From assembly GCA_963842525.1 (NCBI GenBank), contig CAWJGT010000019.1:448001-512000 (forward strand): a stretch of 64,000 bases of DNA. Direction: 5' to 3'. Position 1 is the first letter of the stretch. Each line of letters opens with the position of its first letter. Positions 1 through 64,000 of this stretch are shown one piece after another. The notes under the pieces are model-generated. The model searched no databases, had not been told where the DNA came from, and saw only the letters and a list, made by a program, of their open reading frames with translations. The position numbers and the translations under genes are program-made. Origin of the DNA: an uncultured Holophagales bacterium. Its GTDB lineage: Bacteria > Acidobacteriota > Thermoanaerobaculia > Multivoradales > UBA5704.

Positions 1-587
1 TCCAGAGACATGCCGGAGTCTGCAGCCTGAGCGAATCTCATCCACTGGTGCTCGATGGAGTAGGCCCGGATCGTCGAGAGAAAGTCATACAGCGGCCGAT
101 ACTCCTCGGTCGCGGACGCTGCGAAGAGGGCGAGCCGGTCAGGCTCCATCTTCGACCGGATTCCCGCGATCTCCCGAACGAAGCTGCCCTCGTGGACCTC
201 AAAGCCATCTTCGCGATCCGGAGCCCGCATCATGCACCTTTCCTTGGAGACCCGGTAGGCGCCGTCCTGCTTTCCTGTAATCTCGAAGGAATAGTCGGCG
301 CTGCTCTCCTCGGGCAGGTCGACTCGCAGGCGAAACCCGACTTTGATCTCTGAAAGACTGGACCAGCGGGGGAAAACAGAAATTTCGCCAAGCCGACCGA
401 AAGCTTCGCCGATCGACAAGGAGAGGCACTCCTGCACGAACGTCAGGGCCTGGATGAAATTGGTCTTTCCTGCCCCATTGGTTCCCACCAGCGCCGTGAA
501 CGGCTCCAGATCAACCACCGCCCTCTCAATGCTCTTGAAGTTCTGGATCTGGATCTGGCGGATTTGGGGCACCATAGGGGCGCTCAT
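1..587 (-). CDS. AAA-family (ABC/SMC-like) ATPase, 3' end outside the window
   Basis: Absent from the ORF track and translated by hand from ATG 587 (alternative ATG 575): MSAPMVPQIRQIQIQNFKSIERAVVDLEPFTALVGTNGAGKTNFIQAL. It has the N-terminal 'I.I.NFKSI' strand and Walker A GTNGAGKT, and the frame stays open to position 1. Confidence 0.85.
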   Translation of the reverse strand, partial: MSAPMVPQIRQIQIQNFKSIERAVVDLEPFTALVGTNGAGKTNFIQALTFVQECLSLSIGEAFGRLGEISVFPRWSSLSEIKVGFRLRVDLPEESSADYSFEITGKQDGAYRVSKERCMMRAPDREDGFEVHEGSFVREIAGIRSKMEPDRLALFAASATEEYRPLYDFLSTIRAYSIEHQWMRFAQAADSGMSL

Positions 588-874
588 GCTTCATCCGATG
601 CTATCATGACGCTCCTGCCCCGCCCCGTCTGATCCGGCTCCCCCTTGAGGGGGGCTCCCGGCCGGCGGCGTTGTCTCCCCTGGGCCTCCTGGCAACACTC
701 TGTTGTAGAGCCGTGGCGGTCACCCCAGGGAACGAGCCCATAGCAAGGTGGTAATATGGTGGGTCCCGGCGGGCGTTTACGGCCGCTCTCCAGAGCCATG
801 AGAATCCACGACACAGAAGCACCCCAGGCCTACAGGCCGACGTTTTCCAGGATTCGATCCAAGGACAGGCACTG
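588..874. promoter_or_regulatory. Divergent intergenic/promoter region between the ATPase and the biosynthetic cluster
   Basis: Only sizeable non-coding stretch in the window. It has a TAATAT (-10-like) at about 752-757, AAGGA upstream of ATG 875, and a small palindrome CCCCCTTGAGGGGG at about 640-653. Exact promoter elements are not established. Confidence 0.5.
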
Positions 875-17741
<16,867 letters not shown>

Positions 17742-17760
17742 GAACCCTGAGGAGCGCCTC

Positions 17761-20700
17761 ATGAGCGAACCTGTCCACGATCCCGCGCACGGGATCGCGA
17801 TCATCGGCATGGCCGGCCGTTTTCCCGGCTCCCCTTCGTTGGAGCGCTTCTGGCGCAACCTGCGTGAAGGGGCCGAGTGCGTCACCTTCTTCCGCGACGA
17901 GGAGCTCCTCGCGGCCGGGGTCGATGCCGCGGAGCTGGCGAATCCGCTCTATGTCAAGGCGCGCGCGCTCCTCGACGGCGTCGAGCTGTTCGATTCCGCC
18001 TTTTTCGGCTTCACCCCGCGCGAGGCCGAGGTCCTCGACCCGCAGCACCGGCTGTTCCTGGAGTGCGCCTGGGAGGCGCTGGAGACCGCCGGCTACGATC
18101 CCGACCGCGTCTCCGGCCGCGTCGCGGTCTTCGGCGGCGCCGGGTCCGGCTCCTACCTGCTCCACAACCTGCTGCCGCACCGCGAGCTGCTGGACCAGAT
18201 GGGCGCCCTCCAGGTGATCGTGATGAACGAGGGGAGCTTCCTCACCACCCGGGTCTCCTACAAGCTGAACCTCAAGGGTCCCAGCGTGGACGTCCAGACC
18301 GCCTGCTCGACCTCGCTGGTGGCGGTCCACATGGCCTGCCAGAGCCTGTTCGCCGGGGAGAGCGACATGGCGCTGGCCGGCGGCGTCTCGATCGACGTGC
18401 CGCAGAAGAACGGCTACTTCTACCAGGAGGCGAGCGTCATGTCGCCGGACGGCCACTGCCGGTCCTTCGACGAGCGGGCGGCCGGCACGGTCACCGGCTC
18501 CGGCACCGGCATCGTGGTCCTGAAGCGCCTGGCCGACGCCCTGGCCGACGGCGATCCGGTGCACGCCGTGATCCTCGGCTCGGCGATCAACAACGACGGC
18601 TCGGCCAAGGTCGGCTATACCGCGCCCAGCGTGGAGGGGCAGTCCGAGGCGATCGCCGAGGCCCTGCTCATGGCCGGCGTGGAGCCCGACACCATCGGCT
18701 ACGTCGAGGCCCACGGCAGCGGCACGCCGCTGGGCGACCCGGTGGAGATCGAGGCGCTGACCCAGGCCTACCGCGGCGGGACCGACCGCACCGGCTTCTG
18801 CGCCGTGGGCTCGGTCAAGAGCAACATCGGGCACTGCAACTCGGCCGCCGGCATCGCCGGGCTCCTCAAGACCGTGCTCGCCCTGGAGCACGGCGAGATC
18901 CCGCCCAGCCTGCACTTCGAGAGGCCGAACCCGCAGATCGACTTCGCCTCCAGCCCGTTCTTCGTCGCGACCCGGCTCGCCTCGTGGCCGGACGACGGGA
19001 TGCCGCGCCGGGCGGGCGTCAGCTCCTTCGGCCTCGGCGGCACCAACGCGCATGTCGTGCTGGAGGAGGCCCCGCCGCGCGAGCCGTCGGAGCCCGCCTC
19101 CCGGCCCGCGCAGCTCCTGGTCGTCTCCGCCCGCACCCCGGCGGCCCTGGAGGCGGCGGCCACGAACCTCGCCACCCACCTGCGGAGCACGCCGGAGGAC
19201 GAGCTGGCCGACGTGGCCTGGACCCTCCAGATGGGCCGCAGGGCCTTCGACCACCGGCGCATCGTCGTGGCGAGCCATCGCGAGGACGCCGCCGCGGCGC
19301 TCACCGATCCCAGGCGCGCGGTCAGCGGCCGGCGCGAGGGTCCGCCCGAGCGCCCGGTCGTCTTCCTCTTCCCCGGCCTGGGGGACCAGTACGTCGACAT
19401 GGCCCGCGAGCTCTACGACGCCGAGCCGTTCTTCCGCGAGACGGTCGACCTCTGCGCCGAGAAGCTCCTGCCGGAGCTCGGCCTCGACCTGCGGACGGTG
19501 ATCTTCTCGGAGGGGGACCAGCGGCTCGTCGCCAAGGTGTCCGCCGGACCCGACCTGCGGGCGATGCTGCGCCGCGGCACCGAGGCGCAGGACCCGGCTG
19601 CGGCCCGCCTCGCCGGGACCGCGGTGGCCCAGCCGGCGGTCTTCGTCGTCGAATACGCCCTCGCCCAACTGCTCATGTCCTGGGGCATCCGGCCGCAGGC
19701 GATGATCGGCTACAGCATCGGCGAGTACGTGGCCGCCTGCGTGGCGGGCGTGTTGACCCTCGACGACGCGCTGACCCTGGTGGCGCGGCGGGCGAAGCTG
19801 ATCCAGGAGCTGCCGGCCGGCGCCATGCTCGCCGTCCCCCTGGCCGAGGGCGAGGTCCGGCCCCTGCTCGCGGACGACAGGTTCTCCATCTCGGCCACCA
19901 ACGGCCCGCACTTCTGTGTCGTCGGCGGCCCGCGCGAGGCGCTGGAGGAGCTGGAGGAGAAGCTGCGCGAGCGCAACGCGAGCTGCATCTTCCTGCAGAC
20001 GACCCACGCCTTCCACTCGGCCATGATGGAGCCGGCCGTAGCCCGCTTCACCGCCATGGCGGCGGGGGTCGAGATGCGGCCGCCCGGGATCCCCTATCTC
20101 TCCAACGTCACCGGCACATGGATCTCCGGAGACGACCTGGAGGACCCCGCCTACTGGGCGCGCCACATGTGCGGCACGGTGCGCTTCGCCGAGGGGCTCG
20201 CCGAGCTGCTGGCCGAGCCCGCGCGCGTCCTGCTGGAGGTCGGCCCCGGGGGCACCCTGGGCACGCTCGCCCGGCAGCACCCGGACGCGCCCGCGGACCT
20301 GGTGTCGGTCGCGACCCTGCGGCGGGGGAGCGAGGGCTGCTCCGACGTGGAGCTGCTGCTGGAGGCCGCCGGCCGGCTGTGGATCGCCGGCGTCCCGGTC
20401 GACTGGGCCGGCCTCCAGGGCCTGCACGGGGGTGAGCGCCGGCGGCGGGTGCCGCTGCCGACCTACCCGTTCGAGCGCCAGCGCTGCTGGATCGACCCGC
20501 CGGAGCGCTCCGCGGCCGCCCGCCGCGGGGCCATGCTGCCGCCCGCCGAGCCCGGTGTCTCCCGGGGGGCGGCGCCGGCGGACCTGGCGGACTGGTTCTG
20601 GGTCCCGGTCTGGCGGCAGGCGCCGCCGGCCCGGCTGTTCCCGGCGGGCCGCGGCACGCCCGAGAGCTGGCTGGTCTTCCTCGACCGCGGCGGCCTGGGC

Positions 20701-22581
20701 GAGCGGCTGGCCGCGCGGCTGCGCCGGGAGGGGCACGGCGTGATCACGGTCGCGGCTGGAAACGAGCACGCCGAGCTTGCAGACGACGCGTACGCCGTCG
20801 ATCCCGCGGCGCTCGGCGGCTACGAGCGTCTGGTCGAGCGCCTGCGCGCGACGGGCATGCCCGAGCGCATCGTCCACCTCTGGGGCGTCACGGACGAGGA
20901 GCCCGCCTACGACGAGGCGCAGCGCTCGGGCCTGCTCAGCCTGATGTTCCTGGAGCACGCCCTGACCAACGCCGGCCCTCCGGCGGGCGCGGCCGGCCGG
21001 GCCGTGCGCATCGGCATGGTCACCAACGGCGTCCACGCCGTGATGGACGGCGACCGGGTGGTGCCGGCCAAGGCCACCGTGCTCGGCGGCTGCAAGGTGA
21101 TCCACCAGGAGTCGGCGCAGCTCACGTGCACGAGCATCGACGTCTCCCTGCCGGCGGCCGGCTCGCCGGCGGAGGAGCGGCTGCTCGGGCAGCTCCTCGC
21201 CGAGATGGAGGTCCCCGAGGAGGAGCTGGAGCCGGCCGTGGCCTACCGGGGCCGGCAGCGCTGGGTGCGCCGGTACGAGCGGGTGCGGCTGACCGAGGAG
21301 CTGTCCGCCGCCTCCCGGCTGCGCGCCGGGGGCGTCTACCTGATTACGGATGCCATGCATGGCAGCGGACTGGGAGCGGCGGACTTTCTGGTGCGCTCGG
21401 CCGGAGCGCGCGTGGCTTTGGTGGTGCCGCCGGGCTTCCCGCCGCGGGACCGGTGGGAGAGCTGGGAGCCCCTGCCGCCGACGCCTCCGGGCCAGGACGC
21501 CGTGGGTGCGGCCGTGCGCCGCCTGCTCTCCCTGGAGCCGCTCCCCGGGGTCCTGATCGTCTGGGCCGACATCGGCGATCCCGCGGGGATGCGGTCGGCC
21601 CTGGCGCGTGCCCGCGAGCATTTCGGCGCGGTGGACGGCGTGCTCCACACCCCGGGGTCGTTCACCGGCGGCCTGATCCAGCTCAAGACTCCAGAGGGCC
21701 TCGCCTCCACCCTACGCCCCGCGGCCGGCGGCGCCGAGGCCCTGTTCGCCGCCCTGGCCGCGGAGGCCGGGGACGGGCACCGTCCGGAGCTCGTGGCGCT
21801 GTTCGCTTCGACCCTCACCTTCACCGGCGGCCTGGGCCAGCTCGACATCGCCGCGGCCGGAGCCTATCTCGACGCCGTGGCGCAGCGCCATGCCGTGGAG
21901 GAGGGCGGACCGTTCACCCAGGTCGTGCACTGGGATCCCTACCAGTGGGACGGCTGGCTCGCCGCGGGCGCCGCCCTGCCCGGCATGCAGCCGGAGCAGC
22001 TCAAGGGCGACCTGGAGACCTTCGGCACGCCGTCGGAGCGCAGCGGCGAGGCGCTGCGTCGGCTGCTCGCCAGCCCGCTGCCGCAGGCCATCGTCTCCGC
22101 CCGCGACCTGCACGGCCTGATCGCAGACACCGACGCCTTCACCATCGACGCCTTCATGGCGCAGATGGAGAAGGCCCGCTCGGCACAGGGGCCGGCGCGC
22201 GGGCGCGAGGGGGTGGCGATCGCCTACGTCGAGCCGCGGTCGGACCTGGAGCGGCAGGTCACCGCGATCTGGGAGGAGCTGTTCGGCATCCGGCCGATCG
22301 GGATCGACGACAACTTCCTGGAGCTGGGCGGCCATTCGCTGCTGGCGATCCAGATGGCCACCCAACTGCGCAAGGCTTTCGCGGTCGAGCTGCCGGTGAC
22401 GGTGCTGTTCGAGGCCCCCACCGTGGGGGAGCTGGCCGCGGCCATCGCCCGCGGCAAGGAGAGAGGGGAGGACCCCGACGAGATCGAGCGCCTGCTCGCC
22501 CTGGTCGAGGACCTCTCGCCCGAGGAGGCGCTGCAACGGATGCAGGAGCTCGGCCTGGCGCCGGAGGAGGTCCTTTCGTGA
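17761..22581 (+). CDS. Type I PKS gene 2: KS-AT-KR(degenerate)-ACP
   Basis: ATG 17761 follows a GAGGAG RBS. KS triad VQTACSTS / EAHGSGT / NIGHCNS; AT GYSIG and HAFH (malonyl type); KR-like region lacking canonical motifs; ACP LGGHSL. The 13192 start in the ORF track is an artefactual upstream extension. Confidence 0.92.
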   Translation: MSEPVHDPAHGIAIIGMAGRFPGSPSLERFWRNLREGAECVTFFRDEELLAAGVDAAELANPLYVKARALLDGVELFDSAFFGFTPREAEVLDPQHRLFLECAWEALETAGYDPDRVSGRVAVFGGAGSGSYLLHNLLPHRELLDQMGALQVIVMNEGSFLTTRVSYKLNLKGPSVDVQTACSTSLVAVHMACQSLFAGESDMALAGGVSIDVPQKNGYFYQEASVMSPDGHCRSFDERAAGTVTGSGTGIVVLKRLADALADGDPVHAVILGSAINNDGSAKVGYTAPSVEGQSEAIAEALLMAGVEPDTIGYVEAHGSGTPLGDPVEIEALTQAYRGGTDRTGFCAVGSVKSNIGHCNSAAGIAGLLKTVLALEHGEIPPSLHFERPNPQIDFASSPFFVATRLASWPDDGMPRRAGVSSFGLGGTNAHVVLEEAPPREPSEPASRPAQLLVVSARTPAALEAAATNLATHLRSTPEDELADVAWTLQMGRRAFDHRRIVVASHREDAAAALTDPRRAVSGRREGPPERPVVFLFPGLGDQYVDMARELYDAEPFFRETVDLCAEKLLPELGLDLRTVIFSEGDQRLVAKVSAGPDLRAMLRRGTEAQDPAAARLAGTAVAQPAVFVVEYALAQLLMSWGIRPQAMIGYSIGEYVAACVAGVLTLDDALTLVARRAKLIQELPAGAMLAVPLAEGEVRPLLADDRFSISATNGPHFCVVGGPREALEELEEKLRERNASCIFLQTTHAFHSAMMEPAVARFTAMAAGVEMRPPGIPYLSNVTGTWISGDDLEDPAYWARHMCGTVRFAEGLAELLAEPARVLLEVGPGGTLGTLARQHPDAPADLVSVATLRRGSEGCSDVELLLEAAGRLWIAGVPVDWAGLQGLHGGERRRRVPLPTYPFERQRCWIDPPERSAAARRGAMLPPAEPGVSRGAAPADLADWFWVPVWRQAPPARLFPAGRGTPESWLVFLDRGGLGERLAARLRREGHGVITVAAGNEHAELADDAYAVDPAALGGYERLVERLRATGMPERIVHLWGVTDEEPAYDEAQRSGLLSLMFLEHALTNAGPPAGAAGRAVRIGMVTNGVHAVMDGDRVVPAKATVLGGCKVIHQESAQLTCTSIDVSLPAAGSPAEERLLGQLLAEMEVPEEELEPAVAYRGRQRWVRRYERVRLTEELSAASRLRAGGVYLITDAMHGSGLGAADFLVRSAGARVALVVPPGFPPRDRWESWEPLPPTPPGQDAVGAAVRRLLSLEPLPGVLIVWADIGDPAGMRSALARAREHFGAVDGVLHTPGSFTGGLIQLKTPEGLASTLRPAAGGAEALFAALAAEAGDGHRPELVALFASTLTFTGGLGQLDIAAAGAYLDAVAQRHAVEEGGPFTQVVHWDPYQWDGWLAAGAALPGMQPEQLKGDLETFGTPSERSGEALRRLLASPLPQAIVSARDLHGLIADTDAFTIDAFMAQMEKARSAQGPARGREGVAIAYVEPRSDLERQVTAIWEELFGIRPIGIDDNFLELGGHSLLAIQMATQLRKAFAVELPVTVLFEAPTVGELAAAIARGKERGEDPDEIERLLALVEDLSPEEALQRMQELGLAPEEVLS

Positions 22582-25500
22582 GCGTGACCGACCGTATCTC
22601 GGCGCTGACGCCGGAGCAGCGCGCCCTGTTCGAGCGGCTGCGCCAGCAGCAGAAGCCGAAGGCCCCGGCCGTGCCGCCGCCGCCCCCGATCGTCCGGCGC
22701 GGCCCGAGTCGCCCGAGTCGCCCGGATACCACCTGGCCGCTGTCGTTCGACCAGGAGCGGCTGTGGTTCCTCTACATGCTGAATCCGCAGGATACGGCCT
22801 ACAACATCGACACGGCCAACCGCATCCGCGGCGCGCTCGACTTCGCGGCCCTTAACGGCGCGTTCCAGGAGATCGCGCGGCGGCACGAGATCTGGCGCAC
22901 CGCGTTCCCGGCGGTGGACGGGCGGCCGGTCCAGGTGGTCCTGCCGGAGATCCGCCTGCCCAGCCGGATGGTCGACCTGCGGGCGCTCCCGGAGGATCGG
23001 CGGCTGCCGGCCGCCTTCGAGCTGATGGTGCAGGAGACGCGGATCCCGTTCCGGCTGGAAACCGGTCCGCTGGTCAAGGCCCTGCTGCTGCGCCTGGAGG
23101 ACGAGGACTGCATCTGCCAGCTCACGGTCCACCACATCGTGACCGACTGGGTGACGTTCCAACTCTTCTGGAAGGAGCTGGGGATCCTCTACGAGTCCTA
23201 CCTCGCCGGCCGGCCGTCGCCGCTGCCCGCGCCGGCCGTGCAGTTTGCCGACTACACGGTCTGGCAGCGCGCGTGGATGCGGGACGAGGTCGAGAAGCAC
23301 TATTTGCGGTATTGGGTCGACCGCCTGCGCGACGCCCCGTTGTCGCTCGACCTGCCGACCGACCGGCCGCGCCCGCCGGTCCAGACCAGCCACGGCGACC
23401 GGGCCGCGGTCCGCGTCGAGCGTGCGGCGGAGCTGAAGAGCCTGGCGCGGCGGGAGGGGATGACCCCCTTCATGTCCGTGCTGGCCGTCTACCAGGTCCT
23501 GCTGGCGCGCCAGAGCGGGCAGGACAAGGTCATCGTCGGCTCGCCGAACGCCAACCGCAACCGGCTCGAGATCGAGGAGACCTTCGGCTTCTTCCTGACC
23601 CAGCTCCCCTTCTGCGTCGACCTGTCGGGCGATCCGACCCTGCGCGAGGCGCTGCGGCGGGTGCGCGAGACCGCCCTCGGCGCCTACACCCACCAGGACC
23701 TGCCGTTCGGCAAGCTGGTCGAGGCGCTGCAGCCGGAGCGCGACCTGTCGCGGGCGCCGATCATCCAGGTCGTCCTGCTGCTGCTCGACGGCGCCGTCCT
23801 GTCCCCCCGGCTCGCCGGTCTCGAGCTGGCGCCGGTCGACATCCACGACGACAACGCCCGCTTCGACGTGATGTTCGCCATGTGGGACCACCCCGACCTG
23901 ATCCATGGGTGGTACGAGTACAACAGAGACCTCTGGGACCACACGACGGTGGAGCGCCTGGTGGAGGGCTTCGGCCTGGTGATCGAGGAGCTGCTCGCCG
24001 ATCCGGAGCGCCGGGTCTCGGAGCTGTCGCTGCTCTCCCCGGCGGCGCGCCAGCAGGCGCTGCTCGAATGGAACGACACGACGGAGGGTGTCGGCGCCCC
24101 GGTTCCATGGCTGGTGGCGGCGCGCGCCGCGGAGCGCCCGGACGCGCCGGCTGTCATCGGGGAGGAGACTGAGCTGACCTACGCGGAGCTGGAGCAGCGG
24201 GCCGGCCGCATCGCTCTTCAGCTCCGCCAGATGGGCGTGCGCCGCGGCGACCGGGTCGGCGTCTGCCTCCAGCGTAAGCCGGACCTGCCGGCCGCCCTGC
24301 TCGGCGTCTGGCGGGCGGGCGCCGCCTATCTTCCTCTGGACCCCGGACACCCGGCGGACCGCCTGCGCCTCGTCCTCGCCGACGCCGGGGCCGTGGCCCT
24401 GGTGGCCGACGAGCACGCGCTGGCCGCTCTCGCCGAGGCGGGTGCGCCTCTCGACCTCCCGGTGCTGCGCCTGCCGCTCGGTGCCGATCGGTGCGATCCG
24501 ACCGATCATCGGACCGATCGGACCGATCCGACCGACCTTGCGTACGTGATCTATACCTCGGGCTCGACCGGCCGTCCCAAGGGGGTGGAGGTGACCCACG
24601 GCGCCCTGGCGAATTTCTTCCAGGCCATGGCCTCCCTCCACGGCATCGGACCCGGGGACGCCTGGCTGGCGGTGACGACGATCGCCTTCGACATCGCGGC
24701 CCTGGAAGTGTTCCTGCCGCTGATCTCCGGCGGGCGCGTGCTCCTGGCGAGCCGCGAGACGGCCGGCGACGCCCGGCTCCTCGCCGCCGCGCTGGACGAG
24801 CGCGGCGCCACGGCGCTCCAGGCCACGCCGGCGACCTGGCAGCAGCTCGTGGACACCGGCTGGAAGGGCCGCCCGGGGCTGCTGCGCATCTGCGGCGGCG
24901 AGGCCCTGGGCCGCGACCTTGCCGACCGCCTGTCGGAGATGGACGGAGAGGCGCTCTGGAATCACTACGGGCCGACCGAGACGACGATCTGGTCGGCCGT
25001 CCAGCGGGTGGGAGATGGATGGCGGCGGGGTGCGACCGAGCCGGTCGGCCGTCCGATCGCCAACACCCGGGTCTACGTGCTGGGCGCGGGGCTCCATCCG
25101 GTCCCGCTGGGCGCGGTGGGCGAGGTCTTCCTGGGCGGCGCCGGGGTGGCGCGCGGCTACCTCGGGCAGCCGGCGCTGACCGCCGAGCGCTTCCTCCCCG
25201 ATCCGCTCTCCGGCGCGCCGGGAGACCGTTTTTACCGCACGGGCGACCTCGGGCGCTGGCTCGCCGACGGCCGGCTGGAGTTCCTGGGCCGCACCGACCA
25301 TCAGGTCAAGCTGCGCGGCTTCCGCATCGAGCTGGGAGAGATCGAGGCCGCCCTGCGCCGCCACCCCGCGGTGGCGTCGGCGGCGGTGGTGTTGCAGCAG
25401 CACGCAGGAGACCTCCGCCTGACCGCCTGCGTGGTGGCGGCCGACCCTGCTGCGCCGCCGGACCCCGCGGATCTGCGTGCCTCGTTGCGCGCGGACCTGC

Positions 25501-28500
25501 CGGACTACATGATCCCCACGGCCTGGGCGCTGCTCCCCGGGCTGCCTCTTTCTCCCAGCGGCAAGGTGGACCGCCGGGCGCTGGCCCGCGTCGAGCCGGA
25601 GGTCCAGGCAGGGAGCGGCGCGGCGCCGCGCGGCGCGGTCGAAGAGCTCCTGGCGCAGATCTGGACGCGGGTGCTCGGCGTCGAGCGCGTGGGTGCGGCG
25701 GACGACTTCTTCGCCCTGGGCGGGCAGTCGCTGCTGGCGACCCGGCTGACCTTCTTCGTGCGCGACAACTTCGGGGTCGACCTGCCGGTCCGCGCGGTCT
25801 TCCAGGCCACGACCGTGGCCGCGCAGGCGGAGTTGATCTCCTCCGCGCTGGCCGGCGGCTCGATCCAAAGCCAGGGAGCCGGCCCGATCCGGCTCTTGCC
25901 GAGATCACAGCGCCCGGCCGGCGAGCCTCTCCGGGCCGCAGCTCTCCTTCGCCCAGGAGCGCCTCTGGTTCCTCGACCGCCTGCTGCCGGCGAGCCCGGC
26001 CTACAACCTGGCCGCTGCGCTGCGGCTCGACGGCCCGCTCGACACCGCCGTGCTGGCTACGGCCTTCGACCTCCTCGTCGAGCGGCATGAGACGCTGCGC
26101 ACCCGCTTCCTCGAATCCCCTGAAGGCGATGGCCGGCCGGTGCAGGAGGTGGCGCCGGCCGCTCCCTTCGACCTGCCGGTGATCGACCTCTCGAGCTTCC
26201 CCGGATGCGGAGAAGGAGGCGCGCCATCTGGCGGCGGCCGATGCGATGCAGCCGTTCAACCTCGCAAGCGGGACTCTGCTGCGGGCGACCCTGCTGTGCC
26301 TGGGCCCGGAGCGGCACGTCCTGCTGCTCGCCATCCACCATATCGTCGCGGACGCCTGGTCGCTGGGCGTGCTGGTCGACGACCTGACCGCCCTCTACGC
26401 CGGCCGGCATCTGGAAAAATTGCCGGTGCAGTACGCCGACTATGCCGCCTGGCAGCGCGGCTGGCTCACGGGGGCCGAGCTGGACCGCCAGCTCGCTTTC
26501 TGGCGCGCTCATCTGGCGGACGCGCCGCGCGCCCTGGAGCTGCCTCTGGACCGGCCGCGGCCGGCGGTACAGAGCTATCGCGGCGGCGCCGTCCCGTTCG
26601 CCCTGCCGGCCGAGGCATCCGCCGCGCTCGCCGGCCTCGCGCGCAACGAGGGCGCGACCCTCTACATGGCCCTGCTCGCCGCCTGGGGGGCTCTGCTGTC
26701 GCGCCTCTCGGGGCAGCGGGACCTGGTCCTGGGCACGGCCGTGGCGAACCGCGACCGGCCGGAGCTGGAGCGGCTGATCGGGTTCTTCGTCAACACCCTG
26801 GCGCTGCGCCTCGACCTTGCAGGGGACCTGGGCTTCGCCGGGCTGCTGGCGCGGGTGCGCCGCGTGGTGCTCGACGCCTTCGCGCACCGCGACCTGCCGT
26901 TCGAGAAGCTGGTCGAGGAGCTGCACCCGGCCCGCGACCGCAGCCGCCAGCCGGTCTTCCAGGCGATGCTGACCTTTCAGAACGTGCCGCGCGGTGGGAT
27001 GGACCTCCCCGGGCTCGCGCTACGCCCGCTGGAGGTCGACAGCGAGACGGCGAAGTTCGACCTCACGATGACCCTGGTCGAGGAGGAGGGCCGGATCCTC
27101 GGCCGGCTGGAGTACGCGAGCGACCTGTTCGAGCGCGCCACGGCCGAGCGGATGGCCGGCTATCTCGCCACCCTCCTCGCCGGGATTGTTGGCTCGGCGC
27201 AGGGGAGCGTGGCCGAGCTGCCGCTGCTCTCCGCGGAGGAGCGCCGGCAGGTGCTGGAGACCGGGAGCCGGACGGCGGCGGGCTTCCCGCGCGAGGCGTC
27301 GATCCACGACCTCTTCGCCCAGCAGGCCGCGCGCCATCCGCAGGACGTGGCGGTCGTCTGCGGCGACGAGCGGCTGACCTACGGCGAGCTCGACTTCCGC
27401 GCGACCCGTCTGGCCCGCCGCCTGCGCGCCCTTGGCATCGGCCTCGAAGACCGCGTGGGCCTCTGCGCCGAACGGTCCGTCGACCTGATCGCGGCCCTCC
27501 TCGGCATCCTGCGGGCCGGCGCCGCCTACCTGCCCCTCGATCCCTCGCACCCGCCCGAGCGCCTGGCCTGGATGCTGGAAGACGGTGGGGCGCGGGTCCT
27601 GCTGGCCGACCGCCGCATCGCAGACCTTGCTGCGAACGCCGGTCCTGTGTTCGGGGTCCAGGTGCTGTTCCTCGACGAGCTCGACGTGGTCGACGAGCCG
27701 TCGTCCACGCTCCCCGACGTCTCCGGGGTCCCCGCCGAGGCCCTCGCCTATGTCATGTACACATCCGGCTCGACCGGCACCCCTAAGGGTGTGGCTGTCA
27801 CTCATCGCAATGTCGTGCGCCTGGTGCGCGGGTCCGAGTACGCGGCGATGGGCCCGGAGGAGGTCTGGCTGCAGAACGCGCCGGTGTCGTTCGACGCCGC
27901 GACCCTGGAGGTCTGGGCGCCGCTCCTGAACGGCGGCCGGCTGGTCCTGATGCCGGGCGCACGGACATCGCTCGACGACCTGGCAACGGCGGTCGGCGAG
28001 CACGGCGTGACGTCGCTGTGGCTGACCGCGGGCCTCTTCCACCAGATGGTGGACCACCGGCTGGAGGGGCTGCGCCCGCTGCGCCAGCTCCTCGCCGGAG
28101 GCGACGTGATCGCGCCGGCCCACGCCCGCCGGCTGCTGGAGGCCCTGCCGGACGTGACCCTGGTCAACGGCTACGGGCCGACGGAGGGGACGACCTTCAC
28201 CTGCTGCCATCGGATGACCGGCCCGGAGCAGGTGGGAGCTTCCGTACCCATCGGCCGGCCGATCGCCAACGCACAGGTGTACGTAGTGGACGAGGGGCTG
28301 CGGCCGGTGCCGCCCGGCGTGGTGGGGGAGCTGGTCGCGGGCGGCGAGGGCCTGGCGCGCGGCTATCTGGGACGGCCGGAGCTGACGGCGGAGCGGTTCG
28401 TGCCCGACCCGTTCGCCGGCGGTGGTTCGGAGGGGGAGGGTGAGCCCGGAGGCCGGCTCTACCGCACGGGCGACCGGGTGCGCTGGCTGCCGGACGGCAC

Positions 28501-29161
28501 CCTGGAGTTCCTGGGGCGGGACGACGGACAGCTCAAGATCCGCGGTTTCCGGATCGAGGTCGGGGAGATCGAGGCGGCCCTCGCCCGGCATCCGGCGGTG
28601 CGGCAGGCGGCGGTGCTGGCGCTGGACGACGACCGCCGGGGCGGTCGGGACGGGCGCGAGCTGGCGGCGTACGTCGCGGTGTCCGAGCCGGTGGCCGTGG
28701 CGGCGCTGCAGCGCTTCCTGCGCGAGCGGCTGCCCGACCCCATGGTGCCGTCCTCCTGGTTCCTGATCGACGAGCTGCCGCTCACCCCGAACGGCAAGGT
28801 GGACCGCCGCGTCCTCGCCGCGGCCGGGGGGGAGGCCGCCCGCTCCGGAGTGGAATACGTGGCCCCGCGTAACCCGTTGGAAGAGCACCTGGTCGAGGTC
28901 TGCGCCGAGGTGCTGGGTCTCGACCGGACGCGGGTGGGGGTGCTCGACAACTTTTTCGATCTGGGCGGCCATTCTCTGCTGGCCACCCAGCTCGCGGCGC
29001 AGCTCCGCAAGAAGTGGGGGATCGAGGTCCCGTTGCAGCTCTTGTTCGATACCGCCAACCTGGCCGAGCTCGCGGAGCGGATCACCGAACGCGAGCTCGC
29101 GGAGGTCGACGCCGAGCTGCTGGAGGAGATGCTCGCCGAGCTCGGCAAGACGACCGGTTGA
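22578..29161 (+). CDS. NRPS gene 3: C-A(Gly)-T-C-A(Val)-T, with two +1 frameshifts (about 25935 and 26200)
   Basis: GTG start overlaps the PKS stop (GTGA). C HHIVTDW; A code about DILQIGHIW (Gly-like); T GGQS. LSFAQERLWF resumes in the +1 frame near 25942, then the frame shifts again into ORF 26246..29161, whose A code DALWLGGTF is Val-like; T GGHS. Confidence 0.88.
24484..24537. repeat. Degenerate 9-bp tandem repeat CCGATC(C/G)GA, in frame before the A3 motif of the Gly module
   Basis: ccgatcggtgcgatccgaccgatcatcggaccgatcggaccgatccgaccgacc, encoding DRCDPTDHRTDRTDPTD. Confidence 0.8.
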
Positions 29162-29175
29162 GGCGGCAGGCGGCG

Positions 29176-32100
29176 GTGGATTCTGTGATAAGCCATCTGG
29201 ATCTCAACGACCGCCTGTCGCGGCTGTCCCTGGAGGAGAAGGCGCTCCTCTTCGAACGGCTGCGCCTCAGGAAGGACGAGGAGCGACGGCATGCCCCGGA
29301 GGCGGCTCTGGAGGCGACCATCCCGCGGCGCTTCCTCTCGGCCGGTACCGCCCCCTCGCCGCCGCTCTCCTTTGCCCAGCAGCGGCTCTGGTTCCTCGAC
29401 CGGCTGGCGCCGGACGATCCGAGCTACAACGTCCCGCTTGCCGCCCGGATCGAAGGGCCGCTCGACATCGGCGCTCTGCGCCGGTCTCTCGACGCGATCG
29501 TCGCCCGCCACGAATCGCTGCGCACCACCTTCGGCGTGGTCGACGGCAGTCCGGTCCAGGTCATCGCTCCCACGCTGTCGTTCCGGCTCCCTGTCATCGA
29601 TCTCGAAGGGCTCGCGGCCGCCGAGACTCACCGCCTCGGTGACGAGCTCATCGCCCGCCCCTTCGACCTCGCCGCCGGCCCGCTGCTGCGGGGCGCGCTG
29701 ATACGGTTGGGACGCGAGCGGCACGTGCTGGTCCTGATCCTCCATCACATCGTCAGCGACGGCTGGTCCCTGGGGATCCTGGTCCGTGAGCTGACGACTC
29801 TCTATCAGGAGGCCCTCCGCGGGTCCGGGGGGGACCTCGCGGCGGCTCTCCCCGAGCTGCCGATCCAGTACGCCGATTTCGCCGTCTGGCAGCGCCAGTG
29901 GCTGAGCGGCGAGCGTCTGGAGGCCCAGCTCGCCGTCTGGAAACGACGGCTGGAAGGCATGCCGCAGGTTCTGCCCCTTCCGACCGACCACCCCCGGCCG
30001 CCGGTGAAGACCTCGTCCGGCGCGACCCGCTGGCTGTCTTCCACCCCGGGTCTCGGCACGCGCCTGCAGGCCGCCGCACGCGAGGAGGGGGTCACCCCCT
30101 TCATGCTCCTGCTCGCGGTCTGGCAGACCCTGCTCCACCGTTACACCGGACAGGAGGACCTCCCGGTCGGCTCCGCGGTGGCCAACCGCAACCGGATCGA
30201 GCTGCAGGGCCTGATCGGCCTTTTCGTCAACACCCTCGTGCTGCGCGGCGATCTCTCCGGCGATCCGCCGTTCCGCGCGCTGTTGGGCCGCCTGCGCGCG
30301 GTGGCCCTGGAGGCGTTCGCGCACCAGGACCTGCCCTTCGAGAAGCTGGTGGAGGAGCTGCGGCCCGAGCGCGATCCGAGCCGCTCTCCGATCTTCCAGG
30401 TCTCGCTCTGCTTGCAGAACACGCCGCCGTCGGGCGCCGACTTCGGGCCGGACGTCCGGCTCGAGGTCGTGGACTACGACCCGGGCCTGGTGAAGTTCGA
30501 TCTGGAGGCGTCGTTCGAGCCCGGTTTGCAGGGCGAGCTGCACGGCGCGCTCACCTACGCCCGGGACCTGTTCGACACCGTAACTGCGGACCGCATGGCG
30601 CGCCACCTGGAGACGCTCCTTGCCGCGGCGCTGGAGGACCGCTCCCGCCGGCTCTCCGAGATGCCGCTCCTCACCACCGAGGAACGGCGGCAGCTCACGG
30701 CGTGGAACCGGACCGGGGCCCGCTGGCCGCACCGCGCCGGGCCGGCGGAGCGGGTCGGGGAGCACGCGGCGGCCCGGCCCGAGGCTGCCGCGGTGGTGGC
30801 GGCCGGGCGTGTCCTCACCTACGGCGAGCTCGACCGCAAGGCGAACCGGCTGGCGCACCTGCTGCGGCGCCTCGGGGCAGGTCCGGAGGTCGCGGTGGGC
30901 GTCCTGCTGCCGCGCTCGCCCGAGCTGGTCGTGGCGGCCCTGGCGGTGGCGCGGGCCGGCGCCGTCTACCTGCCGATCGATCTCGCCTACCCGGAGGAGA
31001 GGATCGCCGGCACCCTCGAGGATGCCCGGGCTCCGGTGGTGCTGACCCTGGAGGAGCTGGCGGAGCGGCACCCGGCGCTCGGTTCCGGCCGGACGGTGCT
31101 GTGCCTGGGTGATTGGATCGAGGAGGAAATGTCGACGGAGTCACCGCAGCCGCTGGGGCATGCGGAGAACCTGGCCTATGTCATCTACACCTCGGGCTCG
31201 ACCGGCCGCCCCAAGGGAGTGGGGGTGCCGCGGTCCGCGCTGGCAAACCTGATCGCCTGGCACCACCGCGATCTGCCGGTCCATCCCGGGGAGCGCTCCA
31301 CCCTCGCCGCCGGTCCGGCCTTCGACGGGGCGATCTGGGAGCTCTGGGCCTTCCTGGCCGCGGGAGCCGAGATCCACGTGCCGGAGGAGGAAGTCCGCCT
31401 TTCACCGCCGCGGCTGGCCGAGTGGCTCGCCCGCCAGCGGATCGCGCACTCGTTCCTGCCGACGCCGCTCGGCGAGGCCTTTCTCGCCGAGCCCGCGGCG
31501 GCCGCGGTCCCGCTACGGCTTCTCTACACGGGCGGCGACCGGCTGCACCGGATCGCGCGTCGCGACCTCGGCTTCTCGGTCGTCAACCTGTACGGCCCCA
31601 GCGAGACCGCGGTGGTGGCCACCTTCGAGGCAGCTTCCGAGCGGGAGCGGCCGGACCGCGACCCCTCCATCGGAATTCCCATCGCCAACGCGCGGGCCTA
31701 CGTGCTCGACTCCCGGCTCCAGCCGCTGCCCGTGGGGGTGCCTGGAGAGCTTTGGGTGGGCGGCGAGACCCTGGCGCGCGGGTACCTCCACCGGCCGGAC
31801 CTCACCGCGGCCGGCTATCGGCCCGACCCGTTCTCCGGTAGAGCGGGGGCGCGCATGTACCGCACCGGCGACCTGGCCCGCCGGCGGCCGGACGGCAAGC
31901 TGGAGGTCCTGGGCCGGATCGACACCCAGGTCAAGGTGCGCGGGCTGCGCATCGAGTTGGGAGAGATCGAGGCCGTGCTGTACGGCCATCCGGCGGTGAG
32001 CCGGGCGGTGGTCATGGTGCGGCAGGCGCCGGGGGGGCCGCGCCTCGTCGCCTATATGATCGCCGCCGCGGTGGTTACCCCCTCACCCTTATCCTCCCCC

Positions 32101-32628
32101 TCCCCCTCGCCCTCGCCCTCAGACATCGAGCTGCGGGCCTGGCTGCGGCGGCGGCTCCCCGAGCCCATGGTCCCCGCCGCGTTCGTCCGCCTCGCCGGGC
32201 TGCCGTTGACCCCGGCGGGCAAGGTGGACCGGTACGCCCTGGCCCGCCTCGCGCCGCCGCCCGCCCCGGAGCGGGAGCTGGCCGAGCCGCGCAGCGAGAC
32301 CGAGCGGCGGCTCGCCGCGGTCTGGGCCGAGGTGCTCGGCTGCGACCGGGTCGGGGTGGGCGAGAGCTTCTTCGACCTCGGCGGGCATTCGCTGCTGCTG
32401 ACCCGGCTGCAGGCGCGGCTCGCCGAGCAGCTCGGGCGCGAGGTGCCCCTACTCAAGCTCGTCGAGCACCCGACGGTCCGCGCTCTCGCCGCCTGGCTGG
32501 AGCGGGATGCTCCGGCAGCGGCGGACGGGGCGCCGGAGCCCGGCGAGGCGAGCCGCGACCGCGCCCGCCGGCAGCGTGAGGCCTTGGCGGCGCAGCGCCA
32601 GCGCCTCGCCCAGAGGGGAGCGCGATGA
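29176..32628 (+). CDS. NRPS gene 4: single module C-A(hydrophobic, Leu-like?)-T
   Basis: In-frame GTG at 29176 (or 29185) after the gene 3 stop. C HHIVSDG; A code about DGWFYGLVV; T GGHS; basic C-terminal tail RDRARRQRE. Confidence 0.88.
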   Translation: MDSVISHLDLNDRLSRLSLEEKALLFERLRLRKDEERRHAPEAALEATIPRRFLSAGTAPSPPLSFAQQRLWFLDRLAPDDPSYNVPLAARIEGPLDIGALRRSLDAIVARHESLRTTFGVVDGSPVQVIAPTLSFRLPVIDLEGLAAAETHRLGDELIARPFDLAAGPLLRGALIRLGRERHVLVLILHHIVSDGWSLGILVRELTTLYQEALRGSGGDLAAALPELPIQYADFAVWQRQWLSGERLEAQLAVWKRRLEGMPQVLPLPTDHPRPPVKTSSGATRWLSSTPGLGTRLQAAAREEGVTPFMLLLAVWQTLLHRYTGQEDLPVGSAVANRNRIELQGLIGLFVNTLVLRGDLSGDPPFRALLGRLRAVALEAFAHQDLPFEKLVEELRPERDPSRSPIFQVSLCLQNTPPSGADFGPDVRLEVVDYDPGLVKFDLEASFEPGLQGELHGALTYARDLFDTVTADRMARHLETLLAAALEDRSRRLSEMPLLTTEERRQLTAWNRTGARWPHRAGPAERVGEHAAARPEAAAVVAAGRVLTYGELDRKANRLAHLLRRLGAGPEVAVGVLLPRSPELVVAALAVARAGAVYLPIDLAYPEERIAGTLEDARAPVVLTLEELAERHPALGSGRTVLCLGDWIEEEMSTESPQPLGHAENLAYVIYTSGSTGRPKGVGVPRSALANLIAWHHRDLPVHPGERSTLAAGPAFDGAIWELWAFLAAGAEIHVPEEEVRLSPPRLAEWLARQRIAHSFLPTPLGEAFLAEPAAAAVPLRLLYTGGDRLHRIARRDLGFSVVNLYGPSETAVVATFEAASERERPDRDPSIGIPIANARAYVLDSRLQPLPVGVPGELWVGGETLARGYLHRPDLTAAGYRPDPFSGRAGARMYRTGDLARRRPDGKLEVLGRIDTQVKVRGLRIELGEIEAVLYGHPAVSRAVVMVRQAPGGPRLVAYMIAAAVVTPSPLSSPSPSPSPSDIELRAWLRRRLPEPMVPAAFVRLAGLPLTPAGKVDRYALARLAPPPAPERELAEPRSETERRLAAVWAEVLGCDRVGVGESFFDLGGHSLLLTRLQARLAEQLGREVPLLKLVEHPTVRALAAWLERDAPAAADGAPEPGEASRDRARRQREALAAQRQRLAQRGAR

Positions 32629-35600
32629 GCGGCCCCGACCGCCGTCTGGCCGGCCTTTCGGCCGAGGCGCGGGCGCAGCTCTTCGAGCGACTGCGCGCGA
32701 AGAAGTCCCAGGAGGCGGACCGCGAGCCGAAGACCCCGAGGATCGTGCCGCGCGACCGGGCGCTCGATCCGCCGCCCCTGTCCTTCGCCCAGCAGCGGCT
32801 CTGGTTCCTCGACCGGCTGCGGCCCGGCGACCCGGTCTACAACATCCCCTCGGCGCTCCGGGTCACCGGCCCGCTCGACCCCGCGGCCCTGCGCCGCGCC
32901 CTGGCGGCGGTGGTGGCGCGGCACGAGTCGCTGCGCACCACCTTCGGCCTGGCCGGGGCCGTTCCCGTGCAGGTGATCGCGCCGGCTGCGGAGGCGCGGC
33001 TGTTGCTCGCCGACCTCACCGGTCTCGCGCCTGCGGATTGCCAGATCGAGGGCGAGATTGAGCGCCTCTGCAGCGAGGAGGCCCGCCGGCCCTTCGACCT
33101 CGCGGCAGGGCCGCTGCTGCGGGTCATGCTCTTGCGGCTCTCCGCGGAGCGGCACGTCCTGCTCTTCACCCAGCACCACATCGTCAGCGACGGTTGGTCG
33201 AGCGGCGTGCTGAGCCGCGAGGTGATGGCGCTCTACAGCGGGGCGGCGCTGCCGGAGCTGCCGGTCCAGTACGCCGACTTCGCGGTCTGGCAGCGGCAAT
33301 GGCTCACGGGTGAGACCCTGGAGCGCCAGGTCGACCTCTGGCGCCGGCGGCTGACGGGCGCGCCGGCCGTGCTCGACCTTCCTACGGACCGGCCGCGCCC
33401 GGCGTTGCGGACCACGCGGGGCAGCTACTGCAAGCTGCGGCTCCCGACGGAGGCAACGGCCCGGCTCAAGGCGTGCGCCCGCGGGCTGTCGGCCACGCCC
33501 TTCACCGTCCTCCTCGCGGCCTGGCAGGCGCTGCTCCACCGCGTCACCGGCCAGGAGGACCTCTGCGTGGCCGCGCCGGTCGCCAACCGCGACCGGCGCG
33601 AGACTGCCGGCCTGATCGGGTTCTTCGTCAACACCCTGGTGCTGCGCGGCGACCTGTCGGGCGATCCGGGGTTCCGCGAGCTGGTGGCCCGGCTGCGCGA
33701 GGTGACTCTGGAGGCGTTCTTGCACCAGGACCTGCCGTTCGAGAAGCTGGTCGAGGAGCTGCGGCCGGAGCGCAATCCGGGCGTGCCGCCGCTGGCCCAG
33801 GTCTCCCTCAACCTGCTGAACACGCCGCGGGCGCAGGTGGCCGCGGGACCCCTGCAGCTCGACCCGATGCCGACCACGACCGGCACGGCCAAGTACGACC
33901 TGACGCTCACGCTGGACGAATTCGAGGAGGAGGTCTACGGCTGGCTCTTCTACAGCGCCGACCTGTTCGATGCGCCGACGGCGGCCCGGCTGGCGTCCTC
34001 TTTCGAGATGCTGGTCGCTGCCGCGGAGCCCGGGAGGCGCCTCTCCGAGCTGCCCCTCCTCTCGGCGGCGGAGCACGCTCAGATCGAGCGCGAGTGGAAC
34101 GACACACGCGATCCGGCAACGCTGCTGCCGTTCCACCAGGTCTTCGCGCAGCAGGCGCAGCGCACGCCGGACGCCGTGGCGGTCGAATCGCGGGAGCAGT
34201 CCTGGACCTACCGCGAGCTGGATGCTCTGGCAGACCGCCTCGCCGGGCACCTCCAGGGTCTGGGCGCAGGCCCCGACGTCATTGTGGCGATCCAGGCCGA
34301 CCGCTCTCTCCTTTTGGTCCTTGCTGTCCTTGCTGTCCTCAAAGCCGGCGGCGCCTACCTCCCGCTCGATCCCGCCTACCCGCGCGAGCGCCGCTCCTGG
34401 ATGCTGGAGGACGCCCGGGCGGCGGTGCTGCTGTGCGAAGGGCCTTGCGACCTGCCGTTCGCCGGCCCCGTGGTCCGGCTGGGGGAAGGCCCTGGGAGCG
34501 CCGGCGTCCCGCCGGCTCTTCACGAGGCTATGGTGCCCGGCGCAGCTCCGGGCCGGCGGGACGCCGGCGCTCCCAGGATTCCCTCGCTGGACAGCCTGGC
34601 CTATGTGATCTACACCTCGGGCTCGACGGGGGCGCCCAAGGGAGTCCTGGTGCCCCACCGGGGCCTCGCGAACCTGGCGGCGCGGATCGGCGTCTTCGGG
34701 CCCGCCGGCCCAGGCAGCCGCATCCTCCTCTTCGCGTCGCCGGGCTTCGACGCCTCGCTGCTCGACCTGGTGCTGGCCCTGGGGACCGGGGCGATGCTCT
34801 GTCTCGCTCCGGCTCGCGAGCTGCCGCGGCTCGGCCACCTCCTCTACGAGCGCGACATCACGCACCTGCACCTGCCCCCCTCGGCCCTGGCCGCCCTCGT
34901 CGAGGGCCCGCTGCCGTCGCGGCTCCGCTGCCTGATCCTCGGCGGCGAGCCGCCTCCCGAGGGCACGGCCGACCGCTGGGGAACGGGGCGCCGGCTCTTC
35001 AACGACTACGGGCCTACCGAGGCGACCGTCTTCGTCACGGTCGACGAGCTGCGGCAGGGGCGCCTCACCACCGGGCGGCCGATCGGCAATGTCGAGGTCC
35101 ACGTCCTGGACCGCCGGCTGCGGCCGGTGCCGGTGGGCGTGCCGGGAGAGGTCTGCCTCGGCGGCGACGGGGTCGCCCGCGGCTACCTGGGGAACCCGGC
35201 GGCGACGGCAGAGCGCTTCGTGCCCCACCATTCCGGTGCGCGGCTCTACCGCACGGGCGACCTCGGCCGCTGGCTGCCGGACGGCTCGCTCGTTGTCCTC
35301 GGCCGGATCGACGGCCAGGTCAAGGTGCGCGGTTTCCGGGTCGAGCCGGAGGAGGTCGAAGCGGCCCTGCGGCGCCATCCCGCGGTGCAGGAGGCGGCTG
35401 TCGTCGTCCGCGAAGGCAGCCTCGTTGCTTTCGTCGTCACGCCGGAGGCACCCGAGGGGCTGCGCGGCTGGCTGCGGGAGATGCTGCCGGCCCACATGGT
35501 GCCGGCGTCGGTGGAGATCCTGGACCGCCTGCCGCTCAACCCGCACGGCAAGGTGGACCGCCGGGCTCTCGCCGGGCGCCCGCTCGCCCGGGCCGAGGCC

Positions 35601-35963
35601 TCCGTCGCTCCTCGCAGCGAGCTGGAGGCCACGCTGGCCTCGCTGTGGGCCGAGGTGCTGGGCCTGCCACGGGTGGGCGTCGAGGAGAGCTTCTTCGACC
35701 TCGGCGGCCACTCCCTGCTGCTCGCCCGCCTCCAGACGCGCCTCGCCGAGCGGCTCGCCCGCGAGGTCCCCCTGCTCGTGCTCTTCGAGCACACGACCGT
35801 CGGTGCCCTGGCCGCCTGGTTGGAGGCGCAGGGCTCACCAGCGACAACAGCCGCACCAGCGGGGGAGGGCCGCGACCGCGCACGGCGGCAGCGTGAGTCG
35901 CTCGCGGCGCAGCGGCAGCGCCTTGCCCGCCGAGGAGAAACGGGAGGACGATGGACGACCTGA
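32625..35963 (+). CDS. NRPS gene 5: single module C-A(unknown substrate)-T
   Basis: ATGA overlap with gene 4. C HHIVSDG; A motifs YTSGSTG and NDYGPTE with an atypical code of about DALHIGDVF; T GGHS. Confidence 0.92.
34491..34577. repeat. Family-2 REP-doublet-like element with perfect 26-bp inverted arms, in frame (87 bp)
   Basis: CCTGGGAGCGCCGGCGTCCCGCCGGC (34491-34516) and GCCGGCGGGACGCCGGCGCTCCCAGG (34552-34577). Confidence 0.9.
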
Positions 35964-38900
35964 ACCGCCGCTTGGCTGGCCTTTCCCGGGAGAAGCGGGC
36001 GCTCCTCTTCGAGCGCCTGCGCGAGCAGAAGGTGGGCGCCGCGGAGCCCATGCCGAAAATCGCGCCGCGCGACCGGGCGCTCGATCCGCCGCCCCTGTCC
36101 TTCGCCCAGCAGCGGCTCTGGTTCCTGGACCGGCTGCGGCCCGGGGATCCGGTCTACAACCTCCCCTCGCCCTTCCTCGTCGTCGGGCCGCTGGACGTAC
36201 GCGCGCTGGAGCGCGCGCTGGCGGCGCTCGTCGCGCGCCACGAGTCGCTCCGCACCACCTTCGGCGCGGCAGGGTCCGTCTCCCAACAGCCGGTCCAGGT
36301 GGTCGCGCCGGCCGTTGCAGCCCGGCAGAGCCCCCCTCTGCCGATCGTCGACCTTTCCGGCCTCGACGAGGAGGTCCGCGAGCGCGAAGCCGCCCGGCTC
36401 ACCCGCGAGGAGGCGCGCCGTTCCTTCGACCTCGCCGCCGGGCCGCTGCTGCGCGCCGCGCTGCTCCGCCTGGCTCCAGGCCAGTCTCCCGACCGGCACG
36501 TCCTCCTCCTCACCCTGCACCACATCGTTGCCGACGGCTGGTCCGTCAGCGTGCTGATCCGCGAGCTGACCGCCCTCTATGCCGGCGTGGCCCTGCCGGA
36601 GCCGGCCCTCCAGTATCCGGACTTCGCCGTCTGGCAGCGGCGGTGGCTCGCCGGCGAGCTTCTCGACCGCCAGGTGGACGTCTGGCGCCGGCGGCTGGAG
36701 GGTGCGCCGGCAGTCCTCGATCTGCCGGCCGACCGGCCGCGGCCGGCGCTGCGCACCAGCCAGGGCGGGGCCTGCGCGCTGCGGCTCGGACCGGAGACGG
36801 CGGCCCGGCTCAAGACCCTCGCCCGCGCCCTCGCGGTCACGCCGTTCACCGCCCTGCTGGCGGTCTGGCAGACGCTCCTCCACCGCTGGTCCGGGCAGGA
36901 CGACCTCTGCGTCGGCGCGCCGGTGGCCAACCGCGACCGCGCCGAGACCGCCGAGCTGATCGGGTTTTTCGTCAATACCCTGGTGCTGCGCGGCGACCTG
37001 TCCGGCGATCCCACGTTCGAGGAGCTGGTGGGCCGGCTGCGGCCGGTCGCGCTGGAAGCCTTCGCGCACCAGGACCTCCCCTTCGAGAAGCTGGTCGAGG
37101 AGCTGCGGCCGGAAAGGAACCCGGGCGTGCCGCCGCTCTACCAGGTGTCCCTGAACCTCCTCAACGTGAGCACCGCGCGGCCCTCGGCGCGGACCGGCGG
37201 CCTCTGGCTGGAGTCGCTCCCGGCGGACAACGGCACCGCCAAGGTCGACCTGGCGCTCTCGTTCGAAGAGGCCGGCGACCGCTTCCTCGGTACGCTCCTC
37301 TACAGCGCAGACCTCTTCGACGCGCCATCGGCGGCGCGGCTGGCCGCCGGCTTCGCGGCGCTTGCTGGAGCGGCCACGTCGACACCGCAGAGGCGCCTCT
37401 CCGAGCTGCCCCTCCTGTCCGATGTGGAGACAGCTCAGGTCGTACGCGAGTGGAACGACACCCGGGAGGCCGGAGCAGAGGCAGCTTTGGTGCCCGAGCG
37501 GTTCCTGCGCGGGGCGGCGCTCCATCCGGAGCGGCCGGCCGTGGCGTGCGGCGACCGGAGACTCACCTATGGCGAGCTCGCCGATCGGGCCGGGGAGCTG
37601 GCGGGGCGGCTGCGCCAGCTCGGGGTCGGGCCGGAGGTGCGCGTCGCTCTCCAGGCCGAGCGTTCGGTCGAGACCGTGGTGGGGCTGCTCGCGGTGCTCC
37701 TGGCCGGCGGCGCCTATGTGCCGCTCGATCCAGCCCTGCCGACGGCCCGGCGTGCCGCGCTGATCGCGCAGTCGGGCGCGCTCCACCTCGATGACCTGCC
37801 TGTCGACATCTCTCCGGCGGACGGGCCGCTTCCGGCCGTGCTGCCGGAGCAGGCGGCGTACGTGATCTTCACCTCGGGCTCGACCGGCGATCCCAAGGGC
37901 GTGGTGGTGGAGCATCGCCAGCTCCGCCACTACGTGGACGCGGTCGGCCGCCGGCTGGACCTCCCGGACGGCGCCTCCTACGGTCTGATCTCGACCCTGG
38001 CGGCCGACCTCGGCCATACCGCGCTCTTCCCGGCGCTCTGCGGCGGCGGCTGCCTCGTCGTGGTGCCGCCGGAGCGGGCCCTCGATCCGGAGGCCTTCGC
38101 CGAGCTGGTCGCGGCGCAGCCGATCGATTGCCTGAAGATCGTCCCCTCCCATCTCGCGGCCCTGCTCTGCTCCATGCAGCCGGCGCGCGCGCTGCCCCGC
38201 GAGCTGCTCGTCCTCGGAGGCGAGGCTGCCTCTCCGGAGCTGATCGAGCGCGTCGCCGCACTGGCGCCGGGGCTGCGGGTCCTCAACCACTACGGACCCA
38301 CCGAGTCCACGGTGGGCGCCATCACCTCGCCTCTCTCGCCGACGTCGCCGATAGTCCTCGGCCACCCGCTGGCCAACGTCGAGGCCCATGTCCTCGACCG
38401 GCGGCTCCAGGTGGTCCCGCCGGCCGTCCCCGGCGAGCTCTGCCTGGCCGGCGATGGGGTGGCGCGCGGCTATCTCGGCCGGCCGGACCTGACGGCCGAG
38501 CGCTTCGTCCCCCATCCGTTCGCTGCCGGAGCGCGCCTGTACCGGACGGGCGACCTCGTGCGCTGGCGGCCGGACGGCGCCCTCGAATTCCTCGGCCGCG
38601 TCGACCGCCAGGTCAAGATCCGCGGCTTCCGCGTCGAGCCCGGCGAGGTCGAGGCGATCCTGGCCGGCCATCCGGAAGTGAGAGAATGCGCGGTCCTGGC
38701 GCTACCGGGCACGGGCGGCGCGACCCTGGCCGCCTACGTGGCAGGGGAGGCCGATCCGGAGCAGCTCCACGCCTGGCTCGCCGGGCGCCTGCATGACTGG
38801 ATGGTCCCCTCCGCCTGGACGGCCATCCCGGCCCTGCCGCTCACCACCAACGGCAAGGTGGACCGCCAGGCCCTGGCCCGGCTGGACATTGCGGCAGCCA

Positions 38901-39253
38901 GGGCCAGGGGAGCGGACGATGCGGCCCCGCGCACCTTGACAGAGGAGGCGCTGGCGGAGATCTGGTGCGAGGTGCTCGGCCTCGAACGGGTGGGCACCAA
39001 CGACAGCTTCTTCGACCTGGGAGGGCATTCCCTCCTGCTGCCGCGGGTGCAGCTCGCCGTACGTGAGAGGCTCGGCTGCGACCTTCCGTTGCTCCAGATA
39101 TTCGAGCACCCCACGGTGGGGGCGCTCGCCGCCTGGCTCGGAGGCGCGGCCGAGGCGGACCTGCCGGCGCAGGGAAGCCGCGAGCGGGTGCAGCGCCAGC
39201 GCCAGGGTCTGGAGCTGCAGCGGCAACGGTTGGCTCAGAGGAGATCGGCATGA
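35951..39253 (+). CDS. NRPS gene 6: single module C-A(Asp)-T
   Basis: GGAGG RBS before ATG 35951. C HHIVADG; A segments AADLGHT / LKIVPSH / [11 protein letters not shown] give DLTKVGHVG (Asp type); T GGHS. Confidence 0.92.
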
Positions 39254-42200
39254 CGGACGACGTGAACGGGGGCCTCGATAGCGGCCTGGACATCGCGGTC
39301 ATCAGCATGGCCGGGCGCTTTCCCGGCGCGCCGGACCTCGAACGTTTCTGGGAGATGCTGCGCGACGGCCGCGAGGGGATCTCCTTTTACTCCGAGGAAG
39401 AGATCCTGGCCCGCGGCGCCGACCCGGCGCGGGTGGCGATCGCCTCCTTCGTCCGCGCCGGCGCGCAGCTCCCCGACGTCGACCTCTTCGATGCCGGCTT
39501 CTTCGGCTTCTCGCCGCGCGAGGCCGAGCAGATGGACCCGCAGCAGCGGTTCTTCCTGGAGTGCGCCTGGGAGGTGCTGGAGCGGGCCGGCTACGACCCC
39601 GAGCGCTACCCGGGCCTGATCGGCGTCTACGCGGGCAGCGGCACCAACGAATATCTGCTGTTCCACCTGCTGCGCCACCTGACCGACCTCTCCAACGTCC
39701 TGCAGCTCACGATCGGCAACGAGAAGGACTTCCTGGCCACCCGCGTCTCCTACGAGCTGGACCTGAAGGGGCCGAGCATCAACGTCCAGACCGGCTGCTC
39801 CAGCGCCCTGGTGGCCGTCCACCTCGCCTGCCAGTCTCTCCTCGGCTACCAGTGCGACATGGCGCTCGCGGGCGGCATCTCGCTCCAGATGCCGGACGCT
39901 CCCGGCTACCTCTTCGAGCCGGGCGGCATCCTGTCGCCGGACGGGCACTGCCGCGCCTTCTCGGCAGAGGCCCAGGGCGCGGTCGCGGCCAGCGGCGTGG
40001 GGATCGTGGTCCTGAAGCGCCTGGCCGACGCGCTCGCCGACGGCGACACGATCCATGCCGTGATCAAGGGCTCGGCCCTCAACAACGACGGCGCGTCGAA
40101 GATCGGCTATACCGCGCCGAGCATCGAGGGGCAGGCACGGGTGATCGACATGGCGCAGGCCGCGGCGGCGGTCGATCCACGCTCGATCACCTTCGTCGAA
40201 GGGCACGGCAGCGGCACTCCGCTCGGCGACCCGATCGAGATGGCGGCGCTCACCCGCGCCTTCCGCGCCGGCACGGCGGACCGCGGCTTCTGTGCCCTGG
40301 GCTCGGTCAAGACCAACATCGGCCACTGCGACACCGCGGCCGGGGTCGCCGGCCTGATCAAGACCGTGCTCGCCCTGAAGCACCGCCAGATCCCGCCGAC
40401 GCTGCACTTCGAGCGGCCCAACCCGCAGCTCGACTTGGAAAGCAGCCCGTTCTACGTCAACGCCCGGCTGATCGACTGGCCGGCGGGCTCCACTCCGCGC
40501 CGCGCCGGGGTCAGCTCGTTCGGCATCGGCGGCACCAACGCCCACGTGATCGTCGAGGAGGCGCCCCTCCAGACGCCGGCCGATTCTTCCAGCGCGGACC
40601 GTGCCTGGGACCTCCTCGTCCTTTCGGCGCGCAGTGAGGAGGCCCTGGAACGGGCGACGGACAACCTCGCGGAGCACCTGGAGCGCCACCCCGGCGCGAG
40701 CCTGTCCGACGTGGCCTGGACCCTCCAGGCGGGGCGCCGCCGCTTCGCCTGGCGCCGTACGCTGGCCTGTCCGGGCGGTGATGTGTCCGAGGCGGCGCGT
40801 GCTCTGCGGGAGCGCGATCCGCGCCGGCTGCTCTCTGCCTCGGAGGAGGCGGTGGACCGTCCGGTCGCCTTCCTTTTCCCGGGGCTGGGCGATCACTACC
40901 CGGGCATGGCCGCCGGGCTCTATCGCGACGAGCCGGTCTTCCGCCGCGAGATCGACCGCTGCGCCGACGTCCTGGCGCCGCTCCTCGGCCTCGACCTCCG
41001 CCAGGTGCTCTTCCCCACGACGGAAGCCGAGGAGCCTGCGGGGATCGACCTGCGGGCCATGCTCGGCCGCCGCGATCCGCTCGCCGGCTCGCCCCTGGTC
41101 CGCACGGCCGTGGCCCAGCCGGCGACGTTCGCCGTCGAATACGCCCTGGCGCGCCTCTGGGAGAGCTGGGGGATCCGCCCGGCGGCGATGCTCGGCTACA
41201 GCCTGGGCGAGTACGTAGCGGCTGCCATGGCCGGCGTCTTCACACCCGAGGACGCCCTGCGGGTGGTCGCCGAGCGGGCGCGGCTCATTGAAGAGCTGCC
41301 GGCCGGCGCCATGCTCGCCGTGCCGCTGCCCGAGGCGGAGACCACGGAGCTGCTCGGCCGCCGGCTCTCGATCGCGGCTCTCAACGGCCCCGGGGTGACC
41401 GTGGTGGCCGGCCCGCCGGAGGAGGTGGAAGGGCTCGCGCGTATCCTCGAAGGCCGCGGCCTGGCCGCGCGCCCGCTGCCGACCACGCACGCCTTCCACT
41501 CCTGGATGATGGAGCCGGTCGCCGGCGCGGTGCGCGAGCTGCTGGCGAGCGTACGGCTGCATGCGCCGTCGCTCCCCTATGTCTCGGACGTGACCGGCGG
41601 CTGGATCACCGCCGCGGAGACGACCGATCCGGAGTATTGGGTCGCGCACCTCCTGCGGCCGGTGCGCTTCGCCGCCGGGCTCGCCGAGGTCTGGCGCGAG
41701 CCGGCGACCGCCCTTCTGGAGGTCGGCCCCGGCCAGAGCCTGGGGAGTCTGGCCGTGCAACACACCGCCGATCGGAACCGGGTCGTCGTGCCATCCCTGC
41801 GCGGTTCCTGGGAGAAGCAGCCGGACGGCGCCTTCCTGCTTGCCGCGCTCGGCAAGCTCTGGCTGGCCGGCCGCCGGGTCGACTGGGCCGGCTTCCATGC
41901 GGGGGAACGCCGCCGCCGCATCCCCCTGCCCACCTACCCCTTCGAGCGCAAGAGCTACTGGGTCGGTGGCGCGCGACGCTCCGGTCCGGCGCCGGTGCCG
42001 CTGTGGGCCGTCGCGGACCAGCCTGCCCCGGCAGCCGAGCCCGCGCTGGCGGCGGCGCCGGCAGCCCGGCATACGCGCCCAACACTGCGCAACGCCTTCG
42101 TGCCTCCCGGCACCGAGCTGGAGCGCGCATTGGCGTCGCTCTGGGAGCGGCTGCTGGGGATCGAAGGGATCGGCCTGCACGACAACTTCTTCGAGCTCGG

Positions 42201-45200
42201 CGGACATTCACTTCTCGGCACCCAGCTCGTTAATTTGGCGCGCGAGGTGCTGGGCGCGGACCTGCCGCTGGAGGCGCTCTTCGCGACGCCCACCGTGGCC
42301 GGCATGGCCGCGGCCGTCGCGGCGGCTCGCACCGGCTCGGCCGGCCAGGCGCCGCAGCTCGTACCGGTCGGGCGCAGTGAGCGGAAGGGTGACCTGCCGC
42401 TCTCCTTCGCGCAGTCGCGGATGTGGTTCCTGCACCAGCTTGCCCCGGGCTCGCCGGTCTACAACATCCCCTTTGCCGTCCGGCTGGCCGGCGCGCTCGA
42501 CCCGGCGGCCCTGACCGCCGCGGTGCGGGAGGTCGTGCGCCGGCACGAGGCCCTGCGCACCACCTTCCACGACGTGGGAGGCCGCCCTGCGCAGGCGATT
42601 GCGCCGCCGGAGGCTGCCGTGTCGCAGGTCGTGCCGGTGATCGACCTCGGGGCGCTCCCCGCCGGAGCGCGCGAGGCCGAGCTGCGGCGGCTCGGCGCCG
42701 AGAGCGCCGGGCTCCCCTTCGACCTGGCGCGCGGGCCGCTGCTCCGGCTCGGGCTCGTCCGCCTGGAGGGAAGGGACCACGCCCTGCTGCTCAACATGCA
42801 TCACATCATCTCGGACGGCTGGTCGATGGGCGTCTTCGTCGGCGAGCTGGCGGCGCTCTACGAGGATCTGCGCTCCGGCCGGCCACCTTCCCTGCCCGCG
42901 CTGCCGATCCAGTACGCCGACTTCGCGGACTGGCAGAGCCGCTGGCTCTCCGGCGAGGTCCTGGAACGCCATCTGGCCTGGTGGCGCGGGCGGCTGGAGG
43001 GGAAGCCCGCGACGACCGAGCTGCCGTTCGACCGGCCCCGGAGCGAGGCCGGCGCCGCCCTGCGCGCCGTGGCCGGCAAGCGCCGCCTCGTCGTGCCCGC
43101 CGGGCTGACCTCGGCGCTGCGCGCCCTCGCCGAGCGCGAAGGGGTGACGCCGTACATCGTCCTCCTCGCGGCGTTCGACGCCGTGCTCGCCCGGTATGGA
43201 CGGCAGGACGACATCTCGGTCGGGACGCCGACCGCCAACCGCACCCGCGCCGAGGTCGCTGGGCTGATCGGCTTCTTCGTCAACACCCTGGTGCTGCGGG
43301 TCGATCTTGCGGGCGATCCGACCTTCCGCGAGCTGGTCGGCCGCGCGGGGGAGGCGGCCCTCGGCGCCTTCGCGCACCAGGACCTCCCCTTCGAGAAGCT
43401 GGTCGAGGAGCTGCACCCCGAGCGCGCGCTGACGGTCACCCCCCTGTTCCAGGTGATGTTCTCCTACCAGAACGCGCCGCTGCCGCGGATCGAGCTGCCG
43501 GGCCTGACCCTCTCCGGCGTCGAGTCCGACACGGCGACCGCGATGTTCGACCTCACCCTGACGACCGGGGAAATCGGGGCCGGCCCCGACGCGGGCGGCC
43601 TGCGGCTGACCCTCGAATACGCGAGCGCGCTGTTCGAGGCCGCGACCGCGGAGCGCATGCTCGGTCACTTCGCGCACCTGCTCGCCGCGGCGGTGGCCGA
43701 GCCCGGCCGGCGCCTCTCCGCCCTCCCGCTCTGCTCCGAGGCCGAGCTCTTCCAGCTCCTGGCCGAATGGAACGACACGGAGGCGGACGCGCCGGATGTC
43801 CTCCTGGCCCACCAGCTCGTGGCCGCCCGGGCCGCGGCCGACCCGGAGGCCCTCGCCGTGGCGGGTGGCGGCGAGCGCCTGAGCTATGGAGAGCTGGATG
43901 CGCGGGCCGGCCGGCTGGCATGCCACCTGCGTGAGCTGGGGATCGGGCGGGAGGCCGCTGTCACGGTCTGTCTCGAGCGCTCTCCCGCCTTGTTGGTGGC
44001 CATGCTTGCCGTCCTGAAGACAGGCGGCGCCTACCTGCCGCTCGACCCGGCCTATCCGCCGGAGCGGCTCGCCGGCATCCTGGCCGAGGCCGCGGCGCCG
44101 CTCGTCCTCACCCGCGAAGGGCTGCGCGATCGCCTGCCTGTGGAAGTGTCCGGCGCCCGGGTGCTCGCCCTGGACTCTCTTGATCTTCCCCCCTCTCCCG
44201 GTGGATCGGGAGTGCGGATGGGAGAGGGGGGCCAGGGGGGTGACGGCCTCGCCTACGTCATCTACACCTCGGGCTCGACCGGCGTGCCCAAGGGGATCGA
44301 GGTGACGCACGGCTCGCTGCGCAACCTGATCACCTGGCACCACGGCGTCTACGGAATCCGTCCCGGCGACCGGGCGGCGCTGATCGCCGGTCCGGGGTTC
44401 GACGCCTCGGTCATGGAGATCTGGCCGCTCCTCGCGGCCGGAGCGAGCATTCACGTGCCGGACGACGAGACGCGGATCGCGCCCCGGCGGCTCCTCGACT
44501 GGCTCGTGCGCGAGCGGATCACCCTCTGTTTCCTGCCGACGCCGCTGGCCGAGCTGGTGCTGCGCGAGGAGATGCCGGCTGGCCTGGCGCTGCGGGCGCT
44601 GTTCACCGGCGGCGACAAGCTGATGCGCGGGCCGCGGCCGGGCCTGCCGTTCCCGGTCTATGACCACTACGGGCCGGCCGAATGCACGGTGGTGACCACC
44701 TGGACACCCGCCCCGCCGGACCCGGCCGCGCCCTCGATCGGAAGGCCGATCCGCAACGACCGCGTCTACCTGCTGGACCGCGACCTGGCGCCCGTCCCGC
44801 TCGGCGCGCCGGGCGAGCTGTTCTGCGGCGGCGGCGGCCTCGCCCGCGGCTACCGCCGGCGGCCCGACCTGACCGCCGAACGGTTCGTCCCCGACCCGTT
44901 CGCGCCGGGCGGGCGACTCTATCGCACGGGCGACCTCGCCCGCTTCCGGCCGGACGGCATGCTGGAGTTCCTCGGCCGCCTCGACGACCAGATCAAGGTC
45001 CGCGGCTTCCGCCTCGAGCTGGGCGAGGTGGAGGCGGCGATCACCCGCCATCCGGGCGTTGCGGCCTGCGCGGTGGTCGCCCGCCGGGATGACCGCGGCG
45101 ATGTGAGGCTGGCGGCCTACGTGGTCCCCGAAGCGGCGCTGGAAGAGCCCCCGATCCAACTAACCGGCTCCGATCTGCGCCGCGCCCTGCGCGCCCGCCT

Positions 45201-45669
45201 GCCCGAGCACATGGTGCCGGCGGTCGTTGTGCTGCTGGATGCCCTGCCGCTCACCCCGAACGGCAAGATCGACCGCCGGGCCCTGCCCGAGCCGCCCGCC
45301 GCCCAGGCCGCCGGCGCCGGCGGGCACGTCCCGCCGCGGACCGCGGTCGAGGAGGAGCTGGCCCGCATCTGGGCCGGGCTGCTGGCGCTGCCGTTCGACC
45401 GCGTGGGGGTGAACGACAACTTCTTCGACCTGGGCGGTCATTCGCTGCTGGCCACCCAGTGCGTCGCCCAGGTGCGGGAGCGCCTGGGTGCGGAGATCCA
45501 GCTCCAGAGCCTGTTCGGCAATGCGACTCTTGGTGAAATCGCCGACGCCATCGTCGAGGCCGAGCTGCGGCAGGTGGACCAGGACTCGCTGCGCGAGATA
45601 CTCGCCGACTTCCAGGGGCTGGACGAGGAGGCGCTGCAGGCCCTGCTGGCGGGAGAGGAGCCGCGTTGA
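39250..45669 (+). CDS. Hybrid PKS-NRPS gene 7: KS-AT-ACP-C-A(Leu-like?)-T
   Basis: ATGA overlap. KS VQTGCSS / EGHGSGT / IGHCDT; AT GYSLG and HAFH; no reductive domains; ACP GGHS; C HHIISDG; A code about DAMFFGHVV; T GGHS. Confidence 0.93.
44186..44246. repeat. Family-1 half element just before the A3 motif (gene 7)
   Basis: TTCCCCCCTCTCCCGGTGGATCGGGAGTGCGGATGGGAGAGGGGGGCCAGGGGGGTGA; matches the right arm at about 60170-60222. Confidence 0.88.
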
Positions 45670-48600
45670 GCGAACGGCCGGGACCCGCAGTCGCCATCGA
45701 GGAGGCGCTCGCCGGGCTCTCGCGGGAGGAGAAGGCCCTGCTCTTCGAACGGCTGCGCAAGCGGGAGAAGCCCGGCGGGCGGGACTCCGCGATCCCGCGC
45801 CGCCGGCCGGGCGTGGGGCCCCTTCCTCTCTCCTTCGCGCAGGAGCGCCTCTGGTTCCTCGACCGGCTGCAGCCCGGCGACCTCTACAACGTTCCCTACG
45901 CGCTCTCGATCCGCGGCAACCTGGAGCCGGCCGCGCTGGCCGCCGCTCTCGGCGGGGTCGTGCGGCGCCACGAGGTGCTGCGCACCACCTTCGGCGAGCG
46001 CGACGGCCAGCCGGTGCAGGTCATTGCCCCGCCCGGCCCCTGGCGGCTGCCGCTCGTCGACCTCGCCGGGCTCCCCGCGGCGCAGCTCGACGAGGAGCTG
46101 GCACGGCTCGCGGCCTGGGAGGCGCGGCGGCCGTTCGACCTCGCGGCCGGCCCCCTGCTGCGCACCACTCTTGTGCGTACCGCCGCGGCCGAGCACACGC
46201 TGCTGCTCGTCCTGCACCACATCGTCGCCGACGCCTGGTCCATGACGGTGCTGGTGCACGAGACCGCGGAGCTGTACCGCGCCGCGTCAATGGGGCAGGC
46301 CCCGATGCTTCCCGAGCTGCCGATCCAGTACGCGGACTTCGCGCTCTGGCAGCGCTCCTGGCTGCAGGGAGAGGTGCTGGAGCGCCAGTTGGCGTATTGG
46401 CGGAGCCGCCTCGCGGACGCCCCGGCGGCGCTCGACCTGCCCTTCGACCGGCCGCGGCCGGCCGTGCCGAGCTTCCGCGGCGCCGCGCGGACGATCGCCC
46501 TGCCGCCCGCCCTTGCGGCCGGCCTGCGCCAGCTCGCGCGGGACGAGCGCCTGACCCTGTTCATGGCCCTGCTCGCGCCGCTCCAGGGCCTGCTCGCGCG
46601 GCTCGCTGGCGTCGACGACGTCGTGGTCGGCACGACCGTGACCGGCCGCGACCGCCGCGAGCTCCAGGGGCTGATCGGCTTCTTCATCAACACGCTGGCC
46701 CTGCGCACCGACCTCTCCGGAGACCCGGACGGCCGCGAGCTGCTGGGCCGGGCGCGCCAGACCACCCTGGACGCGTTCAGCCATCAGGACCTGCCGTTCG
46801 AGAAGGTGGTCGGCGAGCTGAGCCTGCCGCGCGATCCCTACCGGCCGCCGCTGCTCCGGGTGCTTCTGCAGCTCCTGGCCCATCCCGAGGGCGGCCTGGA
46901 CATCCCCGGGCTGACGCTCGCGCCCCACGGCCTCGACCGCGAGACGGTCAAGCTCGACCTGATCCTGAACGTCCACGACTACCCGGGCGGCGTGCTGACG
47001 GAGTGGCTCTACGACACCGACCTGTTCGACGCCTCCACGGTGGCACGCCTGGCCGGCAGCTTCCTCACCCTGCTCGAAGGCTGGGTCGAGGACCCCGCGC
47101 GACGGCTCTCCGACCTGCCGCTGCTGACCGCGGCACAACGCCACCAGCTTCTCGTGGAATGGAACCCGGGTCCGGCAGGGGAGCCCGCCTGGGGTTGCCG
47201 GGGCTGCCTGCACCGGCTCTTCGCCCACCAGGCGGAGCGGACGCCGGATGCGCCGGCCGTCTCGATGGGAGGTGGACGGAGGACGTACCGGGAGCTGGAC
47301 GAGTCCTCCAACCGCCTCGCCCGGCACCTGCTCGCCGCCGGGATGCGGCCGGGCGATCGTGTCGCCCTTTTCCTCGACCGCTCGCTGGACATGGTGGAGG
47401 CGATCATGGCCGTCCTCAAGGCGGGCGCCGCCTACCTGCCGCTCGATCCGGCCTACCCTCGCGAGCGGATCGCCTTCGCCCTGGAGGACAGCGGAGCCGC
47501 GCTCGTCCTCACCGTCGCGGCGCGCTCCCCGGAGTTGCCGGAGATCCCAGAAAACACCGCGCGGGTGCTCGTCCTCGACCGCGAGCGCGACGCCATCGCC
47601 CACCGCAGCAGCGGGCCGGTCGAGGCCGCGGCCGATCCGGAGCTGCCGGCCTACGTCATCTACACCTCCGGCTCGACCGGCCGCCCCAAGGGGGTGGTGG
47701 TGCCGCACGGCAACGTCACCCGGCTCTTCACCGCCACCGCGCCCTGGTTCGGCTTCGGCCCGCAGGACGTTTGGACCCTCTTCCACTCCTATGCCTTCGA
47801 CTTCTCGGTCTGGGAGATCTGGGGGGCGCTCCTCCATGGCGGCCGGCTGGTCGTGGTGCCGTACTGGGAGAGCCGCGCGCCCGAGGCCTTCTACAAGCTG
47901 CTGCGCGATGAGCGGGTGACGGTGCTGAATCAAACGCCATCGGCTTTCCGGCAGCTTTTGTGGGCGGAGGAGGCGGTGGGACCTCACCCCCTGTCCCCCT
48001 CTCCCATCTCCCACCCACCCTATCCCCGGGAGAGGGGGGACGTTGCTCAGGCGATTCCAGCGAGCCCGGGCACGGGTGCCCTGGATGCGTCCCCCCTCTC
48101 CCGGCGGGGGGTGGAAGGGAGATGGGAGAAGGGGCTAGGGGGTGAGGACACGCTCTCTCTGCGCTTCGTGATCTTCGGCGGCGAGGCGCTGGAGCCGGCG
48201 ATGCTCCGGCCCTGGTTCGACCGCCATGGCGACGAACGGCCACGGTTGGTCAATATGTACGGCATCACCGAGACCACGGTCCACGTCACGTACCGGCCGC
48301 TCGGGCGGGAGGACAGGAGGAGCGTCGTGGGCCGGCCGATCCCCGACCTGACGCTCCACGTGCTCGACCGCAGCCTCCAGCCGCAGCCGCTCGGGGTGGC
48401 AGGGGAGATCTGCGTCGGCGGGGAAGGGCTCGCCCACGGCTACCTGGGGCGGCCGGCGCTGGCCGCCGAGCGCTTCGTCCCCGATCCCTTCGGGGTTCTC
48501 CGGGGCGAAGCGGGCGCGCGGCTCTACCGTTCGGGCGACCTGGCGCGGCGACTGGTGGACGGCGACCTGGAATACCTGGGCCGCGTCGACCACCAGGTCA

Positions 48601-51600
48601 AGATCCGCGGCTTCCGCATCGAGCTGGGGGAGATCGAGGCGGCGCTGACGCGCCATCCGGCCGTGGGCGAGGCCGTGGTCCTGGCGCGCCGGGATGCCGG
48701 CCACGGCGAGGATCGCCTGGTGGCCTACGTGACCGCCGGGCCGCAGCCCTCTCCCGCCCTGCCGGAGCTGCGGGCCTTCCTCGCCGGGAGCCTCCCCGAC
48801 TACATGCTCCCCGCGGCCCTGGTGGTCCTCGACCGCCTGCCGCTGACGGCCAACGGCAAGGTCGACCGCCGTGCCCTGCCCGCTCCGGAGGCCGTGTCCA
48901 CGGCCAGTCGCGAGCAGGTGCCGCCGCGCGACGCGTTGGGGCACGCCCTGGCCGGTCTCGTCCGCGAGGTCCTGGCGATCCCGGCCGAGCAGGAGACCGG
49001 CGTTTTCGACGACTTCTTCGAGCTGGGCGGGACATCGATCACAGGTGCCATCTTCATCAACCGGCTCCAGGAGACGTTGGAGGAGATCGTCCAGGTGGTG
49101 GTGATCTTCGACTATCCCACGGTCGATGCCCTGGCCGGCTATGTCCGGCACGAGCACCCGAAGGCCGTGGCGCGGCTCTGGCCTGCGGCTCTGGAGCCGG
49201 TCGACGAGACGAAGCCGGCCCGGTTCCGTGGCCTCGTCCGCCCCGTCGCCCATATCGCCGAGGATTGGTCCGCCATCCAGCCGGCGGGCTGGCGCGAGGG
49301 CGAGCCCATCCCCCTGTCGTCCGCCCAGGAGAGGCTGTGGTTCCTCGACCGGCTCGCCCCCGGCTCGCCGGTCTACAACATCTCTACCCCCCTGCGGCTG
49401 AGCGGGCCCTTGCGAGTCCCGGCCGTGGCCGCGAGCTTGCGCGAGATCCTGCGCCGTCACATGGCATTGCGCACGCGCTTCGTGGCGCTCGGCGGCGTGC
49501 CGCACCAGGTCGTGGACCCCGTTCCGGAAGACGTCCTCCCGGTGGTCGACCTCGCGGGGCTGCCGGAACCGCTCCGCGAGGGCGAGGCCCAGCGTCTCGC
49601 GGCGGCCGACGCGGTCCGGCCGTTCGATCTGGCGCGCGGGCCGATGCTACGCACCCTCCTGCTGCGGCTCGGCCCAGAGGAACACGTCTCCCTTGTGGCA
49701 ATGCACCACATCGCCTCGGACGGCTGGTCCATGGGCGTGTTGATCCGCGAGCTGGCGGTTCTCTATGGCGCGTTGGCGCAGGGCCGGCCTTCGTCCCTGC
49801 CGGAGCCGGCCATCCAGTACGCCGACTTCGCCGTCTGGCAGCGGCGGTGGCTCCAGGGCGAACGGCTGGAGCGCGAGATCGCCTACTGGCGGGAGGCGCT
49901 GGCCGGCGCGCCGGTGCTCGACCTGCCGGTCGACCGGCCGCGACCGCCGGTGCAGACCTTCCGCGGCGCCCAGTTGGGATTCCACGTGCCGGCCGAGGTG
50001 GCCGCCGCGTTCGCCGCGGCCGGCCGGAGGGAGCGGGCGAGCCTGTTCATGACGCTGCTGGCGGGCTTCGCCGTTCTCCTCTCCCGGTACGCGGGCCAGG
50101 ACGACGTCTCCGTGGGCTCGCCGGTCGCCAACCGCACGCGGAGCGAGATCGAGGGGCTGATCGGGTTCTTCGTCAACACCCTGGTGCTGCGCACGGACCT
50201 CTCCGGCGATCCCTCGTTCGGCGAGCTCCTGGGCCGGGTGCAGCGTACGGCGGTGGGGGCCTTCGCCCACCAGGAGGTGCCCTTCGAGAAGATCGTGGAG
50301 GAGCTGCAACCGAAGCGCGACCTGTCGCGCTCGCCGCTCTTCCAGGTGATGCTCACGCTCCAGAACGCCTCGTCCGAGAAGCTGGAGCTGCCGGACCTGA
50401 CCCTGAGCCCTCTCGAGGGCGGCGGGACCACGGTGGCGAAGTTCGACCTGACGCTCGCCCTCTTCGAGGCACCGGACGGCCTGGCCGGGAGCTTCGAATA
50501 CAACACCGACCTCTTCGACGCCGCGACGATCGGCCGGCTCGCACGGTGCTTCCAAACGCTGCTGGCCGCGGCCGCGGTGTCGCCGGAGCCGGTTTCGGAG
50601 CTGCCGCTGCTGAGCGATGCGGAACGGCGCCAGCTCCTGGAGCGGGGCAGGGCGGAATCGTCCGGAGGCATCGTCTGCCTCCACGAACGCTTTGCGCAGC
50701 AGGCGCGGGAGGCGCCGGCGGCCCCGGCGATCACCTTCGCGGGTGCGACCCTGAGCTATGCCGAGCTGAATCGGCGGGCGAACCGGCTGGCTCATGCGCT
50801 ACGTGCGCGCGGGATCGGCCCCGGCGACCTCGTGGGCCTCTCCCTGGAGCGCTCGCTCGACCTGGTGGTCGCGATCCTGGGCGTGCTCAAGTCCGGAGCT
50901 GCCTATGTGCCGATCGATCCGGACTCCCCGGCCGAAAGGACCGCCTGGATCCTGGCCGACAGCCGGGTCGCGCTGCTGCTGACCGACAGCACGTTGGCCG
51001 AGGCGGATAAGACTGCTGATCGGGACGACGACCAGGTGCCGTGGTCCGCTCCGGAGGATCCGGCCTACGTCATCTACACCTCGGGCTCGACCGGGAAGCC
51101 CAAGGGCGTCGTGGTCACCCACGCCAACGTGGCGCGCCTGTTCGCATCGACCGAGGGCTGGTTCGGCTTTGGTCCTGAGGATGTCTGGACGCTGTTCCAC
51201 TCCACGGCCTTCGACTTCTCGGTCTGGGAGATCTGGGGCGCTCTGCTCTACGGCGGGCGCCTGGTGGTGGTGCCGTACTGGGTCAGCCGTTCGCCGCAGG
51301 ACTTCTACCGCCTGCTGGTGACGGAGCGGGTGACGGTGCTCAACCAGACGCCGTCGGCCTTCCGCCAGCTCCTCTGGGCGGAGGAGTCGGTGCTCGACGG
51401 CGGCCCCCCCGACCTGGCTTTGCGCTGCGTCATCTTCGGCGGCGAGGCCCTGGAGCTGTCGAGCCTGGCCCCCTGGTTCGCCCGCCATGGAGACCACCGT
51501 CCCGAGCTGGTCAACATGTACGGCATCACCGAGACCACGGTCCACGTCACCTGGCGTCCGCTGCGGCAGGAAGACACGGCACGAGGAAGCGTCGTGGGCC

Positions 51601-54600
51601 GGCCGATCCCGGACCTGGCGCTGCACGTCCTGGATCCCAAGCTGGAGCCCCAGCCGCTCGGGGTGCCAGGGGAGATCTGCGTCGGCGGCGGAGGGCTCGC
51701 CCTGGGCTACCTGAACCGGCCGGACCTGACGGCGGAGCGCTTCGTCCCCGATCCCTTCGGGTCTCCTGGAACGCGCCTGTACCGCTCGGGCGACCTGGCG
51801 CGGCGGCTGACGGATGATTTGGAATACCTGGGGCGCATCGACCAGCAGGTCAAGATCCGCGGCTTCCGCATCGAGCTGGGCGAGATCGAGGCGGCGCTGT
51901 CGAGCCATCCCGCTGTACGCGAGGCGGTCGTGGTCGCCCGTGAAGGGCAGCTCGTCGCCTACGTGGTGGCCGCTCCCGATCAGGAGGAGCCCACGCTCGA
52001 AGATCTGCGGTCGGCGCTTACAGCCCATCTGCCGGACTACATGCTGCCCTCGGCGTTCGTGCTGCTGCCGGCCCTGCCGCTGACCGCCCATGGCAAGGTG
52101 GACCGGCGGGCCCTGCCGGAGCCGGAGTGGAGACCGGCGCAACGGCAGTCGGTCGCGCCGCGCACGGACCTCGAAAGGCTGGTGGCCCACCTGTTCGCGG
52201 AGACGCTGGGGCTCGACCGGGTGGGAGTGCACGAGGACTTCTTCGAGCTCGGCGGCAGCTCGATCACCGGTGCCATCCTGATCAACCGGCTCCAGGAGGC
52301 GACCGGCGAGGCCATTCCGGTGGTGGCGATCTTCGAGACGCCGACCGTCGCCGGCCTGGCCGAGCGCCTGTCTCCCTCCGCGGTGCGCCTTGGCGATCAG
52401 GCGCCGCCGCTCGTCCCGGTGCCGCGTGAGCGCGACCTTCCGCTCTCCTTCGCCCAGCAGCGGCTCTGGTTCCTCGACCGGATGGAACCGGGGAGCCCGG
52501 CCTACAACCTGCCCAACGCCGTGCGCATCCGCGGCCGGCTCGACGTGCCGGCGCTCGGCCGCACGCTCCAGGAGTTGGTGCGTCGCCACGAGACGCTACG
52601 CACCTCCTTCGCGCTGCGTAATCGCCAGCCGGTGCAGGTCATTGCGCCGGATGTCCTGGCGGGGGTTTTCGCTCTGCCGGTCGTCGACCTGGCCGCGCTC
52701 CCGGAGGAGGCCCGCGAAGCCGCACTGCCCGCCGAAGCCGCGGCCGAGGCGCTCCGGCCGTTCGACCTGAGCCGGGCACCGCTGCTGCGCGCCACGCTGC
52801 TGCGGCTGGGGGATGACGACCACGCCCTGCTCCTCACCATGCACCACATCGTCTCGGACGCCTGGTCGATGGGGGTCCTCGTCACCGAGGTGACGCGGCT
52901 CTACGGCGCCTTCGTCCGTGGCGAGCCCTCGCCGCTCCCCGCGCTGCCGGTCCAGTACGCGGATTTCGCGGTCTGGCAGCGCCAGTGGCTCCAGGGCGAC
53001 GTGCTGGCGGCCCAGCTTGCGTACTGGCGGCAGCAGCTCGCCGGCGCGCCGGTGCTCCAGCTCCCCACTGACCGGCCGCGTCCCGCGGTGCAGACCTGGC
53101 GCGGCGCCGATTTCTCCTTCCTGTTGCCGGCTCCCCTCATCCAGTCGCTGACCGCTCTCGGTCATCGGCACGGGCGCCACCGGGCCACGCTGTTCATGAC
53201 GCTCCTGGCGGGCGCCCAGCTCCTGCTCTCCCGGTACAGCGGCCAGGACGACGTCACCGTGGGCTCGACGATCGCCAACCGTACGCGGCCCGAGCTGGAG
53301 GGCCTGATCGGGTTCTTCGTCAATACGCTTGCCCTGCGGCTGGATTTGACGGGGGACCCGTCGTTCGCGGACCTCCTGGACCGGGCGCGGGAGGTGACCG
53401 TCGGCGCCTATGCCCACCAGGACCTGCCGTTCGAGCAGCTCGTGGCCGAGATCCAGCCGGAACGGGACCTCGGACGCTCGCCGCTCTTCCAGGTCCTCGT
53501 CCAGCTCCAGAACACCCCGGCCGGCACCGCGGAGCCGGCGCCCGGCCTGGTCCTGGAGCCTGTCCAGAAGCCGGGCCAGACCGCGAAGTTCGACCTGGTC
53601 CTGAACCTGGCCGAGACCGCCGAGGGCCTCTGGGGCCAGTGGAAGTACAACCGCGACCTGTTCGAGGAGGCGACGATCGCCCGCCTGTCGAGCGATCTGG
53701 AGACCCTGCTCGCCGCGGTGGCGGCGGAGCCGGAGCGCCGGATCGCGGAGCTGCCGCTGCTGCATGGCGAGGAACGGCGCCAGCTCCTGCCGCAGGCACC
53801 GGCCGCCCCGGTGGCCGCCTTCACGGGTGCGACCCTGGGCTACGCCGAGCTGGTCGAGCCGCGCAACGAGGTCGAGCGGTTCGTGGCCGGCCTCTTCGCC
53901 GAGGCCCTGGGGCTCGACCGGGTGGGAGTCCACGAGGACTTCTTCGCGCTCGGTGGCAATTCGATCACCGGCGCCATCCTGATCAACCAGCTCCAGGAGA
54001 CCCTCGGAGAGATCGTCCAGGTGGTGGTGATCTTCGACGCCCCGACAGTCGCCGAGCTGGCCGACTACCTGGCGCGCGAGCATCCGCAGGCGGCGGAACG
54101 GCTCTGGGGCCTGGCCGCCGTGGAGCAACGAGGAGCCGGGCGGGTCGGCGATGCGCAGATCGCGGCGCTCCGGGCGCTGTTGGGTGGCGGCGCCCCTCTC
54201 CCGCTCGGGGTGGGGGATGGTGGACGCGCGGGGGAGGGGTCGGGGGAGGGGGCCCTCTTCGTCCTGGCGCCGCCGCGCTCGGGCACCACACTCCTCCGCG
54301 TCATGCTCGGCGGCCATCCGGCTCTCTTCGCGCCGCCGGAGCTGGAGCTCCTGTCCTTCAACACCCTGGCCGAGCGCCGGGCCGCCTTCCCGGGCCGCGA
54401 CAGCTTCTGGCTGGAGGGGCTCGTCCGGGCCGTTATGGAGATCCGCGGCTGCGGCGCCGAGGAGGCCGCGGCCCTGATGGAGGACCTGGAACGGGAGGGG
54501 CTGACGACCGCCGAGCTCTACGGCCGGCTCCAGTCCTGGCTCGGCGGGCGGATGCTGGTGGACAAGACGCCGTCCTACGCCCTGGATCCCGCGGTCCTGC

Positions 54601-57600
54601 GACGGGCCGAGGAGGTCTTCGACGGGCCGCGCTACATCCATCTGATGCGCCACCCGCTCGGCATGATCCACTCGTTCGAGGAGGCCAAGCTCGACCAGAT
54701 CTTCTTCCGCTACGAGCACTCGTTCTCCCGCCGCGAGCTGGCCGAGCTGATCTGGACGGTGAGCCACCAGAACATCGTCGATCTCCTCCAGGACGTGCCT
54801 GCCGAGCGGCAGCACTGGGTCCACTTCGAGGAGCTGGTGCGCGAGCCGGAGCGCGTGCTGCGCGGGATCTGCGCCTTCCTGGGGATCGACTACCACCCCG
54901 CCATGGCGCAGCCCTACGAGGAAGGCTCCGCGCGGATGACCGACGGCCTGCACGCCGCGTCCCGGATGCTCGGCGACGTCAAGTTTCACCAGCACCAGGG
55001 CGTCGACGCCCGCGCCGCCGAGCGCTGGCGGGAGGAGCTCGGCGAGGAGGCCCTGGGCGAGCCGTCGCGGCAGATGGCGGCGCGGCTCGGGTATTCCCTG
55101 GAGACAGGCGGGAAGGAGCTGGGGCAGATCGCGTCCTCCGGCTGGCACGAGGGCGCTCCGCTCTCCTTCGCCCAGGAGCGGCTCTGGTTCCTCAGCCGGC
55201 TGGACCCCGATTCCGCGACCTACAACATCGCCGCCGCCCTGCGCCTCCGCGGCCGGCTCGACACGCCGGCCCTGGAGGGGGCTCTGCGGCAGATCCTGCG
55301 GCGCCATGCCGTGCTGCGGACGACCTTCGACGCCGTGGACGGCCGCGCGCGCCAGAACGTCGGACCCGTGGAGGGGTTGGACCTGCCGCTCGTCGATCTC
55401 TCCGCCCTGCCGGCCGCCCTGCGCGAGCCCGAGCTGCGGCGCCTGATCGACGAGGCGGCCCAGCTCTCCTTCGATCTGGAGCGCGACCTCCTGCTCCGTC
55501 CGCTCCTCCTGCGCCTGGGCCAGGACGAGCACGGCGCCGTCCTGGTGATGCACCACATCGCCGCGGACGGCTGGTCCATGGGTGTGCTGATCCGCGAGCT
55601 GGCCGCTCTCTACAGGGCTTTCACCCAGGGCCAGCCGTCGCCGCTGCCGGACCTGCCGATCCAGTATGCGGACTTCGCGCGCTGGCAGCGCGAGTGGTTG
55701 AAGGATGAGCGGCTCGACCGCGAGCTCGCCTTCTGGCGCGACGCGCTCGCCGAGGCGCCCGTTCTCCAGCTCCCCACCGACCGGCCGCGGCCCCCGGTGC
55801 AGACCTTCCGTGGAGGCAGGCGTTTCCTCCTGATGCCGGCACGGATCGGCGAGCCTCTGACCGCCGTGGGCCAAGGGGAGGGCGCGAGCCAGTTCATGAC
55901 TCTGCTGGCGGGCTTCGCCGCCCTCCTCGCCCGCTACGCCGGGCAGGATGACGTCTCGATCGGCACGCCCATCGCCGGCCGCACCCGGGCTGAAATTGAA
56001 GGGCTGATCGGGTTCTTCGTCAACACGTTGGTCCTGCGCACGGACCTGTCCGGTGATCCGCCGTTCCGCACCCTCCTCAGACGGGTACGGAGCGCCGCGG
56101 TCGCGGCCTTCGCCCACCAGGACCTCCCGTTCGAGAAGGTGGTCGAGGAGCTGCAGCCGGAGCGGGACCTGTCGCGCACGCCCCTCTTCCAGGTGATGTT
56201 CACCCTGCAGAACGCCCATTCCGAGACCCTGAAGCTGCCAGGGCTGACCCTGGAGCCCCTCGGCGCCGACACCGGGGCGGCCAAGTTCGACCTGACGCTG
56301 GCGATGGCCCAGGGTCCGGCGGGCCTCTTCGCAACGTTCGACTACAACCTCGACCTGTTCGACGGCCCGACGATCGACCGCATGGCCGAGCACCTCGCCA
56401 TGCTCCTGGAGGGAGTGGTCGCGGAGCCCGACCGCGCAGTCTCCGAGCTGCCGCTTCTGACCGCGGGCGAACAACACCAGCTCCTCGCCGAATGGCCGGG
56501 CACCGCTCCCGCGGGCTGTTCCGTCCCTGTCGATCAGCTCTTCCGCGAGCAGGCCGCGCGGACCCCGGGCGCCGTGGCGCTTCTGTTCGGCGACGAGCGG
56601 ATCACCTATGCCGAGCTGGACGAAAGGTCGGACCGGCTGGCCCGGGAGCTGGCGGCGGCCGGCGTGGGCCCCGAGGTCCGGGTCGCCGTCGCCCTGGAGC
56701 GCTCGCCCGCTCTGATTGAGGCGTTTTTCGGCGTGCTCAAGGCGGGCGGGGTGTACGTGCCGATCGATCCGTCCTATCCGGCGGAGCGGATCGAGTTGAT
56801 GCTGGAGGATTCCGGCGCGGCGGTGGTGCTGCGGGACCCTCACCCCCCTAGCCCCCCTCTCCCATCCGCACTCCCGATCCCCCTGGAGAGGGGGGAACAA
56901 AGCAGAAGCAGTCTTGAGCTAGAGAAGCTTTTCTCCCCTCTCCCGGGGGAAGGGAGTGCGGATGGGAGAGGGGCCGGGGGTGAGGGCCCCGCCTACGTCA
57001 TCTACACCTCCGGTTCCACCGGCCGACCCAAGGGCGTCGTCGCCCTCCACCGCGGCCTCGCGACCTTCAGCCTCGCTATGGCCGACGCACTGGGCCTCGG
57101 TCCCGGCGACCGCTTCCTGCAGTTCGCGTCGCCTTCCTTTGACGCCTCGGCCGTGCAGATCTTCCCAACGCTGCTGAGCGGGGCCACGCTCGTCCTTCAC
57201 CCCGATCCGACCGCGCTGTCTCCGGCCGAGCTGTTGGTCTTCTGCGCCGACCAGGGGGTGACCGTGCTCGACCTGCCGGGGGCTCTCTGGCGCCAGACGG
57301 TGCAGGAGATGGCGTCCGGCGCCGCGCCACATCCACCCGTCCGGGCCTGGTTGACGGGCGGCGAGAGCCTGTCCCTCGAAGCCCTGCGGCAGTGGGCCGG
57401 GACGGTGGACGGTGAGAGCCTGTTCCTCAGCTCCTACGGCCCTACCGAGGCCACGATCACCACGACCGTCTTCACCCTGCCCGCGCGGGAGGTCGCCTCC
57501 CTTCCTGCCTTCGGCGCTCCCGTGGGCCGGCCGCTCGGCGGTGCCGAGGTCTACCTGCTCGACGCGGCCCTGCAGCCGGTTCCGGCGGGCGTGGCGGGCG

Positions 57601-60600
57601 GCCTGTACATCGGGGGCTCCGGGCTCGCCCGCGGCTATCTCGACCGGCCCGAGCTGACCGCGGCGGCGTTCGTTCCCCACCCCCTGGCCGGTGGAGAGCC
57701 CGGAGCACGCCTCTACCGTACCGGCGACCTCGCGCGGTGGCGGCCGGACGGCTCGCTGGAGTTCCTCGGCCGGGCCGACCAGCAGGTCAAGATTCGCGGC
57801 TTCCGGGTGGAGCCGGGCGAGATCGAGGCGATCCTGGCGCGCCACCCCGCAGTCGCGGACGTCGCCGTCGGCGTGCACGAGGACCGGGGTGATCGCAACG
57901 ATCAGCGCCTGGTCGCCTGGGTGGTGCCCGCGGAAGCCGGGGATGCCCTCGTGCCGAAGCTGCGCGCGTTCCTCCGTGAGCGGCTGCCCGAGCACATGGT
58001 CCCCTCGGACTTCGTGCCCCTCGCCGCGATGCCGCTCACCCCGGGTGGCAAGGTGGACCGCCGCGCCCTGCCGGCGCCGGACCGCTCGCGGCCGGAGGAC
58101 GGCGCCGGCTTCGTTGCGCCGCGCGGTGCAGTGGAGGAGACCCTCGCCGCCGTCTGGTCCCGCCTGCTCGGGGTCGAGCGGGTGGGGGCGGACGACGACT
58201 TCTTCGAGCTGGGCGGCCATTCGCTCCTGGCCACCCAGCTCGTCTCGCGCCTCCGCGAGGTCTTCGGCGTCGAGCTCCCCCTGCGCCAGGTCTTCGAGGC
58301 GTCTCGCCTCGCCCGGCTGGCCGCGGTCGTCGAGGACGCCCGCCGCGACCAGCGGGGCATGGCGGTCCCGCCGCTCCAGCCTCTTCCCCGGACCGAGGAC
58401 GAGCCCCTGCCCCTCTCCTTCGCCCAGGAGCGCCTCTGGTTCCTCGATCAGCTCCAACCGGGGCGGCCGACCTACAACATGCCCACCGCCGTGCGGCTCG
58501 GCGGACCGCTGGACGCGATCGCCCTCGCCGCTGCTCTCGGCGAGGTCCGGCGGCGGCACGAGGCGCTGCGTACCCGCTTCCCGGTGCAGAGCGGTGCGCC
58601 GGCCCAGGTTATAGCTGAGCCCGACCCGTTCTCCCTGCCCCGGGTCGACCTCTCCCGGCTGGAGGGACCGGTCCGCGAGGCCGAGGCCACCCGCCTGGCC
58701 GTGGCAGAGTCCAGCCGGCCGTTCGACCTCGCCGCCGGACCGCTCCTGCGCGCCACCCTGGTGCGGCTGGCCGAGCGCGAGCACGTGCTCCTGATCACCC
58801 TGCACCACATCGTCTCGGACGGCTGGTCCATGGGTATCCTCATCGAGGAGCTGGGCCGGTCCTACCACGCCTTCGCAGCCGGTACCGGGCCTGACCTGCC
58901 CGCGCTGCCCGTCCAGTACGCCGACCATGCCCGCTGGCAACGCGGCTGGCTGCGCGGCGAGGCGCTCGCGGTCCAGCTCGGCTACTGGCGGGACAAGCTC
59001 GGCGGCGAGCCGGTATCCCTGGAGCTGCCTCTCGACCGGACCCGTCCGTCGGGTGACGTCTTCCGCGGCGCCCGGCAGACCGTCCATGTCCCTCTGGCCG
59101 CCCTGAAAGCCCTGGAGGCCCTCGGCCGGCGCGAGGAGGCCACCCCTTTCATGGCCCTGGTGGCCGCCTTCGAGGCGCTGCTCCACCGCGTCACCGGACA
59201 GACCGACATCTCGGTGGGCACGCCGATCGCCGGCCGCACCCGGAGCGAGACCGAAGGGCTGATCGGCCTGTTCCTCAACACCCTCGTCTTGCGGGACGAT
59301 TTGTCGAGAGATCCGACATTCCGCGAGCTGATCGGCCGTGTCCGGCGCACGGCCCTGGACGCCTACTCGCACCAGGACCTGCCGTTCGAGAAGATCGTCG
59401 AGGAGCTGCAACCGCAGCGCAGCTTCGGCCAGACGCCGTTCTTCCAGGCCATGTTCGTCCTGCAGAACACGCCGGCCGGCGCACTGGAGGCCGGGGAGCT
59501 GACCCTGGCGCCGGTCCCGGCCTATAACGAGACAGCGCGGTTCGATCTCACGATGTCCGTCTCCCAGACCCCCGCCGGCCTCTACGGCTGGCTGGAGCAC
59601 AAGCCCGACCTTCTCCACGCCACCACGGTCCAGCGCTGGATCGAGGGCTTCCGGCGCATTGTCGAAGCCGTCGCCGCCGATCCCGACCTGCGGCTCTCCG
59701 AGCTGCCCCTCCTGTCGGCCGCCGAACGCCATCAGGTCGTGAGCGAGTGGAACGATAGCGAAGCCCCAAGTCGGGACGTCTGTCTGCACGACCTGTTCGC
59801 GGAGCAGGTCGCGCGTACGCCTGGGGCCGTGGCCGTGATGGGCCTCGACGTGGATCTCACCTATGCGGAGCTGGCAGCCCGGGCGGAGGACCTGGCCGGC
59901 CGTCTGCGTGCCCAGGGCATCAGGCCCGGTGACCGGGTCGCGATCCTGATGCAGCCCTCGCCGGACCGTGTCGCGGCGGTGCTCGCCGTGCTTCAGGCCG
60001 GCGCGGCCTATGTCCCCCTGGACCCGGCCTATCCGCAGGAGCGGCTGGACTTCATGGTCCAGGATGCGGGTGCGTCGGTCGTGCTGACGGACCCTCACCC
60101 CCGGCCCCTCTCCCATCCGCACTCCCTCCCTCCGGGAGAGGGGAGGATTGCAGTGAGAAGGCTTCTTTCCTCCTCTCCCGGGGGATCGGGAGTGCGGATG
60201 GGAGAGGGGTCGGGGGTGAGGGCCTACGTCATCTACACCTCAGGCTCCACCGGCCAGCCCAAGGGCGTCATGATCGAGCACCGCCAGGCGGTCAACACGA
60301 TCCTCGACATCAACCGCCGCTTCGGAGTGGGGGAGCGGGACCGGGTCTTCGCCATCTCGGCCCTCTCCTTCGACCTGTCGGTCTGGGACCTCTTCGGCAC
60401 CCTGGCCGGCGGCGGCACGATCGTGCTGCCGCCGCCGCAGACCGAGGGGCCGGACCCGGCTGCCTGGGTGGAGCGGCTGGCGGCCTGCGGTGTCACGATC
60501 TGGAATTCGGCTCCACCTCTGCTGGAGATGCTGGTCGAGTCCGGAGCGCGGCTGCCGGCGACGTTGCGCCTGGCGATGCTCTCGGGCGACTGGATCCCGG

Positions 60601-61676
60601 TCTCGCTGCCGGGCCGCGTCCGCCGGCAGGTCCCAGAATGTCGTGTCATCAGCCTCGGCGGCGCCACCGAGGGCTCCATCTGGTCGATCCTCCATCCGGT
60701 CCAGGAGGAGGACGCGCGGCGACGGAGCATCCCCTACGGCCGGCCGATGGAGAACCAGCGCTTCCATGTCTTCGACGGTCGCGGCAGGCCGGTGCCCATC
60801 GGCGTGGTCGGCGAGCTGTGCATCGGGGGCGCCGGGGTGGCCGGCGGCTATCTCGGCCGGCGGGAGCTGACCGCCGAGCGCTTCGCCCCCGATCCGTTCG
60901 GAGAGCCGGGAACGCGCCTCTACCGCACGGGCGACCTCGGGCGCTTCCTGCCGGACGGTACGATCGAATTCCTCGGCCGCCTCGACCACCAGGTCAAGAT
61001 CCGCGGCTTCCGTGTAGAGCTGGGGGAGATCGAGACCGTGCTGGCGCAGCACCCCACGGTCCGCGAGGCGGTGGCCCTGGTGCGTGCCGAGGGTGCCTCG
61101 CCGGCCGCGGGCGGTGACCGCCGTCTGGTCGGGTATGTAGTGCCCCAGCAGGAGGCGGTTGTTGATCCTGCCGAGCTGCGCGCCTGGCTCGCGGTTCGGC
61201 TGCCCGAGTACATGGTGCCGCCGCAGATCGTCGTCCTCGACCGCCTGCCGGTGACCCCCAACGGCAAGCTCGACCGCGCCGCCCTGCCGGCTCCCGAGGC
61301 GCTGGCCCGCGAGGTGGTGCCGCCGCGCGATGCCGTCGAGGAGACGCTGGCCGGGATCTGGCGCCGCCTCCTCGGGGTGGAGGTGGTGAGCATCGACGAC
61401 AACTTCTTCGAGCTGGGCGGCCACTCGCTCCTGGCGACTCGCGTGCTGGCCGCGCTGCGCGAGGAGCTGGGTGTCGAGCTGCCCGTACGCGAGGTTTTCG
61501 ATCGACCGACCATCGCGGGCTTGGCCCTGGCCGTGGCCGAGCGCCGGGTCGAAGCCGTGCCCGAGGAGGATCTCGCCCACATGCTCGACGACCTCGACGG
61601 CCTGTCGGACGAAGAGATCGAGCGCCTGCTCGCCGAGCCGGAGGAGGCCACCATAGCCGGCGGAGAGCCTCCATGA
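45666..61676 (+). CDS. NRPS gene 8: C-A(Thr)-T-C-A(Thr)-T-C-[A deleted]-T-sulfotransferase-C-A(?)-T-C-A(Cys)-T
   Basis: TTG start overlaps the gene 7 stop. Two DFWNIGMVH codes (Thr/Dhb); T motifs GG(T/S/N)SITG; sulfotransferase motif PPRSGTTLLR; A code about DAVDLGSIT (unassigned); DLWNMSLIW with SLGGATE (Cys). Confidence 0.93.
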   Translation: MSERPGPAVAIEEALAGLSREEKALLFERLRKREKPGGRDSAIPRRRPGVGPLPLSFAQERLWFLDRLQPGDLYNVPYALSIRGNLEPAALAAALGGVVRRHEVLRTTFGERDGQPVQVIAPPGPWRLPLVDLAGLPAAQLDEELARLAAWEARRPFDLAAGPLLRTTLVRTAAAEHTLLLVLHHIVADAWSMTVLVHETAELYRAASMGQAPMLPELPIQYADFALWQRSWLQGEVLERQLAYWRSRLADAPAALDLPFDRPRPAVPSFRGAARTIALPPALAAGLRQLARDERLTLFMALLAPLQGLLARLAGVDDVVVGTTVTGRDRRELQGLIGFFINTLALRTDLSGDPDGRELLGRARQTTLDAFSHQDLPFEKVVGELSLPRDPYRPPLLRVLLQLLAHPEGGLDIPGLTLAPHGLDRETVKLDLILNVHDYPGGVLTEWLYDTDLFDASTVARLAGSFLTLLEGWVEDPARRLSDLPLLTAAQRHQLLVEWNPGPAGEPAWGCRGCLHRLFAHQAERTPDAPAVSMGGGRRTYRELDESSNRLARHLLAAGMRPGDRVALFLDRSLDMVEAIMAVLKAGAAYLPLDPAYPRERIAFALEDSGAALVLTVAARSPELPEIPENTARVLVLDRERDAIAHRSSGPVEAAADPELPAYVIYTSGSTGRPKGVVVPHGNVTRLFTATAPWFGFGPQDVWTLFHSYAFDFSVWEIWGALLHGGRLVVVPYWESRAPEAFYKLLRDERVTVLNQTPSAFRQLLWAEEAVGPHPLSPSPISHPPYPRERGDVAQAIPASPGTGALDASPLSRRGVEGRWEKGLGGEDTLSLRFVIFGGEALEPAMLRPWFDRHGDERPRLVNMYGITETTVHVTYRPLGREDRRSVVGRPIPDLTLHVLDRSLQPQPLGVAGEICVGGEGLAHGYLGRPALAAERFVPDPFGVLRGEAGARLYRSGDLARRLVDGDLEYLGRVDHQVKIRGFRIELGEIEAALTRHPAVGEAVVLARRDAGHGEDRLVAYVTAGPQPSPALPELRAFLAGSLPDYMLPAALVVLDRLPLTANGKVDRRALPAPEAVSTASREQVPPRDALGHALAGLVREVLAIPAEQETGVFDDFFELGGTSITGAIFINRLQETLEEIVQVVVIFDYPTVDALAGYVRHEHPKAVARLWPAALEPVDETKPARFRGLVRPVAHIAEDWSAIQPAGWREGEPIPLSSAQERLWFLDRLAPGSPVYNISTPLRLSGPLRVPAVAASLREILRRHMALRTRFVALGGVPHQVVDPVPEDVLPVVDLAGLPEPLREGEAQRLAAADAVRPFDLARGPMLRTLLLRLGPEEHVSLVAMHHIASDGWSMGVLIRELAVLYGALAQGRPSSLPEPAIQYADFAVWQRRWLQGERLEREIAYWREALAGAPVLDLPVDRPRPPVQTFRGAQLGFHVPAEVAAAFAAAGRRERASLFMTLLAGFAVLLSRYAGQDDVSVGSPVANRTRSEIEGLIGFFVNTLVLRTDLSGDPSFGELLGRVQRTAVGAFAHQEVPFEKIVEELQPKRDLSRSPLFQVMLTLQNASSEKLELPDLTLSPLEGGGTTVAKFDLTLALFEAPDGLAGSFEYNTDLFDAATIGRLARCFQTLLAAAAVSPEPVSELPLLSDAERRQLLERGRAESSGGIVCLHERFAQQAREAPAAPAITFAGATLSYAELNRRANRLAHALRARGIGPGDLVGLSLERSLDLVVAILGVLKSGAAYVPIDPDSPAERTAWILADSRVALLLTDSTLAEADKTADRDDDQVPWSAPEDPAYVIYTSGSTGKPKGVVVTHANVARLFASTEGWFGFGPEDVWTLFHSTAFDFSVWEIWGALLYGGRLVVVPYWVSRSPQDFYRLLVTERVTVLNQTPSAFRQLLWAEESVLDGGPPDLALRCVIFGGEALELSSLAPWFARHGDHRPELVNMYGITETTVHVTWRPLRQEDTARGSVVGRPIPDLALHVLDPKLEPQPLGVPGEICVGGGGLALGYLNRPDLTAERFVPDPFGSPGTRLYRSGDLARRLTDDLEYLGRIDQQVKIRGFRIELGEIEAALSSHPAVREAVVVAREGQLVAYVVAAPDQEEPTLEDLRSALTAHLPDYMLPSAFVLLPALPLTAHGKVDRRALPEPEWRPAQRQSVAPRTDLERLVAHLFAETLGLDRVGVHEDFFELGGSSITGAILINRLQEATGEAIPVVAIFETPTVAGLAERLSPSAVRLGDQAPPLVPVPRERDLPLSFAQQRLWFLDRMEPGSPAYNLPNAVRIRGRLDVPALGRTLQELVRRHETLRTSFALRNRQPVQVIAPDVLAGVFALPVVDLAALPEEAREAALPAEAAAEALRPFDLSRAPLLRATLLRLGDDDHALLLTMHHIVSDAWSMGVLVTEVTRLYGAFVRGEPSPLPALPVQYADFAVWQRQWLQGDVLAAQLAYWRQQLAGAPVLQLPTDRPRPAVQTWRGADFSFLLPAPLIQSLTALGHRHGRHRATLFMTLLAGAQLLLSRYSGQDDVTVGSTIANRTRPELEGLIGFFVNTLALRLDLTGDPSFADLLDRAREVTVGAYAHQDLPFEQLVAEIQPERDLGRSPLFQVLVQLQNTPAGTAEPAPGLVLEPVQKPGQTAKFDLVLNLAETAEGLWGQWKYNRDLFEEATIARLSSDLETLLAAVAAEPERRIAELPLLHGEERRQLLPQAPAAPVAAFTGATLGYAELVEPRNEVERFVAGLFAEALGLDRVGVHEDFFALGGNSITGAILINQLQETLGEIVQVVVIFDAPTVAELADYLAREHPQAAERLWGLAAVEQRGAGRVGDAQIAALRALLGGGAPLPLGVGDGGRAGEGSGEGALFVLAPPRSGTTLLRVMLGGHPALFAPPELELLSFNTLAERRAAFPGRDSFWLEGLVRAVMEIRGCGAEEAAALMEDLEREGLTTAELYGRLQSWLGGRMLVDKTPSYALDPAVLRRAEEVFDGPRYIHLMRHPLGMIHSFEEAKLDQIFFRYEHSFSRRELAELIWTVSHQNIVDLLQDVPAERQHWVHFEELVREPERVLRGICAFLGIDYHPAMAQPYEEGSARMTDGLHAASRMLGDVKFHQHQGVDARAAERWREELGEEALGEPSRQMAARLGYSLETGGKELGQIASSGWHEGAPLSFAQERLWFLSRLDPDSATYNIAAALRLRGRLDTPALEGALRQILRRHAVLRTTFDAVDGRARQNVGPVEGLDLPLVDLSALPAALREPELRRLIDEAAQLSFDLERDLLLRPLLLRLGQDEHGAVLVMHHIAADGWSMGVLIRELAALYRAFTQGQPSPLPDLPIQYADFARWQREWLKDERLDRELAFWRDALAEAPVLQLPTDRPRPPVQTFRGGRRFLLMPARIGEPLTAVGQGEGASQFMTLLAGFAALLARYAGQDDVSIGTPIAGRTRAEIEGLIGFFVNTLVLRTDLSGDPPFRTLLRRVRSAAVAAFAHQDLPFEKVVEELQPERDLSRTPLFQVMFTLQNAHSETLKLPGLTLEPLGADTGAAKFDLTLAMAQGPAGLFATFDYNLDLFDGPTIDRMAEHLAMLLEGVVAEPDRAVSELPLLTAGEQHQLLAEWPGTAPAGCSVPVDQLFREQAARTPGAVALLFGDERITYAELDERSDRLARELAAAGVGPEVRVAVALERSPALIEAFFGVLKAGGVYVPIDPSYPAERIELMLEDSGAAVVLRDPHPPSPPLPSALPIPLERGEQSRSSLELEKLFSPLPGEGSADGRGAGGEGPAYVIYTSGSTGRPKGVVALHRGLATFSLAMADALGLGPGDRFLQFASPSFDASAVQIFPTLLSGATLVLHPDPTALSPAELLVFCADQGVTVLDLPGALWRQTVQEMASGAAPHPPVRAWLTGGESLSLEALRQWAGTVDGESLFLSSYGPTEATITTTVFTLPAREVASLPAFGAPVGRPLGGAEVYLLDAALQPVPAGVAGGLYIGGSGLARGYLDRPELTAAAFVPHPLAGGEPGARLYRTGDLARWRPDGSLEFLGRADQQVKIRGFRVEPGEIEAILARHPAVADVAVGVHEDRGDRNDQRLVAWVVPAEAGDALVPKLRAFLRERLPEHMVPSDFVPLAAMPLTPGGKVDRRALPAPDRSRPEDGAGFVAPRGAVEETLAAVWSRLLGVERVGADDDFFELGGHSLLATQLVSRLREVFGVELPLRQVFEASRLARLAAVVEDARRDQRGMAVPPLQPLPRTEDEPLPLSFAQERLWFLDQLQPGRPTYNMPTAVRLGGPLDAIALAAALGEVRRRHEALRTRFPVQSGAPAQVIAEPDPFSLPRVDLSRLEGPVREAEATRLAVAESSRPFDLAAGPLLRATLVRLAEREHVLLITLHHIVSDGWSMGILIEELGRSYHAFAAGTGPDLPALPVQYADHARWQRGWLRGEALAVQLGYWRDKLGGEPVSLELPLDRTRPSGDVFRGARQTVHVPLAALKALEALGRREEATPFMALVAAFEALLHRVTGQTDISVGTPIAGRTRSETEGLIGLFLNTLVLRDDLSRDPTFRELIGRVRRTALDAYSHQDLPFEKIVEELQPQRSFGQTPFFQAMFVLQNTPAGALEAGELTLAPVPAYNETARFDLTMSVSQTPAGLYGWLEHKPDLLHATTVQRWIEGFRRIVEAVAADPDLRLSELPLLSAAERHQVVSEWNDSEAPSRDVCLHDLFAEQVARTPGAVAVMGLDVDLTYAELAARAEDLAGRLRAQGIRPGDRVAILMQPSPDRVAAVLAVLQAGAAYVPLDPAYPQERLDFMVQDAGASVVLTDPHPRPLSHPHSLPPGEGRIAVRRLLSSSPGGSGVRMGEGSGVRAYVIYTSGSTGQPKGVMIEHRQAVNTILDINRRFGVGERDRVFAISALSFDLSVWDLFGTLAGGGTIVLPPPQTEGPDPAAWVERLAACGVTIWNSAPPLLEMLVESGARLPATLRLAMLSGDWIPVSLPGRVRRQVPECRVISLGGATEGSIWSILHPVQEEDARRRSIPYGRPMENQRFHVFDGRGRPVPIGVVGELCIGGAGVAGGYLGRRELTAERFAPDPFGEPGTRLYRTGDLGRFLPDGTIEFLGRLDHQVKIRGFRVELGEIETVLAQHPTVREAVALVRAEGASPAAGGDRRLVGYVVPQQEAVVDPAELRAWLAVRLPEYMVPPQIVVLDRLPVTPNGKLDRAALPAPEALAREVVPPRDAVEETLAGIWRRLLGVEVVSIDDNFFELGGHSLLATRVLAALREELGVELPVREVFDRPTIAGLALAVAERRVEAVPEEDLAHMLDDLDGLSDEEIERLLAEPEEATIAGGEPP
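47982..48147. repeat. Family-1 full element inside the first Thr A domain of gene 8
   Basis: CCTCACCCCCT..CCCCTCTCCCATCTCCC and GGGAGATGGGAGAAGGGG.TAGGGGGTGAGG; absent at the equivalent site of the paralogous Thr A domain (about 51380-51420). Confidence 0.9.
54189..54254. repeat. Family-1 variant half element immediately before the sulfotransferase
   Basis: GGCGCCCCTCTCCCGCTCGGGG..GGTGG..GCGCGGGGGAGGGGTCGGGGGAGGGGGCC; nearly identical to 63671-63736. Confidence 0.85.
54255..55100 (+). other. Embedded PAPS-dependent sulfotransferase domain (CurM/Ols-like)
   Basis: LFVLAPPRSGTTLLRVMLGGHP (5'-phosphosulfate-binding loop), LVDKTPSYA, YIHLMRHP, VHFEELVREPE, MTDGLH..S.MLGD. It lies between a T domain and a C domain. 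Confidence 0.9.
56837..56986. repeat. Family-1 full element occupying the A2-A3 segment (gene 8, module 4)
   Basis: CCCTCACCCCC..CCCCTCTCCCATCCGCACTCCC and GGGAGTGCGGATGGGAGAGGGGCCGGGGGTGAGGG. Confidence 0.9.
60092..60222. repeat. Family-1 full element occupying the A2-A3 segment (gene 8, Cys module)
   Basis: CCCTCACCCCCGGCCCCTCTCCCATCCGCACTCCC and GGGAGTGCGGATGGGAGAGGGGTCGGGGGTGAGGG; near-perfect arms of about 35 bp. Confidence 0.92.
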
Positions 61677-64000
61677 GCTTGCAGGAGCTGGCCCGGGCCG
61701 CGGGGCTCGACCTGGACGACCTCGACCTGCTCGCGGAGATGCTGCGGGAGGAAGGGGTGCAGGTCGAGGAAGAGACCGGCATCCGTCGCGTTCCCGCCGC
61801 CGAGGCGCCGCTCTCTTTCTCCCAGGAGCGTCTCTGGTTCCTCGACCGGCTGACGCCGGGCACCGCGACCTACAACATGCCCGGCCCGCTGCGCCTGCGT
61901 GGACCGCTCGACACGCGGGTGCTGGCGCGCTGCTTCGCGGAGATCGCCCGCCGCCACGAATCGCTCCGCACCCGCTTCGCCATCCGCGAGGGGACCCCGG
62001 TCCAGGTGATCGATCCTCCGGGCGCCTGGACGATCCCCGGCATCGATCTGACCGCCCTCCCCGCGCCGCGGCGGCAGGCCGAAGCCGAGCGCCTGGCCAA
62101 TGAGGAGTCGGGCTGGCCGTTCCAGCTCGATCGCGGACCCCTGCTGCGCACCCTCCTGCTGCGTCTCGATGATGGTGAGGGTGGGGGCGAGCACGTCCTC
62201 CTGCTGACGATGCATCACATCATCTCGGACGGCTGGTCCATGGGCGTGCTCTTCCGCGAGCTGACCACCCTTTACCAAGCCTTCACCGCGGGCGAGCCGT
62301 CGCCCTTGCCGGAGCTGCCCGTGCAGTATGCCGACTTCGCCCGCTGGCAGCGGGAGCGACTCGCCGGGCCGGACCTGGAGACCCAGCTCGCCTACTGGCG
62401 GGAGCGCCTCGCCGGCAGCCCGGAGGTGATCGACCTGCCGCTCGACCGGCCGCGCCCACCGGTGCAGAGCTTTCAAGGCGAGGCCGTCCAGGTCGCGGTC
62501 CCCCGGCCGGTCGCCGAGAGCCTGAAAGCGCTCGGCCTCGCCGAAGGGGCCTCCTCTTTCATGATTCTGCTCGCCGCCTTCAAGCTGCTGCTGGGCCGCT
62601 GGAGCGGACAGGAGGACGTCCTGGCCGGCACACCCATCGCCGGCCGCGCGCGTCCTGAGGTCGAAGGGCTGATCGGCTTCTTCCTCAACACCCTCGTGCT
62701 GCGCACCGATCTCTCCGGCCGTCCCACCTTCCGCGAGCTGGTGCGCCGGGTCCGTGAGGCCGCCCTCGGAGCCTACGCCCATCAGGACGTCCCCTTCGAG
62801 CGGCTGCTCGAAGACCTCCAGTCGGAGCGCGACCTGTCGCGCACGCCGCTGTTCCAGGTCTTCTTCAACATGCTGAACCTGCCCCGTTCGGAGGTGCGGC
62901 TTCCGAGCCGGCTCACCCTGGAGCCGCTCGCGGGCTCGACCGTGGTCGAGTCCAAGTTCGACCTCACGGTCTACGCCGCCGAGAGGGAGGACGGCTTCGC
63001 CTTCAACCTGGTCTACAACGCCGACCTGTTCGACCGGCCGCGCATGGAGGAGCTGCTGCGCCAGTATCGCCGCGTCCTGGACCAGGTGGCGGCCGACCCC
63101 GACGCGCCGATCGATGCCGTCTCGCTGGTCACTCCCGCGGCTCTCGACCTGCTGCCCGACCCGGCCGCGCCGCTCGGCGATGCTTGGCACGGCGCCGTGC
63201 ACGAGCTGTTCGCGGCCCGCGCCCGCCGCCATCCGGACCGGCTGGCCGTGATCGACGGCGAGGGCACCTGGACCTACGGCGACCTGGCGGAGGCTGTCGC
63301 CCGTCTCGCCTCCCGCCTGCGGGCGGACGGGATCGTCTCCGGTGAGCCTGTGGCGATCTGGGCGCACCGCAGCGCGCCGCTGGTCTGGGCGGTGCTCGGC
63401 GTCCTGGAAGCGGGAGGCGCCTTCGTGGTCCTCGATCCCACCTATCCGCCCGCCCGCCTGGCCGACATCGTGCGCCTGGCGGCACCCCGCGCCTGGCTGG
63501 AGATCGCAGCGGCCGGGGCTCCGCCGCCCGAAGTCGAAGACCTGCTGATGGACGGCCGGGAAAGCCCTCTCCCCCTGGCCCCCTCTCCCGTGCGGCACCC
63601 AGCCTTCCGCCCCGAACGGGAGAGGGGGAACGCTGTGGCGGCTGGAGAAGGGGAAAGTCGTTTGGGCGGAGGCGCCCCTCTCCCGCTCGGGGAGGGGGGT
63701 GGTGGCCGCGCGGGGGAGGGGTCGGGGGAGGGGGCCACCGGCCTCCGCTGCCGGCTGACTCTCCCGGGCGGAGGACCGGAGAGAGCCCGCGCTCTGCTCT
63801 CGGCCTTCCCGGAGCCCAGACCCTCCGCCGCGGTCGGCCCCGACGATCTGGCCTACATCGCCTTCACCTCGGGCTCGACCGGCCTGCCCAAGGGAATCCT
63901 GGGCCGGCACGGGCCGCTGTCGCACTTCCTCCCCTGGCAGCAGGAACGGTTCGGCCTCGCGGACTCCGACCGCTACAGCCTGCTCTCGGGGCTGGCGCAC
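61673..64000 (+). CDS. NRPS gene 9 (partial): C-A..., truncated by the window edge
   Basis: Absent from the ORF track on the + strand. ATGA overlap with gene 8; reads MSLQELARAAG...LSFSQERLWF...HHIISDGWS...YIAFTSGSTGLPKGILGRH...LSGLAH. Confidence 0.9.
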   Translation, partial: MSLQELARAAGLDLDDLDLLAEMLREEGVQVEEETGIRRVPAAEAPLSFSQERLWFLDRLTPGTATYNMPGPLRLRGPLDTRVLARCFAEIARRHESLRTRFAIREGTPVQVIDPPGAWTIPGIDLTALPAPRRQAEAERLANEESGWPFQLDRGPLLRTLLLRLDDGEGGGEHVLLLTMHHIISDGWSMGVLFRELTTLYQAFTAGEPSPLPELPVQYADFARWQRERLAGPDLETQLAYWRERLAGSPEVIDLPLDRPRPPVQSFQGEAVQVAVPRPVAESLKALGLAEGASSFMILLAAFKLLLGRWSGQEDVLAGTPIAGRARPEVEGLIGFFLNTLVLRTDLSGRPTFRELVRRVREAALGAYAHQDVPFERLLEDLQSERDLSRTPLFQVFFNMLNLPRSEVRLPSRLTLEPLAGSTVVESKFDLTVYAAEREDGFAFNLVYNADLFDRPRMEELLRQYRRVLDQVAADPDAPIDAVSLVTPAALDLLPDPAAPLGDAWHGAVHELFAARARRHPDRLAVIDGEGTWTYGDLAEAVARLASRLRADGIVSGEPVAIWAHRSAPLVWAVLGVLEAGGAFVVLDPTYPPARLADIVRLAAPRAWLEIAAAGAPPPEVEDLLMDGRESPLPLAPSPVRHPAFRPERERGNAVAAGEGESRLGGGAPLPLGEGGGGRAGEGSGEGATGLRCRLTLPGGGPERARALLSAFPEPRPSAAVGPDDLAYIAFTSGSTGLPKGILGRHGPLSHFLPWQQERFGLADSDRYSLLSGLAH
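63565..63736. repeat. Family-1 variant full element in the gene 9 A domain
   Basis: CCCTCTCCCCCTGGCCCCCTCTCCCG..CGGGAGAGGGGGAA, spacer, CCCCTCTCCCGCTCGGGG..GGGGAGGGGTCGGGGGAGGGGG. Confidence 0.85.

What the first reader, a model, noticed from the sequence alone, without database searches (positions are those of the whole stretch)
29176..39253. Three single-module NRPS genes look like interchangeable cassettes for one assembly-line slot
Seen: genes 4, 5 and 6 each start with the same helix ([18 protein letters not shown] / [18 protein letters not shown] / [18 protein letters not shown]) and end in the same basic tail ([10 protein letters not shown] / [10 protein letters not shown] / [10 protein letters not shown]). 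At the other junctions, this basic tail and its T subtype (SLLL..L..RL...L....PL..LF.HPT) precede a KS (gene 1->2, gene 6->7), whereas the N-terminal helix follows an acidic tail (2->3, 3->4, 7->8). Junctions 4->5 and 5->6 are therefore mismatched. Inference: the three genes act in parallel between gene 3 and the gene 7 KS, supplying a hydrophobic residue, an unknown residue or Asp. This would be docking-encoded combinatorial biosynthesis, conceptually like the vatiamide pathway but at an NRPS->PKS step.
Basis: partly seen in the sequence, partly recalled or inferred. Interest (0 to 1): 0.9.

Follow-up and report, generated by a model that had tools for sequence, protein, structure and literature searches.

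The report
Three docking-equivalent single-module NRPS genes
Three neighbouring one-module peptide-synthetase genes carry the same entry and exit connectors around three different amino-acid-selecting domains, so they look built to plug into the same slot before a polyketide module, which would let one gene cluster make several related molecules, although their use one after the other is not excluded.

Summary
Genes 4, 5 and 6 (29176-39253) are each C-A-T. All three have the same N-terminal helix and the same basic C-terminal tail.

In this 9.95-Mb acidobacterial genome, carrier (T) domains sort by their downstream partner. A tree clade of 35 T domains holds 28 of the 32 T domains that precede a KS. 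It holds only 2 of the 200 that precede a C domain, and those two are genes 4 and 5. A classifier trained without genes 4-6 scores all nine copies (three genomes) as KS-type.

The C domains of the three genes form an exclusive clade. The A domains are unrelated to one another, and their pocket residues are conserved or nearly so between species. Three same-genus genomes carry parts of the cluster, and the two that cover genes 4-6 (gene 4 cut in one) keep the same heads and tails.

This makes the three genes docking-equivalent cassettes. Parallel use between gene 3 and the gene 7 KS is the best reading (about 0.45). Serial use (about 0.3) and a looping use of gene 7 (about 0.1) are not excluded. 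No product or binding data exist.

It is a new variant of known docking-encoded branching (vatiamides, rhabdopeptides). The scan had not noted it before on other DNA.

The parts
17475..17741 (+). Gene 1 last T domain (KS-type, GGNSLLL) with basic tail. It comes directly before the gene 2 KS, which starts at 17761.
   Evidence: translation in the frame after the gene 1 frameshift. Member of the KS-type T clade.
28952..29161 (+). Gene 3 last T domain (C-type, GGHSLLA) with a short acidic tail (ELAEVDAELLEEMLAELGKTTG). It is the presumed donor for the helix heads.
   Evidence: The G003 orthologue scores -29.7, which is C-type.
29176..32628 (+). Gene 4: C-A-T, 1150 aa, GTG start. Head 29176-29364, T 32293-32508, basic tail 32509-32625. 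Pocket DGWFYGLVVK.
32625..35963 (+). Gene 5: C-A-T, 1112 aa. Its start overlaps the gene 4 stop by 4 nt. Head 32625-32777, T 35616-35831, basic tail 35832-35960. Pocket DALHIGDVFK.
35951..39253 (+). Gene 6: C-A-T, 1100 aa. It overlaps gene 5 by 13 nt. Head 35951-36094, T 38933-39148, basic tail 39149-39250. Pocket DLTKVGHVGK (Asp-like; the code assignment is recalled).
39250..45669 (+). Gene 7: KS-AT-ACP-C-A-T. It has a short acidic N-terminal stub ([14 protein letters not shown], 39250-39291) before the KS, and an acidic C-terminal tail.
45666..45827 (+). Gene 8 head helix ([19 protein letters not shown]). It is nearly the same as the gene 6 head and follows the acidic tail of gene 7.

Best explanation
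Genes 4, 5 and 6 are three docking-equivalent single-module NRPS subunits. Each has the same receiving connector: an N-terminal amphipathic, net-basic helix of the kind that elsewhere follows an acidic C-terminal tail such as that of gene 3. Each has sister C domains. Each has the same delivering end: a carrier domain of the subtype that feeds ketosynthases, plus a basic helical tail of the kind that elsewhere precedes a KS-headed subunit with a short acidic N-terminal stub, as in gene 7. These shared parts surround three unrelated A domains whose pockets are conserved or nearly so between species. The most likely working is that the line branches after gene 3 and rejoins at the KS of gene 7. 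In any one round, one of the three modules takes the chain from gene 3, adds its own residue (hydrophobic-type, unknown, or Asp-type) and hands it to the gene 7 KS. That would give congeners differing at one position. Shown: the anatomy, the genome-wide association of connector and T type with partner type, and the conservation. Inferred: which connectors actually bind, and that the three are alternatives.
For: (1) T-domain tree of 321 carrier domains. A clade of 35 (support 87) contains 19 cis T->KS (15 labelled so, plus 4 relabelled after reading them), 9 of 13 trans T->KS, and 5 basic-tailed T domains with no adjacent partner. Its only C-followed members are genes 4 and 5, out of 200 C-followed T domains.
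(2) A log-odds classifier was trained without genes 4-6. All 198 of 198 C-followed T domains score below 0 (maximum -7.8), and 27 of 31 KS-followed T domains score above 0. Genes 4, 5 and 6 of G000, G003 and G001 score +9.5 to +41.4 (9 of 9). Genes 4 and 5 are no less KS-like than gene 6.
(3) All 9 trans T->KS junctions of that clade have net-positive tails and net-negative KS stubs (strings; charges of the stubs counted by me). Cis T-KS linkers lack the basic helix, except one apparent fusion.
(4) In 61 family genomes, 24 of the 30 loci returned lead to a KS (21 trans, 3 cis). One leads to a gene with a C-like domain followed by a KS. Two have no partner and 3 could not be parsed.
(5) Heads and tails of genes 4-6 are kept in G003 and G001. 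The invariant tail residues R88, R93, L96, Q99, R100 and R102 are present in 9 of 9 sequences.
(6) The heads of genes 5 and 6 are net basic (+4, +3), like other heads, so they show no adaptation to a basic tail.
(7) The C domains of genes 4-6 form an exclusive clade among 243 C domains (support 99). A domains are 40-51% identical between paralogues and 59-70% between orthologues, and their nearest relatives lie elsewhere in the genome. Pocket strings are identical in three genomes for genes 5 and 6.
Against: No chemistry, binding or expression data exist. Colinear serial use is the default for adjacent, translationally coupled NRPS genes (4- and 13-nt overlaps). The three T domains and the three C domains are sister paralogues, so their shared type may be inherited rather than selected. 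Within-genome homogenisation is visible: C of gene 5 against gene 6 is 71% identical in G000 versus 60-63% between orthologues, and T of gene 4 against gene 5 is 76%. The C domains and heads of genes 5 and 6 are closer to each other than to gene 4, which would also fit a shared, different donor. Many NRPS junctions work without recognised docking elements (general knowledge). In this assembly genes 1 and 3 carry frameshifts, so the line may not be active in this genome. The three candidate residues are chemically very different for one KS to accept.
Confidence: 0.45

Rival explanations
1. Ordinary colinear use. Genes 4, 5 and 6 act one after the other, adding three consecutive residues before the gene 7 ketide unit. 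On this reading the shared heads, tails and T type are a legacy of tandem duplication, kept alike by gene conversion. Transfer from T of gene 4 to C of gene 5, and from gene 5 to gene 6, works without matched docking, or the basic tail also binds the helix head.
For: Gene order and translational coupling. The C and T domains are sister paralogues. There are signs of within-genome homogenisation. C domains of genes 5 and 6 group together apart from gene 4 in all three genomes, as expected if they share a KS-type T donor. Colinearity is the rule in characterised assembly lines (general knowledge).
Against: None of the other 198 C-followed T domains in the genome is KS-type. Tail and head at these junctions are both net basic. 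Heads of genes 5 and 6 and tails of genes 4 and 5 remain canonical members of their classes in three species, rather than decaying or co-adapting. If canonical basic tails bound canonical heads, cross-talk among this genome's many lines would be expected.
Confidence: 0.3
2. Looping network. Gene 4 receives from gene 3 and delivers to the gene 7 KS. The acidic tail of gene 7 then returns the chain to the head of gene 5 or 6, which again deliver to the gene 7 KS. Gene 7 is therefore used repeatedly and the product carries repeated residue-ketide-residue units, or a library of lengths.
For: The heads of genes 5 and 6 (LAGLS...) resemble the gene 8 head, the colinear partner of the gene 7 tail, more than the gene 4 head does. 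In G003 no NRPS motif follows gene 7 before position 105269 of the reversed contig, about 35 kb on. In G005 none follows in the 3 kb read. Yet gene 7 keeps its acidic tail in both. Under strict pairing rules the G003 set (4 basic tails, 2 KS heads; 3 acidic tails, 4 helix heads) cannot be traversed once each.
Against: G000 and G001 do have a helix-headed C gene right after gene 7. Nothing in the sequences would order the visits. G003 and G005 are fragmented assemblies and a partner may lie elsewhere. Differences between the heads are small.
Confidence: 0.1

Closest known systems
Vatiamide pathway (Moorena; Moss et al. 2019, Angew Chem). I saw only its citation and one sentence in PMC10127204. 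The paper itself is not held, so details are recalled.
   Same: Several alternative subunits carry near-identical docking elements and compete for one partner, so one cluster makes several products.
   Different: As recalled, the branch there is from one PKS module to three NRPS modules, the branches do not rejoin, and the docking type differs. Here both the entry and the exit connectors are triplicated, the branches would rejoin at one KS, and the shared junction is NRPS T to PKS KS. No products are known here.
Rhabdopeptide/xenortide (RXP) synthetases Kj12ABC (PMC6195595; passages read)
   Same: Single-module NRPS subunits whose N- and C-terminal docking elements allow non-linear, stoichiometry-dependent use, giving peptide libraries.
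   Different: RXP subunits dock with each other through a structured N-terminal docking domain that pairs by a beta-sheet with the C-terminal residues of the partner. Here the head is a single short helix and Pfam finds no docking domain. Head and tail are both basic, so self-docking and iteration are not expected. The partners are an upstream acidic tail and a downstream KS.
Canonical multi-subunit NRPS-PKS lines ordered by matched docking pairs (review PMC9113145; passages read)
   Same: Junctions 1->2, 2->3, 3->4, 6->7 and 7->8 follow consistent pairing (basic tail with KS stub, acidic tail with helix head).
   Different: Junctions 4->5 and 5->6 break the pairing. The passages I read of the review list class 1 and 2 PKS, COM, PAX and beta-hairpin docking classes. 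None of them named a carrier-domain basic tail docking to a KS stub.
Depsipeptide HDAC-inhibitor lines (FR-901375, romidepsin group; PMC13324335, abstract only)
   Same: A docking interface allows a conserved part of a line to work with variable partner machineries.
   Different: There the variation is between clusters of different organisms and at a PKS to NRPS interface. Here three variants sit in one operon.

Membership tests
Docking-encoded branching assembly line (vatiamide type) | Two or more alternative subunits with near-identical docking elements | tested here: met
   Heads and tails of genes 4-6 align with invariant core residues in three genomes.
Docking-encoded branching assembly line (vatiamide type) | One shared partner carrying the cognate element | tested here: inconclusive
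   The gene 3 acidic tail and the gene 7 acidic KS stub are of the classes that accompany such heads and tails elsewhere. Actual binding was not shown.
Docking-encoded branching assembly line (vatiamide type) | Congeners that differ by the branch module's building block | not testable with these tools
   Uncultured organism; no metabolite data.
RXP-type flexible single-module NRPS | Single-module C-A-T subunits | tested here: met
   Pfam.
RXP-type flexible single-module NRPS | Structured N-terminal docking domain (beta-hairpin type, Pfam TubC_N; accession and name recalled) that pairs with the C-terminal residues of the partner | tested here: not met
   Pfam finds only Condensation, AMP-binding, AMP-binding_C and PP-binding in genes 4-6 at E<=0.001. 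The heads are 48-63 aa with one helix-like stretch. No fold was predicted.
RXP-type flexible single-module NRPS | Tail of a subunit binds the head of the same or a sister subunit | not tested
   No usable test result; both elements are net basic.
Strictly colinear line with matched docking pairs | Every inter-subunit junction pairs cognate connector classes and the matching T subtype | tested here: not met
   Junctions 4->5 and 5->6 have a KS-type T and a basic tail before a helix-headed C domain. They are the only 2 of 200 C-followed T domains of that type.

The most novel reading that the evidence does not exclude
The cluster is a docking-defined network rather than a line. The three cassettes all feed the gene 7 KS, and the acidic tail of gene 7 can return the chain to the heads of genes 5 and 6. 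One bimodule would then be revisited, and a single operon would make a library varying both in residue identity and in the number of residue-ketide repeats. This would be the NRPS-PKS counterpart of rhabdopeptide-type stochastic assembly.
Probability: 0.1. Interest if true: 0.85.

Novelty: new variant of a known kind. Interest (0 to 1): 0.6.

Why it matters
If the three modules are true alternatives, this is a natural converging branch point at an NRPS-to-PKS hand-over. Three carrier domains with one connector type would compete for one ketosynthase. It would give a portable connector pair (basic tail with acidic KS stub) and a ready-made template for swapping A domains between fixed C and T interfaces, both useful for engineering hybrid lines. 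It would also mean that genome-mining tools that assume colinearity mispredict such products. The genome-wide result stands on its own: carrier-domain subtype and tail charge predict the downstream partner almost without exception. That makes docking logic readable from sequence in these BGC-rich Acidobacteriota.

Tried and rejected
(1) Complex prediction with the gene 5 head (aa 1-52) and the gene 4 tail (aa 1104-1150) returned 'no answer', score 0.00. It is not used as evidence either way.

(2) I looked for extra KS-headed genes that could sit between genes 4, 5 and 6 in a non-colinear order. Downstream of gene 9 lies a roughly 16-kb stretch with a Mu-like transposase and small genes, followed by another NRPS module and a KS at the contig end. 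The G003 contig has only the two KS genes. I rejected this as the main explanation.

(3) The search for related loci on genome contigs with the T+tail alignment used the generic pattern SFFDLGGH and returned mostly ordinary T domains. Of the 80 loci, all 6 with a KS-type SLL(L/M/V) T domain lead to a KS (L033, L037, L042, L045, L065, L093). The two basic-tailed T->C cases (L078, L108) are another tail type on SLLA T domains. It was too unspecific to find further examples of the anomaly.

(4) The search for homologous proteins with the gene 5 A domain and 'longer' lengths, to look for fused serial forms, gave a best identity of 51%, so no orthologue was found. The 'near' search returned only the query itself above 51%. 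These searches are crowded by generic NRPS hits, so the absence is weak.

(5) I looked for the same anomaly elsewhere in the family. In the 150 best matches listed from 61 genomes, the only matches within 3.5 kb of each other on one contig are the gene 4-6 orthologues of G000, G003 and G001 (read by eye).

(6) I tried to read a specificity code from heads and tails to tell the gene 3 tail from the gene 7 tail. No clear partition emerged.

(7) The vatiamide paper could not be read.

(8) Literature searches returned no listed title or abstract, or passage that I read, that describes this cluster or a carrier-domain basic-tail-to-KS docking class. The search was narrow and supplements were closed.
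Full report
LAYOUT. The window is G000:C19:448001-512000, 73% G+C. An earlier scan note calls the genome acidobacterial. Among the best-matching public relatives of the T+tail query, Thermoanaerobaculia MAGs are prominent, including the two top hits.

A GC3 frame plot and translations give nine plus-strand genes:
- Gene 1 runs from 875 to 17741, with a frameshift near 16800-16970. It starts with an AMP-ligase-like loading region and ends in a T domain with a basic tail.
- Gene 2 is 17761-22581 (KS-AT-KR-ACP, acidic tail).
- Gene 3 is 22578-29161. It has two modules, two frameshifts at 25916-26210 and an acidic tail.
- Gene 4 is 29176-32628, gene 5 is 32625-35963 and gene 6 is 35951-39253.
- Gene 7 is 39250-45669 (KS-AT-ACP-C-A-T, acidic tail).
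- Gene 8 is 45666-61676.
- Gene 9 starts at 61673 and ends about 1.36 kb beyond the window, with a basic tail.

THE OBSERVATION. Pfam gives C-A-T for each of genes 4, 5 and 6. Each begins with the helix L(S/A)xLSxExxAxLFERLR and ends in R(D/E)RxxRQRxxLxxQRQRLAxR. At the other junctions, the basic tail of gene 1 precedes the KS of gene 2. The acidic tails of genes 2, 3 and 7 precede the helix heads of genes 3, 4 and 8.

IS IT MORE THAN CHANCE? I laid the whole genome and collected 359 carrier-domain motif hits, of which 321 pass an HMM built from the clear ones. Each was labelled by what follows it:
- 170 are followed by a C domain in cis and 30 in trans.
- 15 are followed by a KS in cis and 13 in trans.
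- 71 are 'cis other' and 22 have no adjacent partner.

In a FastTree tree of the 321, the T domains of genes 1, 4, 5, 6 and 9 fall in one clade of 35 (support 87). The clade contains:
- all 15 cis T->KS domains;
- 4 'cis other' domains that on inspection are also cis T->KS with a variant KS motif;
- 9 of the 13 trans T->KS domains;
- 5 basic-tailed T domains with no adjacent partner, gene 9 among them;
- exactly two C-followed T domains, those of genes 4 and 5.

So 28 of 32 KS-followed T domains are in the clade, against 2 of 200 C-followed ones.

A position-wise log-odds classifier trained without genes 4-6 separates the classes. All 198 of 198 C-followed T domains score below 0 (maximum -7.8). 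Of the KS-followed T domains, 27 of 31 score above 0. The four exceptions have another T and tail type. Genes 4, 5 and 6 score +29.6, +11.0 and +10.1.

All nine trans T->KS junctions of the clade have net-positive tails. By my count from the printed strings, all nine have net-negative KS stubs of about 8-19 residues. Cis T-KS linkers are short and lack the basic helix, with one exception: C3:560344 looks like a fusion of a tail-bearing pair.

Most trans T->C junctions have acidic or near-neutral tails. Apart from genes 4 and 5, only two have a charge of +3 or more. One is an apparently frameshifted T at C14:98983. The other is C18:31209, which has a different, mixed-charge tail.

A caveat applies. 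The three T domains are sisters, so the exception is one or two evolutionary events, not independent ones.

RELATIVES. A search of 41 related genomes found orthologues only in the same genus.
- G003:C133 carries genes 1-7 in the same order at 58-68% protein identity. Gene 3 is intact there (2212 aa). Genes 4, 5 and 6 are separate genes with the same heads and tails.
- G001:C489 carries genes 4-7, with gene 4 cut by the contig end.
- G005:C36 carries the end of gene 6 and gene 7.

The nine T+tail sequences align with 31 invariant columns, including R88, R93, L96, Q99, R100 and R102 of the tail. All nine score as KS-type, and genes 4 and 5 score as strongly as gene 6.

In a search of 61 family genomes with that alignment, the 30 loci returned sort as follows:
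- 21 are trans T->KS.
- 3 are cis T->KS.
- 1 (G024) has a basic tail followed by a gene with a C-like N-terminal domain and then a KS.
- 2 have no partner: one at a contig end, one followed by an unrelated gene.
- 3 could not be parsed by my script.

In the 150 best matches listed, no other pair lies within 3.5 kb on one contig (read by eye). Within the sample examined, the triplet is therefore peculiar to this cluster.

WHAT THE THREE GENES SHARE AND WHAT THEY DO NOT. Among 243 C domains of the genome, those of genes 4-6 form an exclusive clade (support 99), with genes 5 and 6 closest.

A domains are 40-51% identical between paralogues and 59-70% between orthologues. Their nearest relatives lie elsewhere in the genome.

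Pocket residues were taken at positions mapped from recalled GrsA numbering:
- Gene 4: DGWF(Y/C/A)G(L/C)V(V/M)K.
- Gene 5: DALHIGDVFK in all three genomes.
- Gene 6: DLTKVGHVGK in all three genomes. This is Asp-like by a recalled code.

The design is therefore common interfaces (head, C, T, tail) around three different A domains, each kept by selection. Some homogenisation within genomes is visible. The C domains of genes 5 and 6 are 71% identical in G000 and 67% in G003, against 59-63% between orthologues. The T domains of genes 4 and 5 are 76% identical in G000.

HOW IT MOST LIKELY WORKS. The heads of genes 5 and 6 and the tails of genes 4 and 5 are conserved, so they are in use.

They remain ordinary members of their classes. 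The heads are net basic (+4, +3), like other heads. The tails are net basic (+4 to +6), like tails that precede KS genes. A basic tail facing a basic head is not what any other junction in the genome shows.

The simplest reading that gives every conserved element its usual partner is this: each of the three modules receives from an acidic tail (gene 3 by position) and delivers to the KS of gene 7. That makes them alternatives for one slot.

An evolutionary argument points the same way. A tandem duplicate of a C-A-T-tail gene works at once as a parallel copy and can then change its A domain. A serial role would need a KS-type T to feed a C domain from the start, and selection would then be expected to remodel the junction. 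That has not happened in three species. I put this reading at about 0.45.

RIVALS. Serial use (about 0.3) remains possible. The genes are adjacent and translationally coupled, the shared features may be inherited, and docking is not always needed.

A looping reading (about 0.1) arises from three findings. Gene 7 keeps an acidic tail. In G003 no NRPS motif follows gene 7 for about 35 kb of the contig, and in G005 none follows within the 3 kb read. The heads of genes 5 and 6 are nearly identical to the gene 8 head.

Against the looping reading, G000 and G001 do have a helix-headed C gene right after gene 7.

The only flank conserved between G000 and G003 is a 241-aa hydrolase-like gene upstream of gene 1, at 68% identity.

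COMPARISON WITH WHAT IS KNOWN. Docking-encoded branching is known from the vatiamides. I saw only a citing sentence, and the paper is not held. It is also known from rhabdopeptide synthetases, whose single-module subunits act in varying order (PMC6195595, passages).

The present case differs in four ways. Both connectors are triplicated. The branches would rejoin. The shared exit is a T-to-KS hand-over. The head is a single helix with no Pfam docking domain.

The docking review PMC9113145, in the passages I read, lists class 1 and 2 PKS, COM, PAX and beta-hairpin classes. I saw no basic-tail-to-KS class there. My literature searches were narrow and supplements were closed, so I do not claim that it is undescribed.

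VERDICT. It is a new variant of a known kind, with interest of about 0.6. The docking logic is clear and conserved, but function rests on inference alone.

Noticed in passing
window 16800-16970 and 25916-26210: Gene 1 changes frame once. Gene 3 changes frame twice within about 300 nt. The G003 orthologue of gene 3 is one intact 2212-aa frame. These are either assembly errors or real breaks that would inactivate the line in this genome.
   Followed up: partly
G000:C19:513363-529685 (just beyond the window end): After gene 9, which has a basic tail and no adjacent KS gene, lies a roughly 16-kb stretch of small genes. It includes a Mu-like transposase (rve, Mu-transpos_C) and HTH proteins. NRPS/PKS genes resume after it. 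It looks like a mobile insertion splitting the line.
   Followed up: partly
G000:C19:523703-534190 and G000:C18:37201-47695: The ends of two contigs are 98.4% identical over 10.5 kb. C18 also holds gene 8-like (80-86% DNA identity) and gene 9-like genes followed by a KS gene. This is either a strain variant binned into the assembly or a recent duplicate.
   Followed up: partly
G000:C19:446676-447311 (about 1.5 kb upstream of gene 1, outside the window): A 241-aa hydrolase-like gene is the only flank shared with G003 (68% identity). It is a candidate trans-acting release enzyme, since no TE domain was seen in genes 1-7. I did not run Pfam on it.
   Followed up: no
G003:C133 and G005:C36, downstream of the gene 7 orthologues: Gene 7 keeps its acidic docking tail. 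No NRPS motif follows in G003 for about 35 kb of the contig, or in G005 within the 3 kb read. G000 and G001 do have one. The cluster's downstream partner varies between species.
   Followed up: partly
window 6308-7796 and 52443-53940: By motif spacing, gene 1 and gene 8 each contain a C domain followed by a T domain with no A domain between them.
   Followed up: no
G000 C9:1348860, C9:1017110, C20:64489, C30:33509: Four further KS-type T domains with basic tails have no KS gene next to them. Their partners may be encoded elsewhere, which hints that non-adjacent docking is common in this genome.
   Followed up: no
G000 C3:560344 (minus strand): One cis T-KS linker contains a basic helix and an acidic stub like the split pair at C18:17912. 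It looks like a fused version of a docked pair.
   Followed up: no
L143 (G024:C1:1658167-1659924): A basic-tailed KS-type T is followed by a gene that starts with a C-like motif but shows no HHxxxDG motif, and has a KS about 480 residues later. It is an unusual N-terminal domain in front of a KS.
   Followed up: no

Follow-up and report, generated by a model that had tools for sequence, protein, structure and literature searches.

Sulfotransferase (ST) domains next to a carrier are known from several assembly lines. CurM, OLS and the haliamide HlaB ST-TE have them in a terminal ACP-ST-TE arrangement after a KR, where decarboxylative elimination is driven by the TE, as described for CurM and OLS (PMC3903477, PMC6274090). 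A sequence-only reading of the locus studied here had cited this terminal arrangement as the context of the domain type; this is true of CurM and OLS but incomplete as the sole context, since T-ST-C is already known in NRPS starter modules (PMC6520454, PMC10143770, PMC13122637, PMC2533009). DysB (dysinosin), AerB (suomilide, varlaxin), BslA and OciA (oscillapeptin/cyanopeptolin 1138) hold an in-cis ST between carrier and C domain, and the chain continues. The products of DysB, AerB and BslA carry glycerate 3-O-sulfate (PMC6520454, PMC10143770, PMC13122637); in the accounts consulted the activity of starter-module STs is deduced from the products, not from in vitro work. In sulfazecin, SulN performs a PAPS-dependent sulfonation on a side chain of a carrier-bound peptide, the beta-amine of Dap, and is followed by a beta-lactam-forming TE (PMC11298585). 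Modules without an A domain, loaded by the A domain of another module, are also described (PMC12400406, PMC10192304); such C-T modules occur with capreomycin CmnI, ferricrocin SidC and the trans loading of himastatin/WS9326A.

The window, i.e. the whole stretch of 64,000 nucleotides analysed here, contains an NRPS gene (Table 1) whose order, from our own profiles and A codes, is C1-A1(Thr)-T1-C2-A2(Thr)-T2-C3-T3-ST-C4-A4(DAVDLGSIT)-T4-C5-A5(DLWNMSLIW)-T5. The code DFWNIGMVH of A1 and A2 is among those of Thr-activating domains (PMC12283262). Over 53466-55265 the Pfam matches are, in order, a C domain (C-terminal half), PP-binding, Sulfotransfer_3 (PF13469, E 9.8e-27) and C. Profiles, Pfam and A codes thus agree with the earlier placement of an ST between T and C, in a module without A and behind two Thr modules; of its coordinates only 53853 needs correction, being the start of the T3 linker and not of the ST.

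Table 1. Features of the NRPS gene in the window.
Feature	Position	Strand	Basis
NRPS gene, 5336 aa	45666..61676	+	single open frame
A1, Thr code DFWNIGMVH	47208..48857	+	code reading, own profiles
T1, ST-partner-type carrier (GGTSITGA...EIVQVVVIFD) without ST behind	48930..49148	+	carrier score
ST-deletion scar in module 1, pre-ST linker fused to post-ST linker	49143..49310	+	alignment to paralog G000:C19:264692
A2, Thr code DFWNIGMVH, likely T3 loader	50679..52094	+	code reading, own profiles
T2, first half ST-partner type, T-C linker ordinary	52164..52373	+	carrier score, DNA alignment
C3, condensation domain of A-less module, HHIVSDA	52440..53750	+	own profiles
Thr-type A-domain remnant, 59 nt, A1-motif region, fused in frame to T3	53794..53852	+	alignment to A2
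T3, ST-partner-type carrier, serine present (GGNS)	53865..54074	+	Pfam, own profiles, carrier score
Short palindromic repeat copy in frame in T-ST linker, in place of usual KNPP stretch	54186..54255	+	repeat search
ST, PAPS-type, CurM/OLS fold	54255..55094	+	Pfam, structure matches, motifs
C4, LCL-type, ordinary, HHIAADG	55158..56447	+	own profiles, domain ranking

As had been noted, domain profiles of the gene reveal no TE adjoining the ST; C4-A4-T4-C5-A5-T5 comes next and the chain continues. Profiles do not find a KS-AT-KR module before the ST either, only C-A(Thr)-T and C-T modules, and the domain search at the locus found no FkbH or O-methyltransferase loading domain before T3. The window ST is therefore without any of the context of CurM, OLS or HlaB. 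It also differs from the starter STs, which act on FkbH-loaded glycerate in a loading module: the T-ST-C order is not new, but here it follows Thr modules and belongs to an elongation module, and the literature searched yielded no use of an ST in an NRPS elongation module.

The comparison with the CurM ST, which the sequence-only reading had suggested, gives an alignment of residues 1-280 with 4GBM (E 3.2e-66), and the OLS ST (4GOX) matches with E 2.5e-60. An AlphaFold model of the T-ST didomain built from an 88-row alignment (pLDDT 89.4; a single-sequence run with pLDDT 36 was dropped) superposes by Foldseek on 4GBM with a TM(target) of 0.91. With CurM, OLS and HlaB the ST thus shares the fold (39-40% identity), the PAPS motifs and a carrier-bound beta-hydroxy thioester as expected substrate. 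The motifs PPRSGTT, PPELE, DKTPSY and RHP..S are intact, and R2871, E2892, K2967, R2995 and S3003 of the gene product (P0001) align with CurM ST residues; we take CurM Arg39, Glu60 and Lys133 to be counterparts for the roles concerned, namely the 5'-phosphosulfate loop (RSGxT), the catalytic Glu and Lys, and the Arg and Ser of the 3'-phosphate site. These R, E, K, R and S are kept here and, position by position, in 210-212 of the 212 distinct STs of the family, so that the objection of lost PAPS-binding or catalytic residues fails. PPELE is found in 205 of the 212, where CurM and OLS have PPELH, with His in place of Glu. Fold and motifs together predict a PAPS-dependent sulfotransferase. An APS-kinase gene (656-aa frame) is present in the genome; the palindromic repeat of the T-ST linker has 77 merged copies genome-wide.

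Closer relatives are found in cyanobacterial OMT-FkbH-T-ST-C starter modules, whose STs are 55-57% identical to the window ST and whose carriers bear the same signature. The search for a T-ST-C architecture thus succeeded for these starters; A-less C-T-ST, on the other hand, was seen for none of the 90 readable STs of relatives. In Anabaena sp. 4-3 (L143) and Hormoscilla sp. GM7CHS1pb (L148) the order is FkbM-FkbH-T-ST-C-A-T-C(E), the T-ST didomain is 50% and the ST 55-56% identical to those of the window, and the PPELEL motif and carrier signature are shared. Starter STs have a beta-hydroxy thioester as substrate, as would be the case here, glyceryl-S-T being the hydroxy analogue of seryl-S-T. 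DysB, AerB and BslA have the domain set of L143 and L148 (PMC6520454, PMC10143770, PMC13122637); a sulfated product of these two would follow from domain order, not from a product of the strains themselves. SulN is more distant, as a stand-alone enzyme acting in trans and in N- rather than O-sulfonation, whereas the window ST is in cis.

In related genomes, all 90 readable STs (80 regions) are placed as A-T-ST, and the norm of the family is C-A-T-ST-C. Thr-, Ser-, Tyr-, Hse- or Dap-type codes precede T-ST in 78 of 86 complete codes, these sequences being kin and not independent, which inflates the P value of the enrichment; for comparison, the same set accounts for 52 of the 261 A domains of this genome and for 17 of the 60 behind an ST. 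We take DIWEITADD to be a Dap code and DAS/ATV/IAAVC a Tyr code. Along the tree of STs, A labels switch at least 29 times but remain mostly within this set, and the window ST groups with Thr modules (n = 12, SH-aLRT 93); the tree includes 13 Tyr-code and 3 Hse-code modules, and 22 of its 177 STs lie behind A codes without assignment. Six A-code fragments have no match in the supplement of PMC12283262. Four Chloroflexota loci carry an aliphatic-type A ahead of T-ST, and at a further two loci other codes are found, together six of 25 readable loci, which suggests that the hydroxyl of its own module is not always the target of the ST. In this genome 3 of 18 Thr modules and 2 of 15 Ser modules have an ST. 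The ST was found in 22 of 24 sampled genomes of one soil Acidobacteriota family, with up to 10 copies each, while among 150 other genomes sampled across the phylum only 2 had close STs; the ST family is therefore patchy and not phylum-wide.

Because of the intact motifs, the hydroxyl-bearing A codes and the starter relatives that keep their sulfate, we favor, at slightly less than even confidence, an in-cis PAPS-dependent O-sulfotransferase acting on the carrier-tethered side-chain hydroxyl, with the sulfate retained and T3 loaded by a neighbouring Thr A domain. Thr activated by A2 (or A1) would be loaded onto T3 and added to the chain by C3, the ST would sulfate its beta-hydroxyl on T3, and C4 would hand on the sulfated chain. 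The result, ...Thr-Thr-Thr(O-SO3-)..., would be part of a peptide-polyketide with a fatty-acyl start. The on-line O-sulfation of Thr proposed earlier thus gains support by sequence and analogy. That the ST family makes retained sulfates is probable; the shared loading of T3 in this copy is the weaker step.

The alternative offered with it is dehydrobutyrine formation, in which the sulfate would prime the Thr hydroxyl to be eliminated by a CurM-like logic minus decarboxylation; this appears highly unlikely. A beta-sulfate beside a thioester can eliminate, among solved structures the activating STs of CurM and OLS come nearest, and Ser and Thr dominate the ST family. However, C4 ranks with ordinary LCL domains (Txo2, E 1e-107); AmbE (7R9X, 1e-18) and McyA (8JBR, 9e-21), which we take to be dehydrating C domains, match some 90 orders of magnitude more weakly, placing C4 outside their clade. 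A specialised clade of post-ST C domains was not seen either: they split over clades, with three weakly distinctive columns. Moreover the Tyr- and Hse-code modules are incapable of beta-elimination, the starter relatives retain a beta-sulfate, and the elimination of CurM and OLS is carried out by the TE (PMC3903477, PMC6274090), which is absent here.

Retained sulfation would fit a broader picture, which we hold tentatively and at somewhat less than even confidence: T-ST might be a portable tailoring unit of elongation modules, gained and lost by recombination, whose sulfate would stay on Thr, Ser, Tyr or Hse and perhaps on the Dap amine, so that the O-sulfated lipopeptides of one family of soil Acidobacteriota would form a large class not yet described; at this locus a redundant Thr A would have been dropped, sulfation continuing through the neighbour's A. 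Many sulfated peptides, recognisable from the carrier signature, would then be expected from soil Acidobacteriota. Sulfo-Ser and sulfo-Thr have few reports and are readily lost in mass spectrometry (PMC13514629). If A-T-ST-C works in this way it would offer a programmable sulfation step for NRPS engineering, and the T-ST didomain, 434 aa, is directly testable.

The A-less arrangement is of lesser interest, as a record of module evolution through A and ST loss and not a new design. C3 and T3 are only 39 aa apart, so that no A domain lies there. The remnant between them is 84.7% identical to A2 at 50710-50768 (E 2e-12), and its protein score of 72 was reached by none of 200 shuffles. The module appears to be the scar of an in-frame A loss from a C-A(Thr)-T-ST-C ancestor. 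C3 deviates at one of 81 conserved columns (median 3), and its nearest kin (72%) are C domains ahead of A(Thr)-T-ST modules; T3 keeps its serine and is 81.7% identical to T2 in DNA across 213 nt, and A2, its putative loader, adjoins. A C-T module without its own A is shared with CmnI, SidC and himastatin/WS9326A, but here the loading by a neighbour is putative and the module retains the scar of the lost A.

The sequence-only reading had seen in the A-less C-T a tailoring station: C3-T3 would add nothing, the chain being moved to T3 or the ST reaching T2 or T1, and an upstream Thr would be sulfated and kept. T1 and T2 both retain the ST-partner signature (T1 scores 92.8, only 12 of 332 genome carriers exceed 50, and the next scores 12.1), and the Chloroflexota loci suggest STs serving a residue outside their own module. 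This signature is nevertheless explained by descent from T-ST modules: module 1 has lost ~306 aa relative to its paralog, and the nearest kin of C2 (72%) are post-ST C domains. C3 is of the normal amide-forming type without special changes, and A-less C-T-ST, absent among the 90 readable STs of relatives, occurs once in the 177 distinct STs whose upstream domain can be read, the second A-less case being ST-T-ST. A station is thus distinctly unlikely.

A non-working relic, skipped or blocking the line after loss of A3 in a real ST family, so that no sulfated product is made by a possibly decaying cluster, is a more serious alternative, yet still unlikely. Signs of decay, or else of assembly noise, run through the cluster: besides the scars of modules 1 and 3, a second A-deletion scar lies near 7637, frameshifts occur upstream of the gene near 16.9 kb and 26.2 kb, neither TE nor R follows the NRPS modules before unrelated genes, and integrase/transposase genes lie downstream. 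(A GxSxG test for TE also fires on C domains and was disregarded; "TE?" counts are motif guesses.) With no release domain and two upstream frameshifts, this copy may be dead. Against this, C3, T3 and the ST show no sign of decay in motifs or conserved columns, both deletions are in frame, and short A-less C-T units occur six times in the genome and also in relatives. Partial domains are frequent throughout the assembly, where 99 C matches are partial and 266 full; this points to sequencing indels.

An assembly error behind the missing A, hiding a canonical C-A(Thr)-T-ST-C gene, is very improbable, even though the assembly has many frameshifts. Four sequencing runs (shares 0.05-0.06) gave no piece spanning the C3-T3 junction; one 151-nt piece of run X1 fits 53686-53796 with one difference and mismatches over its other 40 letters, a weak hint of a close strain differing beyond 53796. 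At 15% of its positions the remnant does not match A2, which excludes a collapse onto A2; the two gaps are separate and each in frame, and similar deletion scars occur at other places in the genome.

The observation itself is real: in one NRPS gene an A-less module places a sulfotransferase domain (ST) between a T and a C domain. The domain order agrees with what the sequence-only reading had claimed, as do the two Thr modules upstream, A1 and A2 both displaying the code DFWNIGMVH; our Thr, Ser and Hse code readings are based on PMC12283262, where DFWNIGMVH is grouped with Thr domains. ST in NRPS starter modules is already known; what appears to be new is its presence in an elongation module, on which a search of non-subscription literature, STs in NRPSs included, retrieved no study. 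The gene belongs to the single hybrid NRPS-PKS cluster of the window (+ strand, 875 to beyond 64000, GC ~73%), carried by contig C19 of a 9.95 Mb source genome (34 contigs, 232 megasynthase frames). A-domain codes were read at the positions given by the GrsA numbering. The assembly line starts with an AMP-ligase and a carrier of FAAL-ACP type, which makes a fatty-acyl start likely.

Features discussed in the text
Feature	Position	Strand	Remark
NRPS gene C1-A1-T1-C2-A2-T2-C3-T3-ST-C4-A4-T4-C5-A5-T5	45666-61676	+	
ST	54255-55094	+	matches CurM ST and OLS ST over its length, also by predicted fold
Second A-less C-T module, first gene of the window	6305-7930		remnant of A-domain C-terminal motif near 7637
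Palindromic-repeat copies	47978-48150, 54186-54255, 56833-56990, 60089-60224		
Further palindromic-repeat copies	1943-2099, 13039-13096, 44186-44248, 63564-63736		
Members of the DGxxxGE clade			P0085, P0087, P0088, P0090, P0096, P0100, P0101, P0104, P0107, P0110, P0117, P0119

The 59 nt between C3 and T3 (53794-53852) share 84.7% identity with the beginning of A2 (E 2e-12); T3 directly follows this A remnant and aligns with T2 from 53852 onward. Among 293 A starts, that of A2 scores highest against the 20-aa linker (72, a score reached by none of 200 shuffles). Compared with module 2, ~65-70 nt and then ~1380 nt are absent from module 3, in frame, and C3 is nearest to C domains found, in paralogs, just before A(Thr)-T-ST. 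The remnant, the in-frame gaps and the kinship of C3 thus indicate that module 3 was once C-A(Thr)-T-ST; judged from its sequence, the A-less module is the scar of a lost Thr-type A domain. Losing a redundant Thr A beside another Thr A would be an easy path. No sequence bridging the C3-T3 junction was found in public sequencing runs.

Is module 3, or the whole cluster, a non-working relic? The cluster ends with one further C-A-T gene devoid of TE, beyond which lie unrelated genes and those of integrases and transposases; this would fit such a relic, as would frameshifts near 16.9 and 26.2 kb that split an A and a C domain. However, these frameshifts may be sequencing errors, in line with the 99 partial versus 266 full C-domain matches in the assembly. 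C3 departs from the consensus at 1 of the 81 conserved columns, against a median of 3, and is therefore not decayed. The comparison with CurM proposed earlier upheld the ST: the PAPS-loop Arg, the Glu, the Lys and the 3'-phosphate Arg and Ser, to which catalytic roles are ascribed, are all present, and are kept in 210 to 212 of 212 distinct family STs. An APS kinase gene lies outside the cluster, on C24. There are precedents for an A-less module that receives its residue from another A domain (PMC12400406, PMC10192304) and for trans loading (PMC9943842).

The fate first proposed for Thr was either on-line O-sulfation or elimination to dehydrobutyrine. A retained sulfate is the better reading. 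Outside the present gene, T-ST-C without upstream A was found in four cyanobacterial loci of a GTDB scan (ST identity 55-57.5%), T-ST-C behind an A being common in the family. Two of the four are annotated FkbM-FkbH-T-ST-C-A-T-C, with 50% identity over T-ST and the same carrier signature, which is the domain set of DysB (PMC6520454), of the suomilide/varlaxin AerB (PMC10143770) and of BslA (PMC13122637); S and GA domains are also present in Oci (PMC2533009). In the products of these systems glycerate 3-O-sulfate is kept, at the same position as a Ser/Thr hydroxyl. Elimination is disfavoured: in CurM and OLS it is performed by the TE (PMC3903477, PMC6274090), C4 ranks with LCL structures, far from AmbE and McyA, and modules with Tyr and Hse codes are incapable of beta-elimination. 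The 75 post-ST C domains form no single clade and display standard motifs.

The nearest named relatives of the ST, among the matches listed, are Thermoanaerobaculia/Acidobacteriota proteins, which points to this group for the source genome. The protein search (targets of 1018-2905 aa, 8000 candidates scored) gave 1038 matches; the 120 listed and our own protein contain at least 126 STs, followed by C (79), a TE-like tail (36), the protein end (10) or T (1), and having two domains upstream A (109), C (1, our own protein), ST (1) or a cut-off (15). ST matches occur in 25 of 40 relatives' genomes (22 of 24 within the same family) and, at 1e-60, in only 2 of 150 other genomes of a phylum-wide sample. 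In 80 regions retrieved around most, not all, of the relatives' matches, 90 of the 92 ST hits are A-T-ST, the others being a frameshift duplicate and a cut one. Of the complete codes before ST, 78/86 read Thr (39), Ser (25), Tyr (7), Dap-type (4) or Hse (3), the Tyr and Dap readings being our assumption; these codes make up 52/261 complete codes genome-wide in the source genome and 17/60 for the A after ST. The source genome has seven NRPS-embedded STs, the other six all A-T-ST-C with Thr-type (3), Ser (2) and DIWEITADD (1) codes.

On a quick tree of 177 of the 212 STs (35 lacking a readable code being omitted), the A label changes at least 29 times; the ST-A pairing was therefore remade many times. 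Our ST clusters with 12 Thr-module STs. Among 45 GTDB loci, a set partly overlapping those of the protein search and relatives, 25 have a readable A before T-ST: 19 Thr/Ser, 4 aliphatic-type (all Chloroflexota) and 2 other, and these last six would count against a pairing with hydroxyl residues. In the Chloroflexota loci L118, L120, L121 and L125, with aliphatic-type A before T-ST, the second Glu of PPELE is Asp; their ST must either have its target elsewhere or remain unused.

P0060, P0115 and L073 share a terminal A(DIWEITADD)-T-ST with a TE-like tail; if this code, as we assume, is that of Dap, they would follow the monobactam logic of SulN/SulM, but in cis. Twelve single-module C-A(DGxxxGE code)-T-ST + TE-like proteins form one clade. 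A stand-alone A-T-ST-TE gene is found in a cultured strain, on Agrobacterium vitis plasmid NZ_AP023281.1 (L159:18042-21689), adjoining cysD, cysN and ectB (ST 48.6% identical).

Module 1 shows the opposite loss, that of ST: T1 bears the ST-partner signature, and in its linker pre-ST sequence runs straight into post-ST sequence, ~306 aa being missing. This signature marks 12 of 332 carriers of the source genome; ST comes next in seven. One of the five others lies in a paralogous gene of contig C18, Thr-T-C without ST, 79% identical to 55158-60091. Further NRPS genes start ~16 kb past the cluster end and continue into C18. This contig and the end of C19 overlap (C19:526001-534190 and C18:37201-45380, 99.7% over 8.2 kb); a second NRPS-PKS cluster, with this paralog of the 3' half of our gene, therefore lies ~16 kb downstream. 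Its line ends with a domain that we take, from its sequence, to be reductase-like. Near aa 5680 of the C19 frame 242323-266616, a carrier of the ST-partner type, again bearing the scar of a deleted ST, stands behind an A with the code DAWTVAAVC, presumably Phe-like; here ST loss goes together with a change to a residue that lacks a hydroxyl.

Short A-less C-T units number six in the source genome, including one in the window. In relatives, L058, L060, L086 and L117 have such units immediately upstream of C-A(Ser)-T-ST, which suggests that they are tolerated in the lineage. Finally, a palindromic repeat has in-frame copies within linkers and A domains, where it contributes segments rich in Pro and Gly; genome-wide, one copy of the window is matched by 456 merged copies, 61 of them in megasynthase frames.
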